From Macrostomum lignano (lineage: Eukaryota): a stretch of DNA of 64,000 nucleotides. Position numbers and translations under genes: made by a program. Below the pieces are notes generated by a model, which did not search any database, was not told the DNA's origin, and worked only from the letters and a program-made list of their open reading frames with translations. The stretch lies in the NCBI GenBank assembly GCA_002269645.1, contig NIVC01000157.1:557159-621158 (forward strand). The letters are read 5' to 3'. This document shows, piece after piece, positions 1 through 64,000 of the stretch (positions are counted from its first letter, which is position 1; every line of letters starts with the position of its first letter).

Positions 1-1817
1 TTGCCTGTATATCGCTGGTCAACAGCTATTTTATTGCATATATTATTATTTATACATTGCATTACTATAGATGAGTTTTATGATGTGTATTAGCATTTGT
101 TATACACTGATAGGTAATCCTGTAAAAAAATTAATTGACTATAAAAAAAAATAATACCATTTCATACATAATGTTCATCTAGTCAGACTAACAGTATAGA
201 ATAATCATTTATCAAACATACACAATCGTCCTACACAAAAAAATAGGCAAATGTCACGTGTGTTGCTAGTTGTCATTAAATTAAACAAATAACTAAATAA
301 ATAAATAAGTAAATAAATAAATTAATTAATTTAGTAATAAACAAATAAACTAACTTATGAAAAATATATAGTTTAATGACATTATGTGTTTTATATCTGT
401 TTGATAAAATGCAATAGTTTTACCATTAAAATTGTCATGTGTAAATTACATAGCAACATAATACACAAGTTATTGTTGTGGCTTGTGATAGCTCTAAATA
501 AATTGTCATAATAAGTGTTGTATCTACTTTTGTCTAGTTGATGGGTTGTATTTAATTCTTTAATGTTGGATCATATCTAATATATTGAATAATATACTGC
601 TAATGTAATACATCAATGTTTAGTTTTGTTGCATTGCAATACCATTGGTAAAAGATAAAACACATTTAAACCTATCATTCAGTGTCTATGTTTAAAACAT
701 TATACAATTATTAGATAGCTTCATATACAAATATGTGCATATATAATTCAATTGACAAATAATCAATTAATAGCATGTATACAGGGTGTGACCGTGACGC
801 GGTCAGTAGTAATTAATAAATTGGTTATCCATATACTAATATTTAGTTTAGGATAATTCAACAACTATTCTGATGCAAACGAATATTTAATACATTGGCA
901 TATTTGTATTCCAATTCAAAATACATACAGTCGTATAATACCGCTAGTGTATACTTTGACTCTATAGACAACATTATTCAAACATCGGGTCGAAATACGC
1001 CGATTGTTAGCAAATTAAATCTAAGAAAATAATGAGAACTAAATTCCCGCCGAAATCGTGTACATATAAACAAATAATCTCCAAATAATCTCCTGTCCAG
1101 AGACAATGGGGCCGAATATTTTTTTTGGTGGGGAGATGGAGGGAGGGGGCAGCACAGTGCAATGGTTGCACAGATACCTTTATAACTGTTAATTAGGGAC
1201 TAAAAGTCGGAAAAAGCACTAAAAATTACCGCTTGGACTCACTTTCTGTTGGAGGAATGCACGTGTTTCTGGTACCGCAAGCTCCCGGTGCCCACGCATA
1301 TTTCAATTTAATTAATATATATTGTAGACAGAGTAAATTTCAGTCGCATATGCATTTATCTGTTTATAGCGGCTCCGTGCGTGACCAAATCAAAAAGACA
1401 GAATATTTATGGTTAATTATGCGAACATTTTAATTAATTACAATTTTAAATACAAATATAACAATTTATTTATTTATTTAAATGATAAGTATATTTAAAA
1501 ATTGCTAAAATTTACTAATTAATTATTAAATATATTGAATTGCATACATTAATCAACAAATATACCTTTTATATTCTATTACCTTTTAAACATTTATCTT
1601 TATGAATTATATCATTTATTAACATTATGTTAGTTGAATAAGTTTGGTTGATTATATGACTTGTTGATTAAGATATACAATAATAACAACAATAATAACA
1701 AAGTGAAACAGATTATTTATTACATATTAAACATTACAGAACTCATACAGTAAAAAAGCAATAAACAATAAACATATTAATAAACAATAAACAATCTATC
1801 TATCTAATTATCTATCT

Positions 1818-1848
<31 letters not shown>

Positions 1849-2139
1849 CTCTATTTCTACCTCTGTCTCTGTCTCTATACAATTTTAATAATTATAATAA
1901 AAACCATATTTTAACTAATATTTAATTATAATTACTACATCAATAATCTTATTTATATTATTACAAATGGAGCTCATCTTCAGGAGGAGAAAGTGGAAGA
2001 ACTACCATCAATGGAATTCCATTCCCTGATATATCCATCAACTGAAATTTCGTGTCTCGAATCCTATCTTCCAAGTCGTCTCCAAATTCTTTACACAACT
2101 CTTCAAAGACCTTTCCGAAGACCTTTACCAAACTTTTCT

Positions 2140-2173
2140 CATCACTCTCTCCTCACACACACACACACACACA

Positions 2174-2271
<98 letters not shown>

Positions 2272-2279
2272 CTCTCTTT

Positions 2280-2333
<54 letters not shown>

Positions 2334-2345
2334 TCTCATTTCACT
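2140..2345. repeat. (CA)n/(CT)n compound microsatellite
   Basis: Direct reading; it generates the spurious SL/ER-repeat ORFs at 1993-2625. Confidence 0.95.
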
Positions 2346-2583
2346 TCTCTCTCCTCTATATCTTCTGTGCATGTCTATTCCCTCTCTCTCCTCTCTCATC
2401 TCTCATCCCTCATCCACCATTTCTTTCTACTCTACTCTCCCACCTATTCCATTTTCTCTGTACGATCTTATCCCTCATCTATTCTCTCACCTACCACCTC
2501 TCTTGTCTCTCTCTTTTATCTCATATCTCCCACAAAACTCCCACAAAACAAACACTAACAAAATAACAAAGTTACTCCAAACG

Positions 2584-2775
2584 CAGGGCGTAGCCAGGAT
2601 TTTGATTTTGATTTTGAGGGATTGAATGGAGGGGCCGCGATTTAAATGGCGCCAGCTTCTTATGTGGGGGATGCCAGTTTCTTTTAAGGGAGGGGGTGGG
2701 GCACCAGTTTCTTTTAGGGGGGGGGGTACCAATTTCTTTTTATTTCCTTACACCCCCCACTCTGGCTACGCCCTG
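2584..2775. mobile_element. hAT-like MITE
   Basis: Terminal inverted repeats CAGGGCGTAGCCAG...CTGGCTACGCCCTG; no matching 8-bp TSD seen. Second copy at 28612-28821. Confidence 0.6.
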
Positions 2776-2806
2776 CTACAGGTCGTATTTCAGATTAGGT
2801 ATTACA

Positions 2807-3366
2807 TTACAGCCGGTCAGGGTACTGCAGGAAAAGAATACGATTTTTAGTTCAGTTATTGTATATGTGTGCACTATATGACCAGCTTATTACAATGTAT
2901 ACAATATATACATGTTCAACTATCATATTTAAACTCCATTGCAGAAACCAATGTATATAATATTATACTCACCGGGTCTAGACCTACGGCCATTCGGCTG
3001 GCCGATTCCAGCCGGGCGCCCCACCGGTCGGCGGCTCGGCGCGCATCAACAACGTCACGCTCGATGGCGCGACGTTGGCCTGGCGTTGACGGGCCGTAGG
3101 CGCCAGCTTCCAGGGCCGCCGCCTCGGCCTCCACAGCCTTGACGGCCGCGGCCGCCAATTGCCACATACGAAAACAATGTCTGTGTAATAGGGTTTCGGT
3201 TCGATACGGATATCGTATTAGTTGATGTTGTTGCTATTTGGCACACCATGTGATAAATGAATAAATAATAATAGATACATTCATATGATGTCACTTACGA
3301 TACGTATGTGGCGACCGGCTGGCCGCGACCGTCAACCTCCAAGACGTCGTTTTGGTTGGCGGACAT
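2807..3366 (-). CDS. 3-exon small orphan protein (97 aa), MW-x21-YG-x23-WxxR family, copy 1
   Basis: Exons 3299-3366, 2973-3180, 2807-2824. Donors GTAAGT and GTGAGT, acceptors acacAG and ttttcctgcAG, phases compatible. Translation MSANQNDVLEVDGRGQPVATYVS-HCFRMWQLAAAA...GLDP-YPDRL*. Confidence 0.75.
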
Positions 3367-3939
3367 GTCTGTAGAAAAAATGCAAGCATTATCACATTAT
3401 GTTATGCACAGTTCGATAAATGATAAATAGCAATAAATATATTGACAACAATAATAAAAGAAATCAACTTACTGTTTGCCTTGAAAGAAATCAATGAGTC
3501 TTGTGTCGACTGAAACTGAAACTGAAATCGAATGGATTTGTTGGGTGATTTTATAAGTCGACTCAACTTAACTGTGTGTACAGTTTACACAAGGCAATCG
3601 TCTATGGCAAAATGTCAATATTTTGTGTTGATCGATCGATGTTTAGTCTATGGTTCTTTGTCGAAAATATTGTTATCGTTCTCTTGTAATACATATTGAT
3701 AGATGGATATAGTTTCAATGTGTACTTTTAGACTGACCATAGCAGCAACAGAATACAGCGTACTGTACACTAAAACAAGCTATATGAATTGCCATAGACT
3801 AAATAGTCTGACACGCACTGTCTATCTAATCTGTGCCAGCGAATGCTTACTGTCAAGAACAAAACGGAACAAAAGCTTGCTTCATATGACTGCAGTCTGA
3901 CTGATGAGATGCGTACCGACCGGAACCTGATGAAGGTGG

Positions 3940-4020
3940 CAAAGTTAGGTGTCTTATAATTGAGTGCTGCATGGGTTCGAATCCCATGTGGTCAGAGTTT
4001 TTTTTCTGTTTAAAGTTTTT
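3940..4020 (+). other. tRNA-like Pol III B-box hairpin followed by an oligo-T run (SINE-like remnant)
   Basis: ATGGG-TTCGAAT-CCCAT T-arm-like stem-loop followed by T runs; repeated at ~29990-30040. No full cloverleaf found. Confidence 0.35.
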
Positions 4021-5576
4021 TTAGAGCAAACAGATTTTCAGTATTTTTTTATTTCTCTTACTCTTATGTTTTTTTATACAATTAAATTAATTACAATTTA
4101 TTATTCTCTTTACACGTTTTTTAAAGAGTACGGGCGAATCTTTTAGTGCGGCACGTATGATTGTTAGTGTAAAAAGTATACTACGATACATGTCGGCAAG
4201 CAAGTATTTGGTGTATATATAAGCGTTTGTCGTCTTTAATTTATTTGATATGTTGTGCCCTTCTTATTGTTCTATCTATATTAATAAAGCTTTTTGGTCA
4301 GAAAAATATGTTTCTATGTTAATTTGTGCTCGATAATACCTAATTTCCTAAGAAATGAGGTTTCTCGTCCTTCTACTTAAGTCGTCATTAAGTTCACCAT
4401 GGCAACAGGTAACAAGTCTGTAAAAATACATTTTCCTGTAAAAAAAACAGTATAGATATCAGGGATAAGAAATAATTAATTTCTATGTTTACTATTCTAT
4501 CTTGACGCTAAAATTCCAACAGAAAAAATTTGTTAATACGGGTGTTACATGTTCCTCAATTCTTTTCGAATTTTTACGATTACATTTGGCTTAAAAGCTA
4601 GAGTTGTTCAATAGATTTTAAATAACAGGTCCGTCCATGGATAATAATTATAATAAGCCGTCGTTAATTGTTTACACTTGTTTTATTTGTGCGCATAATT
4701 GATTGTTAGATAAAGCAAGTGACAATACATTTCACTATTAATCGTAGTTGTCGAATCTAAAGTCAGCAATTAATTAAGACTAAATACAAGTAATTATATT
4801 TCAATTGCATTGTACCTTATGGTTTGTTAGACATTTTGTTCCTAAAAAGCAAAGACCCTAGGATATACCATGCTCGCCAATTTTAGCATCAATTTTACGC
4901 ATCTATTGGCTTCTATTATGGGGGTTGGTTTTCGCTGCTCTGTATTGGCCGATGACAAGGTCATTTGTATACTGTCTAGGGTCATCCCCCGTTTATATTT
5001 AACTCGTTGGTATCGAAATAGAAAGCGTGGGGGTAGCCCGCGAACTGATAAAATGCGCGCCCGCGAGCATCAATCGAAGCCAATTCTGCATTCATTCATT
5101 CAATCTATGGTTAAGCAAAGTTAGTTAGAACTAGCTATATTCTCTTGCTTGTGAGTTTTGATCATTTGCGCATTCGCCCAGTCTGTCCGATTCGTTTGAT
5201 TGTTTCTGGAATCTTGGATTATGATAAACTGTGATTGAACTTGTGAATGAACTGGAATGAATATAGTGCGCCAAGTGATTTATACTTGGTTGATCCATTG
5301 ACGCGTATTGGATTCATTCATCTGTTTATTGAAATATTTAAAATTGGCGCTTTCACATTTTCTTCTTCATTCTATGTCTATTTCAACTTTCAAATCCAAC
5401 GCCTAATTAAATTACTCAGTCTTTTTTTTCCAGTCACAATGAATTCCCTGTACTTTTAAAACACACAACAAACCTCAACTCCGCGGTCGTTTACCCCCTC
5501 TTCCATCGCTCGCCACTCTGCCCCCAAAAGCCCCAACCTCCCCACCCCCCATCCTCTCGCTCGCTTGGCCCCACCA

Positions 5577-6090
5577 CCCAACACTGTACGTTCATTGATC
5601 GATCGAAACCACTAAACTTCCACGCACGCGATCTTTTAGCCTGTCTAATTAGCTAGCAAACCAATTTGATATCAAACGATGAACGCACAACGGTCCGTTG
5701 TACGCACAAGACAACGATGTGCGGTCGGTTATTCGCTGTCTGTCTGTCTGTCCGTCCGTCCGTGTACAAACACGTTGCTCTCTCTTCCAATTCCATACTA
5801 TATAGACGGGCTAGGCTACCACAACGTTGTATTGGCCAACCTTCTCTCTATCTATCTCTCTGACACTCAATGAATTAAATGTGTCAGACAGACACAAAAG
5901 AAGTGAGTGTATTATTAATTAACATTTAGTTAAATTTGAATTCCAGCCACAGCCAACAGATCGAATATTTATTATAAGCGTTACAACTAATCCAACATCT
6001 AATAATCATGGATAATTGGCAACAACTTGACCAATTGAACAAGTGAGTATATGCCTGTTTATAATAACAATTGTAAAGAATCCATACTAC
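5577..6090 (+). repeat. ~0.5-kb inverted repeat, left arm (right arm at 32115-32630)
   Basis: The reverse complement of 32115-32630 aligns colinearly (cccaacactgtac...gatatcaaa...aagtgagta...gaatcca). Confidence 0.9.
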
Positions 6091-7050
6091 TGGTGATAAC
6101 TGGTGACTAGTGATGTGACCCGACTGACTGGTGATGTGACTGCGTTGAGTGGTGATGTGACCAGACTGACTGGTGATGTGACCCGACTGACTAGTGATGT
6201 GACCCGACTGACTGGTGATGTGACCAAGTTGAATGGTGATGTGACCAATTTGACTGGTGATGTGACCATGGTGACTGACGATGTGACCAGACTGACTGGT
6301 GATGTGACCACGTTGACTGGTGATGTGACCCGACTGACTGGTGATGTGACCCGACTGACTGGTGATGTGACCAAGTTGAATGGTGATGTGACCCGACTGA
6401 CTGGTGATGTGACCGCGTTGACTGGTGATGTGACCCAGTTGACTGGTGATGTGACCCAGTTGACTGGTGATGTGACCAAGTTGACTGGTGATGTGACCCG
6501 ACTGACTGGTGATGTGACCCGACTGACTGGTGATGTGACCCGACTGACTGGTGATGTGACCAAGTTGAATGGTGATGTGACCCGACTGACTGGTGATGTG
6601 ACCGCGTTGACTGGTGATGTGACCGCGTTGACTGGTGATGTGACCAAGTTGAATGGTGATGTGACCAAGTTGACTGGCGATGTGACAGAGTTGACTGGCG
6701 ATGTGACCGAGTTGACTGATGATGTGACCCGACTGACTAGTGATGTGACCCGACTGACTGGTGATGTGACCGAGTTGACTGATGATGTGACCCGACTGAC
6801 TGGTGATGTGACCCGACTGACTGGTGATGTGACCGATTTGACTGGTGATGTGACCCGACTGACTGGTGATGTGACCCGACTGACTGGTGATGTGACCGAG
6901 TTCACTGGTGATGTGACCGAGTTGACTGATGATGTGACTGAGTTGACTGATGATGTGACCCGACTGACTGGTGATGTGACCCGACTGACTGGTGATGTGA
7001 CCAAGTTGAATGGTGATGCGACCAAATTGAATGGTGATGTGACCGGCCAT
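6091..7050 (+). repeat. 21-bp minisatellite (ggtgatgtgacccgactgact)n, ~45 units; stop-free, encodes GDVTxLT heptads on +
   Basis: Direct reading; ORFs 6103-7056(+), 5926-7119(-) and 6087-7025(-). Confidence 0.95.
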
Positions 7051-7424
7051 GACTAAAACATTGACCCATATGAATTTGTGTGTGTGTGCATGTCTTGGAC
7101 AAAGTTTTGGCACCAACAAACAGCAACGGAATATTGGTCAATAAACCACTTAAATATTATACAAACAAATTTTATAACGTATGCATAACGGTAACGGCAT
7201 GCACTGTACACATACAAGTATTTAACAAAACAACAAATTGACCACTTTGAAACAAAGTCAACCAATCAACTATGGATACAATAATATGTACAAACCACGA
7301 GCAAAAATATAATCACATAAATAAATAATATATATATATGTACAAACGATTAAAAAATGGCAGAAGCAACATGTAAAACATTGTGATTTTTTTCCCTACT
7401 TACTAATTAATATACAGATGTCAG

Positions 7425-7709
7425 TTGGTTTATCTCAATCAATTTTCCAGTTTTAACAGTCAGTCGTGTGCACCAGTCGTGTGCATCGACCATGCTCGCC
7501 ACTGTAACCAGCCATGTGCACCGATTATAATCGCCACTGCATGCAAACAGTCCTGTTCACCAGTGTGCACCGACCATACTCACAAATGCAAACATTTATG
7601 TTCACCCGCATGCACCGACCATGCTAGCCACTACAAACAGACATGTTCAGCTATTAAGATGTCGATATTCAGATTATTAGAATGTCGACTGATTACCATA
7701 GACAACTAG
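7425..7709 (+). CDS. Possible Cys/His-rich repeat peptide or exon (CxPxCxDHxxxCKQ units)
   Basis: About four degenerate ~15-aa units in one frame; no ATG start. Confidence 0.3.
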   Translation: MVYLNQFSSFNSQSCAPVVCIDHARHCNQPCAPIIIATACKQSCSPVCTDHTHKCKHLCSPACTDHASHYKQTCSAIKMSIFRLLECRLITIDN

Positions 7710-7984
7710 CAAGTTCACACATTTCATTCTCATACAATTTAGTCTATGTGTCAAACCAGATTACACAAACTCTCACAAGAAAATGTACTTTCTGTCAACT
7801 ACGAGTATTAGAATGGACACAAGGAAGGAGATATTAAAAGAAGAATTGATTGAGATAAAAATATCTGCTAGCTTATTTTGTTGTTCTAACTATTTCATAA
7901 TCAGTCTCGTATTGACTGGGATAGTTAAATTAATTGGAAAAATAATATATACATCTATTCTATAAAGTATATAATCAGTTAATA

Positions 7985-8016
<32 letters not shown>

Positions 8017-8052
8017 ATAGAAATGCTGCTATAATAAATACTGCTATAAATG

Positions 8053-8084
<32 letters not shown>

Positions 8085-8126
8085 ATTAATGCCGCGAAAT
8101 TTAAACCAAACAGTCAGGCAACGCAA

Positions 8127-11100
8127 TCAATCGCGTATGGGATCACCTGTTAGATCTCGTACAGGCTCGCACGTCCCGTCACAGTCGTACGTCCCATACA
8201 GCGGATGCCCAACGTGCAGCACCGAGACGAGTCGACCTTGCAATGTGTGCCCATGCCGAAGACGTCTTTGTACATCGGGGCTGTACGCATTCACAGGGTC
8301 GTGACCAGCCAGGACGAGTAGTCTGTCTCGCCAATGGTGACTCACTATCGATTGATACTTCTGGTTGACATTGAATGTGTCCCCATTGATCAACCGTAGG
8401 AGCGGAACCTGACGAAAAAATAAACATTACCATAAATCAATATCAACAATATTGATAAATTACATAAATTTGCATAATTTATTATCAACAATCAATAATT
8501 ATGTACTAATTTACTCACCATAGCGTCAGAATTTGAATCGAACAGCTCTGGTCGAACCTCGTCTATGAACATGACGCGATGTACAGCGATGTCCAACGGA
8601 TCGAATAAAAACGTGTTGGCTGTAGTTCGTGACGGGACTATATTGACAACACGATTTTCACCGCAGTGCGCAGCTACGCTGTGAGTCTTGCCAACACCAG
8701 GCGGCCCCCATAGGTACACCACACCTTTGCGTTGGCGGAGAGCTTCGCACACGGCTCGCATCGTTGGACATCCGCGTCGTCGTTCAAATAGCGGTCTGTC
8801 GACAATTTCTACATCAGCGTCGGCGCAGGCGGCGGCAATGGCGGCATTGTTGTCGGCGGTGCAGGCGTTGGGGGGGGTTTCACAAACTCGAAATTTCACA
8901 ACGTCGAAAGCACCTTCTTTCACAAGGTCGAAATTTCACAAGGTCGAAATTTCATAACATCGAAAACTCAAATAGCAGCCACTTTCACAAGGTCGAAACT
9001 TCACAAGGTCGAAATTTCACAACATCGAAAACTTTAGCAAAGGACTTCGTAAGGTCGAAAATTCACAAGGTCGAAATTTCACAACATCGAAAACTCGAAA
9101 AGCAGCCACTTTCATAAGGTAGAAATTTCACAAGGTCGAAATTTCATAACATCGAAAACTTTAGCAAGAGATTTCATAAGGTCGAAATTTCACAAGGTCG
9201 AAATTTCATAACATCGAAAACTCAAGTGCAGCCACTTTCACAAGGTCGAAACTTCATAAGCTCGAAATTTCACAACGTAGAAAACTACTTTATGGTTCTT
9301 GATAGATAAAATTTTCGACTTTGTGAAATTTCGAGCTTATGAAGTTTCGACCTTGTGAAAGTGGCTGCACTTGAGTTTTCGATGTTATGAAATTTCGACC
9401 TTGTGAAATTTCGACCTTATGAAATCTCTTGCTAGATTTTTCGATGTTGTGAAATTTCGACCTTGTGAAGTTTCGACCTTGTGAAAGTGGCTGCTATTTG
9501 AGTTTTCGATGTTGTGAAATTTCGACCTTATGAAATTTCGACCTTATGAAGTCTCTTGCTAAAGTTTTCGATGTTGTGAAATTTCGACCTTGTGAAGTTT
9601 CGACCTTGTGAAATAATTTACTTTTCGACGTTGTCAAATTTCGACCTTGTGAAAGCACCCCCAGGCGTTGTCGGTAGCGACGGCGGCGGTGGCGTCGGCA
9701 GCAACATTAGTCTGATTAATGGCATCAGCCTCGCGTTCATTGGTCCGATTGTCAACACCAGTCGTCGTCGAATGGTTGTCATCAGAGACGTCGTTGATGG
9801 TACGATCGCGAGTATGCCGATTTATAAAATGAGCACAGCACGCGCAACCAATGAGACGCTCTAGATTAATTTGAGGAATCTTCTGTACGCTTTGAAAAAG
9901 ACGAATCATCTCGTGCTTACACGAAACGTGGCGCATCAGAAAATCGTCATCTGGATCTGGTGTGACTACTAATTCGCTATGAGTTTCGATCCAATGATAC
10001 GCTGACACGAGCATGCTACAGTCTGACATATTTACATTACGTAGCATGGCGCAACCATCGTGTCTTGTAACGGAGCCTAACGCAACCTTGACATTTCGGA
10101 CGCCGGCGATAAGGATTCTGCAATCGTTGTCGCTTACTAAATACTGGATATTCGGGTCTGTAGACAGTATCTGGTGAATGATGGTATATAACTGGTAGCC
10201 AGACATGCTGCGTGGTGTTTGCATGTACAACGTAACTCCGCACCAGTTATAATCCAGAACGTCTTCAACCACACGCCTAGATTGTCGGTGACGATTAAGC
10301 GTCCTATGGATTAGTTCATCGTCATCCAGCATGTTGGGCGAATTTCCGGTTAGATTGGCGACAACAAGCGCATTACTTCGACCGCGCAATGCCATGTATA
10401 ATCGCACTTTAAGCTGGTCAGCATCAAGCACACCGGACAGTTCCACGACGTGGTGTATCCGCGTTGAGTTGAGTGCGTAACGGTCGTCGCTCGAAAATGC
10501 GTTAAGCGGCTCGACGTCCCGATTTCGATAGAAACGTATTGGCCCGGAGGCTAGTGCGTATCCGGGTTGTACACTCCTTGGGACAGTCGGACGCGCGTTT
10601 CTATTGGCATACGCGGTGGTGTTTGCGGCAAGACCGGCTGCATCAGTCAAACCGATGTCATCGACAGACAATGGTGTCAGCGATTGACTACTGATTGACG
10701 ATGAGTCATTCGCCGCCGCCGCCGCCGCCGCCGCCGCCGACGCCGCCGCCGCTGCACCCGTTGTTGGTGGCGACTGTACACACGATGCCCTCTTCTTACA
10801 TCTCGCTCTTATCGCCGCCAATACATTGTCTCTCATTGTCGCCGTATTCGAGGCAGACGCATGGCGTGACAATGCGTGTGACCGGATAAGATCGATCGTA
10901 CGCGAGCTAACAGAACTGTCAGAGGCACCGTTACTGGGCAATCTAGTCCGATTCGGTATACGGGCTGATGCTATGGTCGTCCGATGATTGGGCGCGCCTA
11001 TTGTACTGGACGCATCAGATCGCTGCGTATCGTCTGGCGATTGTCCAGTGTGTCGTTGATAGGGCGACGGCTTTGCGCTCGACAACTGTGATGACGAAGA

Positions 11101-12057
11101 TGCATCTGATACAAGTTCGCAGTCGGAGCGCATTAGCTGTTGACTTCGCCTTTTACAACTGGGTTTGCTAGTCGGCGAAGCAAACGAGGCGCCATATTGA
11201 ACACTTGGCCCTGTGATAATTATTTGTAAAAAAAGGCGCTAATTTATACAATTTAATCCTTTCATGCAACAAATCAAGCAAACAAGCAAGCAATCAATCA
11301 ATCAATCAGTCAGTTCAAACACTCATGTATAACAGACCTGTGTCTATCAATCATTTGAACTAGTTAAGCTTAGATATATTGATAAAATATAATCGTTTCT
11401 ACTCACTTTTGTTGCCATTATTGGCTGTCGATTCTACATCGCGCATGAACTCATCGTCATTGGCGAATAACAGCTGACTATTGACTGATGAGATAGACGC
11501 GTTGATGTAGTCATTCACCGCGGCTGACGATTGTTTTGGAGTCGATGCTCGTCAATTAGGTCGCCAGTCGAGAATGATGCAGCCGGAGAAAAGGTGGCAA
11601 CAATTCCAGTCGCATAGTCGTCCTCGTCGGCGGTGCTGTCACGCCACACAACCGGTGTATGAGCGGACACATCGGGCGTAGGAGTATGCGACTTTGGCAC
11701 TGTAGACGGTTCAGCATCGGCAGCAGCAGCATCAGCAGCAGCAGCAGCATCGGCAGCTGCAGCAACAGCAGCAGCAGCATCAGCAGCTGCAGCAGCAGCA
11801 TCGGCAGCAACAACAGCAGCAGCAGGCGCAGCAGCAGCAGCACTGGCAGCAACGGCATCTACATCAAAACCGGCAGCCGTATTGCACAAATCGATAGCAG
11901 CATCTTGTTGTACATTGCTGTTGGTCGATGTATCTGATACAAACGACAGTACCGTTGACCACAGGTTGTTTACGATGGTGACTAGTCGATTCGGTATAGT
12001 TCGCGTAGCACCATCTCCGCAACCGGTAACGTTGTTGTCAGTAGGCTGCCGTTGCAT
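8127..12057 (-). pseudogene. Spliced CRESS/parvo-like Rep with SF3 helicase (~940 aa when reconstructed), interrupted by a foldback TE and one frameshift
   Basis: Exons 12057-11407, 11210-8519 (minus insert 8871-9661 and one TSD copy) and 8408-8127. Introns 11211-11406 (phase 1) and 8409-8518 (phase 0) are GTGAGT...AG. Walker A YLWGPPGVGKT, Walker B VMFIDE, B' LLRLINGDTFNVNQK, Arg-finger-like DVQRRL. One-base frameshift near 11545. Confidence 0.8.
8871..9661. mobile_element. Mutator/foldback-like non-autonomous element
   Basis: 9-bp TSD CAGGCGTTG (8862-8870 and 9662-9670); G-rich termini GGGGG..TTTCACAA / TTGTGAAAGCACCCCC; both arms are inverted arrays of ~16-bp aaggtcgaaatttcac units. Confidence 0.85.
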
Positions 12058-12624
12058 GTTGAATCGTATTTATTTAACTATATTTATAGTTTGCGCTATA
12101 TGGGCGAGAGATAGAGATGGAGAGAAAAAAGGCGAGGGAGGATTCAGACTGATTAATCGAACTTTAAGTAGAGTTTTAAGTCAAAAAAATGTCTATCTGT
12201 TAACATAGTCTGATAATTAACTGTCTATTTTGTACAGTGTGCACTTGATAAATCGAGCGCGCATGTACCAAGGAGTTCTATAGCTAGTACAATGGATTGG
12301 AATCTTGCGTTATTTCTAAATGCAAGATTATGTGCAAATATAGAATACAACTGATTAACAGACAATTGTCTATGGTCCAACATACGATAATTCCACTACA
12401 GAGTGTATATTACAGCATTCCATGAGTGTATGCGCCCTGTATAGGAAACTTGTGTCTATGGTTTGAATGGAAATTTCAATCGTTTTCAAGTACAGTTCAA
12501 AGTTGATGATCAATTGAAACAGTATAGCTGCACTTTTATACTGAATCAATCAATCAATTAATGTTGTCTATGCCTTTAACTGATTTAATAATGCCTACAA
12601 GAGTGCATAGTTTGGATCAAAAAC

Positions 12625-13127
12625 TAGTTTGCGGTTTCCCCGGACAGATTATCATAGAAAGAAATCAACTTGATATTCCCAAGACGGATTAGCGGAGATG
12701 GGACAGTTTGCGGTTTCCCCAGGCAGATTTTCCAAGATAGAAATGTCAGGCTTCCCATTTCGTTTGGGATGTTTGGGATGAAGACAACAAACATTCACCA
12801 GAACACAGACAATCTCCCAGATCTAGACAGCAAGCATTCCCCAGACAGCAGGCAATCCCCAGACAACAGGCATTCCACAGACAGATTAGGCCAACCCAAG
12901 ATAAGTTACCTCCTGAGACAGCTACGGACGGGCCCCTCTAACCCCCCCCCCCAAGATAAGTTATCCACATGCATCATCATGCATATTATTAGACCACGAA
13001 ATGGCCGCGAGACAGTTTGCGCTTTCCCCAGAAATATTTTCCAAGAAAACTAAATGCACTTTCCCTGGACAGAATGGCAGTGCGATGAGACAATTCTGAG
13101 ACAGACAGACAGACAGACAGACAGAAT

Positions 13128-13172
<45 letters not shown>

Positions 13173-14125
13173 CTGTTCCCCGGACAGATTTTCCAAGAAA
13201 TCTAAATGCGCTATACAGATTGGCCGGGAGACAGTTTGCGCAAACAGCAACATACCTTTCATTAAACGAAATTAGAAATAAAAAAATTTTTTCATCGCGA
13301 AAATTTTCTAAGTCAAAATAATTTTGACACTTAGAGAAATTTCACATTTCTCAAGGGTCCCCCCAGAAAAAAATTTGGTTGTGGTTGTTGTTAGAGTTAG
13401 GGTTAGGGTTAGGGTTAGGGTTAGTGAGGTAGAACGAATGTATTGTATTGTTGTAGTTCATTCTATTATTAGCATTTGTTACTATAATTAGTACTAGATG
13501 GCATCTATTTATGTAAATAATGTGTATAATTAGTAACAATATCAACTATAAATAGATGCGTTTTCACCCCTAAAGATACTAGACCATCATAGTCTATGGC
13601 TATTTGTTGTATTATATTCAATCAAGTAGTTGAGCTACGAAATAGAAATGAGCTGCTGCTGCTGATGAATAGTTTATATCTCTAGGGGTGAAAACGCATC
13701 TATTTATAGTATCTATTTATACTAATTTTACACATTATTTACATAAATAGATGCCATCTAGTACTAATTATAGTAACAAATGCTAAAAAAATCGATTCGG
13801 TTTTTAGCGCAGCATATAGCTAGTCCAACAACCCCAACCCAACCACTTATCTGTTACAGCCTAGTTTAATTCTGGGGTACGCGCTGCGCTTGCTCGAGAA
13901 ATGTGAAATTTCTCTAAGTGTCAAAATTATTTTAACTTAGAAAATTTTCGCGCTGAAAATTTTTTTTCTCTATGGGGATGCCTGCTATATGAGGGATGCT
14001 TTCTATCTGGGGGATGCCTGCTGTATGAGGGATGCCTGCTGTCTGGGAGATGAATCTTTTTCATACTAATCTGTCTGGGGAACCGCGGTGTGATATCTTG
14101 GAAACTCTGCGTGGATAAACTGCAA
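12625..14125. repeat. ~1.5-kb nested imperfect palindrome (foldback-like)
   Basis: Inverted pairs 13275-13355/13893-13968 and 13469-13575/13680-13786, plus outer ccagacag-rich arms; (TTAGGG)4-5 at ~13397-13424. Confidence 0.75.
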
Positions 14126-15054
14126 GTAGTCTACTGTGTAAACAAACGACTCGTGTGATTATATTTACAGTATCGAGGTCGTGGAATCGCGGTAGCGACG
14201 CACTAGCAGCAATAACGAGCATTGTATCGATTCACTGATGCTTAGTATGATATATATTCCAGAGGATTTATATGCAGCGGATTTGCCGCCTTTGCCGCCA
14301 CCGACTGCAGCCTGTTGGTGAAACGTGAGAAGCAATTATCGATTTGGAGAGGATTGTCACCAAGCTGACTCGCTGGCACACGTGAGAGCGCAATAGACTG
14401 TGAGTGGGTATGGGACGTGGCGTAACGCTACACCATCGCGCGCAGCGTCTGTTGTTGTTGTTGTTAGAATGAGCGACTGAGCTGTAGAAAAACAACCTCG
14501 ATCTAAGACTTGGTGTGAGAGGGCGTGGGGTAACGCTACACCATCGCGCAGCGCCTGATGCTGATGTTGCTAATGACCATCGCATTGGTTTGACAACGGA
14601 TCCGACATACTGGAGGTGCATCGACAATCAATTTAATATTCTATACTGACTTAACACATACAAAGCATATATACTCATATTCACCTATTCATATATTCAC
14701 ATTCATATTAAAAAAATCATATATTCATATTCACCTATTTAGGAAATATTTTCAATAAAGGCTTTTCGACTAGACTGTTATAGTGCACGTGACAACCATC
14801 ACACTGGTTAGACAGTGGATCCAACATACTGGAAGTGCATTGACAATCAAGATAATTCCCTTTTAACCATGTCATTGTCAGATGCGAATATATATAACAT
14901 CTTTTAGAAAAGATGCCTACGTGCACAACATACAAGTGCACAAATTCGCAGAACTGATCATGGACCAGCCATAGTTTCATTGGCTGCAACAACTCAATTG
15001 ATTTGTTCCCTGCCCTAATTAACAAGGATAGCATAAATATATACAAAACTCTAT

Positions 15055-15340
15055 TGCATAAACCAATGTATATAATACTATACTCATTGGATCCAAGCCG
15101 ACGGTCATTCGGCTGGCCCGCTATAGTTGGGCGCCGACCAACATAATGTATAAATTTAGCCAGCGCTGGTCACCCCAAATAGAATGCATAAATGCAACCA
15201 CCGCTGGCCACCCCAAGCCGATGGCCATTTGGCTGGCCCGCTACAGTCGGGCGCCCCCCAACATAATGCATAAATTTAGCCAGCGCTGGTCACCCCAAGT
15301 AGAATGCATAAACGCAACCAGCGCCGGCCACCCCAAATGG
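15055..15340 (-). pseudogene. Degenerate fragment of the 3' end and intron of the MW..YG..W small-gene family, with a ~120-bp tandem duplication
   Basis: aaccaatgtatataatactatactcattggatcc...cggtcattcggctggcc matches 2947-3003 and 28993-29046. Confidence 0.55.
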
Positions 15341-16563
15341 AATTTGTCCTGCTATACTATAGCTGCTATACCGCTACAGTTACGTGGTTGGCATGGATGC
15401 CTGCGTCGACGTCTACAGTTGCATCAGGCCGGCCAGGCATTATGGCCAGCATCCAATCATCGACTGGCGGGCCAATCTGGATGAATACTATACATGCCGC
15501 TATTGCTATGAGGACGGCGTAGATACCTGCGCCGACATTAAAAGACCTTAGCCATAACTGCAATATAGAAGGACTCGATGACGTGGCCAATTATTGTTGC
15601 CAAATATGCTTATTTAGCCATTATTAGGCCTGGTAAATTTTGCCCAGGCCACAGAATACTATGCCTATCTATGTTTACACTATGTAATAAATAAATAAAT
15701 AAATAATAACAGATACATTCATATAGTGTCACTTATGGGAATTTTTCTATTTTTTTCCTGTATGCTCTGAGTCCTAAAACTCAAATTCAAAATCTATTCC
15801 AATGACTTAATGAAATAAATAGGTATATTTTTAATTTTTGCCTTGTTGAAGTCTATTCAATTTAATCATATAGTCATTTAATTCCAATTCTTTATTGCAA
15901 TATTGGCCAATAAATATACAACATGGCTTGGTTCTAGCATGCTAATTGACCACTTTGCTGTTCTCTATCATACTTTGTCTTTGACTTAGCTACATTTAGC
16001 CTTTTTTTATTAAAAGAAGAGAAGAATTGAAATTCAATATATAAAATGACAGACATTTGCATATAGTTATAATTATATCTATATTGGTGTAATATGCGAC
16101 ATTGTGACTATTCTGGTCTTGCCTTGAATCATAATAAACCAAACTATGTGCTAATCATATTTTAATAAAATATATTTTCTTCCTAATTAATTCAATAAAC
16201 TAGCATGTCTTGTATGCATATTGATATTAGAAAACTATTATTGATAATAACATCAATAATAAGTTGTTTGTCCATCACAAATACTCATTGTTTGAAATTC
16301 GACATTTATAGTTTATTTATACAATTCAAAGAAAAATAATATTAAAGCATAATATGGTTGTGGTCTGTCCTAACCAATATATTTAGCTTTATATTAATGG
16401 TGCTTATCTATACACATGACATAGATCATCTTTACATTGACCTAGTTAGTGGGCCAGATATTCATTTGTATGACCAACTATGTAGATCAAAGAAATTTTA
16501 GATCATAATGAACAGTTTAACTGTGCCAATTACAATTCATTCCAATTAGTAATTAGAGCATAG

Positions 16564-19500
16564 GTAAATTCTGAATTGCCGGTCGTCAGTTTATCCGCTG
16601 GTCCGTCTACAAGTGGTTTACTCGACGGTGTAGACGTTGGACCAAGCAGTGATTCCAATTTTCAAACTGCGACCAAGACAGTCAACAGTGAACGCCGCCG
16701 CGCTCAAACGGTGACCCCGGCATCGAACACCGAACGCCAATCGTCAGCTAAGTTCGCAACCAGGCCGACCAATGCCGCGCCTGAGCATGTTAGACCGTGT
16801 GTCGTCGAATCTGTCGACGAGTTGTACAACCCAGTCGAACAGAGACCATCTGGCGACGACCGTGTTCATCCATCGTCTAATAATGATTCGGTCGGCAACG
16901 GCATCGCCGATGCGACAATACTAAAGGCGCGCCAATTCCAAGGTAGTAATAATTCATCATTAAATTCTTCTACATTAGTATATAGTATCGCACAATATTA
17001 TTGTATACTTATCGACGTGTACTAATTACATGGTAAATGGATATTGTTTTATGCTTAAACAACCAACAGGCTATTTGACTGATCTGCAAAAAACAGCTAG
17101 TCAACTTGACAGTCTTGCAGAACAGCTTCGTCCAGACATGGAGACTAGCGACGTAGACATTGTCGATGTGACACGTGTACTCCGTGGTCACGTCGAATTG
17201 GCGTCTAAACAGCTGGTCCGTGCACTCGAGACGAGCATCAGTCAGGTCAAGCGTCCTGCTATCGGTAGACTGGCCAGCGCGGTACAACGGCACCAAGAAG
17301 TAGGAGAAGAGATCGCGGTTGGTAACGTCGTCGCGACATCAGACGACGAGATTGTTGCCAGCTTATTGGACGCGATCGAACAGTGTGCCAAGGACAATGA
17401 AACTGCAGATTCTGAGCAGCAAGGCAGAGTCATTGTCGTACCAGCACCGCCTGATAACGACCAAGCCGCCGATGTGTCGTCTGGTTCCGATGCCGACATT
17501 CAGGACGAAGTGGATGACAATGCGGGTGGTTCCGACAGCAGTGCGAGCGAGACTGATGATCCACTTGCCGTGATCGACTATGGTGAAGCACAGTCTATCG
17601 CCGAGGACATGACTAAGCGACTTGTCGATATTTGGTGGAAAATTAATAACAAGATCGAAGAAAACAAGTCGCATGTCCATCGTCGGAAACAACTGACCAC
17701 TGCGGTTCGAGGAACGCTTGACAAATTAAAACATAAGCTGGGCGTCAGTCTGGAGACTTGGTTAAATGCTCCGCACCAAGTTGCCACAGATTTGACAGAG
17801 ATGAAAACCCGCGGTGTCTGGCAAGCAAGTACCGCCGGAGTAAAAGCATGCCAATTACAGTGCATCCTAGCCGCAGTCAAGACTCTATTGGAAAATGAGT
17901 CTGATTTCGGTGCCATCACTGTAATTAGGGCACTCCGGTTATCGGAACCACCCAACGGCGTATTCACTGACGCAACAGATGACGTCACTACCGCGGCCAG
18001 ACTGTTACATGGAATAGCCAGCGGAGTAAAGAAGTTGCCCAGCAATCTATACCATCGAAAGACAGTGTCTGCGTTTCTAATACCTCGAATCGATGCTGTC
18101 TACGTAAGTACCTGTTTGTTTGTTTGTTTGTTTGTTTGTTTGATTATATTTTTGAAATTATAATCTATATTATGTGTAAATTAGAACTATAAACTATGAT
18201 TGTGCATATGATGGTGGTGATGATGATGATGATGATAAGAACGATAATGATGATAAGAACGATAATGATGATAATGATGATACATAAAGATGAATTTTTG
18301 CTTCTCTTATAATACACACAGGCGCAACTCGGACGAGTCAGCCGACAACAGGACAATCGGTACCATCTGAATGATGATGCGCGACAACAAAAATACACCG
18401 AGTTGTTCCTGTCTGTCGAAGAGTATGACCTCGTAAGAAACAGGCTACTGGAATTGGTTAATATGATCGAGAAACATTCCTGGTCAGATTTACCAACAGA
18501 AGGTGCCTGGTCCGACATTGCGCGGCTGGTCAATCAAACGAATTCTCCGCGAGGAAGATGGCGCGATTTCATAATGCCAATCAGTCGCGAGCTGGCATTC
18601 TTGGGCACTGCAATATTCCATAGCAATCGTGTATTGCCGTGGATCTATCTGTGTCGGCATCACCTCGAAGACGCGTTAAAAAACAAAGGCTCCAGTATGG
18701 ATACCGTCATAACGCGATTACCACCAAGCGAGGTGCCACACAAGCAAGGTTCGCGAGGCCGTGGTGCAACACTGTTGTCACCGAGACGATTGTGTAAATC
18801 GTTCATTCTATGGTGCGAAAAGTTTGTCACGCCTGCGCTCGAAGACCTAGATGTGCAAGTGCCCGATGAAATGCACTATATCTTCCCTACTTCCAACGGG
18901 ACGGCTCGAGTCACTGGTGACTATTCGAGGCTCGTGGTCGACGGTTCGGTTCGAGTGATTGGTCGCAAATACCGGGCCAGCGATGGATGGCGCAATCAAT
19001 TGTCTGCGTATGCGCGTTTTCATCCGGACCAGATCGAACAGGTGACGCATTTGTACGACACTTCGAAGCCTGTTGTCACCCGGTACTACGCCGCCGCAGC
19101 AATTGACGCAGCCCGACTCGAAATTGCTACCGACTTGAGGGACTGTTTCGAAAAGTTCGCCGTCAACCAAACTGGTGACGAGCGGAGCAAATCGAAATGC
19201 GCAAAAGTCCAACAGTCCATCTTGGATGCGTCGACGCTTGCGACAGCAATCGAGCAGCAGATCAGTGAGTCGGCGACGACGACGACAACGAAATCGGGAA
19301 GCAGACGACGACGACGAAGCGTTAGCATCGTATTGCCAGAGCAGCACGATCAATCCGACGTTGATACTGCACCGACTAAGACGTCTGGCAAATGTCGCCA
19401 CTCTCAATCGCTGTCGCCGCGTCCGCCATCGTCCGGCAAATGTCGCCTCTCTAAATCGCCGTCGCCGCGTCCGCCATCGTCCGACAAATGTCGCCTCTCT

Positions 19501-20274
19501 AAATCGCCGTCGCCGCGTCCGCCATCGTCCAGCAAACGTCGCTCATTACCGCCGTCGCCGCGCTCGCCGTCGTCTGGTAAGAGTCGTCTGAAATCAAACT
19601 CTCACCAGTTGGCGTCGACATTGTCATCGTCGTTGAGCAGAATGTCGCGATCCAAGTCGCCGCATTCGCCACCAACAAAAAAACGACGTGGTATTATCAA
19701 TTTGCCGAACGTCGATCTAGACGCCGACGATGATGAAGATGCTGACGAAGACGCCGATGACGACGGGGGAACAACTGGCTGTCAAAGAAGCGATGACGCG
19801 ACTCATACGCCAAATGTACAGACTAGCCATCGCCGCCGCTGTGACAACCGATCTGTACCTAAATCGGGGTCGTTGCTCTCCTCTGTACGTACACGCATTG
19901 GATCGAGCGTACCTGCCGATTTAAGTCGATTGGCTGCTAACGACGATGCTGACGATCGGCGATTAGTCCAGACGCGGTCGGAGCGGCGCACTCGTTTGTC
20001 TGGTACATCGACTGACAGTGCTACGTCTTTAGTGGCTGTTGATCAGTCGATTGCTGCGACATCGAATGTGCGATCATCGAGCAGGCGACGCAGATCACTA
20101 TCAACATCTAGTATGCGTTCGAACACCACCCGACGACGATCGCAGTCCGTTGATGCAATTGACTGCGTTGCGACTGGATCGCGTGGGGGTCGACCGGATC
20201 AACAGCAACCGCAACAACACAGGAGCTGTATTGTCACCCGATCAGGTCGTGTCGTTCGGCGCACAGATGCTTGA
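16564..20274 (+). CDS. Spliced tyrosine recombinase (YR)-like protein, >=1120 aa, with disordered Ser/Arg-rich C-terminus; 5' end not identified
   Basis: Exons 16564?-16942, 17070-18103, 18322-20274. Introns 16943-17069 (phase 1) and 18104-18321 (phase 0, GTAAGT..acacAG). YR pattern: HSNR (R at 18628), PHK (K at 18742), YIFPTSNG, DGWR (R at 18991), HLYDTSKPVVTRYY (Y at 19084/19087). AATAAA at 20278. Confidence 0.75.
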
Positions 20275-20989
20275 TTGAATAAAATATCTATTTTTTACCG
20301 ATTACGCCACATCACAATGGTTGTGTCCAACACAAACAAGGAAGTAATTAGGAATTATTTCTTAGAAAAACAAATTAAGCTTCGACCATGTGAAACGAAA
20401 TCGAAACTTATCATCAAGCCTCACTCAGTTGTAGACGCAACCATATGTGAAGGAATATATGTAGTATAACTGTACATAAAATTATGCGCGCACACGTATA
20501 TATATATGACTAGATGTACGTGTGTTTGTTTTCCTGTCACAGATTAATACGTACATGAACCATGTGTGTATATAGATTATTAGTGCGTTTATTATTGTTG
20601 ATTCATTGCAATGTAAATAGTATAGAGCGATTTAGCTTGATTGTGTGCGTTTCATACACCAAGATAATATCGAGCGCACTCTAACTAATATATTAATAAC
20701 AGTCTATCTAATAATGCAATATGCAAGCGAGAAGCAAGACCAATCGATTGGCTGGTGGATTGTTAATTACAAAAAAATATCGCGCTCGATATCTTCTTGT
20801 TTTTTTCTTTTTAATTACTATTCTATATAATGCGTTTAATTGTTTTATATCGATTTATAATCGTCGCCATATATGCTATTTATTGATTAATGTTTACGTA
20901 CTAGCCATAACATTAAGTTGTTGGTTGAATGTTTTGATAACGGATTGATTGAAAGATTAAATGGCTGATCGATTGGTCGATTTATTTAT

Positions 20990-21750
20990 TTTTTTTGTTG
21001 ATTGATTGGTTCATTGATCGATTGATTAATTTATTGATTGATTGTCAGTTCGGTCAGTCAGTCAGTCGGATAGGGTCAATCAGCTCAGCCAGTTCAGTTA
21101 GTCAGTTCAGTCAATCAGTTCAGTCAGTCAGTCCAGTCAGCTCAGTCATCTCAGTCAATCAATTCAGTCAGCTCAGTCAGATCAGTCGGTCAGCTCAGTC
21201 GGTCAGCTCAGTCAGCTCGGTTCAAACAGTCAGTCAGTTCATATAGCCAGCTCATTCAGTCAGTCAATCGGTTAGTCAACCCAATCAGTCGGCCATTTCA
21301 GTCAGCTTAGTTTAGTTTAGTCAGTCAGCTTATTTCAGCCAGTCAGTCAGTCAGTTCAGTCAGCTCAGACAACTCAGTTAGCTAAGTCAGTCAGTCAGTC
21401 AGTCAGCTTATTTCACCCAGTCAGTCGGCTCAGTCAGCTCATTAATCTCAGTCAATCAGTTCAGTCAGTTCAGTCAGCCCAGTCGGTCAGCTCATTCAGC
21501 TCAGTCGGTCAGCTCAGTCAGCTCCGTTCAAACAGTCAGTCAGTTCATATAGTCAGCTCATTACGTCAGTCAATCGATTAGTCAACTCAATCAATCGGCC
21601 AATTCAGTCAGCTTAGTTTAGTTTAGTCAGTCAGCTTAGCTCAGTCAGTCAGCTCAGTCAGTCAGTCAGTCAGTCAGTCAGTCAGTCAGTCAGTCAGTCA
21701 GTCAGTCAGTCAGTCAGTTCAGTCAACTCAGTCAATCAGTTCGGTCAGAT
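20990..21750. repeat. (GATT)n/(TCAG)n-derived compound satellite with internal duplication
   Basis: Direct reading. Confidence 0.9.
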
Positions 21751-22262
21751 TAATTATTCTAATTATTAATTAGCCTAATTTTTCTTGCCGATTATTCGAT
21801 GCGTTGCCGCAGTTACGATTGTTGACTGTTATTGTTGCTATTGATGTTGTTGTTGATACGGCTGCGGCACAGAATGGGGTCTTTTGACTAATTAATGGCC
21901 CAAACTTATAGTTCATAGATGTGCATATGAGCCAGCACGCGCGTACGAATCTGACTATACTTTTTTAAGAAATAACGCGGTGATGCGCAAATGCAAAATT
22001 GTTATTATAACTGATATTTGATACGTCGCAGTGTGATTTACGCAGTTAATGTTGTTTTATCCGGTCGTGTTATGCTTGTGATCATAGACAACACCAATTG
22101 TGCACGCGCGCTTGCTGAAACTATTGCAGTATAAACCCAGACAGTGCGTATACACAGTAAATGCATGAACGATACAGTTTAACGATAGTCTAGGGTCTCC
22201 CACTTCGTTTGGTTATAAAGAAGCAGACAAACTGACTAGAATAGAAGCGAACAAACTATTCA

Positions 22263-22310
<48 letters not shown>

Positions 22311-22321
22311 AGAATCAATTT

Positions 22322-22861
22322 ATGGATCAAATATTCAACAAATCAAACGACCGACCAAGCATGGCAGAACGGATCCCACCAGGTTTTCCTGTACATTTTT
22401 ACGGCGGCTATGAACCCGACGCAAACGACAATTATGTAAGGGACGACACTGGTGTTGAATATCCGCGTAGTCCTGGTGTCATCTTACTTGCGCCCGTTCA
22501 TCAAGCGCTATTGGTTCGCCTAGAGGTACCACAACTCGGCGACCTGCTGGATGACGACGGGACTACGATGAGTGACAACCCTGGTCTGCAGCCCACGTCG
22601 ATAGCTCTAGCAGCAGACATCCAAAATCTGCTAGACATCTTCGGCGAGCTGCGCGACTGGTTGCGTCAGTCACCATCTGCCGAACGAGCGCGGGTCGTCC
22701 GATTGTTGCTCGGCGTACAGCACGACAAGGCTCCGTCAACACAGGCCGTGTCTGATCTGCTGGGTCGTACCATTGGGCATGTACTGCACTTAAAGGCGCG
22801 CTATCAGCACATCATTGATGGCGGTGTGGCTGCCCATATGCGAGCACTCGGACTATTGTGA
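22322..22861 (+). CDS. Orphan single-exon protein (179 aa)
   Basis: GC-enriched ATG-to-stop ORF between microsatellites; a diverged paralog at ~33250-33545 retains QLGDLLDDDGT..LAA.IQNLL..FGEL..WLRQSP. Confidence 0.65.
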   Translation: MDQIFNKSNDRPSMAERIPPGFPVHFYGGYEPDANDNYVRDDTGVEYPRSPGVILLAPVHQALLVRLEVPQLGDLLDDDGTTMSDNPGLQPTSIALAADIQNLLDIFGELRDWLRQSPSAERARVVRLLLGVQHDKAPSTQAVSDLLGRTIGHVLHLKARYQHIIDGGVAAHMRALGLL

Positions 22862-22949
22862 TGAGCCGATTGATTGATTGATTAATTGATTGATTGATTG
22901 GTTGATTGACATATTACTTGATTGATTGATAGATTAGTTGATCGATTGG

Positions 22950-22980
<31 letters not shown>

Positions 22981-22981
22981 G

Positions 22982-23019
<38 letters not shown>

Positions 23020-23420
23020 AATTGGTTATTTAACACTTTCATATCAACAGACTCAAGTTGACTAGTTGCTAATTATCGTTATAATTGTGCACTTATCGTA
23101 TGTACACATGTAATAATATATACATGTGTTTACATGTGTACATCTGATTATGTGCCAGTGTGAATGTCCACGTCTGTGTGTGTACTTGTTTTTTTTACTT
23201 TTTATGTCAGTATGTGTTTATTGGTACTTATCTATACAGTTAAATACGATAGTTGAATCAACTTAATTTAAATTAACTTAAATATACTTGAATAAATGTA
23301 TACATTTGATTATTGTTAATCAACACTATACAAACAACATAAATAAACGAGTACACGGATCAATCGATCAAATAACATCCATCTGTACAAATTAAACAAA
23401 AAAGACAATAAACCGGTTGA

Positions 23421-24157
23421 TTATTCCTCATTTGGCATCTCACCGACGTATCGGCGGCGCCAAATTTCTTCTTTATGCTGTGCGGCAGCTACGGCTCTAC
23501 GACCATGCTCAATGTCACTGTCAGGTATTGGACCGTAACAGCGATCGTGAGCCTTCGCATGTACAGTATATAACTGCATGGCCCATTCGCGGGTAATGCG
23601 CCACATGTTATGATATAGTCTACAATTCGTTCGACAATTATGTCATGGTAGGCCTGTCTATGCACGTATGTATATTTATATTAATAAATTAAAATACGAC
23701 AGAGTTAAATACTCACACTGCTGGGATCGCCGGCGGTCTATCTAGGCCGTCATCATCGTCTTCGTCGACTACAATCGAACCAAAATTGGTAATGATTTGG
23801 TCCGTAGTAGCCGATTTAGCGGCGATAAATCGATCGCGCCAGCGCGATGCTTCGTGATTGGCTGTCGCGACCGTTATCTCGCATGACTCCTTGATGGCAT
23901 AGTGAAGCTCACCATACCGACCGCCATTGGCAGATAACGACTCTTTGCGTATCTGCGTGGCGGCTTCGACGGCCAGTTGCCACATAAAGAAGAAATACCT
24001 GAAAGAAATCAGTCGTTGTATCAATTGTAGCACATTGTTGTGTGAATTTATGCGTAACTCGTTAACAAGCCCGTATCATCTTATTATCGAACACTTACGA
24101 AATGCAGGACGTTACGTTTCGACCATCTTGTGTAATTTCGACGATCTCAACCGGCAT
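23421..24157 (-). CDS. 3-exon gene with two tandem copies of the MW..YG..W..R domain
   Basis: Exons 24099-24157, 23717-23998, 23421-23619. Both introns are phase 2 (GTAAGT/GTGAGT donors), with acceptors 13 nt before ATG-TGG exactly as in the 2807-3366 gene. Confidence 0.7.
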
Positions 24158-24621
24158 TGTGTTTGTTTGTTTGTTTGTTTGTTTGTTTGTTTGTTTGTTT
24201 AAAAGAAAAAAACATATAATTTTATTCAACGAGAGTTTAAGCAACGAATTATCAAAGATGAAAAAAGGCGCCGACTGATTGACGCTTGGGCTTTCAAATA
24301 GACTATTTAATAAGAACTGTCAATCAATAAAACTGCAAACCATAAACAATAGATAGTGCGCATAGACACGAGTCAGGTTGTATGCATATACGTTAGTTGT
24401 ATACATGTACAATGTGTATATTGCAAGTGAAGTCACGTTCGTCAATCTAGATAGTATAAATAATAAAAGTTCAAGTGTATTATGAATTTGTGTTTAAATT
24501 GAAACTATATTAAAATCTGAATGAACGCAACTTGTGTTTGTTAAATCATCAATAGTATACACAAGTCAGTATGATTACAGTAATCAATCAACAATACAAT
24601 AGACTGTTTGTTAGACGTTAA

Positions 24622-25674
24622 TTAATATGAACCAACGACGTAGCGATTGTCATCATCGGCAAGCCAGTTGTCATGTGAACAGTGTTTGCATACTGGCATC
24701 CTGACCCGCCTGCCATATCGGGTGAACGTGGCCTTAGAGACACCAGCTGAACAAAAAGCTGTTCGTCTAAGACGCTTGATCAATCTCGACATGGTCAGGT
24801 CGGATCGGCTAGCCGGTACGCCTACTGGTCCATCTAAACTGGCGCGCGTTCGACCGACACAGCCGGTTACGGGCGACGACGGCGGTGTGTAGCACATATC
24901 GCAATCTGAGTCCATAGCAGCAATAGTAGAGTGGCTACTTGTGCTCGACAGTGGCGTGGAACATGCCGCCCGATCTTCGTCGATAGCTGCAATCGTGGCA
25001 CAACTGTCGTCGGACTGGTGACCCATTGTCGTCATAGAATGGCTACAATCAACCGCGTCGATGTCTACCATATGTACATTGGCGACAGAATCGAACACGC
25101 ATTGCATTTCGTCGATGGCGCTGTCCGTTTCTGTGACTAGTACAACAGGCGACAAGTCGATGTCGTCTCGTGCTCGAGTGTGCTGCGTCGTTGTGGATGA
25201 CTCAATGTGAACAGATGTCTCAACGTGTTCAACCAATTGAACATCTGGACAATAGGCCGACACATCAACTTGGTTGTGCTCTACCGTACAGTCGATCGGA
25301 TAATTAACCTCCGTGTCAACCCCGGCGTCAAAGTCATACCCGACAATATAAATGTATTGACAATCTGGTCTTATATTGTCTGTCTGTATGGCCGTGTCAA
25401 CCAGGAGTCGACTATTTGGTCCGGTAGCAGCATCTACAGTGTCACACCGAATGTCACACTGTATACCAATATCGACAAGTGTCGGCCTCTGCTGGTCCGC
25501 ATGAGTCGAAGATGGATCAGTCTCCACATTCTCGTCTGACTGCGAGTGCGCCGACTGATCAGATGGGCTGTGTCCGGCAATTGTGTCAATGGCGGTTGCT
25601 TGTTTACGATTGCAACGCCTGCGGTGTCCAAATATGTCAACGACCGACTTGCCGCAGTATTGGCACGATTGCAT
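24622..25674 (-). CDS. Orphan protein (~350 aa) with an N-terminal C2HC zinc knuckle and acidic repeats
   Basis: MQSCQYCGKSVVDIFGHRRRC; C-terminal RRVRMPVCKHC; uninterrupted GC-enriched ORF in AT-rich surroundings. Confidence 0.6.
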   Translation of the reverse strand: MQSCQYCGKSVVDIFGHRRRCNRKQATAIDTIAGHSPSDQSAHSQSDENVETDPSSTHADQQRPTLVDIGIQCDIRCDTVDAATGPNSRLLVDTAIQTDNIRPDCQYIYIVGYDFDAGVDTEVNYPIDCTVEHNQVDVSAYCPDVQLVEHVETSVHIESSTTTQHTRARDDIDLSPVVLVTETDSAIDEMQCVFDSVANVHMVDIDAVDCSHSMTTMGHQSDDSCATIAAIDEDRAACSTPLSSTSSHSTIAAMDSDCDMCYTPPSSPVTGCVGRTRASLDGPVGVPASRSDLTMSRLIKRLRRTAFCSAGVSKATFTRYGRRVRMPVCKHCSHDNWLADDDNRYVVGSY

Positions 25675-26202
25675 GTTATCGTTGTCGTTTGTCGTTTGTC
25701 GTTGCTGTTGTGACAATACTATATTAAAACTATACAATATTAAGAATAACAAAACAATAAATCGGCTAATCTTTATGCGTAATTTTTTTGATTAAAATTA
25801 TTGAGCAATTTGCCGTCTGTCTATATGCGCTTGCCAAATTATAGGATTATGATACACTGTACGCATACATTGTCCATAGAGGATATGTCGTACTAAATTC
25901 ACTTAGTTTACTAATATATTCATAATATTACTTATTTTACTAATATATTTATAATAGTACAATTATTAGCAATATTATGTTATGCTTTTTTTACTATTTA
26001 TATATTTGAACTAGAAAAATCGATCGCATTATACGCGGACTATCAGTCTATGGCATAGATTGTCTACAATTGACATTTCAATAGTATTGCCGCATATACA
26101 ATTTCATCTGTGTGTATTCTATTATTCTATTCATCTGATTAAATTTACGCAGGTTGTCTCTGTTACCTAATCACGTTCAAATCTAATTTTATTTACAACA
26201 CA

Positions 26203-26670
26203 ATGGACAGATGGTTCGAATCGGCATCTGCTGGCGAAGAGTCTGTAAATTCAGCGAGTGTTGGGTCTACACAACAAGCCTATGCAAACCAACGCGAAGG
26301 TGTGCAATCGCCGCATGTTGTACTACAACATCCAACTAGACAAGAACACCGAGAGCATCCCGGTGAGTCTAGTAGCGCTGAATTCCACGATCTGAACACA
26401 GTGGCCGCGACTCGGAATCGATCTGATTCGCAATCTACCGTGCTGCTAGTGTCATCGGACTCAGATTCGGATTTGGTTGGGACCCTGTCTGCGCCAATCG
26501 TAATCTCGTCAGGCGTAGACTCAGACGAAGAGGCTGTCGCGTCTCGCAACGCAAACGATCGGGCCAATGCTCTGCACAGAACAGCGAGAGTTTTGGCGAA
26601 CAGGATCGCAAGACGCCGCCTAAATCGTCAAGGGCACAACACCACCAATGATCGTAGCAGAGCCGATTAA
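26203..26670 (+). CDS. Orphan disordered protein (155 aa) with a basic C-terminal helix
   Basis: acacaATG start context, GC-enriched ORF, AATAAA at ~26708. Confidence 0.5.
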   Translation: MDRWFESASAGEESVNSASVGSTQQAYANQREGVQSPHVVLQHPTRQEHREHPGESSSAEFHDLNTVAATRNRSDSQSTVLLVSSDSDSDLVGTLSAPIVISSGVDSDEEAVASRNANDRANALHRTARVLANRIARRRLNRQGHNTTNDRSRAD

Positions 26671-26889
26671 GTACGAGCTACCACCATCTGCCAGCGTGTT
26701 GTTAATTAATAAACAAGAATCGCGCTTCTTTTATAACTTTGTTTAACGTTGTATTCTTATATTGTTGATAATATAAAGTTTACTAAGCAAAAATGTTCAC
26801 ATTGATTTATGCGAAACATTATCGAAATTGAGTCATTGAAGCGTATCTACACGGAGTTCAGTGCTGTGAAACGAAAATATCAGAAATTT

Positions 26890-27640
26890 ACTCATGTGAA
26901 ACAAATCCAAACAGAATAGAGTTGCGTGAAGCCAAGCTGTCCAAAATTGAGTTGTCTGAAGCCAAATCTGTCCAAATTGAGTTGTGTGAATCCAAATCTG
27001 CCCAAATTTGGACTGTGTGAAGCCAAACTGCCCAAATTTAAGATGCACGAGGCCAATCTACCCAAAATTGAGTTCTGTGAAACCAAACTGGCCAAATTGT
27101 CAAGCTGACCAAAACAGATCTGTGTGAAACTAAGCTGACCATAAATGAGTTGTGCGAGGCCAAGCTGACCAAAATTGAACTGTGTGAAACTATGCTGACC
27201 ATAACTGAGCTATGCGAGGTCAAGCTGACCAAAACAGAGTTGTGTGAAACTAAGCTGACCATAACTGAGCTGTGCGAGGCCAAGCTGACCAAAACAGAGT
27301 TGCGTGAAACTAAGCTGACCATAACTGAGCTGTGCGAGGCCAAGCTGACCAAAACAGAGTTTTGTGAAACTAAGCTGACCACAAATGAGCTGTGCGAGGC
27401 CAAGCTGACCAAAACTGAGCATCGTGAAACGGAGCTCCGATCAAAATTGAATTGTGTGAAGCCAAACTGACCAAAACTGAGCCGTGTGACAAGATGCCGA
27501 TCAAAACTGAGTAATTCGAGGCCAAGCCGATCAAGACTGAGGTGTGCGGGGCCAAACCGATAAAAAATGAGAGCTATATGAAAATAAACTGATCAACAAC
27601 TGATCAAAAACTGAGTTGTGCATAACGGATCCGTCATAAC
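26890..27640 (+). repeat. 15/30-bp minisatellite encoding pentapeptide-like repeats (AKLTK-TELCE)
   Basis: Tandem gagttgtgtgaaactaagctgaccataact units; ORFs 26926-27108 and 27150-27470. Confidence 0.8.
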
Positions 27641-28129
27641 TTGATTTGTGTGAAAGTGTGAAAGTATGAAAGTACGAAATTAATTCATGTGAAACATAAT
27701 CACACGAGTTTGATTTGCGTGAACATGATTTCAGAGATTTTTAATCAGCAACAATCCAATGAGCAAAGACGACAGTCGGAGATTTTTAACCAGCTACGTC
27801 ACCCATATAGATAGCCGCAGTTGCTGATCCCGGCCAGTTCACACAAGGGATAATAAGTCGGTTAAAAGTCTCTTGTGTTAAAAGGTATGGTAGGAGATTA
27901 TAAACTGATCCAAAAATAGAAGCAGCTGGGTTTCGCACATAGACTATTTGCAGATTCTGAAGGAGACACATCACGCTTTAATACAAAGCTAGCTCATCTT
28001 CTCCACTCTCTTCTCTAATCTTTAATCTCTTCTCTCTTATGTTCTCATTTATATCTTCTCATCGCATCTCTCGTCTCTCCTCTCCTCTCATCACTACTTT
28101 CCTCTCTTACCTGTCTCATCTTTGATCTT

Positions 28130-28307
<178 letters not shown>

Positions 28308-28419
28308 CGCTTCTCTCTCCTCTCTCTTCTCTTCTCTACTACATTATTTATATCTTCTCCCTTGTCTTTCGTCTGTATTCTCTCCTGTCTCATTGCTCTC
28401 CTTTTTTCTCGTCTATTCT

Positions 28420-30101
28420 CTCTCCCTCCTCTCTCATCTCTCATCCCTCATCCACTCTTACTTTCTACTCTACTCTCCCATCTATTCTATTTCCTCTGTA
28501 CGATCTTATCCCTTGTCTATTCTCTCACCTATCACCTCTCTTGTCTCTCTCTTTTATCTTTTATCTCCCACAAAACAAAACAATAACAAAATAATCAAGT
28601 TACTCCAAACGCAGGGCGTAGCCAGGATTTTGATTTTGATTTTGATTTTGATTTTGAGTGATGGGATGGAGGGGCCGCGAGTTAGGTGGCGCCAGCTTCT
28701 TATGTGGGGGTGCCAGTTTCTTTTAAGGGAGGGGGTGGGGCACCAGTTTCTTTTAGGGGGAGGGGTGGGGGAGCGCCAGTTTCTTTTTATTTCCTTACAC
28801 CCCCCCTCTGGCTACGCCCTGCTACAGGTCGTATTTCAGTCTATATTACATTACAGCCGGTCAGGGTACTGCAGGAAAAGAAGACGATTTTTTGTTTAGT
28901 TATTGTATATGTGTGCACTATATGACCAGCTTATTACAATGTATACAATATATACGTGTTCAACTATCATATTTAAACTCTATTACAGAATCCAATGTAT
29001 ATAATACTATACTCACTGGATCCAGACCGATGGCCAGTCGGCTGGCCCTGTCCAGCCGGTCACCCCAGCGGCCGGCGGCCCGACGCGCGTCGGCCTTGTC
29101 GCGCTCTATGGCCCGATGTTGGCCGGGTGTCGCCGGGCCGTAGGCGCCAGCCGCTACGGCCGCCGCCTCGGCCTCCACAGCCTTGACGGCCGCGGCCGCC
29201 AGCTGCCACATACGAAAACAATGTCTGTGTAATAGGATTTTGGTTCGGTACGGATATCGTATTAGTTGATGTCGTTGGTGGTGGCACACTATATAATAAA
29301 TAAATAAATAAATAATTAAGACATTCATATAATGCTACTTACGATACGTATGTGACGACCGGCTGACCGCGACCGTCGACTTCCAGTACTGCGTTGTCGG
29401 ACATTTCTGCAGGAAAATGCAAGCATTATCCCATTATGTTGCGCATATTTCGATAAATGATAAATAACAATAAATATATTGACAACAATAATAAAAGAAA
29501 TCGACTTACTGTTTGCCTTGAATCAACCAATTGAAATTGAAATTGAAATTGAAATCGAATGGATTTGTCGGGTGATTTTATAAGTCGACTCAACTTAACT
29601 GTGTGCACAGTTTACACAAGACAATCGTCTATGGCAAAATGTCAATAGTTTGTGTTGATCGATCGATATTTAGTCTATGGTTCTTTGTTGAAAATATTGT
29701 TATCGTTCTCTTGTAATACATATTGATAGATGGATATAGTTTCAGTGTGTACTTTTACACTGAACATAGCAGCAACAGAATACAGCGTACTGTACACTAA
29801 ACAAGCTACATGAATTGCCATAGACTAAATAGTCTGACACACACTATCTAATCTGTGCCAGCGAATGCTTACTGTCAAGAACAAAACGGAACAAAAGCTT
29901 GCTTCAATTGACTGCAGTCTGACTGATGAGATGCGTATCGACCGGAACCTGATGAAGGTGGCAAAGTTAGTTGCCTTATAATTGAGTGCTGCATGGGTTC
30001 GAATCCCATATGGTCTGAGTTTTTTTTTCTGTTTAAAGTTTTTTTTAGAGCAAACAGATTTTCAGTATTTTTTATTTCTCTTACTCTTATGTTTTTTATA
30101 C
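28420..30101 (+). repeat. ~1.7-kb direct repeat, copy 2
   Basis: Colinear with 2380-4080. Confidence 0.9.
28851..29404 (-). CDS. 3-exon small orphan protein (95 aa), MW..YG..W..R family, copy 2
   Basis: Exons 29343-29404, 29017-29224, 28851-28868; all splice sites and the YPDRL* end are conserved with copy 1. Confidence 0.75.
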
Positions 30102-30484
30102 AAAAAACAGTAGAGTGAATGCAAAATATTAAGACCGAATTTTAAACTTTACATTTTTAATGAGTAGTTTTTTAACCAATGAGAAGACTGAAAGGACTGA
30201 ATAAAGATGAGACTGGATAGACCAGCCCTCCCCCCAAAAAATGTGCAATTTTTAACTGATGACTACTGGTACATGTACAGTACAGAAAAAATATTAAAAA
30301 TATCGTCAGTTGAGTACGAGACATGAGATGAGATGAGAATCAGGTTGATGAAAAGAACGACTGGAGACGACTGAAGACATTGACAAGAGAGGAGTGAAAC
30401 TGAGTGAAGAAAATTTGACAAGAGGCCGGTGAGATTGACTGCCGACACAGACTCCGAAGCCGAGATCGACAGCCGAGTGAGAGA

Positions 30485-30845
30485 ATATGCCGCCGGCCCA
30501 ACTCCAAAGCAGAGACCGACAGCCCAAGTAGAGCAACGAATATGCCGCTTGCCCAACTCCGAAGCAGAGACCGACAGCCCAAGTAGAACAACGAATATGC
30601 CGCCGGCCCAACTCCGAAGCAGAGACCGACAGCCCAAGTAGAGCAACGAATATGCCGCCGGCCCAACTCCGAAGCAGAGACCGACAGCCCTAGTAGAGCA
30701 ACGAATATGCCGCCGGCCCAACTCCGAAGCAGAGACCGACAGCCCAAGTAGAGCAACGAATATGCCGCCGGCCCAACTCCGAAGCAGAGACCGACAGCCC
30801 AAGTAGAGCTGCGAATATGCCGCCGGGCCCAACTCCGAAGCAGAG
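30485..30845. repeat. 55-bp tandem repeat, ~6.5 units, probably in an LTR-element leader
   Basis: gccgccggcccaactccgaagcagagaccgacagcccaagtagagcaacgaatat units starting at 30489, 30544, 30599, 30654, 30709, 30764, 30819. Confidence 0.9.
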
Positions 30846-31080
30846 ATGCGAGAGACATTAAGCGAAGAGTTGAGAACGTGTTCACGAAGCGACGAAAAGC
30901 GAAGAGAGGCCGACAGATCAGGCGATTGAGAATCTAGCAGACAAAGCGATGAGGCCGACAGACGAAGCGATGAGCGACGATGACGAGACGACGAGACAAT
31001 GACGAGACGATGCGTGACAAACAAAGTCAGCCAGCCAAGCTGGCACTTAATTCAACTAACTGCATCTTAGGTTCTATTTT

Positions 31081-31431
31081 TGTTCGGGCGCCATGTAGAG
31101 AAAAATAGACTAAAAAACTAGAAGTTGAACTGGATGTTGAATACTGTTGAAAATTGAATACTAAGATAAGCCAGTAAGTGGGCGCAGGGCCCAAACAAGT
31201 ATATTTATACCAGACATTTACTTAGGGGGGTTGAATTGCAGATAATAAAGAGAGGGGTGGAGTGCGCGACTAAATAGAGAGGCGAGAATAGAGAACCAAT
31301 CAGAAGGCAGCAAGGGAGAGAGAGAGATAAGAATAACAAGATTGAGCTAGACAGAGAGAGAGAGAGAGAAAAAACAGAGTAAACAGAGACAAGTGAAGGT
31401 GAACTAAGAAATGACTAGGAAAGTCGCAACA
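31081..31431 (-). mobile_element. LTR (31094-31431) plus tRNA-Lys PBS (31081-31093) of a truncated LTR element inserted into gag
   Basis: Minus strand TGTTG...TACA followed immediately by TGGCGCCCGAACA (13-nt match to the tRNA-Lys3-type PBS). Confidence 0.7.
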
Positions 31432-31759
31432 GTGACTGGCTCACCAGGTAGTTGCTGCATTGTAAAAAACGTGCGCGTTCTGCGATAGTAAGCTTCTCCT
31501 TCGGCCGCAGATAGGAGGTGAGTGCTGCTCGGATGTCAGTAAACGACAAATCTGTTACAGTGCACGGTGATATTAGGCTTTGCAGGTTTTCCAATGTAGT
31601 CAGTCCACAGCAAGCAAGAAAGTTGTCAGCGATGGTTTTCCTCTCAGTAGTATCGGACCAGCCTTTGGCTCTAGCAAGCGCTTCAAAGGCAGTTAGCCAG
31701 ACCTGGGCACGGTCGGGCTTGTCTAGCGGTAGTTCGGCCAGCGAGGATGGCGACGCCAT
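31432..31759 (-). pseudogene. gag: Ty3/Gypsy gag N-terminal fragment, interrupted by the LTR insertion
   Basis: WLTAFEALARAKG...YLRPKEKLTIAERARF, then Q-PGE-V in a shifted frame, cut at the LTR. Confidence 0.7.
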
Positions 31760-32114
31760 TGTTGTGTATCGTTCTTTGCAGATAACAGTTGTATTTTAAC
31801 TTAGGAAATAAGATGTAAGCATAGCAGGTCTTAAAGAAAGAAAAGGAAAGCTGGGGCCTTTAGCTGCTTTGGTGGGGAATTGAGGTCGTAGATATAACTG
31901 TAAAGAATCAAGGCTAACATTGAAGGAATAAGTAACGGTGGGGGAGCGATTCATAACAAGTAACAGTGAGGGCGATTCTTCAAGGCACAACATCAACTAA
32001 ATGAATTATATAAAAAAGCCGAATTAAAGCACCCAAGCTTAAATCAGGGAGTGTTGAAATACGGTTTAACATGATATGTTTATTAGTATGGAGTTATTCT
32101 TTTGGATTTTTTTG

Positions 32115-32630
32115 GTAGTGTGGATTCTTTATAATTGTTATTATAAACAGGCATTTACTCACTTGTTCAATTGGTCAAGTTGCCGTCAGTTAGCTATCCA
32201 TGATTATTAGATGTTGGGTTATTTGTAACGCTTATAATAAATGGTCGAACTGTTGGCTGTGGCTGGAATTCGAATTTAACTAAAGGTTAATGAATAATAC
32301 ATTCAATTTCTTTTGTGTCTGCCTGACACATTTAATCTATTGGGGGACAGAGAGATAGAGAGATGGTTGGCAAAATACAACGTTGTGGTAGCCTAGCCCG
32401 TCTATATAGTATGGAATTGGAAGAGAGAGCGCCGCGTTTGTACACGGACGGAAAGACAGACAGACAGACAGCGAATAACCGACCGCACATCGTCGTCTTG
32501 TGCGTACAACGGACCGTTGTGCGTTCATCATTTGATATCAAATTGGTTTGCTAGCTAGTTAGACAGGCTAAAAGAGCGCGTGCGTGGAAGTTTAGGGGTT
32601 TCGATCGATCAATGAAAGTACAGTGTTGGG
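32115..32630 (-). repeat. ~0.5-kb inverted repeat, right arm
   Basis: Reverse complement of 5577-6090. Confidence 0.9.
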
Positions 32631-33249
32631 CGGGGGGCCACCCGATTTAGTTAATTGTTACTAGCGCTAATAAGTTGATTAATTGAGTCTACGAGAGCCA
32701 CTTATCGTTGACACATTTGAGAAAGGCCTCCTTGTTTCCTAGGATACATTCCTAGAGGATATATTGATTTGAATTGAGTTATCCGTTACGTTTCGGACGT
32801 AACGAAGAAGATGCCCTTCAGGAGGACCGATTACGAAAAGTTAGAGTATTCAATTGTTCATAAGGGCGCACGTGCACGTTCTATTGTTTATTCCGAGCTC
32901 GAGGACCGTCAAGAATTCTGATTCGCTCTCGTCTTGGTCGACCCACAGATAAAGACTCCAAGAGACAACCGCTGCTCACCGGAACCGGCCGCCGCCCAAC
33001 TCAGCCAAGTCAGACAGCGCTGCCTACTACAAGAACCAGACGTCTACAAACTACGAGAGGAGCCGCTCTAGTAAGAGTTATTTGAATTGGTACATACCTA
33101 GGCACTTGTTCCCCAGTGTCTAGAAGTGGGAGTTATTGAGTGACTGATCACCACTCAATATATAAACTCTTCAACATTTTCTTAAGAACCAATTCCTTCT
33201 GATAGTAACTTTGGTAATAACTGTATTTCACTATCTTGGAGCTGAACAC

Positions 33250-33545
33250 CGGTTTATCAGGCGCTGCTAGTTCATCTAGACGTGGGCCAACTAGGTGACC
33301 TGCTAGACGACGATGGTACCCTACTGATCAAGAGCCCAGGTTTTCAACCGCCGTCACTCACACTGGCAGCCAATATCCAGAATCTACTGAATGTGTTCGG
33401 CGAGCTGGTCAACTGGTTGAGACAGTCGCCATTGGAACAGCGCACCTGTGAAGTCTGTCTACTACTAGGTGTACATCAGGTTCAGGCTCCAACATCACAC
33501 ACGCAATGGGGATAAAGGCGCGCTTCCAGCATATCATTGATCATT
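33250..33545 (+). pseudogene. Degenerate paralog of ORF 22322-22861
   Basis: Protein similarity over ~75 aa, then an internal deletion and stop; the aaaggcgcgc..cagca.atcattgat tail is shared. Confidence 0.7.
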
Positions 33546-35813
33546 GATGCTCATATGCTATTGTAAATACCTGTATAATATAATGCATTGTTTCACACAG
33601 ATTAGCATTTGCCTGCTTATGTGTTTGCTTGTTTATTTTTTTATCTGTTTGCTTATCAAAATGTGAATGTAGATGTATATGATAGCACATAATTGATTGA
33701 ATTGTTTATATTGTCAATTAATGTTTGATTGGTTATAAAAAATTCCTAATGAATAAATAGTATATGATTATTTGCATATTATAATTATCTGTTTTTGCAT
33801 AAAATATATAAAAAAGATAATCAATTGGATAAATACTTGATTCTATAATAGAATTAGAGACATTACATTGTCAGAATAAACTGTGTGATATGTAATTGAT
33901 TGTAATAAGGTCAACTCTTAGGCAAGAATACGATATATTAAGACAAAACTACTACAACTTGGTGTTTTAACAGTGAGATTTGGGATAAAGAAAAATTAGT
34001 TCTATTATGACTAGGTGATATCTTATAGGATTACACAGACAGGACTCGATAAGTACTACTACAAATTGGTGACAAATGGTGGGATTTTCATAGATAGAAC
34101 AAAACCACTTAGTGCAATTGCATTAACCTATGCTCATAGCACGTGTTTGTATGGAGAAGAATAAAACATCATATGCTCGTATTATTCCAACAGCTCCGCC
34201 CTCAAGCAGCCATATTAACATCTTACCCACTCCTCTTCAATAATAAATTAATATAAATAACGTTTTTCTGATTCTAAGCTGAAAGGAGATTTGCACAGAC
34301 ACCGGAACCATTTACGGTAGTTATGTGAATTCTATGCAGTATGTAGTATGTCAACCACATCTCCCGAAGAGATGTGGCTTTGTATAAATGCATAGTTGAA
34401 ATAGTTGATTACATGAAAACAAATCCATAGCATAAAGGCCTACAGCTTATTTTATTTTGCATGAAATATCAGATAAAACATTTTAACTTACATAGCAGGA
34501 GTTCGCTGAAAACTGAAACGAAAGCTAGTGAGAAGTTTGGCGTGGCTCAATCTGTGTGTGTCTGACGGAATCAGCGGAATATATTCATGTTTAAACCCCC
34601 TTCGTGCGTGGGGGAGAGAAAGGGAGGCAGCCAGTTTACGGCCCAGATATTGGACGCGAGCAGTAAAAAACTCCAGCAAAACTGGTGGGGTGAGGAAAGA
34701 GGAGAGGAGAGTAAGGCTGCAACCTGCACAAGCATTTACGATGGTTATCGATCGGTTCTGTTTTCTGGACCAACTTGAACACGGTTTGCCTTGGAATATC
34801 GTGTAGTTGTAGCGGTCTCGCTTTGCTTACTTTGCACACAGCGCCAGGCAGTGAATCTGTACTGTAGCGAACTAAAATTAATCACGCCTCCTGTTTGTTT
34901 AGCAGCTTTTTCGCATGGAAAACTGGGTTTGAGTAATTCTAGAGTTCGGGAATATTTGGTAAGCATGTGCGCTGGAGTTTAAATTACCCCTAATACAGAG
35001 TGTTGCTTACACGGAAATTTCTAGAAGGCTGGATAACCATAAATCACCCATGTTCGATTAGGCCAATGACGATCTGAAAAGACAGAAATGGAAAGGGCAA
35101 CCAAAGTTTACAAGCTCGAAGTCAAAACTCAGAATCACGAATCAGAAGTCAGAACCGCGCGCTGTACGCAGGCTTTACAAATTTACGCAGCTGATTAAAA
35201 TTCTTTGGGCACTACTTTAAGCAGACGTGAGAGAACGAAACTGGTAATATTATATATTGGTACCGTATGTCCAAACGGCCCTTGGCGGGGCTACTTAAAC
35301 TGACGTCACAGACGGTACCTCTCATTGTCGACTTTCGCATATGGTCCGCGCCCCTGATTTCCTTCTCCGTCAGCAGTGACAAAGCTGGCGCTACTTTCCG
35401 CGTCACTCATTCTTGCTTATTAACGGCTTTTAAAATAAATACGCGAAATAAGTGCCCCCAGGATTAAATTGAGTGGAACGAAACAGCATATTTGGCCATA
35501 GACATATCTCTAGTGACGGCGGAATGAATCGGAATTCTCTATTGCGGATTAAATTGAGTGATTCTAGGACCAAATTGACCGGGAAATGCTATATTTTAAG
35601 CAGCCTGAACTATATGTAACTTTAAATGCAAGCGCTTTTTATGCGCTTCAATACGAGTATGGTACCAATTTTGAATTGAATGAATTTCATCCCATCATCC
35701 CGTTCATGCATGCGGTACCTGTTTCTGCATATGTCTCATTTTCAGGTTTTCGGTATTTTGAAAGCTGTGTTTTTTCGCAGCTGCAGCCAAGACAAATATC
35801 ACTGAGTATAAAG

Positions 35814-35992
35814 CAATGACGTAGGCGGGGGGGGCGACCCCCACCCAATATCCTGCGGGGTGACGGAGGTCTGTGGTGCGGCGGCCTCCAGGATGAGTAC
35901 CACTTTCTGTTCCATCTTTTACTGGCCTGACTGGGTATTTTTTACAAACTTCCTAATGGGGGGCCATGGAAAATCCTGGGTACATCACTGGT
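35814..35992. mobile_element. Possible hAT-like MITE
   Basis: Imperfect TIRs CAATGACGTAGGCGGG / CCTGGGTACATCACTG with G/C runs, resembling the 2584-2775 MITE type. Confidence 0.35.
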
Positions 35993-37176
35993 ATCAAGAT
36001 TCCAATGCCTGAAATGTTTGTGGACAAGAATATCATCCCTATCGTTTCAGCCTTCTCTTTATTCTTAAAAATTCAAATAAAATGACTTAAACAGCCAGAG
36101 ACCCACAGACTGCAATAGGATAAGTTCTTCGAATTGTGCTTCGGAATAAAATCAAATGTGTGCAAGTTTACAGTTTTGAGTTTTCTTTTTTTTATTTGTT
36201 AACCTAATTAATTGGGATTTGGCGCGGGATTGAGGAGCCTACGAGAACCCTAGTGCCCGTGACTTGAAAGAATGAAAAGCCCGTGACTGTTATTGAATTA
36301 AGCCATAGACAGCTGTCAGTGCCTTGATGCGCAAAACTCTAAGTCAAAATTAAAATCGTCACAATATACTAAATCTCTTAGATCCGACCGGTATTTCAGT
36401 CTAGAGCCTGAATGCCTGAACCGATTTTTTTCAAACTTGCTTTATTCAATTGGAAATTTTTACGGGATTATGTATGACTAATTTGATTGTTTATATTTAC
36501 AACGATGTCCCTTTAAAGTTGAGAGAACCTGTTTTTGCCTATGCTTTTAGTGTTTTAGTATTTTTGTTGTTCGCAGTCAGAGCCAGTTATGACTCGGGTC
36601 CATAGACTAACAACATCTTCTTTGTTTGCACCTTCGAACGGCCCCATTGATGTATTGCTTGAGTTGACGAAAGTTGCGTGGATCGCAAAAGTCGTTAATC
36701 TACGGTTAACTCTGATGGCTCGCGGTCGAGCTACGAGTAAAAGCGCTGCCCAGAAAAATTGCGAGTCAAAAAAGCGCCGTAGAGAGGAGATTGCTGACGT
36801 TCGGGAGCAGCGCCTGCAAGAAAGGCGACAGGGCAAGCAGAGACGCCTTGCTGCAGAATCTCCGACAGTTTGTGACGCTCGACTGCAAGCCAAGCGAGAG
36901 CGCTCATGTCAGCGTAGAGCAGAAGAGTCGCCGGCTACGCGAGATGCCAGACTGCAAGCTGAAAGAGAGCACTACCGAGAGTATTTAGATCACGAAGGGT
37001 GCAACAACATGTAAGAATGTTTTGAATTTTTTGTAGACTAAGTACTTGATTTTATACTTCGAGCGTATATTACAATGCTAACAAGGACAAATATTCCTTT
37101 TTTACACAGAAAAATCTCGCAGTCTCGTGTCATCTACGCCTAGAAATGTGCCCATCAGGCCTCGCAAGTCATCTCG

Positions 37177-37587
37177 ATGTCCGGTGATGGCAACTTCTGG
37201 TTTTATGCTGTACAGCACCATTTGATTGGAAGTCCAGTTTACAGCCACGTGACTCCTCAGCAGCTACGGCAGCTTATTAGTGAGCGGTCTCGCCCTTTGC
37301 TTGAAGCACAACGAGAACTGCTACAGGCTGACGGACTGACAGTCGAAGGAGTTCTTCATGACACACAGCGGGATGGAGTTGAGGTCCATGATTCAGTTGC
37401 GGCCTTGCTGAACCAGCTGCTTGATGTCGACTATGCTATCTATCAGTTTGACGATAACGACAGAACTCAGCTGCAGCTGGTGCAGTCGGCCTCCGCAGCT
37501 ACTCAGCCTCCTGTTGCCACAGTCCGGCTCCTGTACAACCTCCACCTCAGGCACTACGATGTGGTGAATTTTACTACTCCTAAGTGA
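37177..37587 (+). CDS. Helitron OTU-like protease domain (catalytic Cys replaced)
   Basis: GDGNFWFYAV (canonical GDGNCxFRA) and C-terminal HYD motif. Confidence 0.75.
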   Translation: MSGDGNFWFYAVQHHLIGSPVYSHVTPQQLRQLISERSRPLLEAQRELLQADGLTVEGVLHDTQRDGVEVHDSVAALLNQLLDVDYAIYQFDDNDRTQLQLVQSASAATQPPVATVRLLYNLHLRHYDVVNFTTPK

Positions 37588-38235
37588 GTTTGCCTTTATT
37601 TCATTTAATTAGGAAGTATCTGTGCTCTGTGCTTTCAAATTTAGTTGGGGAAATTCAGTTTACTTGCGTTGTTGAAATCACATTTGTTCATATCATGTCT
37701 TAAGCCGTGCATAATTTATCAATCTTGCACCCTTGGCAGTATGTCCCAGCACAATGCGCCGCCAACCTGGTGTAGGAGCACATTATCTGTAGAGCCTGAT
37801 CTTTCTGCTGATGGCGTTTGGTGAGCTGCATTTTTCGGACATTATAGTCCACAGAATCCATGCCTACTTAATAAATCAATAAAATACCCGTACGATAACG
37901 ATTATGAAGTAATTTCTGGATTTCTGGATATGTCTATCCAGAAAGCATAGACATACAAAATATCTTTGTACAATCCATTCTTCACGGAACTTTAGTGTTC
38001 TATGCTTTCTGGACGAAAAATCTGTCATTTAACCATTCCAATTAACTTTACATGGTAATGGCAGCTCTGCTTACCCAGCGGCGGCACCTGCAACCATATT
38101 GAAGGACGGCCCTGAGCTGCGGGAAAGCAACCAGACATCTGACCTATCTGATGAAGCGGATGAAGGGAATCAGTGAGTTTGTATGCTTCATTTTTTCTTC
38201 TTTATTCTGTCAAATAAAATAACAAATATTAGACG

Positions 38236-38683
38236 TGTTGTGAGCCCCGTCCTCCGGAGCAACGCCTACAGCTTTAACCTGTCGGGAAGCTGCGACCCCC
38301 AGGTCCCCAGTCAGAGCTCCCGTCCCGTGCCCTAGGGAGAAGCAGAAAAAGGACAGTAACTCGCGAACACGAACTTACACACCGTAGCCGATGCAGTTCG
38401 CTGTGCACTTTTTATGGTAGATCGATGAGTCGTTTTAGTCAATAGCCAACGGAGGCGGACCAACGCGCGCAAGGGAGGAGTCTGCCCTCCAGACAGCGAC
38501 TATATATTTTTCATTGGTCCTACGCGTACATGAATATACCTTAAGAACAAATGTACGGTACAGCAGGGGAGGTGGGGCGGGGTGGCGTGATCGGCGTACG
38601 CATTGATTATTGATTGGAGGGGTGGGGCAGACTGGAGGGTTGGGGCGGGGCAGGAGGGCGAGAAAGGGCACGATTGCACAACA
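38236..38683. mobile_element. Solo LTR in a Helitron intron
   Basis: TGTTGTG...CACAACA termini with 4-bp TSD GACG. Confidence 0.8.
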
Positions 38684-39600
38684 GACGTATGTCAGCCTTA
38701 TATTAGGCTTAGAATAAAGGGTATCTTACAGTGTTTTTAGGTAAATCTAAAATCAGTATATTTTATACCTGCATTCACTCACAGAGCTGACACCTCAGTT
38801 CCGCCAGACTGGCAGGGCCACCGGATCGCGCATGTTTGCGCATGTCTGTGCGTTAGTATACCAAAAGCGCGGTAAGTCCTCTGTGATTACTGTGTGTGTA
38901 TGTGTTTGTGTGTGTGTTTTTATTATCGTTGACTATTTAATGTAATAAATGACACTACACAGATTGGTAAATTGTGTTTAGAGCTTGATGCACTAATTAA
39001 TTCTGCTAGTAACGAGAAATACATTTTTTCAGCAACTTTTGATTCGGATTTAATGCTAAACTCTTGACAGGATTTCCTCACGTGCATCTGCTTTTGTAGC
39101 TGGCCAGCGGGCACCGTGTGACTCCAGACCGGTACGACGAAATCGTGTCTGCGGAAATCTTGGACCCAAAGGCTGAACCCGTGCTGCATGAGCTGGAAAA
39201 AATGCACATGGTGCATGGGCCCTGCGGCAGAGACAACCCGAGGTGCCCCTGCATGGAGAACAACCAGTGCAGCAAGCACTTCCCGAAGGAATACCAGCCG
39301 GCCACTCTGGTCAGTAACTCTGGCTACCCTCCCTACCAGAGGCGGACCCCAGAAATGGGGGGGTTCTACGTGGACAAACCGTTCAGAGGTGGCACCATTC
39401 GCATGGACAATCGGTGAATTTGAATGGCATTGTTTGACGGATTGCTCAGCAAGGCGAAAATTAAAGGAACACGGTTTTGTATTTGATTATGCCCGTGGGC
39501 TAAATAGAGTAGCGCGGTGCGTAAAAGCAAGTGGTGTCATAGACTACGAGTAAAAGTCATTAGACTAGCCGCCACACACCTCCCCCCCCCCAGCACCAAG

Positions 39601-42600
39601 CTACTTTCCGAAGTGTACTGGCCGACACTTCCGATGAGGCAGTCGGCGACGCTGAACAATGGTTGGCGGCGCTGCTGGCTGTGTCATATCCGTGTGCTCG
39701 GCTGGCTGCTGAAGTGGCGAGTCTGTAGCTTTCCAACCGGTGTGAGGCGAAACGATACTGACTGGTGCCCGCCTGGGTCGACCTCGAAGGCGTAGCGCCG
39801 GCTGTGGAATGGGATCAGCAGTGTTCAACAGCGCAGGCTTTAACCTGTCCACGCTGACTCGATCTTTCCGGGTGCCTAGATCTAACCGAAAAGCCTCGGC
39901 TTCCCGCTCAATGACCTTGAATGGCCGATCATACGATCTTTGCAACGCCGCGCGGTGCGTCTCGACGGACCAATACGAACGTGCAGGTATCGAGGGCCGC
40001 GGGCCAAGCATATGGACGGCTGCCGTGGTGCGACGTTGGCACCGGCCGAAAAGCCTGTACTGCTCTGCGCACTTGCAGCAGGAACTGGTCGTAGCCCAGA
40101 GTGTCGGGTGGGCTGGGCCGTAGACACTCTCCGGGTACCCTGATAGGTGCCCCGTACACCAACTCCGCTGATGATGCTGGCAGATCTTCCTTGGGAGCCG
40201 TGCGGATGCCGAGAAGCACCCAGGGTAGCTCGTTGACCCATGTCGGTCCGGATAAGCGCGCCATCAATGAAGCCTTTAATTGCCGATGAAAGCTCTCGAC
40301 CAGCCCATTCGACTGCGGGTGAAAAGCCGTTGTCCGGTGCAGCTGCATTCCGAGTAGCCGGGAGCAGTTCGTCCACAGATGTGAAGTAAACTGCGAGCCC
40401 CTGTCCGATGTAATGTCACTTTACACGCCAAAGCGGGCGACCCAATGGGAAATAAAAGCTGATGCACAGGCTGCTGCTGAAGTATCCGTCATGGGAATTG
40501 CCTCTGGCCACCGAGTGAAACGATCCACGATGGTAAACAAGTGAGTGAAACCCTGTGACTGCGGCAGCGGTCCTACCAGATCCACGTGGACATGGGCAAA
40601 ACGCTGTCCGGGGACCCGGATGCCTTCGATGGGTGCGGCGACGTGTCGATGGACTTTAGCTTTCTGGCAAGCGACACAGATCCGGGCCCACTGGGTGACG
40701 TCCCGGTTCATTTTTTCCCACAAAAATTTTTCGGCCACCAACTGGCGCGTGCTGCGAACCGATGGGTGCGCGAGGCCGTGAATTGCGTCAAAAACAGCGC
40801 GACGAAACTCCGGAGGCACGAGTGGGCGTGGCCGACCGTTAGAAGTGTCGCACAACAACACCAGTCCTGGGCCGATCTCCACTCGCGCCAGCTGAAGGCT
40901 ACTGCTTGTGTGAGCCACTGGGATCGCCTGTTGCGCCCTCGCCATCTCCTCGAATTTCACGCCGGGGAGCCACTGCGACTGAACTGCTGCCACCGTACAC
41001 CGAGAAAGCGCGTCCGCTGCCGGGTTTTCTTTGCCCACGATGTGCTGGATATCCGTTGTGAACTCGGATATGTAAGCCAAGTGTCGCTGCTGCCTGGCTG
41101 ACCACGGATCCGAGATTTTTGACATAGCTGCGACCAGCGGCCTGTGGTCTGTGAAAGCAGTGAAAACCCGACCTTCTAGAAAGTAGCGAAAGTGTCGGAC
41201 AGCCAGGTACAAGGCTAGCAACTCGCGGTCGAAAGCACTGTATTTCTGCTCCGGAGCACGGAGTTGGCGACTGAAGAAAGCCAGCGGTTGCCAGCCATTG
41301 CCAACTCGCTGTTCCAAAGCGGCACCAATAGCGATGTCAGAAGCGTCCACGGTCAGGCCGATGGGCGCCTTTGGCAGTGGGTGCGCCAGCATTGCCGCAC
41401 CTGCCAGGGCCTGCTTAGCATTGTTAAATGCGGCCGTCAGCTCGGATGTCCAACGGACCAGTTTGCCTTTTCCAGCAGTAGCCACATGAATGGGGTGCAG
41501 TAGCTGGGCGGCTTGCGGCACAAAGCGGTGGTAGAAGTTTACCATGCCGGCGAACTCCTGCAGGCCCTTGACGGTGGTGGGCGGTGCAAAACGAACGACA
41601 GCGTCAACTTTTGAGGGCAGTGGCACGGCTCCCTAAGTGCTGATTCGATGGCCGAGGAAATCAATCTCGCTGCGGCCGAACTGGCACTTTGCGGGGTTGA
41701 CTAGAAAACCATTGCTAGCCATGCGTTGGAACAGCGTTCGTAAGTGCTCCAAGTGCTGATCCGGGTTGTGACTGGCCACTAGGAAATCGTCAATGTAAGC
41801 AAATACGAAATCCAAGTCTTGGCAAACAGATTCTACTAGGCGCTGGAAAGCCTGGGCCGCGTTTTTTAACCCGAAAGGCATCCGCAGAAATTCAAAAAGT
41901 CCGAACGGGGTGATTACGGCTGTCTTTGGAACATCTGTAGGCGTTACTGGCACCTGATGATATCCACGGACGAGGTCTATTTTTGAAAAAACTGAGCATC
42001 CGGCCAGTCGCGCTGAGAAATCCTGAATGTGCGGCACTAGATAGCGATCTGGCACAGTGATATCATTTAGGCCCCTGAAATCGCCACAAGGTCGCCAGCC
42101 ACCCGAAGACTTAGGCACCATGTGCAGGGGCGATGACCAAGGGCTGTTTGACGTGCGCACGATGCCGAGCTGCTCCAGGAGTCGGAATTCTTCTTTGGCC
42201 ACCGCGAACTTGTCCAGTGGTAGGCGGCGGGGGCGGGCATGGACCGGCGGGCATGGACCAGCGGGCCGTTGGTCGGGATGTGGTGTTCGACCCCGTGGCG
42301 CGGCTGGGCTCGGCGGAAACTCGGCTCGGTGAGGGCAGAAAAATCTGCTAGCAGCTGGCTATATGGGTCCGCAACAGCGGCTGCGGAGAGCTGCAAGCCA
42401 GGGCCGGCTCCGTTAAAAGGTGGACGCTCGCCAGGGATTGGGCGTCCAGCAGGCGCCGCTGCGGCAGGTCCACCAGCAACCCGTGGTGCCGGAGGAAATC
42501 TGCGCCGATTAGTGGTCGGGAAACCGCTGCTAGAACGAAAGGCCACGAGCAACGCTGGATGCTAAGATCCAGAGTGAGCTGGCGTGTGCCGAAAGTCTGG

Positions 42601-42627
42601 ATTTTACTGCCGTTGGCTGCATAGAGC
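39601..42627 (-). pseudogene. pol: Gypsy pol of element A (PR C-terminus, RT, RH, IN), disrupted
   Basis: AANGSKIQTFG..LIGADFL; [22 protein letters not shown]; LTVDASD..YSAFDRELLA; GHPSV..C..C; HVDLVGPLP. Confidence 0.9.
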
Positions 42628-45600
42628 TGTAATTGCCTCGCAATATTATTATCAATTTGTTCTAAATAGGCGAGTGAGTTATATTATAAATGTACATCTT
42701 GTGTCGCATGAGTCATGTACGCCGTACGCGTAAAACCTCAAATATATATATCGCTAACCTGGCCAGTTAGGGCCCCGTGTTTGATTTTCTCGCTCAGCTT
42801 AACACGCGGCCTTCAGACTTTACAGTGGCGTCGCTAGCAAGCCCACTTTGTCCAGTCACTCATGGCTCAATTCATCTCACTGCCACCCCCTGATCAATTC
42901 AGCACTAGCGCAGATCAACAGAATGCCGGTAAACGCTGGAACAAATGGTCCGATCATTTTTGTGACTTTATCGAAGCGTCAGGCATCAAAGACGAAACTC
43001 AGAAGTGCAAGCTCCTGGCCTACACGGCCGGCAGAGAAATCGCGCAAATCATTAAAGACCTGCCAGATGACAAGAAAGACAGCCTCGAAACTCTGCTCGC
43101 AGCAATAAAAGAGCACTTCAAGGAGCGCAACAACATCGCATTTGCCCGCTATCAGTTTCGTCTATGCGTTCAGCAAACCGGAGAGCCAGTGGACTCCTGG
43201 TACTCTCGACTCAACTCAGCGGCCGAGACATGCGAGTTCTCAGCACTCAAGGACTCCCTAATCAGAGATCAGATAGTGGCGACATGCTGCTCCGATAAAC
43301 TTCGGCGAAGATTGCTGCAGGAGTCCAACATCTCTCTCGGCGATGCGTTGAGACAAGCACGCGCGTTTGAAGCAGCAGAAGAGCAGGCCACGGCCATTGA
43401 GAACTCCAGTAGCATCGCAGCAGTGCACAGAGCGGCACCGAAGCAGTTCAGAGACAGCGGAACGCGCCCGAACAGTCAGCGAATCCCTGGTGGCCAAGCA
43501 AACAGCGGCCCAACCAGCTGCTATCGATGCGGCGAACGCGGGCACAGCTCATGCAACGCGGCAAAAGGCAAAACCTGCCTGGCATGCGGCAAGCCAAACC
43601 ATCTCGCCAAAGCATGCAGACAACGCAGGCCTCAAACAAGCTCCAGCATCAACGCTGTAGCGGACAAAGAAGCTGAGGGGGTCTTCATCGATCACGATTC
43701 GCTAAATGAGGAGGCTTTCACTATCCAGTCGCAAAAAACGGCACCCAGACGCAACTCCGCCAACACTAATCTGAGGATCGAGGGCAAGGACTTCATCGTA
43801 CTCGTGGATAGTGGACCCAGCTGCAACGTCATGAGCGAGGAGAACTTCCGGCGGCTAAGAAATGTTCGACTGCGCAGAGCCATCCATCCAATTTTCAGCT
43901 ACGGGTCCACAACGCCTCTCCAAGTCCTGGGTGTCGCTGACCTCAACGTGAGCACCGCAGCTAGCAGACAACTAGCTTCATTCTACATCACCAAAGGCTG
44001 TGGAACCACACTACTCGGTCGAGAAACCGCTTTCAACATGGGAATTCTGCACATCCAACATCCAACAGTTGAAGTCAACTCGGTGCAGCCCACGGAAAAT
44101 CTAGCCGCATCAGGTATTCAAGAGCTGTTCTCCAAGTACAGAGATGTCGACCAAGATCTTCCAACCGAACTCCACATCAGCAGCATCCTTGGTGAGTTTC
44201 AGTCAATCTTCGAAGGCCTTGACTGCGTTAAGGGCGTCGAGGTCGACGTTCGTCTTCGACCAGAAGCTGTCCCAGTCTGTCACCCACCCTCCAGAGTTCC
44301 CGTCCACCAGCGGTCGGCGGTCATCGCGGAACTTCAGGCTCTCCTCGACCAAGGAATCATCGAGCGCGTCAACGGCCCGTCACCGTGGGTCTCCCGCATG
44401 GTTGTCGTCCCGAAAGAAGGCAGTGGCATCCGCATCTGCCAAGACCTGCGCGACGTCAACTCATTTGCCGTGCCAGAAAAGCAGCCCATCCCAACCTTTG
44501 AAGAGATCACGGACGAAATGGCGGGTTCCACGGTATTCAGCGAGCTCGACATCGTAAAGGCTTTCCACCAGATCCTCGTCAAACCGGAATCCCGTCACAT
44601 CTTCACCTTCAGCACCCCACTGGGTCTCATGCGACTGACCAGACTCAGCATGGGATTCACCAACGCATCCGAGATATTGCAACGGGTTATGACAGGCGTC
44701 CTGAGCGGCCTTGACGGTGTCCGATGGGCACACGATGACATCACCGTCTTTGCGAGCACGATGGAAGAGCACAACATCCGACTAAAACAGTGCTTCAAGC
44801 GCCTACAAGACCATGGAATCACACTCAACCCGAACAAGTGTCGCCTGGCACAGCCTTTCATCGATTTTCTTGGTATGCGCATCAGCGCACGAGGCGTTCA
44901 GCCTGCAGCCGAGAAGATCAAGGCTGTCAAAGACTTTAAGGAGCCAACAAATGTGTCAGAGCTGCGCTCATTCCTCGGTTTGGCCACCTACCTGTCCAGG
45001 TTCGTTCCGAACTTCTCAGATCTGACGTAGCCAATGCGAGAACTGCTAAAAAAAAGTCATAAATGGTACTGGTCAGAAAGGCAACAAGAAGCATTCCTGC
45101 AAACAAGAGCAGCGATCTGCAAGGAGAGCGTCCTGGCCTTCTTTGACGTGAATATCCCAACAGAAGTTCATGTGGACGCCTCACCAGTCGGCCTGGGTGC
45201 CATTCTCAGCCAGGTGGATGAGAAAGGCGTTCGCAAACCGGTCGCCTTCGCCAGCAGGTCGCTCACGCCAGTTGAGCAGCGATACGCCCAAATTGAACGC
45301 GAGGCGCTTGCGGTGAAATTCGGGTGCCTACGTTTCGAGCACTACCTCAGCGGCTGCCCAGATCTCACAGTCATCACGGATCACCGCCCATTAGTCCCGC
45401 TTTTTCAACCTGGTTCCTGGCCTCCACCAAGGATTGAACGGATGGCTTTAAGAGTGCAGCACCTCAAATTCAAGCTCATCTATCAGCCGGGGCCACAGAA
45501 TCCAGCGGATGTCCTCAGTAGACAACCTGAAATGCAGACAAAGGACAACCGCGGGGAACTCCTGGACAGATGCTTCATCAACGCAGTCGCCATCGGCTCT

Positions 45601-47191
45601 ACTCCGAAAGGACTGAACTTTGCAACAATTCAGGAGGCTTTAAAGTCAGACGGCACGATCCAAGCAGCTCCATCAGCTCTACGAACTGGTCAATGGGACA
45701 AGCAGAACAGAGAACTGCGAGCCTTGTCCTGCCTGCAGCAGGAGCTTTCAGAACATGACGGCGTGCTACTACGGAGCTCGTTGATCGTCATCCCGAGCAG
45801 CTTACGTCGGACGGTGCTCCAGCTGGCACATGCAGGCCACCAATGCTGCCGAAAAACTATGGACAGACTGCAAACCAAAGTCTGGTGGCCAGCGATGAGA
45901 TGCGACTGCCAGACGTTCGTCCAGTCTTGCTTCCCTTGCCAAGCGACATCGCCGAAGAACCTCGCACCGCCACCACTCTCACCGTCGCAACTTCCGGACG
46001 GAGCATGGCTAGTTCTTGGAATGGACTTTTACGGCCCAGTCCAAGGGAAAATGCTCCTGGTGACAACCGATCTCTTTTCAAAATTTCCCGAGGTCGACAT
46101 AGTCAGCTCAACATCAGCAGAGGCAGTGCTTCCGCATCTCCGGACTCTGTTTAGCAGATACGGCATCCCGTTGGAAATCGTCAGCGACAATGGACCTCCG
46201 TTTAACTCAGCAGAATTCACAAACTTCCTCTCAGAGTTCGGCATCAAGCATCGCCGGATCTGTCCGCTGCACCCAGAGGCGAACGGAGCGACCGAGCGAG
46301 TCAACAGGTGCATCAACAAGGTCATCAGAGCGGCCATCGCAGAAGGACGCAACTGGCGCACCGCACTCGACGACTGGCTGCTCGCTCATCGCGTCACTCC
46401 GCACTCGGCAACTGGCGTGGCACCAGCCGAACTGCTCATGGGCCGAGCCCTCAACGACGGCCTCCCGTCAATCCAACCATCGCAGCCTGTGCAGCACGAC
46501 CGAGCCGAACTCGCAAAGCGTCACGAGGCCTACAACAACCAGATGGCAGCAGGTTTCAACCGCTCCAGGAGGGCCAAGACAGCCAATGTCAAGCCGGGTT
46601 CGGCGGTTCTCCGCAAGCGGACGAGACGCACGAAAACTCAAACACCTTTCGAGCTCGAACCCTGGACCGTCACCGACAGGCGAGGCGATTCCTACGTCCT
46701 GCGACAAGGCGACCGGACATTCACTCGCCACCTGACGCACATCCGGCCTCTGACAGCGACCGAGGACCCACCACCAGAAGCGGACGCTGGCGCCGCCTCG
46801 CCGGAGCGCGGCATTGCTGAGAGGCCGCACCCGAGAGCGGCCAAGGACAAGCCTATCAGCTACAGAGTTTGACGGGTTTTGACGGGTAACTGGTGCTAAG
46901 GGCTGAGACAAGTGTTTTTTACCCTTAATGTTTTATTCCTTTTTCCTTATCCTTTTAATCCGCATTTTTGAGCTTTTTCGTTTTTGGGGAGAAGTGTAAT
47001 TGCCTCGCAATATTATTATCAATTTGTTCTAAATAGGCGAGTGAGTTATATTATAAATGTACATCTTGTGTCGCATGAGTCATGTACGCCGTACGCGTAA
47101 AACCTCAAATATATATATCGCTAACCTGGCCAGTTAGGGCCCCGTGTTTGATTTTCTCGCTCAGCTTAACACGCGGCCTTCAGACTTTACA
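42628..47191 (+). mobile_element. Ty3/Gypsy LTR retrotransposon B, very young, inserted in the protease of element A
   Basis: 197-bp LTRs 42628-42824 and 46995-47191 read identical; TSD AGAGC; PBS TGGCGTCGCTAG; PPT GGGGAGAAG. Confidence 0.96.
42862..46872 (+). CDS. pol: Gag-Pol polyprotein of element B, with a single in-frame TAG at 45028-45030
   Basis: ORFs 42862-45030 and 45034-46872 are in the same frame; two CCHC knuckles, LVDSG protease, RT AHDD, RH VDASPVG..EREAL, IN HAGHQ..C..C and DNGPPF..ERVN. Confidence 0.9.
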
Positions 47192-47338
47192 AGAGCGGTG
47201 GTCCTTGGCGCTTCAGTCGGGCGTCTGTTCCGGCGACCGGGAAAATACTGACCTCGGCGCCTGTGTCCACTAGGAAGCGCCGGCCTGACTGTACATCCGG
47301 GATGAGGAGCAGACTGCTGTCGCCGGCCGCCGAGCTGT

Positions 47339-48148
47339 TCACTGACGGCTGGCCTGCTCGTTTCCCTGAAACTTGCATGGTGCTTCGCAGCGTCTAGCCT
47401 TCGCGCCGAACTTCTTGTGATGGTAACAAAGGCCTTTGGCTTCCCCGGCGCGACCTTGGGGTGGCTGAGTCCTGCTAAAGCGGTTGGTACCGCTCTGACG
47501 TGCGACTGCGATCACAGGAAGGTCGGGCTGCTGAACTTCTGCAACCACTGGCTGCGGTCGGCTGGCCCAGAGCTTGTCGGCGAGGAGCGCCACTGCTCGC
47601 GGGTCTTTAAAATCAGCGGAGACTAACGCCATGTGGATGTCGACTGAAAGCTGCTGGCGGAAAAGCTCTTCAAAAAGCAGGCACGGCGAATGGTCGCCCA
47701 GCAGAGCCAACATTTCGTCCAATAGTTCGGACGGCCGCCTATCGCCGAGGCCAGCTATGTTGAGCAACCGGTTGGCCCGCTGTTGTCGCGACAAACTAAA
47801 AGTGCCAAGAAGGCGAGCTTTCAGCTGCATGTACTTGCCCGTGTTAGGAGGGCTCTCAAGCACGTCTAGGAGTCGCTCGGAAGACTGTTGGTCAAGTCCT
47901 GCGACCAGGTAGTGGTATTTGGTCTCGTCCTGTGTAATGCCTCGCAATGTGAACTGCGCTTCTGCTCGGATGAACCAAGCTCGGGGCTGGGAGGTCCAGA
48001 ACTGCGGCAGCTTGAGTGCCACGGTATTGATAGGAGCTGTGGTTCCGCTGACTGCAAAGGTGACTTCTGGTTCTGAAGGTTCTGAAGTATTGACGGCAGC
48101 TCCGTCATTTGTGCTACCGTTAGCTTCTTCGTGTTCGGGCATACTCAA
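47339..48148 (-). CDS. gag: Gypsy gag of element A
   Basis: LKLPQFWTSQPRAWFIRAEAQF...TKYHYLV...LCYHHKKFGAKARRCEAPC. Confidence 0.9.
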   Translation of the reverse strand: MSMPEHEEANGSTNDGAAVNTSEPSEPEVTFAVSGTTAPINTVALKLPQFWTSQPRAWFIRAEAQFTLRGITQDETKYHYLVAGLDQQSSERLLDVLESPPNTGKYMQLKARLLGTFSLSRQQRANRLLNIAGLGDRRPSELLDEMLALLGDHSPCLLFEELFRQQLSVDIHMALVSADFKDPRAVALLADKLWASRPQPVVAEVQQPDLPVIAVARQSGTNRFSRTQPPQGRAGEAKGLCYHHKKFGAKARRCEAPCKFQGNEQASRQ

Positions 48149-51100
48149 AAGCTATTTGAGTAGTCGGCCTCACCAGTTTGGCGGCTTGCTGAGCAAGGCG
48201 AAAATTAAAGGAACACGGTTGGTTTTATATTTGATGATGCCCGTGGGCTAAATAGAGTAGCGCGGTGCGTAAAAGCAAGTGGTGTCATAGACTACGAGTA
48301 AAAGTCATTAGGCTAGCCGCCACAATTGCCTATTTTACTTTTTACTTTCGTTTTAAAATGTACGCACTGATGGTCGTTCAATATTCGTAGCTCAGATTTG
48401 GTTTGGCCTTTACAAAGCTGAGGACGCTTTATTGCAAGAACCAATAAGGAACAGGCTGTTCCATAGGTATTTATTCTTCGATTTTGGCACGCATGACAAA
48501 CAGAATTTAATTTTCATGTTGGTTCTGCATTTTTGATAGCAAAAATATAATTTTGCTATTGGCTCTGAGACTATTTAGATAGCCATGCGCCGTTGTGTAG
48601 TAGGCTATGGTAATGAGCAGGCTGGGAATTTGCTAATTTTTTACGATCGTTCGTGTAGTAAATGAGAACAGAATCGTATCCAATCCCTATTGGTTTTAAT
48701 AAATAATAAATTGTTTATTTCTCCTTACAATCTGTTATTCAATATTACTCAGTGTGGATCCTTGAGCAATTAAGCTGGGGCTTATTAAAAATATATATAG
48801 ACAACTAATTTTCGTATATAGGTTGATTAAAATTTTTGTTTAAATTGTTGTGCCCGGGTGCACTTGCACCGATGAGCAATCTCTGGCTCTCGGTCAAGTG
48901 TGCCCGGCACTGCACTCCCACCCCTCCTGGCCGCGTGCCTGCGCCAACCCCCCCTTTTCTGTTTGCGTCAGCCCCCCCCCCATTTCTGACTGCGCTAACC
49001 CCCCCCCCAGTTGTGTATCAGCCCTTATTCTCTGCCCCCTTCTCTTATTATGCGTACCCAGCCGGATTGGCTGGCCTGGCCCCTCTCTCCCCCCTTTTTG
49101 TTAGCACTTGTCAATTCCCTTGTCCCTTGTCAATTGGTGATTGGCCAACAAGTTGGTTGTTGATAATGCTGTCTGGCGTGGGACCCTAGGGCTTACGCCA
49201 GGCAGCCTAAATAAATAGAGAGTTGCTGGCGGTGGGCAGTGTGAGCATGTGCCCGTTGACACCTGACACTATACTCTACAGAATCAACAAAATTCAATAT
49301 CGAAATCTCAATACTACTAATTGACGAACTCGCTGCCTTGCTCACCGCCGTGCCGATTGGAAGTCAAAGTAAGACTCGCGTCTGTGTTCATTAATCATTT
49401 GGGTCTCGAGCAAAGTGGGTACCGTACGCTCTAGGGACGGACTGACTGTCTTACCTCGACGCGATCCCACGCTCAGTAGCGGAGTCAGTCCGGTCAGTGG
49501 GCTGACGCCATCTCCAGGTTCGTTCGCCAAGCGAGGCGCTGCAGTCGAAGGACATCCGGGCATAAAGCAGAACTCCAACATTTCGCGAATGTACGCTTGT
49601 ATACCGTGTCGCCGCGGGCCGGAGAGCTGTTTTTCATGCGGCTGCTCCTGCTGCATGTGAAGGGGCCAACGAGCTACGAGGCGCTGCGCACCGTGGACGG
49701 CGTGCTGCACCCCAATTTCCGAGCTGCGTGCATGGCGCGTGACCTGCTGCAGCGGGATGACCACTGGCGCCGGTGTTTGGCCGAAGCCGTGCAGTCTCGG
49801 ATGCCCCGAGCTGTCAGGCACCTGCTGGCGGTCATTCTCATCTGGGGCGAGCCGCAAAATGGCAACGACCTGTGGCGCATATTCGCTGACGATCTGTGTG
49901 AGGACCTGGGCTACCGCCACCCGGAGCTTAGTGCTGAAGAGGTGACCGACATGGCGCTGCGCGAACTGCAGAGCATGGTAATCTCCATGGGCGGCCGCAG
50001 CCTGCCGGAGTATGGGCTGCCTGCCGCGTCAGCGGTACCTCAGTTCGGCTCGCAGCAGTTTGACCCGGCGCAGCAGGCTGAGATCGTCGACATGTGGATT
50101 TCGCAGCTGACGGAGGAGGATCGAGCTGTGTTCGAGTGCATCACGGCTGACCTGATCGCCGGATCCGGTGGCCTGCATTTCATGGATGCCCCGGCAGGTA
50201 CAGGGAAGACATATCTACTGGGGGTGCTGCTGGCCTTCGTGCGCAGCCTCAGCAATGCTGCCCTTGCAGTCGCTTCGTCTGGCATCGCAGCCACGCTGCT
50301 TCCTGGTGGACAGACGGCACACTCCACGTGAGTTCGAGTCTTTTTATACTATACTGCATGTTTCCAAGTTTGGCATGGTTTTATAAAATCAACCTTATAT
50401 ATATGCTTAAGATCCCGGTTCGCCTCGTGCGCCCAGACAAGGATTTCTGTCGTGTTGGCGCGCAGTCCAGGCAAGCTGACCTATTCAGGAACACGAGACT
50501 CATTTTGTGGGATGAGATCTCCATGGCTGACCGCAAGGACATGGAGGCCGTGGACCGGACTTTGCGGGACATCCGAAAGCAGGATTTTCCATTTGGCGGA
50601 GTCGTGCTAGTGTGCGGCGGAGACTTCCGGCAGTTGCTTTCGGTGGTGCAGAAAGGAACCAGGGCTAACAGCGTCCAGGCATGCGTCAGCAGGTCCAGCC
50701 TGTGGAGATCGTTCCGACGGCACCGCCTGACCCGAAACCTGCGGCTGCTGAGCGGCTCCGATACTGCGCTGTGTCAGCGCTACTCACAGCTGCTTATGCA
50801 GGTAGTTGCTTTGTGCTGTGTGTAAAAATGATTTTTCACATTGTTACTAAATGAAATAAAATTGGTTAAACTTGCTGTTTAATTCAAGACATACTATGAA
50901 GGCTCGATTCTTTCGATTTTCTGAATGCAGATCGGTTGCGGCTCTATCCAGGAAGACTCGGATGGGAACATTTCGCTTCTTCTTGAGATCCTGATGCCAT
51001 CCAATGCCTCGCTGGCGCGCGAAGGCGTATTCAGCATGCCAGTGAAGTACGAGACAGACTAGGCCTACGAGCTAAGGTCTGCGATGCTTCACGCCTGCCC

Positions 51101-51504
51101 CTATCTTCAGCAGGTCAAGGCTGGTGGGAGGTCTGCACCCTCTATTTGCCTCTGGCAGCCGCAGACTCCCCCACGCTGTCTCGCAAGTCGACTCAGGGGT
51201 ACTCGTCCCCGCGTGTGTTCAAGGCAGACGCTAGGGCTGCTGGACAGACTGGGCTCCGGCGCTGGCGACCCTATCCAGTGGCTTCGGCCGAATTTGGGTA
51301 TGCGGGTCTGGCCCGCCAGCCTGCAGGCCGTGGTGCTGCTTAACGTACCCTCTAATGCCTAACGTGTTTGACCGTGCCGATGGGCTGGAAGGCCGGGGAG
51401 TAGTCCGGTCGCTAGCGGTCCTTTTTTCAAACCGGCTGGCTTGAGGTGTCGGCCAGTCGGGTACTCAACTCGCATAACGAGTAGCCCTCCCCCGCTTTTC
51501 AGCT

Positions 51505-52995
51505 ATGGCCACTTTTGCCACCATTCCTAAAGAAACTGACCCGGTCGCCTCTGGCCCACCGGTATCAGCCGCTCCGGTAGCTACCACTAGTAGCACCAAC
51601 GCCACACCTGGTCCAACCGGGCCAGCTGACGCTGCCGCCAAGCACCCTGGCCGCCAGTCTAGCCGACCGCGCACGGCCGAGTCCCGACGGCAGCGAAATA
51701 TCCGCCGCAACCGTAAGCGGCAGGAGAAGCGGGCTGCTGTTGCGACCGCGGAGGGCGGGCAAGCCGCGTTGAGGCCTTCGGGAGCCACCGCAGCGGGGAG
51801 GCCCTCTGGGGAGTCCGGTGGCGCGGCTGGGCCGTCAGGAACCGCCGTGTCCTCGGATTCTCAGGGGGGCAACCCTGCCGGCCTACCGCCTTCCAAGGAC
51901 AAAGCGGCCCCGCTCAAGACCTCCGAGTCCTACGCCTCCAAGGTCAAGCAGCCGCTGCAACCCGCCGTGATGATCCTCGGCGGGGATTTTGACCTGACGC
52001 CCGAGCAGCTCGACGTCGCGTGGCGCACCATCGACGAAGGCTTGCTCAACCTAACCCTGGAGGGCGTCTTCGTGGACATCGTCAAGTCCACCAAGGCGAA
52101 CTGTTGCATCCTACTGTGGTGCAAATCCGAGGAGAGCACCCAGCTCCTGCGGGATCAGCTGCCCAAGTTCGACTGGCACAGCGACCTGGGCCAGCTGACC
52201 TTCGCCCTGGAGAGCGAGCGGCCGAAGACCATCCGCCATCGGATTTGGGTCCCGGCCGGCAGTGCGATCAAGTCCGGGGAGCAGCTGCGGCAGCTCCTGC
52301 TCAAGCGGCACCCGGATCTCAACGCCAGTGGTCTTGTGTACCACAGCACGGTCCGCAAGGGCACGACCGGGGCCACCGTCATCCTCGGCCTGACGGAGGG
52401 ATGGGCCAAGCGGCTACCGCACGGCACAAACCTCCACCTTGGTCTCCATCAACTGACCATCCTCCGCTGTGAAGAGGGCAAGGTGGAGACCAAGAACGAC
52501 CAGAAGCGCGCCGCTCCCGGAGCTGGGGCTCAGGCTCCGCCGGCCAAGCGGCAGCAGCAACCCGATCCCGAGCCTAACAAGGCTATTTGCGCTGCTGAAT
52601 CCGCCTCGCGCGGACGTAGACCCGCCCGCAGTAACCGGCGGTCCGGGCTAATCCAGCGCGCACTTGACGAAGCTCAGTCTCTGAGACTTCACCTCGAGCA
52701 GACTCGTGCTGCTCGCAAAAACACCGAAAGCCAGCCGAGGGAACTGGACGACGGCATGGCTCAGCCTTCCAACTGGTGGGATTACCACCAGGAGGACGCT
52801 GCCGGCCGAGCTCAGACTCCCGACGGCGGGGCGCAAGGCGAAGGCAGCAGCCGTACCCCAGTCGCTGGGGGGGAGGGCGGTGTAGCGCGGCTAGGTGACT
52901 CACCTGCCGTGGGCGCCGTGTCCGCCTCCGCGGCGGCTGGGGAGGCGGCTGGGCCTGAGCCAATGGAAACTGGCGACTCAACTCTCACCGGCTGA
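51505..52995 (+). CDS. LINE ORF1 protein
   Basis: Intact 496-aa ORF directly upstream of the APE-RT-RNH ORF2. Confidence 0.8.
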   Translation: MATFATIPKETDPVASGPPVSAAPVATTSSTNATPGPTGPADAAAKHPGRQSSRPRTAESRRQRNIRRNRKRQEKRAAVATAEGGQAALRPSGATAAGRPSGESGGAAGPSGTAVSSDSQGGNPAGLPPSKDKAAPLKTSESYASKVKQPLQPAVMILGGDFDLTPEQLDVAWRTIDEGLLNLTLEGVFVDIVKSTKANCCILLWCKSEESTQLLRDQLPKFDWHSDLGQLTFALESERPKTIRHRIWVPAGSAIKSGEQLRQLLLKRHPDLNASGLVYHSTVRKGTTGATVILGLTEGWAKRLPHGTNLHLGLHQLTILRCEEGKVETKNDQKRAAPGAGAQAPPAKRQQQPDPEPNKAICAAESASRGRRPARSNRRSGLIQRALDEAQSLRLHLEQTRAARKNTESQPRELDDGMAQPSNWWDYHQEDAAGRAQTPDGGAQGEGSSRTPVAGGEGGVARLGDSPAVGAVSASAAAGEAAGPEPMETGDSTLTG

Positions 52996-53031
52996 GAATG
53001 AGTTGCTTTTCTCCTCCCCTGGACAGTAGAC

Positions 53032-56000
53032 ATGACCGTCTCCCAGGGCATCCACTGCTTGCAGGTCAACCTGCAGCACAGCATTGCTGCTTCGGTCAAC
53101 CTCTTGAAGCACACTGACCAATACGCGCCAGGGATTATCCTTATCCAGGAACCTTGGACGCTAAGTGGCAGGCCCCAACATGTCCCCATCGGCTACCAGT
53201 GTTTAACCGCTGGCACCGGGAGGGAAACCTGACACCAAGATCCTACATCATGGTGTCCAGTTCTATTAACGCATGGCTCAGATCGGACCTGTCCACCAGG
53301 GACATCTGCGTCATCCAATCTGAAGACATACTCCCTGGGAGGACCACCCTCATCGCCTCGGTTTACCTACCGGGCGACGGCGAGATGATCCCAGTAGAGC
53401 TTGTCACACTGGTCGAGCTCTGCTCCACCAGAAATTATGAGCTGCTTGTGGCAGGCGATATCAACGCCCACCATACCCACTGGGGCAGTTCTGATATTAA
53501 CCAGAGAGGTGAAGACTTCCTGGCTTATATTGCTACTACAACCTTTGAGTTCTGTAACTCGGGTAGTACCCCTACCTTCAATAACGGACGCCGATCGGAG
53601 GTGCTGGATGCCACCCTCGCCACGCCCAGGCTCTTCCAGAGCACTAGGGAGTGGCGGGTGCTTCCTGAGGCGTCCCTCTCCGATCACAAGCTTATCTCTT
53701 TCACGCTGGCCAGCGCTCGAAACGCCGACCAAACCGCCTACCTGAACTCTATCCACGAGTTCAAGAGGCAGGTTAGGAACGCCAAAAACCAACAAGTGGC
53801 GCGAATACTGTGAGGAACTTGAGGGCTCCCGCCCCACCTCCAGAATAGTTAAAGCCCTCACCCTGGACAAAATGTCCAAACTCTCCTCAGTCAAGAGAGC
53901 CGACGGCTCGCTCACTGAGAACCCAGGAGAAACACTGGAAGCGATGCTAACAGCGTTTTTCCCGAACGAGCCAGCCAGGCCCGACCCCCTGATCACTCAG
54001 TGGGCGGACACGTACTGGCTGACTCAATCATCACGGAGGACCGCGTTTCTAAAGCTGTCTCCTCCTTCAAACCCTTCATATCCCCAGGACCGGACGGCGT
54101 TGTGCCAGCCTTCCTGCGGGAGGCGGTGAAATGAACCGGTTTCCTGCAGAACCTTTGCCGGCTTCTGAAAGCTTGCATTATTTTCGGCTTTGTTCCGAAA
54201 CCCTGGACCGAGGCCAAGGTGGTTTTTATCCCCAAGCCCGGCCGACCGGACTACCGGTCCATTAAATCCTTCAGACCTTAGCGCTTCATGTCTTGGTCGA
54301 CGTGCTGGAGAAAGCCGTTCTTGGCAATGGCAACGCTCTCGCTGTCTTCCTCGACATTGTTGGAGCCTTCGATAATGTCCTCTTTGAGGCTTTCGACAAA
54401 GCTCTACGTCCTAGAGGAACCCACTCGCACCTCACCCGGTGGATCATGTATATGATCAGCCACCGTACTGCCACCGCACACCTGCTGGGCCACCAACGGA
54501 CGGTAACCATCTGCAAAGGCAGCCCCCAGGGCGGTGTCATCTCTCCAGTTCTCTCGAACATGGTCATCGATGAGCTCCTCCAGGACAGCCATCTTGACCC
54601 CATCCTTAAGGTCGGTTACGCCGATGATGTCACAGCCGTGGCATCCGGTCCGTCACCTGAAACCCTAGGGACCTTCTGCAAACTTTATTCGCTCTGCTGA
54701 ACAATGGGCGGACAGGTGCGGCCTCAGGCTCTCTGAGACCAAAACTGTCGCGATCATGTTCACCAGCAAAATTAACTGGCGTATTCGCCCACTAAAGCTT
54801 TACGGGGTGAAAATCCCATCCTGCAAGCAAACCAAGTGTCTCGGTGTTACGCTGGACCACCGGCTGAGCTGGTCCACCCACGTCCAGGCCAAAACCAAAA
54901 AAGCCCTCGCGATTCTTGCGCAGCTGAGCAGAGCCGTCGGCACCACCTGGGGCCTCACCCCGAAGCGGCTCTGGTGGATCTATACCGCACTGGTCCGACC
55001 GGCCGTTACTTACGCCGGCCTGATCTGGACCAGCGCCTTGCAGATTAAAACCTGCCACGAAGCCCTCAAAAAGGTGCAGGGACGCGCGTGCCGCATGATC
55101 CTGAATGCCCCGCTCTCTGCTTCCTTTGACGGCCTCAACGCCCTTCTCTGCCTCCCGCCTCTGGACATCTTTGTCCGTCGCGAGGCTGCTAAAACCACCC
55201 GCCGGCTCATCGAGGCTGGCGTTAGCTTCAAGCTACAAAGAGCGATGGCGAAGCGCAAGCTCCTGCCGCACTCTGACCTGTGCCTTAAAGTTCTGGAGGA
55301 AAGTGGGAATACGGCTGTCCTTTCGGACGCTGAGCCGCGCTCCCTCAATCTCTACCAACGCTTCAAGGTCACTATCCCCTCCAGGGAGAACGCCAACGAC
55401 AGCTGGGCCCCTCAGGAGGTTCACTGCTTTACTGACGGATCCTCCAAAGACGGTTTATCCGGCTTTGGAGTCTGCATCCTTATCAACAGCCGCGTGATCG
55501 CTACTCACGCCCAACACACTGGCAGACTCTCCAGCGTCTTCCAGAACGAAGTCCTTGCCATCAGCTCCTGTGCAGCTGGGCTCCACTGCAGGGACTTCAA
55601 GGACAGAAGAATTTTCTTCCGCCCTGTGTCACACCACTACGAACTCCCGAACAGTCCGCGACTGTATCGGGCAGCTCAACAAGCTGGCTCGGAGGAACAC
55701 CGTCCGGCTTACGTGGATCCCAGGACACGCCGGCTTCAAAGGTAACGAGCTCGCCGACTCCCTCGCTAAGGCAGGCTGTTCCGGCTCGCCCCTTGGCCCC
55801 CTGCTCCTGGCCCCCATCCCCGCCACTGTCATTAATCGTCAGATTAACGACTGGGCGGACATCCTGCACTTGCGCAGATGGGATGGTATCTCCAACTGCC
55901 GCCAATCCCGTGCGGCAGTGCCCAATCGGTCCCTCAAGCTGCGGAGAATCCTTTTGAACCAAAATCGAAAAGATATCCGCGCTCTCACCATGACCTTCAC

Positions 56001-56200
56001 AGTTCACGGTTGCTTTGCCAGGCACTGTTTCCTCCGAAGTGCCCGCCGGAGCGAACTCTGCCCTTTCTGCAACATCGAGAACGAAGACGCCAAGCACTAC
56101 TTGGCGTCTGCTACTGCCCGGCCTTCAACAGAGACCGGCTCAACCACCTCGGGCCCAACCAGTCCCTGGACGACGTTTGCCGGCCCGAGAACATCCCACG
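53032..56200 (+). pseudogene. LINE ORF2 (APE-RT-RNase H) with frameshifts and an internal deletion
   Basis: Motifs are spread over frames 53032-53232, 53154-53813, 53872-54129, 54293-54700, 54756-55745 and 55555-56200. Confidence 0.88.
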
Positions 56201-56806
56201 GCTCATCCGGTTCCTCCGGGCCACCAAACGAGCCTCCGTCTTCCCCACCGAAGACAACGCTGCAGACAGGACCGGCAGACCTCTCCGATCGGCCCCGCGC
56301 CCTAGCCTTTGCGGGTCTCTCAGGGATTAGCGGAATGGGCGACGCTCGCCTCCCCGCTGCGTCTTCGGACCGCCCTGCAGCTAAGTCAAGTAAGTCAATG
56401 CCTCGCTGAAGGATTTGATCCAGTTTGTCTACCCATCGTTCAGCGCATCTGCGGACAGAGACGGCTATTTTGCCAGCCGAGCTATCCTGGCGCCTTACAA
56501 TGAGGCCGTAGACGCCATCAACGACGAGTGCCTGGCCTTGTTCCCTGGCAGCCTGCGGGAGTACCGGTCTGTGGACAGCGTATCCGATGAAGACTCGCCA
56601 CACACTGTAATGCCACTCTGGCCAGTGCTAGCTTGTACATTGTATAAGCAAGTACATGTCGCTACCTAACTTATGTATGTATGGCACGCGGCTCTTGTGA
56701 ACGTTGCAATCAGATCGCTTCCAAATACATAAATATTGTCTCACCCTACTTGGAGGGTTAGGACCTTTTTCTCGCACGCCACAAATACTGCCTGACTCCT
56801 GAGTCA

Positions 56807-57631
56807 TTACATTGGCGTCGCAAGGCGTCCACTTCCATCATGCTTTTCAATTATTTTAAAATATTTTCCTAATTTATTAAAAATCTTCTGAACCGCAGGC
56901 CTAAAGTTGGCTCCAATATTGTCAAAAAATCCTTTGGTTTTTTCACCTGTTTTTTCTAAGGTTTGTCCAAACTCATGTAATTTGTCTGCGACAACTCCGC
57001 TTCCATGGGTTGTTCCTTGTAGCATTAAACCATCACCGTGAGTTCTACCTTTTAAAATTAAACCTTCACCGGCTGCTAATTTAGCTTCTGCATTTCTTTT
57101 TTGTGGCGGTGTTGCCGAACTGCTATTAATCGTATCAATAAGTTTCTGTTTAAATTGAGCGTCCTGTGTTATTTGTTGTCTTTGAAATTTAGCATCTCGT
57201 TTGGCTTTTTCGTCCGCAGCTTTTTTGTCATTTACTACTTTTGTAATTCCAGCCGCTCCGCCTGCTATTCCACCAGCTGATCCTATTCCTGCAAAAATTA
57301 TTGGGAGCAAAGTTGCAAGTGGAAGTATACCCCCTTGTTTTGCTTTTAGTTCCGCTAACTGTTTTCTGTTATCGTGAATTCTTTTGGCTGCCAACCCAGT
57401 TGCTCTTGCTGCCCCAAGTCCAAAAATAATTGGTAGAATGGGCAATAGCCCACCATCCTTTTTGGTGTGAGTCTCCAATAAAAATTTGACATCCGATTCC
57501 GTTAATCGATATGTTATAAGATTATGTTTAAATAAAATTGGCCTTCCTTCTTGTGCATATTTTGCAGCAAGTTTAAATATATCAATATCATAATCCATTT
57601 TTTTACCTAATCGATCTAATCTTTTTAACAT
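56807..57631 (-). CDS. Polinton/adintovirus-like virion protein with adenovirus pX-like GGxLP motifs (3' end fused to the PBS region)
   Basis: GGLLPILPIIFGLG and GGILPLATLLPIIFAGIGSAGGIAGGAAGITKVVNDKK, plus GxGL repeats; AT-rich compared with the host LTR element. Confidence 0.7.
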   Translation of the reverse strand: MLKRLDRLGKKMDYDIDIFKLAAKYAQEGRPILFKHNLITYRLTESDVKFLLETHTKKDGGLLPILPIIFGLGAARATGLAAKRIHDNRKQLAELKAKQGGILPLATLLPIIFAGIGSAGGIAGGAAGITKVVNDKKAADEKAKRDAKFQRQQITQDAQFKQKLIDTINSSSATPPQKRNAEAKLAAGEGLILKGRTHGDGLMLQGTTHGSGVVADKLHEFGQTLEKTGEKTKGFFDNIGANFRPAVQKIFNKLGKYFKIIEKHDGSGRLATPM

Positions 57632-57731
57632 TGTGTGGCTGTGTTTGTTATCACTTAGATTTAAAGTGTCTACAATTTCAGATATAAAATATAACCGATT
57701 TTCATCATTAACTGAGTCTATTTTTATATTA

Positions 57732-58142
57732 CTAAAATTTCTTTAATCCTTTTTCACCTTTAATTGAGGTTAACATTTTATTAAAATCTTGGATGTCTTT
57801 ATTACTCAGTGGGGTGCTTTTAGTTGGTGTTTCAGTTGGTTGTGCGGCTTGAGTAGCTTCTTGTGCTAGTTTTAAATCTTTTATTGCTTTTATTTGTGAG
57901 AGGGTGTCGTTAAATTCTCTCAATTTTTTAAGCTCTTCCACTGCCCTGGCCGCCTCTATACCACCTTTAACAGCGTTGGTCTTTGAGCCTGCTGCTGAGC
58001 CTGCTTGTCCTATGAGACCCATATTATCTTTGACTAAATTTGCTGCTGTTCCAACCATATCAAAAAGACCCTCACCTCGGTATTCTACGGGGTCTCCAAT
58101 TTGAATTTCATTCAGATTATGTGCAAGCGTAACGTGTGTCAT
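57732..58142 (-). CDS. Polinton/adintovirus-like amphipathic (cupiennin-like) protein fragment
   Basis: GEGLFDMVGTAANLVKDN..AGSAAG..I.AARAVEELKKL; adjacent to and co-oriented with the pX-like ORF. Confidence 0.55.
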   Translation of the reverse strand: MTHVTLAHNLNEIQIGDPVEYRGEGLFDMVGTAANLVKDNMGLIGQAGSAAGSKTNAVKGGIEAARAVEELKKLREFNDTLSQIKAIKDLKLAQEATQAAQPTETPTKSTPLSNKDIQDFNKMLTSIKGEKGLKKF

Positions 58143-58332
58143 TTTTGTCTATTTTTATTAACAGAAAAATCGGCCGGAGGTCGCGGACAAAGTCCGAACC
58201 CTTACAGACCCTTTGCGCCTGCGGCGCATGCGGGGGTTAGAGAGTGTTGGAAGAGATGGAAGATATTGTTGCTGTTTGTTGCTGTTTGTTGCTGTTTGTT
58301 GCTGATTGTTGCTGATTGTTGCTTATTGATTA

Positions 58333-58568
58333 CCATACAAAATCGCCAGCAAACCCAAGCGAACGACGAGAGCGAATATTCAAAAACAAGGTAATTTTAT
58401 CCAAATCAAGGTGAAACTAATCGTTTTGACAGAAATTAAGCGAGGATGAGCGGAGAGTCGAGCGGAGTGAAGACGAGAGATAATGGAGTGAAAAACTATT
58501 AGTTTCACCTTGATTTGGATAAAAATCATTTGAATTATGACCATAGTTTGCTGGCGATTTTGTATGGT
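58333..58568. mobile_element. MITE with TA flanks (Tc1/mariner-like)
   Basis: TIR CCATACAAAATCGCCAGCAAAC / GTTTGCTGGCGATTTTGTATGG plus an inner IR (TTTATCCAAATCAAGGTGAAACTAAT); TA on both sides. Confidence 0.7.
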
Positions 58569-61500
58569 AGTATACTACTTACGTCATCCCGGAGAAGCAG
58601 CCGATCCCCTGGATGTCGCCAAAGCGTTCCACCAAATTGAAGTCGCCGAGGAGTCCAGGGATCTGCTGACGTTCTCCACGCCCATCGGGCTCCTGCGGCT
58701 GCGCCGGCTCTGCATAGGCTACACATCCGCCTCCGAGATCCTTCAGCGGGTGATGACCTGTGTCCTCAGCGGCCTGCTCGGCGTCCGCTGGGTGCACGAC
58801 GACATCCTAGTGTACGCAAAGAACATTGAGGAGCACAATCAACGCCTGCGAGACTGCCTGGCCGGTGGAAGGCCAGCAACATCACGCTGAACCGCAAAAA
58901 AGTGCCGCTCGCTCAGCGAGAGGTCGATTTCCTCGCCATGCGGCTGTCGGCAGTCGGCATTCACCCCAGCACCGAGAAAGTGGCGTCCATCAACAGTTTC
59001 AAGCGGCCGACCAACGCGACCAAGGTCCGCTCGTTCCTCGGCTTCGTCACCTTCGTGGCGCGCTTTATCAGCAACCTGTCCGACAGGGCCCGGCCGCTCC
59101 GAGAGCTGACCCGGCAGGCTGCCGAGTGGACATGGGGCGAGCAACAGGTGGCCGCGTTCAAGGACATCAAGCAAACGATCGCCAGCAGCGAGGCGCTGGC
59201 ATTCTTCAACAGCAAGCTTCCGACCCAGCTAATCGTGGACGCCAGCCCCACGGGCGTCGGCGCCATCCTCTCCCAAGTCCAACCTGACGGATCGACGCGG
59301 CCGGTGGCGTACGCGAGCCGCAGCCTGAGCCCGACCGAGCAGCGCTACTCCCAGACGGAGCGGGAGGCGCTCGCGGTGAAGTACGGTGGCCTGAAGTTTC
59401 ATCACTACGTCAGCGGCGGCGGCAGCTTCAAGGTGATCACCGACCACAAGCCGCTGGTATCCCTGTTCAGCCCGGGGTCGCGGCCACCGCCCCGCATTGA
59501 GCGCATAGCGCTCCGACTGCAAGACCTGGTCTTCCAAGTGGTTTATTAGCCCGGAGCCGGCAATCCGTCCGACGTCCTGAGCCGCCAGCCGCTGCCACTG
59601 CCGCCGAACAACGTCGGCGAGTAGGCGGACGCGATCTACGTGGTCACGGCAGTGCGGGCGGCCACCCCGGTGTCCATCAGCCTGGCCACCATCAAGGCCG
59701 CCTCCGACCAAGATTCCACCGTCCAAGCAACTCTGCACGCCATCCGCGGGAACCAGTGGGACAAGAGCGACCCGAGCCTACGGGGACTGCACGGCGTGGC
59801 CCACGAGTTGTCCGAGCTGGACGGCCTGCTGCTGTGCCGCAGCCAACTGTACATGCCGACGGCTCTGCGGTACCGGCGCCTGCAGTTGGCCCACCAGGGC
59901 CACCAGGGTGTCAGAAAAACGCTGGACCGCCTACAACCGAAGGTATGGTGGCCCGGCATGCGAGCATCCGTGGAGGCGCACGTGGCAGCCTGCATCAGCA
60001 GCCAGGCCTGCACCCGCGAGACCTCGCCGAAAACCACGCCGCTCAAGCCGACCGAACTACCGGAGGGCCCCTGGCTCGAGCTGGGGCTCGACTTCCTCGG
60101 ACCGGTAAGCGGCAAGTCTCTGCTCGTCTTCACGGATCACTTCTCCAGTTTCCCGCTCGTGGAGGTCATGCCCAGCACCACTGCCTCCACCGTCATCAAG
60201 TTGCTGCGCCGGTGGTTCAGCATCTTCGGGCAGCCGACGAAGGTAACTACGGACAACGGCCCGCCCTTCGCATTGGTCGAGTTCAGCAGCTTCCTGGCGG
60301 ATCAAGGCACCCGGCACTATCGAATCACGCCTCTCTACCCTCAGGCCAACGGCGCAGCAGAGCGGTGCAACCAGGAGCTGAACAAGGCCATTCGCGCGGC
60401 GGTCCTCGAAGGTCGGGACTGGACGCTGGCCTTGGACGAATACCTGGCAGCGTACAGGCGCACTCCACACTGCGCCACAGGCATCGCACCGGCTACTCTG
60501 CTATTTGGCAGGCAAATCAACGATGTGATCCCGAGCCTCCAACACTCGTAGCCCATCGACGTGACAAGAGCGGCCATCGCCGACCGCGACCGCCAGGCCA
60601 AAGAGGAGATGAAGCGGCTCGCCGACCGACGCTCCAGGGCAGCAGACCACGCCATCCGTCCGGGCGACCGCGTTCTGGGGCGTCTGCAATCCCGGCAGAA
60701 GACCGACGCCTTCTACGAGCCAGTGCCATGGACTGTGGCCGAGGTCCAGGGCGACTCCCTGCTCGTGCAGCGCGACGACGTCGTCTGCCGCAGGCATGCC
60801 ACGCAGGTCAAGCGGCTGTCCGAGCAGTCTAAGCAGTCCGATGAGCAGCCGCTCCAGCCGCCTGGCCTTCCTGAGCCCATGGAGCCGATCGCCGCCCGGC
60901 TGCATCCTCGGCAAGCAAAGGACCCGGAGAGGAACTACAAAGAGCCCGACCTGCGCAGAAGCTGATCGACTTGATTTACTGACTGCCTCTTAACTGGACT
61001 GCACGTGCACGAACTGTTAGTCACTTTTTATGGTTCGCTCTGTGTTTCCCCCGTTACTTTTAATCCACTCGAGGAGGAATGTAATGCCACTCTGGCCAGT
61101 GCTAGCTTGTACCAGGGTACATTGTATTAGCAAGTACATGTCGCTACCCAACTTATGTATGTATGGCACGCGGCTCTTGTGCACGTTGCAATCAGATCGC
61201 TTCCAAATACATAAATATTGTCCTACCCTACTTGGAGGATTAAGACCTTTTTCTCGCACGCCACAAATACTGCCTGACTCCTGAGTCATTACACACACTT
61301 CCCACCGGAGCTGCTGAACCGGCTAGAGGCGCCAAACCTACCAAAGCACCTGCTTAAGTTCAAGGTGGGCATGCCGGTGGTGTTGCTGCGGAACCTCAAC
61401 CCACCTCGGCTATGCAATGGCACGAGATCAATTGTTCTGGCACTTAGTGACAATGTACTTCGCTGCAAAGTGGCAGCTGGCCAGTTCGCAGGCGATGAGG

Positions 61501-61842
61501 TGCTGCTGCCTCGCATCCTGCTGGAGCCGAACAATGTAGACCTACCCATTGCCTTTAAGCGGTTGCAATTTCCTGTGAGACCCAGCTTCTGTCTGACGAT
61601 TCATAAGTCGCAAGGCCAGTCGCTGGTGTCCGTTGGCATCGAACTGACTGACGGCTGCTTCGCCCACGGCCAACTGTACACTGCGCTGTCTCGAGCAAAA
61701 GATGCTGCCAATGTTCGTATTCGGATATCAGGCAATCGAACGAGGAACATTGTGTACCCAGAGGTGCTTTCTGATTATTAGGCTGCTCAAGATTGTAATT
61801 GCCTCGAGTGTTAGCTGCTCTACATTACCCTTTTATTATCCT

Positions 61843-61975
61843 TGTTAAAAGAGAAATATTTTTGTGAAAACGCTATCAAAATTGATCAAAGCTACCAATC
61901 TGTAGAGCGTTACAGACAGACAAACAGACAAACAGACATGAGATATTTAGTATATTTGGAAGGATGTATTTACAT
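61843..61975 (+). repeat. Short dispersed repeat (second copy at ~63806-63950) with (GACA)n
   Basis: ttgttaaaagagaaatatttttgtgaaaacg..atcaaaattgatc.aagctaccaat.tgtagagcgttacagacagac is shared by both copies. Confidence 0.8.
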
Positions 61976-62259
61976 CTAGCCATGTAGCCCCCCTCTGGGT
62001 GGCATAAAACCGTAGTTTCAGTAAAATCATAGCTTAGCAATAGCTATAGCATGCGCAGCTTAGGATTGTTAATAGAGCGGACTACAACTAGAAAAAAAAT
62101 TATCTTTTGTCTATGAATGCACTTGTTTAAGGCTCGAAACTTTTCTTGATAGTCAGACCGGTGACTGTCTACAAAATTTAAAAAGTCTCATTCCTAATAC
62201 TACTTTTATTACACGTTTCTTTCAGTAATACTAACAAACAATGAAAATTTTGGATCTGT

Positions 62260-63330
62260 CGCATAGTGGAACAGCATCGGTGGTTGCCCGAGTGTTGCTG
62301 CGAAGTGAGGAAAGTTACTTGATTATACTTTCATCTCATTGAAACGACGGTCTTATAAAATTATTGCATACCTGGCCGATGCAGTAAATAAATGGCTGGC
62401 TTTGCACTAATATACCCCTCGGGTACACAAATTTAAAACCGCTAAAGGCGGCGACGGTACTCTGTTCCCTGCCCTGCTTGTTGGCGAGACCAGTGAGATT
62501 AGGGCTTGTTTTTTGGGCGCAACTACAGGCAAATTGGGAAAAATGCTCCGAGGAGAACAGCGTGGTTGTAAATGGCGCGCTAATTAGACCAGCAGAGGAA
62601 CGCTATAATATTTCCCACAACAAAAAGGAACTCAGAGTCGACATCGACTATGGCGGCGCCGTCGACTAAGTGACTGAAAATGTTCAAGACGACGCGACCT
62701 TCAGACTCCATGCCATTTCTGAACCCGCCGAAATTCGAACTGACGGGTGTGTAGCAAAATGTAAAATTCAAAATCTGTGGATTTAAATGCACAATCTCTT
62801 TAATGTGTACTTTCCCAATCCTTGCCATCCTTGATTTACTTTCTTACTTTCTCACTTGGCCATCCTTGATTTACTTGGCATTGTGATGTCGAAGCAAGGC
62901 CCGGACCATATCACAACAAGGTTTGGAGGGTGCGCAAACGCGTCGCTGGTCCTTGGCGACCAATCTAACAAAAGCGTCACATGCACCTTTATGGGTCCTT
63001 GCGCAGAGAAAATCGCGGCGTGGCCAGTCGGGTGTGCCCTTGCAATTAAAGGCGTAAAGACAACGAGTTACGGGTCAGTATCTCTCAACTGCAGTGGGGC
63101 ATACTGTCAAATTGACCCGAACCTACTCGAGGCTGGAAAAGCTCGGGCTTGGTTTGAAGAAAATTCAGATGCCCAAACTGTACAATCTGTACGGTCACAA
63201 ATACAGGTACCACCCCATCAAACTGGCTGCCGAGGTGGCGCCATGACAATTTCTGCTGAAGAACTTGTTCTAGACGTCCCACCATCAATTACGTGCGTGC
63301 GCATACGTCAGGGTAACTGGGAGGTATGTT
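62260..63330 (+). pseudogene. RPA70/RPA1-like OB-fold ssDNA-binding gene (degenerate or spliced), probably Helitron cargo
   Basis: VVARVLLRSE; ALIRPAEERYNISHNKKEL (DBD-A-like); GIV...LGDQSNKSVTCTFMG..A..ALAIKGVK..SL...IDPNLLEAGKARAWF (DBD-B-like). Confidence 0.7.
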
Positions 63331-64000
63331 TTTTGCTATATGTCTAATTTCACTTGAAAATTCACTTGCGTCTAATATTCACTGCACTTAATTTAATTTG
63401 CAGACAGTAATTTGTATTGAAAGCGATAACCATACTTCTAGCGCACAGTGAGTTATTATATTTATACGTTGCTTAAAAGTACATAATGACACACGCGCAC
63501 ACACTCGCACACAAACAATTGCAGCCGAAGCGACTCTACGACTCGACTCGGCTATTCACAGTCTGTCTTCGGAATGTGACTCATTTTCGCAACACTGTCG
63601 CAATGAGCAACCCGGAGGAGCTGGAGACGATTGAAACAAAAAACGGAAACCGAAACCGAACTAAACATTTAAATTCCACGCTTCATTACTTTGCTTTCGT
63701 TCAAAAAGGACACAAACATTGAACGTAATAGTTGTTTAGTAGTTGATAGTTGTTGAATATTATAATATTTGTTTAATAGTTGTTTAGTAGTCGAAACCTA
63801 GTTCTTGTTAAAAGAGAAATATTTTTGTGAAAACGCGATCAAAATTGATCGAAGCTACCAATATGTAGAGCGTTACAGACAGACAGAAAGACAAACAGAC
63901 ATACAGAAATTATAAAATTAGTATATTGTTTATTAGGAATGTATTTACACCTCTGGGAGCAGAAGTTTGGTATTAAGCTAGTCCCCCCTGCATTACTCTA

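What the first reader, a model, noticed from the sequence alone, without database searches (positions are those of the whole stretch)
8127..12057. Hidden 3-exon Rep/SF3 helicase gene, reconstructed by removing two introns and a foldback insertion; nuclease domain appears inactivated
Seen: deleting 8871-9661 plus one CAGGCGTTG copy fuses ORF 9634-11133 in frame to ORF 8492-8923 (..ATDNA-CTADNN..). Intron 8409-8518 joins Walker B (FIDE..DAM) to VPLLRLINGDTFNVNQK, and intron 11211-11406 adds an Ala-rich exon 1. The total of 2825 nt is one base short of 942 codons, matching a frameshift near 11545. Inference: the segment HHVVELSG...LVVANL...GVTLYMQTPR...VRNVKVALGSVTRHD has the spacing of HUH motifs I-III, but the HUH histidines and YxxK tyrosine are replaced. 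SF3 motif C Asn is replaced by His (LAGH), while Walker A/B are intact. This suggests a viral Rep repurposed as a DNA-binding ATPase.
Basis: partly seen in the sequence, partly recalled or inferred. Interest (0 to 1): 0.82.

Follow-up and report, generated by a model that had tools for sequence, protein, structure and literature searches.

The report
Broken orphan P-loop ATPase gene
This is a real three-exon eukaryotic gene, recently knocked out by a jumping-gene insertion and one frameshift, that encodes an otherwise unknown protein ending in a generic ATP-binding motor domain; nothing I could test shows that it comes from a viral Rep protein.

Summary
On the minus strand of 8127-12057 there is a gene with three coding exons. 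It has two short AT-rich GT..AG introns, one nested Foldback-type inverted-repeat insertion with a 9-nt target duplication, and one frame change in the first exon. There are no internal stops.

The Walker A and Walker B motifs are real. That arrangement occurs once in the window and in 0 of 200 simulated windows.

The interpretation (dead HUH nuclease plus SF3 helicase, hence a repurposed viral Rep) is not supported. No Viral_Rep, Gemini_AL1, Parvo_NS1 or RNA_helicase profile matches any piece. The only matches are sub-threshold AAA+ hits (FtsH/p97, Hda/DnaA, DnaC/IstB, MuB-like, RFC, RuvB), almost all confined to the Walker A region.

An exhaustive search of 1.84 billion proteins with the 318-residue middle region found one relative, at 28% identity, on a 2-kb metagenome contig. 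That copy also has a frame change, and it too lacks an HUH triplet. Single-sequence structure models were unusable (pLDDT 34 and 41).

Composition resembles the neighbouring orphan ORFs, not the retroelements. The best reading is a lineage-restricted, recently pseudogenised ATPase gene of unresolved origin. An SF3-like helicase remains possible because the core is compact and has no lid domain, but it is unproven.

The parts
8127..12057 (-). Broken three-exon gene, given as one part from the first ATG to the stop. It carries 1 nested Foldback-type transposon insertion and 1 frameshift, and no internal stops.
   Evidence: ORFs. Introns and exon/intron GC contrast. Open junction segments. Inverted-repeat insertion with a 9-nt duplication.
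11211..11406 (-). Intron 1: 196 nt, GTGAGT...CACAG, phase 1, 30% GC.
8409..8518 (-). Intron 2: 110 nt, GTGAGT...GTCAG, phase 0, 20% GC. It splits the ATPase domain between Walker B and the following strand.
11712..11842 (-). Trinucleotide (GCN/CAG-type) repeat that encodes the Ala-rich tract of exon 1. All frames are open here.
9901..10503 (-). Conserved middle domain of unknown fold, about 200 residues. This is the only part with a detectable relative (P0001, contig L001). Shared motifs are R..HVV, LVVA and SG[YW]QLY.
   Evidence: No Pfam, PDB, PHROGs or NCBIfam family.
8199..8812 (-). C-terminal compact P-loop (ASCE) ATPase core, spanning intron 2. It contains a helix, strand, Walker A GPPGVGKT, Walker B FIDE, and a hydrophobic strand ending in Gly-His (a sensor-1 or motif-C-like position). 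An Arg-rich helix and a last strand follow. Only about 25 residues come after the core, so there is no room for an AAA+ lid domain.
   Evidence: Secondary-structure order from the low-confidence model.

Best explanation
This is a lineage-restricted eukaryotic gene that was functional until recently and is now a pseudogene in this assembly.

The intact product would be about 940 residues, in three regions:
- a disordered N-terminus rich in Ala, Ser and Thr;
- a conserved alpha/beta domain of about 200 residues and unknown fold;
- after a low-complexity linker, a compact C-terminal P-loop ATPase of the AAA+/SF3-like (ASCE) class, with no lid domain.

Inferred mechanism when intact: an oligomerising ATPase whose N-terminal domain binds the substrate, most likely nucleic acid, while the C-terminal core hydrolyses ATP to load, remodel or translocate it.

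Present state (shown): a non-autonomous Foldback/Mutator-type transposon sits in the linker between the conserved domain and the ATPase and brings in a premature stop. One frame change also separates the Ala-rich first ORF from the rest. Any translation product therefore lacks the ATPase.

Whether the gene's ultimate origin is cellular, transposon or viral is unresolved. A Rep/HUH ancestry is not demonstrated.
For: - Real gene: a 499-codon ORF against a maximum of 218 in shuffles, a coding-like GC profile by codon position, and exons at 49-55% GC against 20-30% GC in two GT..AG introns. Junction segments are open.
- Recent disruption: the insertion arms are 95% complementary with a perfect 9-nt duplication, and the rest of the roughly 2.8-kb coding sequence has no stops.
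- ATPase: the Walker A + Walker B arrangement is unique in the window and absent from 200 simulations. Best matches are AAA_16 (E = 7e-4), AAA (1e-3, 19.9 bits against a 21.2-bit cutoff), RuvB_N spanning Walker A to B, FtsH and p97 in the PDB (E = 4e-3), Hda (1e-4), a MuB-like family (3e-4) and DnaC-like/IstB/RFC.
- Family exists elsewhere: one relative among 1.84e9 representatives (E = 9e-6; pairwise E = 6e-14, 28% identity over 104 residues). It is collinear over two blocks on contig L001.
- Resident composition: codon-usage correlation is 0.38-0.69 with the neighbouring orphan ORFs and 0.21-0.30 with the gypsy ORFs.
- The insertion matches Foldback/MULE hallmarks: composite arms of tandem subrepeats and a 9-bp target duplication (PMC3169594).
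Against: - Every ATPase profile match is below its curated cutoff, and nearly all cover only the Walker A region. The class of ATPase is therefore inferred from motifs and architecture.
- The core is compact, has no lid and sits at the very C-terminus.
- Both known copies (the window and L001) carry breaks, and L001's copy lies beside an ORF with a transposase-type HTH domain. That would fit a selfish element as well as a cellular gene.
- No expression data are available.
- The frame change could be an assembly error.
Confidence: 0.55

Rival explanations
1. This is an endogenised viral or plasmid-type Rep: an HUH-fold domain that has lost its catalytic residues, fused to an SF3 helicase whose motif C Asn has become His. 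It later acquired introns and was kept as a DNA-binding ATPase.
For: - The domain order matches: an N-terminal domain followed by a compact C-terminal P-loop core, with the protein ending about 55 residues after the motif-C-like strand and with no lid.
- The Walker A to Walker B spacing is short, at 42 residues.
- A Lys-containing segment lies between Walker B and the hydrophobic strand, where SF3 proteins carry motif B'.
- Rep-derived genes are known to be endogenised and expressed in many eukaryotes (PMC3198968).
Against: - No Viral_Rep, Gemini_AL1, Parvo_NS1 or RNA_helicase match at E <= 10 for any piece, although known endogenous Reps are recognised by exactly those profiles.
- No Rep, NS1, E1 or large-T chain appears among the PDB matches.
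- There is no HUH triplet and no YxxK at the assigned positions in either family member.
- About 130-150 residues separate the conserved domain from Walker A, much more than an oligomerisation domain would need.
- No relatives were found in 2.9 million viral contigs.
- The gene is broken, so it is not currently 'repurposed'.
Confidence: 0.17
2. This is a gene of an uncharacterised eukaryotic DNA transposon or other selfish element. The ATPase would act as a transposition helper of the MuB/IstB kind, and copies decay after insertion.
For: - The best PHROGs match is a MuB-like 'DNA transposition protein' (E = 3e-4), and IstB and DnaC-like models also appear.
- Both known copies are broken.
- L001's copy is adjacent to an ORF with HTH_23 and HTH_Tnp_Tc3_2 matches.
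- The window region is rich in repeats.
Against: - There is only one copy in 64 kb.
- No terminal inverted or direct repeats bound the gene closely.
- The matches cover only the Walker A region and are sub-threshold.
- Spliceosomal introns and codon usage like the neighbours' fit a resident gene.
- The HTH-bearing ORF on L001 may simply be an unrelated Tc1/mariner insertion.
Confidence: 0.15
3. There is no gene here. The ORFs are chance open frames in GC-richer, repeat-laden DNA, and the P-loop motif is coincidental.
For: - The Ala-rich ORF overlaps a trinucleotide repeat where all frames are open.
- Almost no homologues exist.
Against: - The 499-codon ORF compares with a maximum of 218 in shuffles.
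- The Walker A/B arrangement arose in 0 of 200 simulations.
- Two canonical introns have a sharp GC contrast with the exons and restore the frame.
- There is a significant collinear relative.
Confidence: 0.02

Closest known systems
Rep proteins of CRESS-DNA viruses and related plasmids (HUH endonuclease, oligomerisation domain, SF3 helicase), and their endogenous copies in eukaryotes (PMC3198968)
   Same: An N-terminal domain is followed by a compact, lid-less P-loop core at the extreme C-terminus. The Walker A is of GPPGxGKT type, the Walker A to B spacing is short, and a hydrophobic strand sits where motif C would lie.
   Different: - No match to Viral_Rep, Gemini_AL1 or RNA_helicase profiles.
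- No HUH or YxxK motif in either family member.
- Asn is absent at the motif-C-like position.
- The protein is about three times longer, with long low-complexity regions and a linker of about 130-150 residues.
- It has two spliceosomal introns.
- No relatives were found in viral contig collections.
AAA+ initiator, loader and remodeller ATPases (DnaA/Hda, DnaC/IstB, MuB, RFC, RuvB, FtsH/p97)
   Same: These are the best-scoring matches in every library. The GPPGVGKTH Walker A and the hhhhDE Walker B match, and the RuvB_N alignment spans both motifs.
   Different: - All matches fall below the curated cutoffs.
- The last exon matches nothing.
- No C-terminal helical lid or sensor-2 domain can fit in the residues that follow the core.
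Replitron transposases (eukaryotic HUH Rep transposons with intron-containing genes; PMC10288648)
   Same: Both are eukaryotic, intron-containing genes with disordered termini that escape Pfam.
   Different: Replitron proteins keep the HUH/HUQ and Tyr motifs and have no fused helicase. This protein has a P-loop ATPase and no HUH signature.
Foldback/Mutator-type non-autonomous transposons, for example Tm1 of root-knot nematodes and Drosophila FB (PMC3169594). This comparison concerns the nested insertion only.
   Same: Nearly the whole element consists of two long inverted arms made of short tandem subrepeats. It has a 9-bp target-site duplication and no coding capacity.
   Different: The subrepeat sequence is unrelated to any described family that I could check. 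No second copy lies in the window, and no transposase source was identified.

Membership tests
SF3 helicase (Pfam RNA_helicase, Parvo_NS1, PPV_E1_C, Polyoma_lg_T_C) | Walker A GxxxxGK[ST] after a hydrophobic strand, and Walker B hhhhD[DE] | tested here: met
   The motifs are GPPGVGKT and VMFIDE, 42 residues apart. The arrangement is unique in the window and arose in 0 of 200 simulations. This feature is shared with all ASCE ATPases, so it does not discriminate.
SF3 helicase (Pfam RNA_helicase, Parvo_NS1, PPV_E1_C, Polyoma_lg_T_C) | Motif C: a hydrophobic strand ending in an invariant Asn | tested here: not met
   A hydrophobic strand is present but ends in Gly-His, not Ser/Thr-Asn. Whether this position is homologous to motif C is itself unproven.
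SF3 helicase (Pfam RNA_helicase, Parvo_NS1, PPV_E1_C, Polyoma_lg_T_C) | Significant profile or sequence match to an SF3 family or a solved SF3 helicase | tested here: not met
   No SF3 family appears at E <= 10 in Pfam, or at E <= 1 in PHROGs and NCBIfam. No SF3 chain is among the 60 PDB matches shown of 80 at E <= 10. The last exon matches nothing relevant.
SF3 helicase (Pfam RNA_helicase, Parvo_NS1, PPV_E1_C, Polyoma_lg_T_C) | A core without an AAA+ lid domain, with the helicase at the C-terminus of the protein | tested here: met
   Only 57 residues follow the motif-C-like His, which is enough for one helix, one strand and a short tail. No further coding exon is visible downstream.
SF3 helicase (Pfam RNA_helicase, Parvo_NS1, PPV_E1_C, Polyoma_lg_T_C) | Fold-level similarity of the whole ATPase domain to SF3 structures | not testable with these tools
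   The domain is split by an intron and I built no joined product. The single-sequence model of the Walker A/B exon had pLDDT 41, too low for a fold search.
HUH endonuclease / Rep (Viral_Rep, Gemini_AL1, Rep_N) | Motif II: His-hydrophobic-His (or HUQ) on a beta strand | tested here: not met
   The window has I-H-H-V-V and the relative has Y-L-H-V-V. One His is conserved and there is no H-U-H/Q triplet.
HUH endonuclease / Rep (Viral_Rep, Gemini_AL1, Rep_N) | Motif III: catalytic Tyr in a YxxK/H context on a helix | tested here: not met
A conserved Tyr exists elsewhere (SG[YW]QLY), about 85 residues after the conserved His, but without a conserved Lys. That is suggestive of nothing on its own.
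HUH endonuclease / Rep (Viral_Rep, Gemini_AL1, Rep_N) | Significant profile match to any HUH family or solved Rep nuclease domain | tested here: not met
   There are no Pfam families at E <= 10 and no relevant PDB hits with the single sequence or the two-sequence profiles. The exhaustive search gave one anonymous relative that has no Pfam domains.
HUH endonuclease / Rep (Viral_Rep, Gemini_AL1, Rep_N) | HUH fold: a five-stranded antiparallel sheet flanked by helices | tested here: inconclusive
   The AlphaFold2 single-sequence model had mean pLDDT 34 with no residue above 50. I ran no fold search because it would be meaningless.
Classical AAA+ ATPase (Pfam AAA PF00004 and relatives) | Profile score above the curated cutoff | tested here: not met
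   AAA scores 19.9 bits against a 21.2-bit cutoff and AAA_16 scores 20.5 against 32.6. Apart from RuvB_N, the matches cover only the Walker A region.
Classical AAA+ ATPase (Pfam AAA PF00004 and relatives) | C-terminal alpha-helical lid domain with sensor 2 | tested here: not met
   The protein stops about 25 residues after the last core strand.
Foldback/MULE-type non-autonomous transposon (the nested insertion) | Long inverted arms composed of tandem subrepeats, with little or no unique middle | tested here: met
   The arms are 302 nt, 95% complementary and 27 nt apart, with a 16-nt unit and 62- and 127-nt higher-order periods.
Foldback/MULE-type non-autonomous transposon (the nested insertion) | Target-site duplication of 8-10 bp, typically 9 bp | tested here: met
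   A perfect 9-nt direct duplication flanks the element. The expected size comes from PMC3169594.
Foldback/MULE-type non-autonomous transposon (the nested insertion) | Multiple dispersed copies in the genome | not testable with these tools
   No second copy lies in the 64-kb window, and the rest of the genome is not available.

The most novel reading that the evidence does not exclude
The gene may be a decayed member of an undescribed eukaryote-resident family in which a lid-less SF3-type helicase is fused to a non-catalytic, origin-binding-like derivative of the HUH fold. That is the arrangement seen in papillomavirus E1 and polyomavirus large T. On this reading the family descends from an unknown DNA virus or plasmid lineage and has since acquired introns.
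Probability: 0.12. Interest if true: 0.65.

Novelty: new member of a known kind. Interest (0 to 1): 0.3.

Why it matters
As it stands, this is a useful annotation and not a discovery. It is a clean example of a spliced gene hidden from ORF-based scans by a recent Foldback-type insertion, and it belongs to a protein family that is almost absent from public databases (one distant relative in 1.84 billion representatives).

It would matter more if natural intact relatives showed the middle domain to be a degenerate HUH or origin-binding fold joined to an SF3 helicase. That would add an intron-bearing, eukaryote-resident branch to the Rep/SF3 world. At present that is speculation based on motif spacing and the compactness of the ATPase core.

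Tried and rejected
- Three word-indexed homology searches (whole 499-aa ORF, P-loop ORF, trimmed middle region) gave no hits. The first was probably swamped by poly-Ala/Ser words, so I repeated it with the trimmed region.
- The exhaustive HMMER search gave a single relative.
- Scans of viral contigs (7), metagenome contigs (2) and prokaryotic genomes (1), using the pieces, the relative and a two-sequence alignment, found nothing. The one apparent hit, L002, is an 8-mer coincidence in the antisense frame of a kinase gene.
- Translated searches of the ATPase pieces against 72,556 plasmids gave best E-values of 0.2-1, to assorted P-loop proteins and not to Rep-helicases.
- Exact look-ups of window ORFs found nothing on record.
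- AlphaFold2 on the middle region and on the Walker A/B exon gave pLDDT 34 and 41, so I ran no Foldseek search.
- PDB profile searches with the two-sequence alignments gave nothing.
- Replitrons were considered and rejected because they have no helicase and keep the HUH motif.
- A search for LTRs or TIRs bounding the gene found none close by.
- Rfam and tRNA scans of the window were empty.
- I did not build any joined or corrected product of the gene.
Full report
**Context**

The window is eukaryotic nuclear DNA. It carries micro- and minisatellites, Ty3/gypsy-type pol ORFs at 40-47 kb, short AT-rich introns, and no tRNA or Rfam matches. The finding lies on the minus strand of 8127-12057, in a repeat-rich neighbourhood.

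**Checking the observation**

- The four minus-strand ORFs exist. The 499-codon ORF cannot be a chance frame, because the longest open run in 300 shuffles of the same DNA was 218 codons.
- Between two of the ORFs lies an element of about 0.8 kb that is almost entirely two inverted arms (302 nt, 95% complementary, 27 nt apart). The arms are built of a 16-nt subrepeat with 62- and 127-nt higher-order periods, and the element is flanked by a perfect 9-nt direct duplication.
It also confirms that the summed exon length is 2825 nt, one short of a multiple of three.
- Both proposed introns start with GTGAGT and end with CAG after a pyrimidine-rich tract. They are 20% and 30% GC against 49-55% GC in the exon pieces.
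- The segments next to each junction translate without stops in the required frames.
- The Ala-rich first ORF and the 3' end of exon 1 are in different frames, so one frame change separates them. As an alternative gene model, an in-frame ATG in the last 13 codons of exon 1 could serve as the start. In that case the Ala-rich ORF would be upstream sequence or a relic.
- Break count: one insertion, one frameshift, no internal stop codons.

**The ATPase**

- The exon piece before the small intron carries a hydrophobic strand, then GPPGVGKT, and 42 residues later VMFIDE. A strand + Walker A + Walker B pattern occurs at one site in the six-frame translation of the window and in none of 200 first-order Markov simulations.
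- Profile matches are consistent but weak, and all but the RuvB models (RuvB_N in Pfam, ruvB in NCBIfam) stop short of Walker B:
  - Pfam: AAA_16 (E = 7e-4), AAA (1e-3; 19.9 bits against a cutoff of 21.2), AAA_22, IstB_IS21, and RuvB_N covering Walker A through B.
  - PDB: FtsH, p97/Cdc48, Rix7, Hda and a DnaA-related protein.
  - PHROGs: a MuB-like transposition protein, a DnaC-like loader and a clamp loader.
  - NCBIfam: Hda, RFC, ZapE, RuvB and IstB.
- No SF3 family (RNA_helicase, Parvo_NS1, E1, large T, D5-type) appears in any list.
- The last exon begins with a Leu-rich helix-like stretch and a Lys-containing segment. A hydrophobic strand ending in Gly-His follows, then an Arg-rich stretch and one more strand. 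It matches nothing in Pfam, PDB, PHROGs, NCBIfam or plasmids.
- The protein stops about 25 residues after the last core strand, so there is no room for the helical lid of classical AAA+ proteins. From general knowledge of these families, a lid-less compact core at the C-terminus is what SF3 helicases look like.

**The middle region and the HUH claim**

- The 318-residue non-repetitive middle region has no Pfam family at E <= 10 and only chance-level PHROGs, NCBIfam and PDB matches, none to an HUH or Rep family.
- An exhaustive HMMER search of 1.84 billion representative proteins returned a single hit. P0001 is a 125-residue hypothetical protein from JGI metagenome 3300040801 (E = 9e-6 library-wide; pairwise E = 6e-14; 28% identity over 104 residues).
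- On its 1,995-bp contig (L001) the similarity is collinear in two blocks that lie in two different frames, so that copy also has one frame change. The contig has no detectable match to the P-loop pieces. After the similarity ends comes an ORF with weak HTH_23 and HTH_Tnp_Tc3_2 matches, a Tc1/mariner-type N-terminus.
- Conserved between the two sequences are R..HVV, LVVA and SG[YW]QLY.
Because the signature is absent from both members, 'inactivated nuclease' is not the economical reading. There is simply no evidence that this is an HUH domain.
- Structure prediction could not decide. Single-sequence AlphaFold2 gave mean pLDDT 34 for the middle region and 41 for the Walker A/B exon, so I ran no fold searches.
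- Profiles built from the two-sequence alignments found nothing in the PDB.
- Further scans of viral, metagenome and prokaryotic genome collections found no more relatives. One apparent viral hit was an antisense-frame coincidence.

**Origin**

- The exon composition (GC 0.49-0.55, GC3 about 0.5) and codon usage resemble the neighbouring orphan ORFs at 16-27 kb (r = 0.38-0.69) more than the gypsy ORFs (r = 0.21-0.30).
- Together with two spliceosomal introns and long low-complexity tracts, this points to a long-resident gene and not a recent viral integration.
- There is no second copy in the window and no terminal repeat pair close to the gene.
- Known endogenous Rep genes of eukaryotes are recognised by Viral_Rep or Gemini_AL1 plus RNA_helicase profiles (PMC3198968). 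This gene is not.
- Replitron transposases, the other intron-bearing eukaryotic Rep genes, keep the HUH motif and have no helicase (PMC10288648).

**The insertion**

Composite inverted arms of tandem subrepeats, a 9-bp duplication and no coding capacity are the hallmarks of Foldback/Mutator-type non-autonomous elements (PMC3169594). The high arm complementarity, the perfect duplication and the otherwise stop-free coding sequence indicate that the gene was disrupted recently.

**Verdict**

This is a real, spliced, recently broken gene for a protein with a C-terminal P-loop ATPase. The labels 'Rep', 'HUH' and 'SF3' fail every test that could be run here and otherwise remain untested.
- My best explanation (0.55) is a lineage-restricted AAA+/SF3-like ATPase gene of unresolved origin that is now a pseudogene.
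- The Rep-derived reading keeps about 0.17 and a transposon-helper reading about 0.15.
- I built no joined or corrected product of the gene.

Noticed in passing
window 2137-4081 and 28143-30103: A direct repeat pair of about 2.0 kb at 87% identity, with strongly strand-skewed composition and no real ORF. It brackets the finding and all the orphan ORFs at 16-27 kb. It could be two copies of a dispersed repeat or the ends of a very large old element.
   Followed up: partly
window 16576-20274 (+), 22322-22861 (+), 24622-25752 (-), 26203-26670 (+): Several long ORFs (149-623 aa) have coding-like composition but no Pfam, PDB or viral-contig match. The three at 16.6-20.3 kb look like exons of one gene with an SR/SP-rich repetitive C-terminus. 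Their codon usage resembles that of the finding.
   Followed up: partly
window 40421-46872: Ty3/gypsy-type retroelement ORFs (gag-like with a zinc knuckle, RT, RNase H, integrase) lie on both strands, at 55-60% GC against a background of 40-45% GC. At least two elements or fragments are present.
   Followed up: no
window 6104-7044: A 21-nt minisatellite of about 45 copies at 86% match. It is open in several frames on both strands and produces spurious ORFs of 300-400 aa.
   Followed up: no
window 5566-6000+ and 32209-32640: An inverted copy of a repeat of at least 437 nt, at 91.5% identity.
   Followed up: no
window 13281-13967: A stretch of about 690 nt that matches its own reverse complement at about 70%, making it a large degenerate palindrome or foldback. 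Next to it are a (GTTAGG)n tract (equivalent to TTAGGG, about 6 copies) at 13390-13424 and an (AGAC)n tract at 13099-13171.
   Followed up: no
L001 1263-1958: On the metagenome contig that carries the only relative, the next ORF (231 aa) has weak HTH_23 and HTH_Tnp_Tc3_2 matches, like the N-terminus of a Tc1/mariner-type transposase. The contig is therefore probably eukaryotic DNA too.
   Followed up: partly
window 56807-57631 (-): A weak Adeno_PX match (E = 3e-4, below the cutoff) in an Arg-rich ORF. It is most likely a low-complexity artefact.
   Followed up: no
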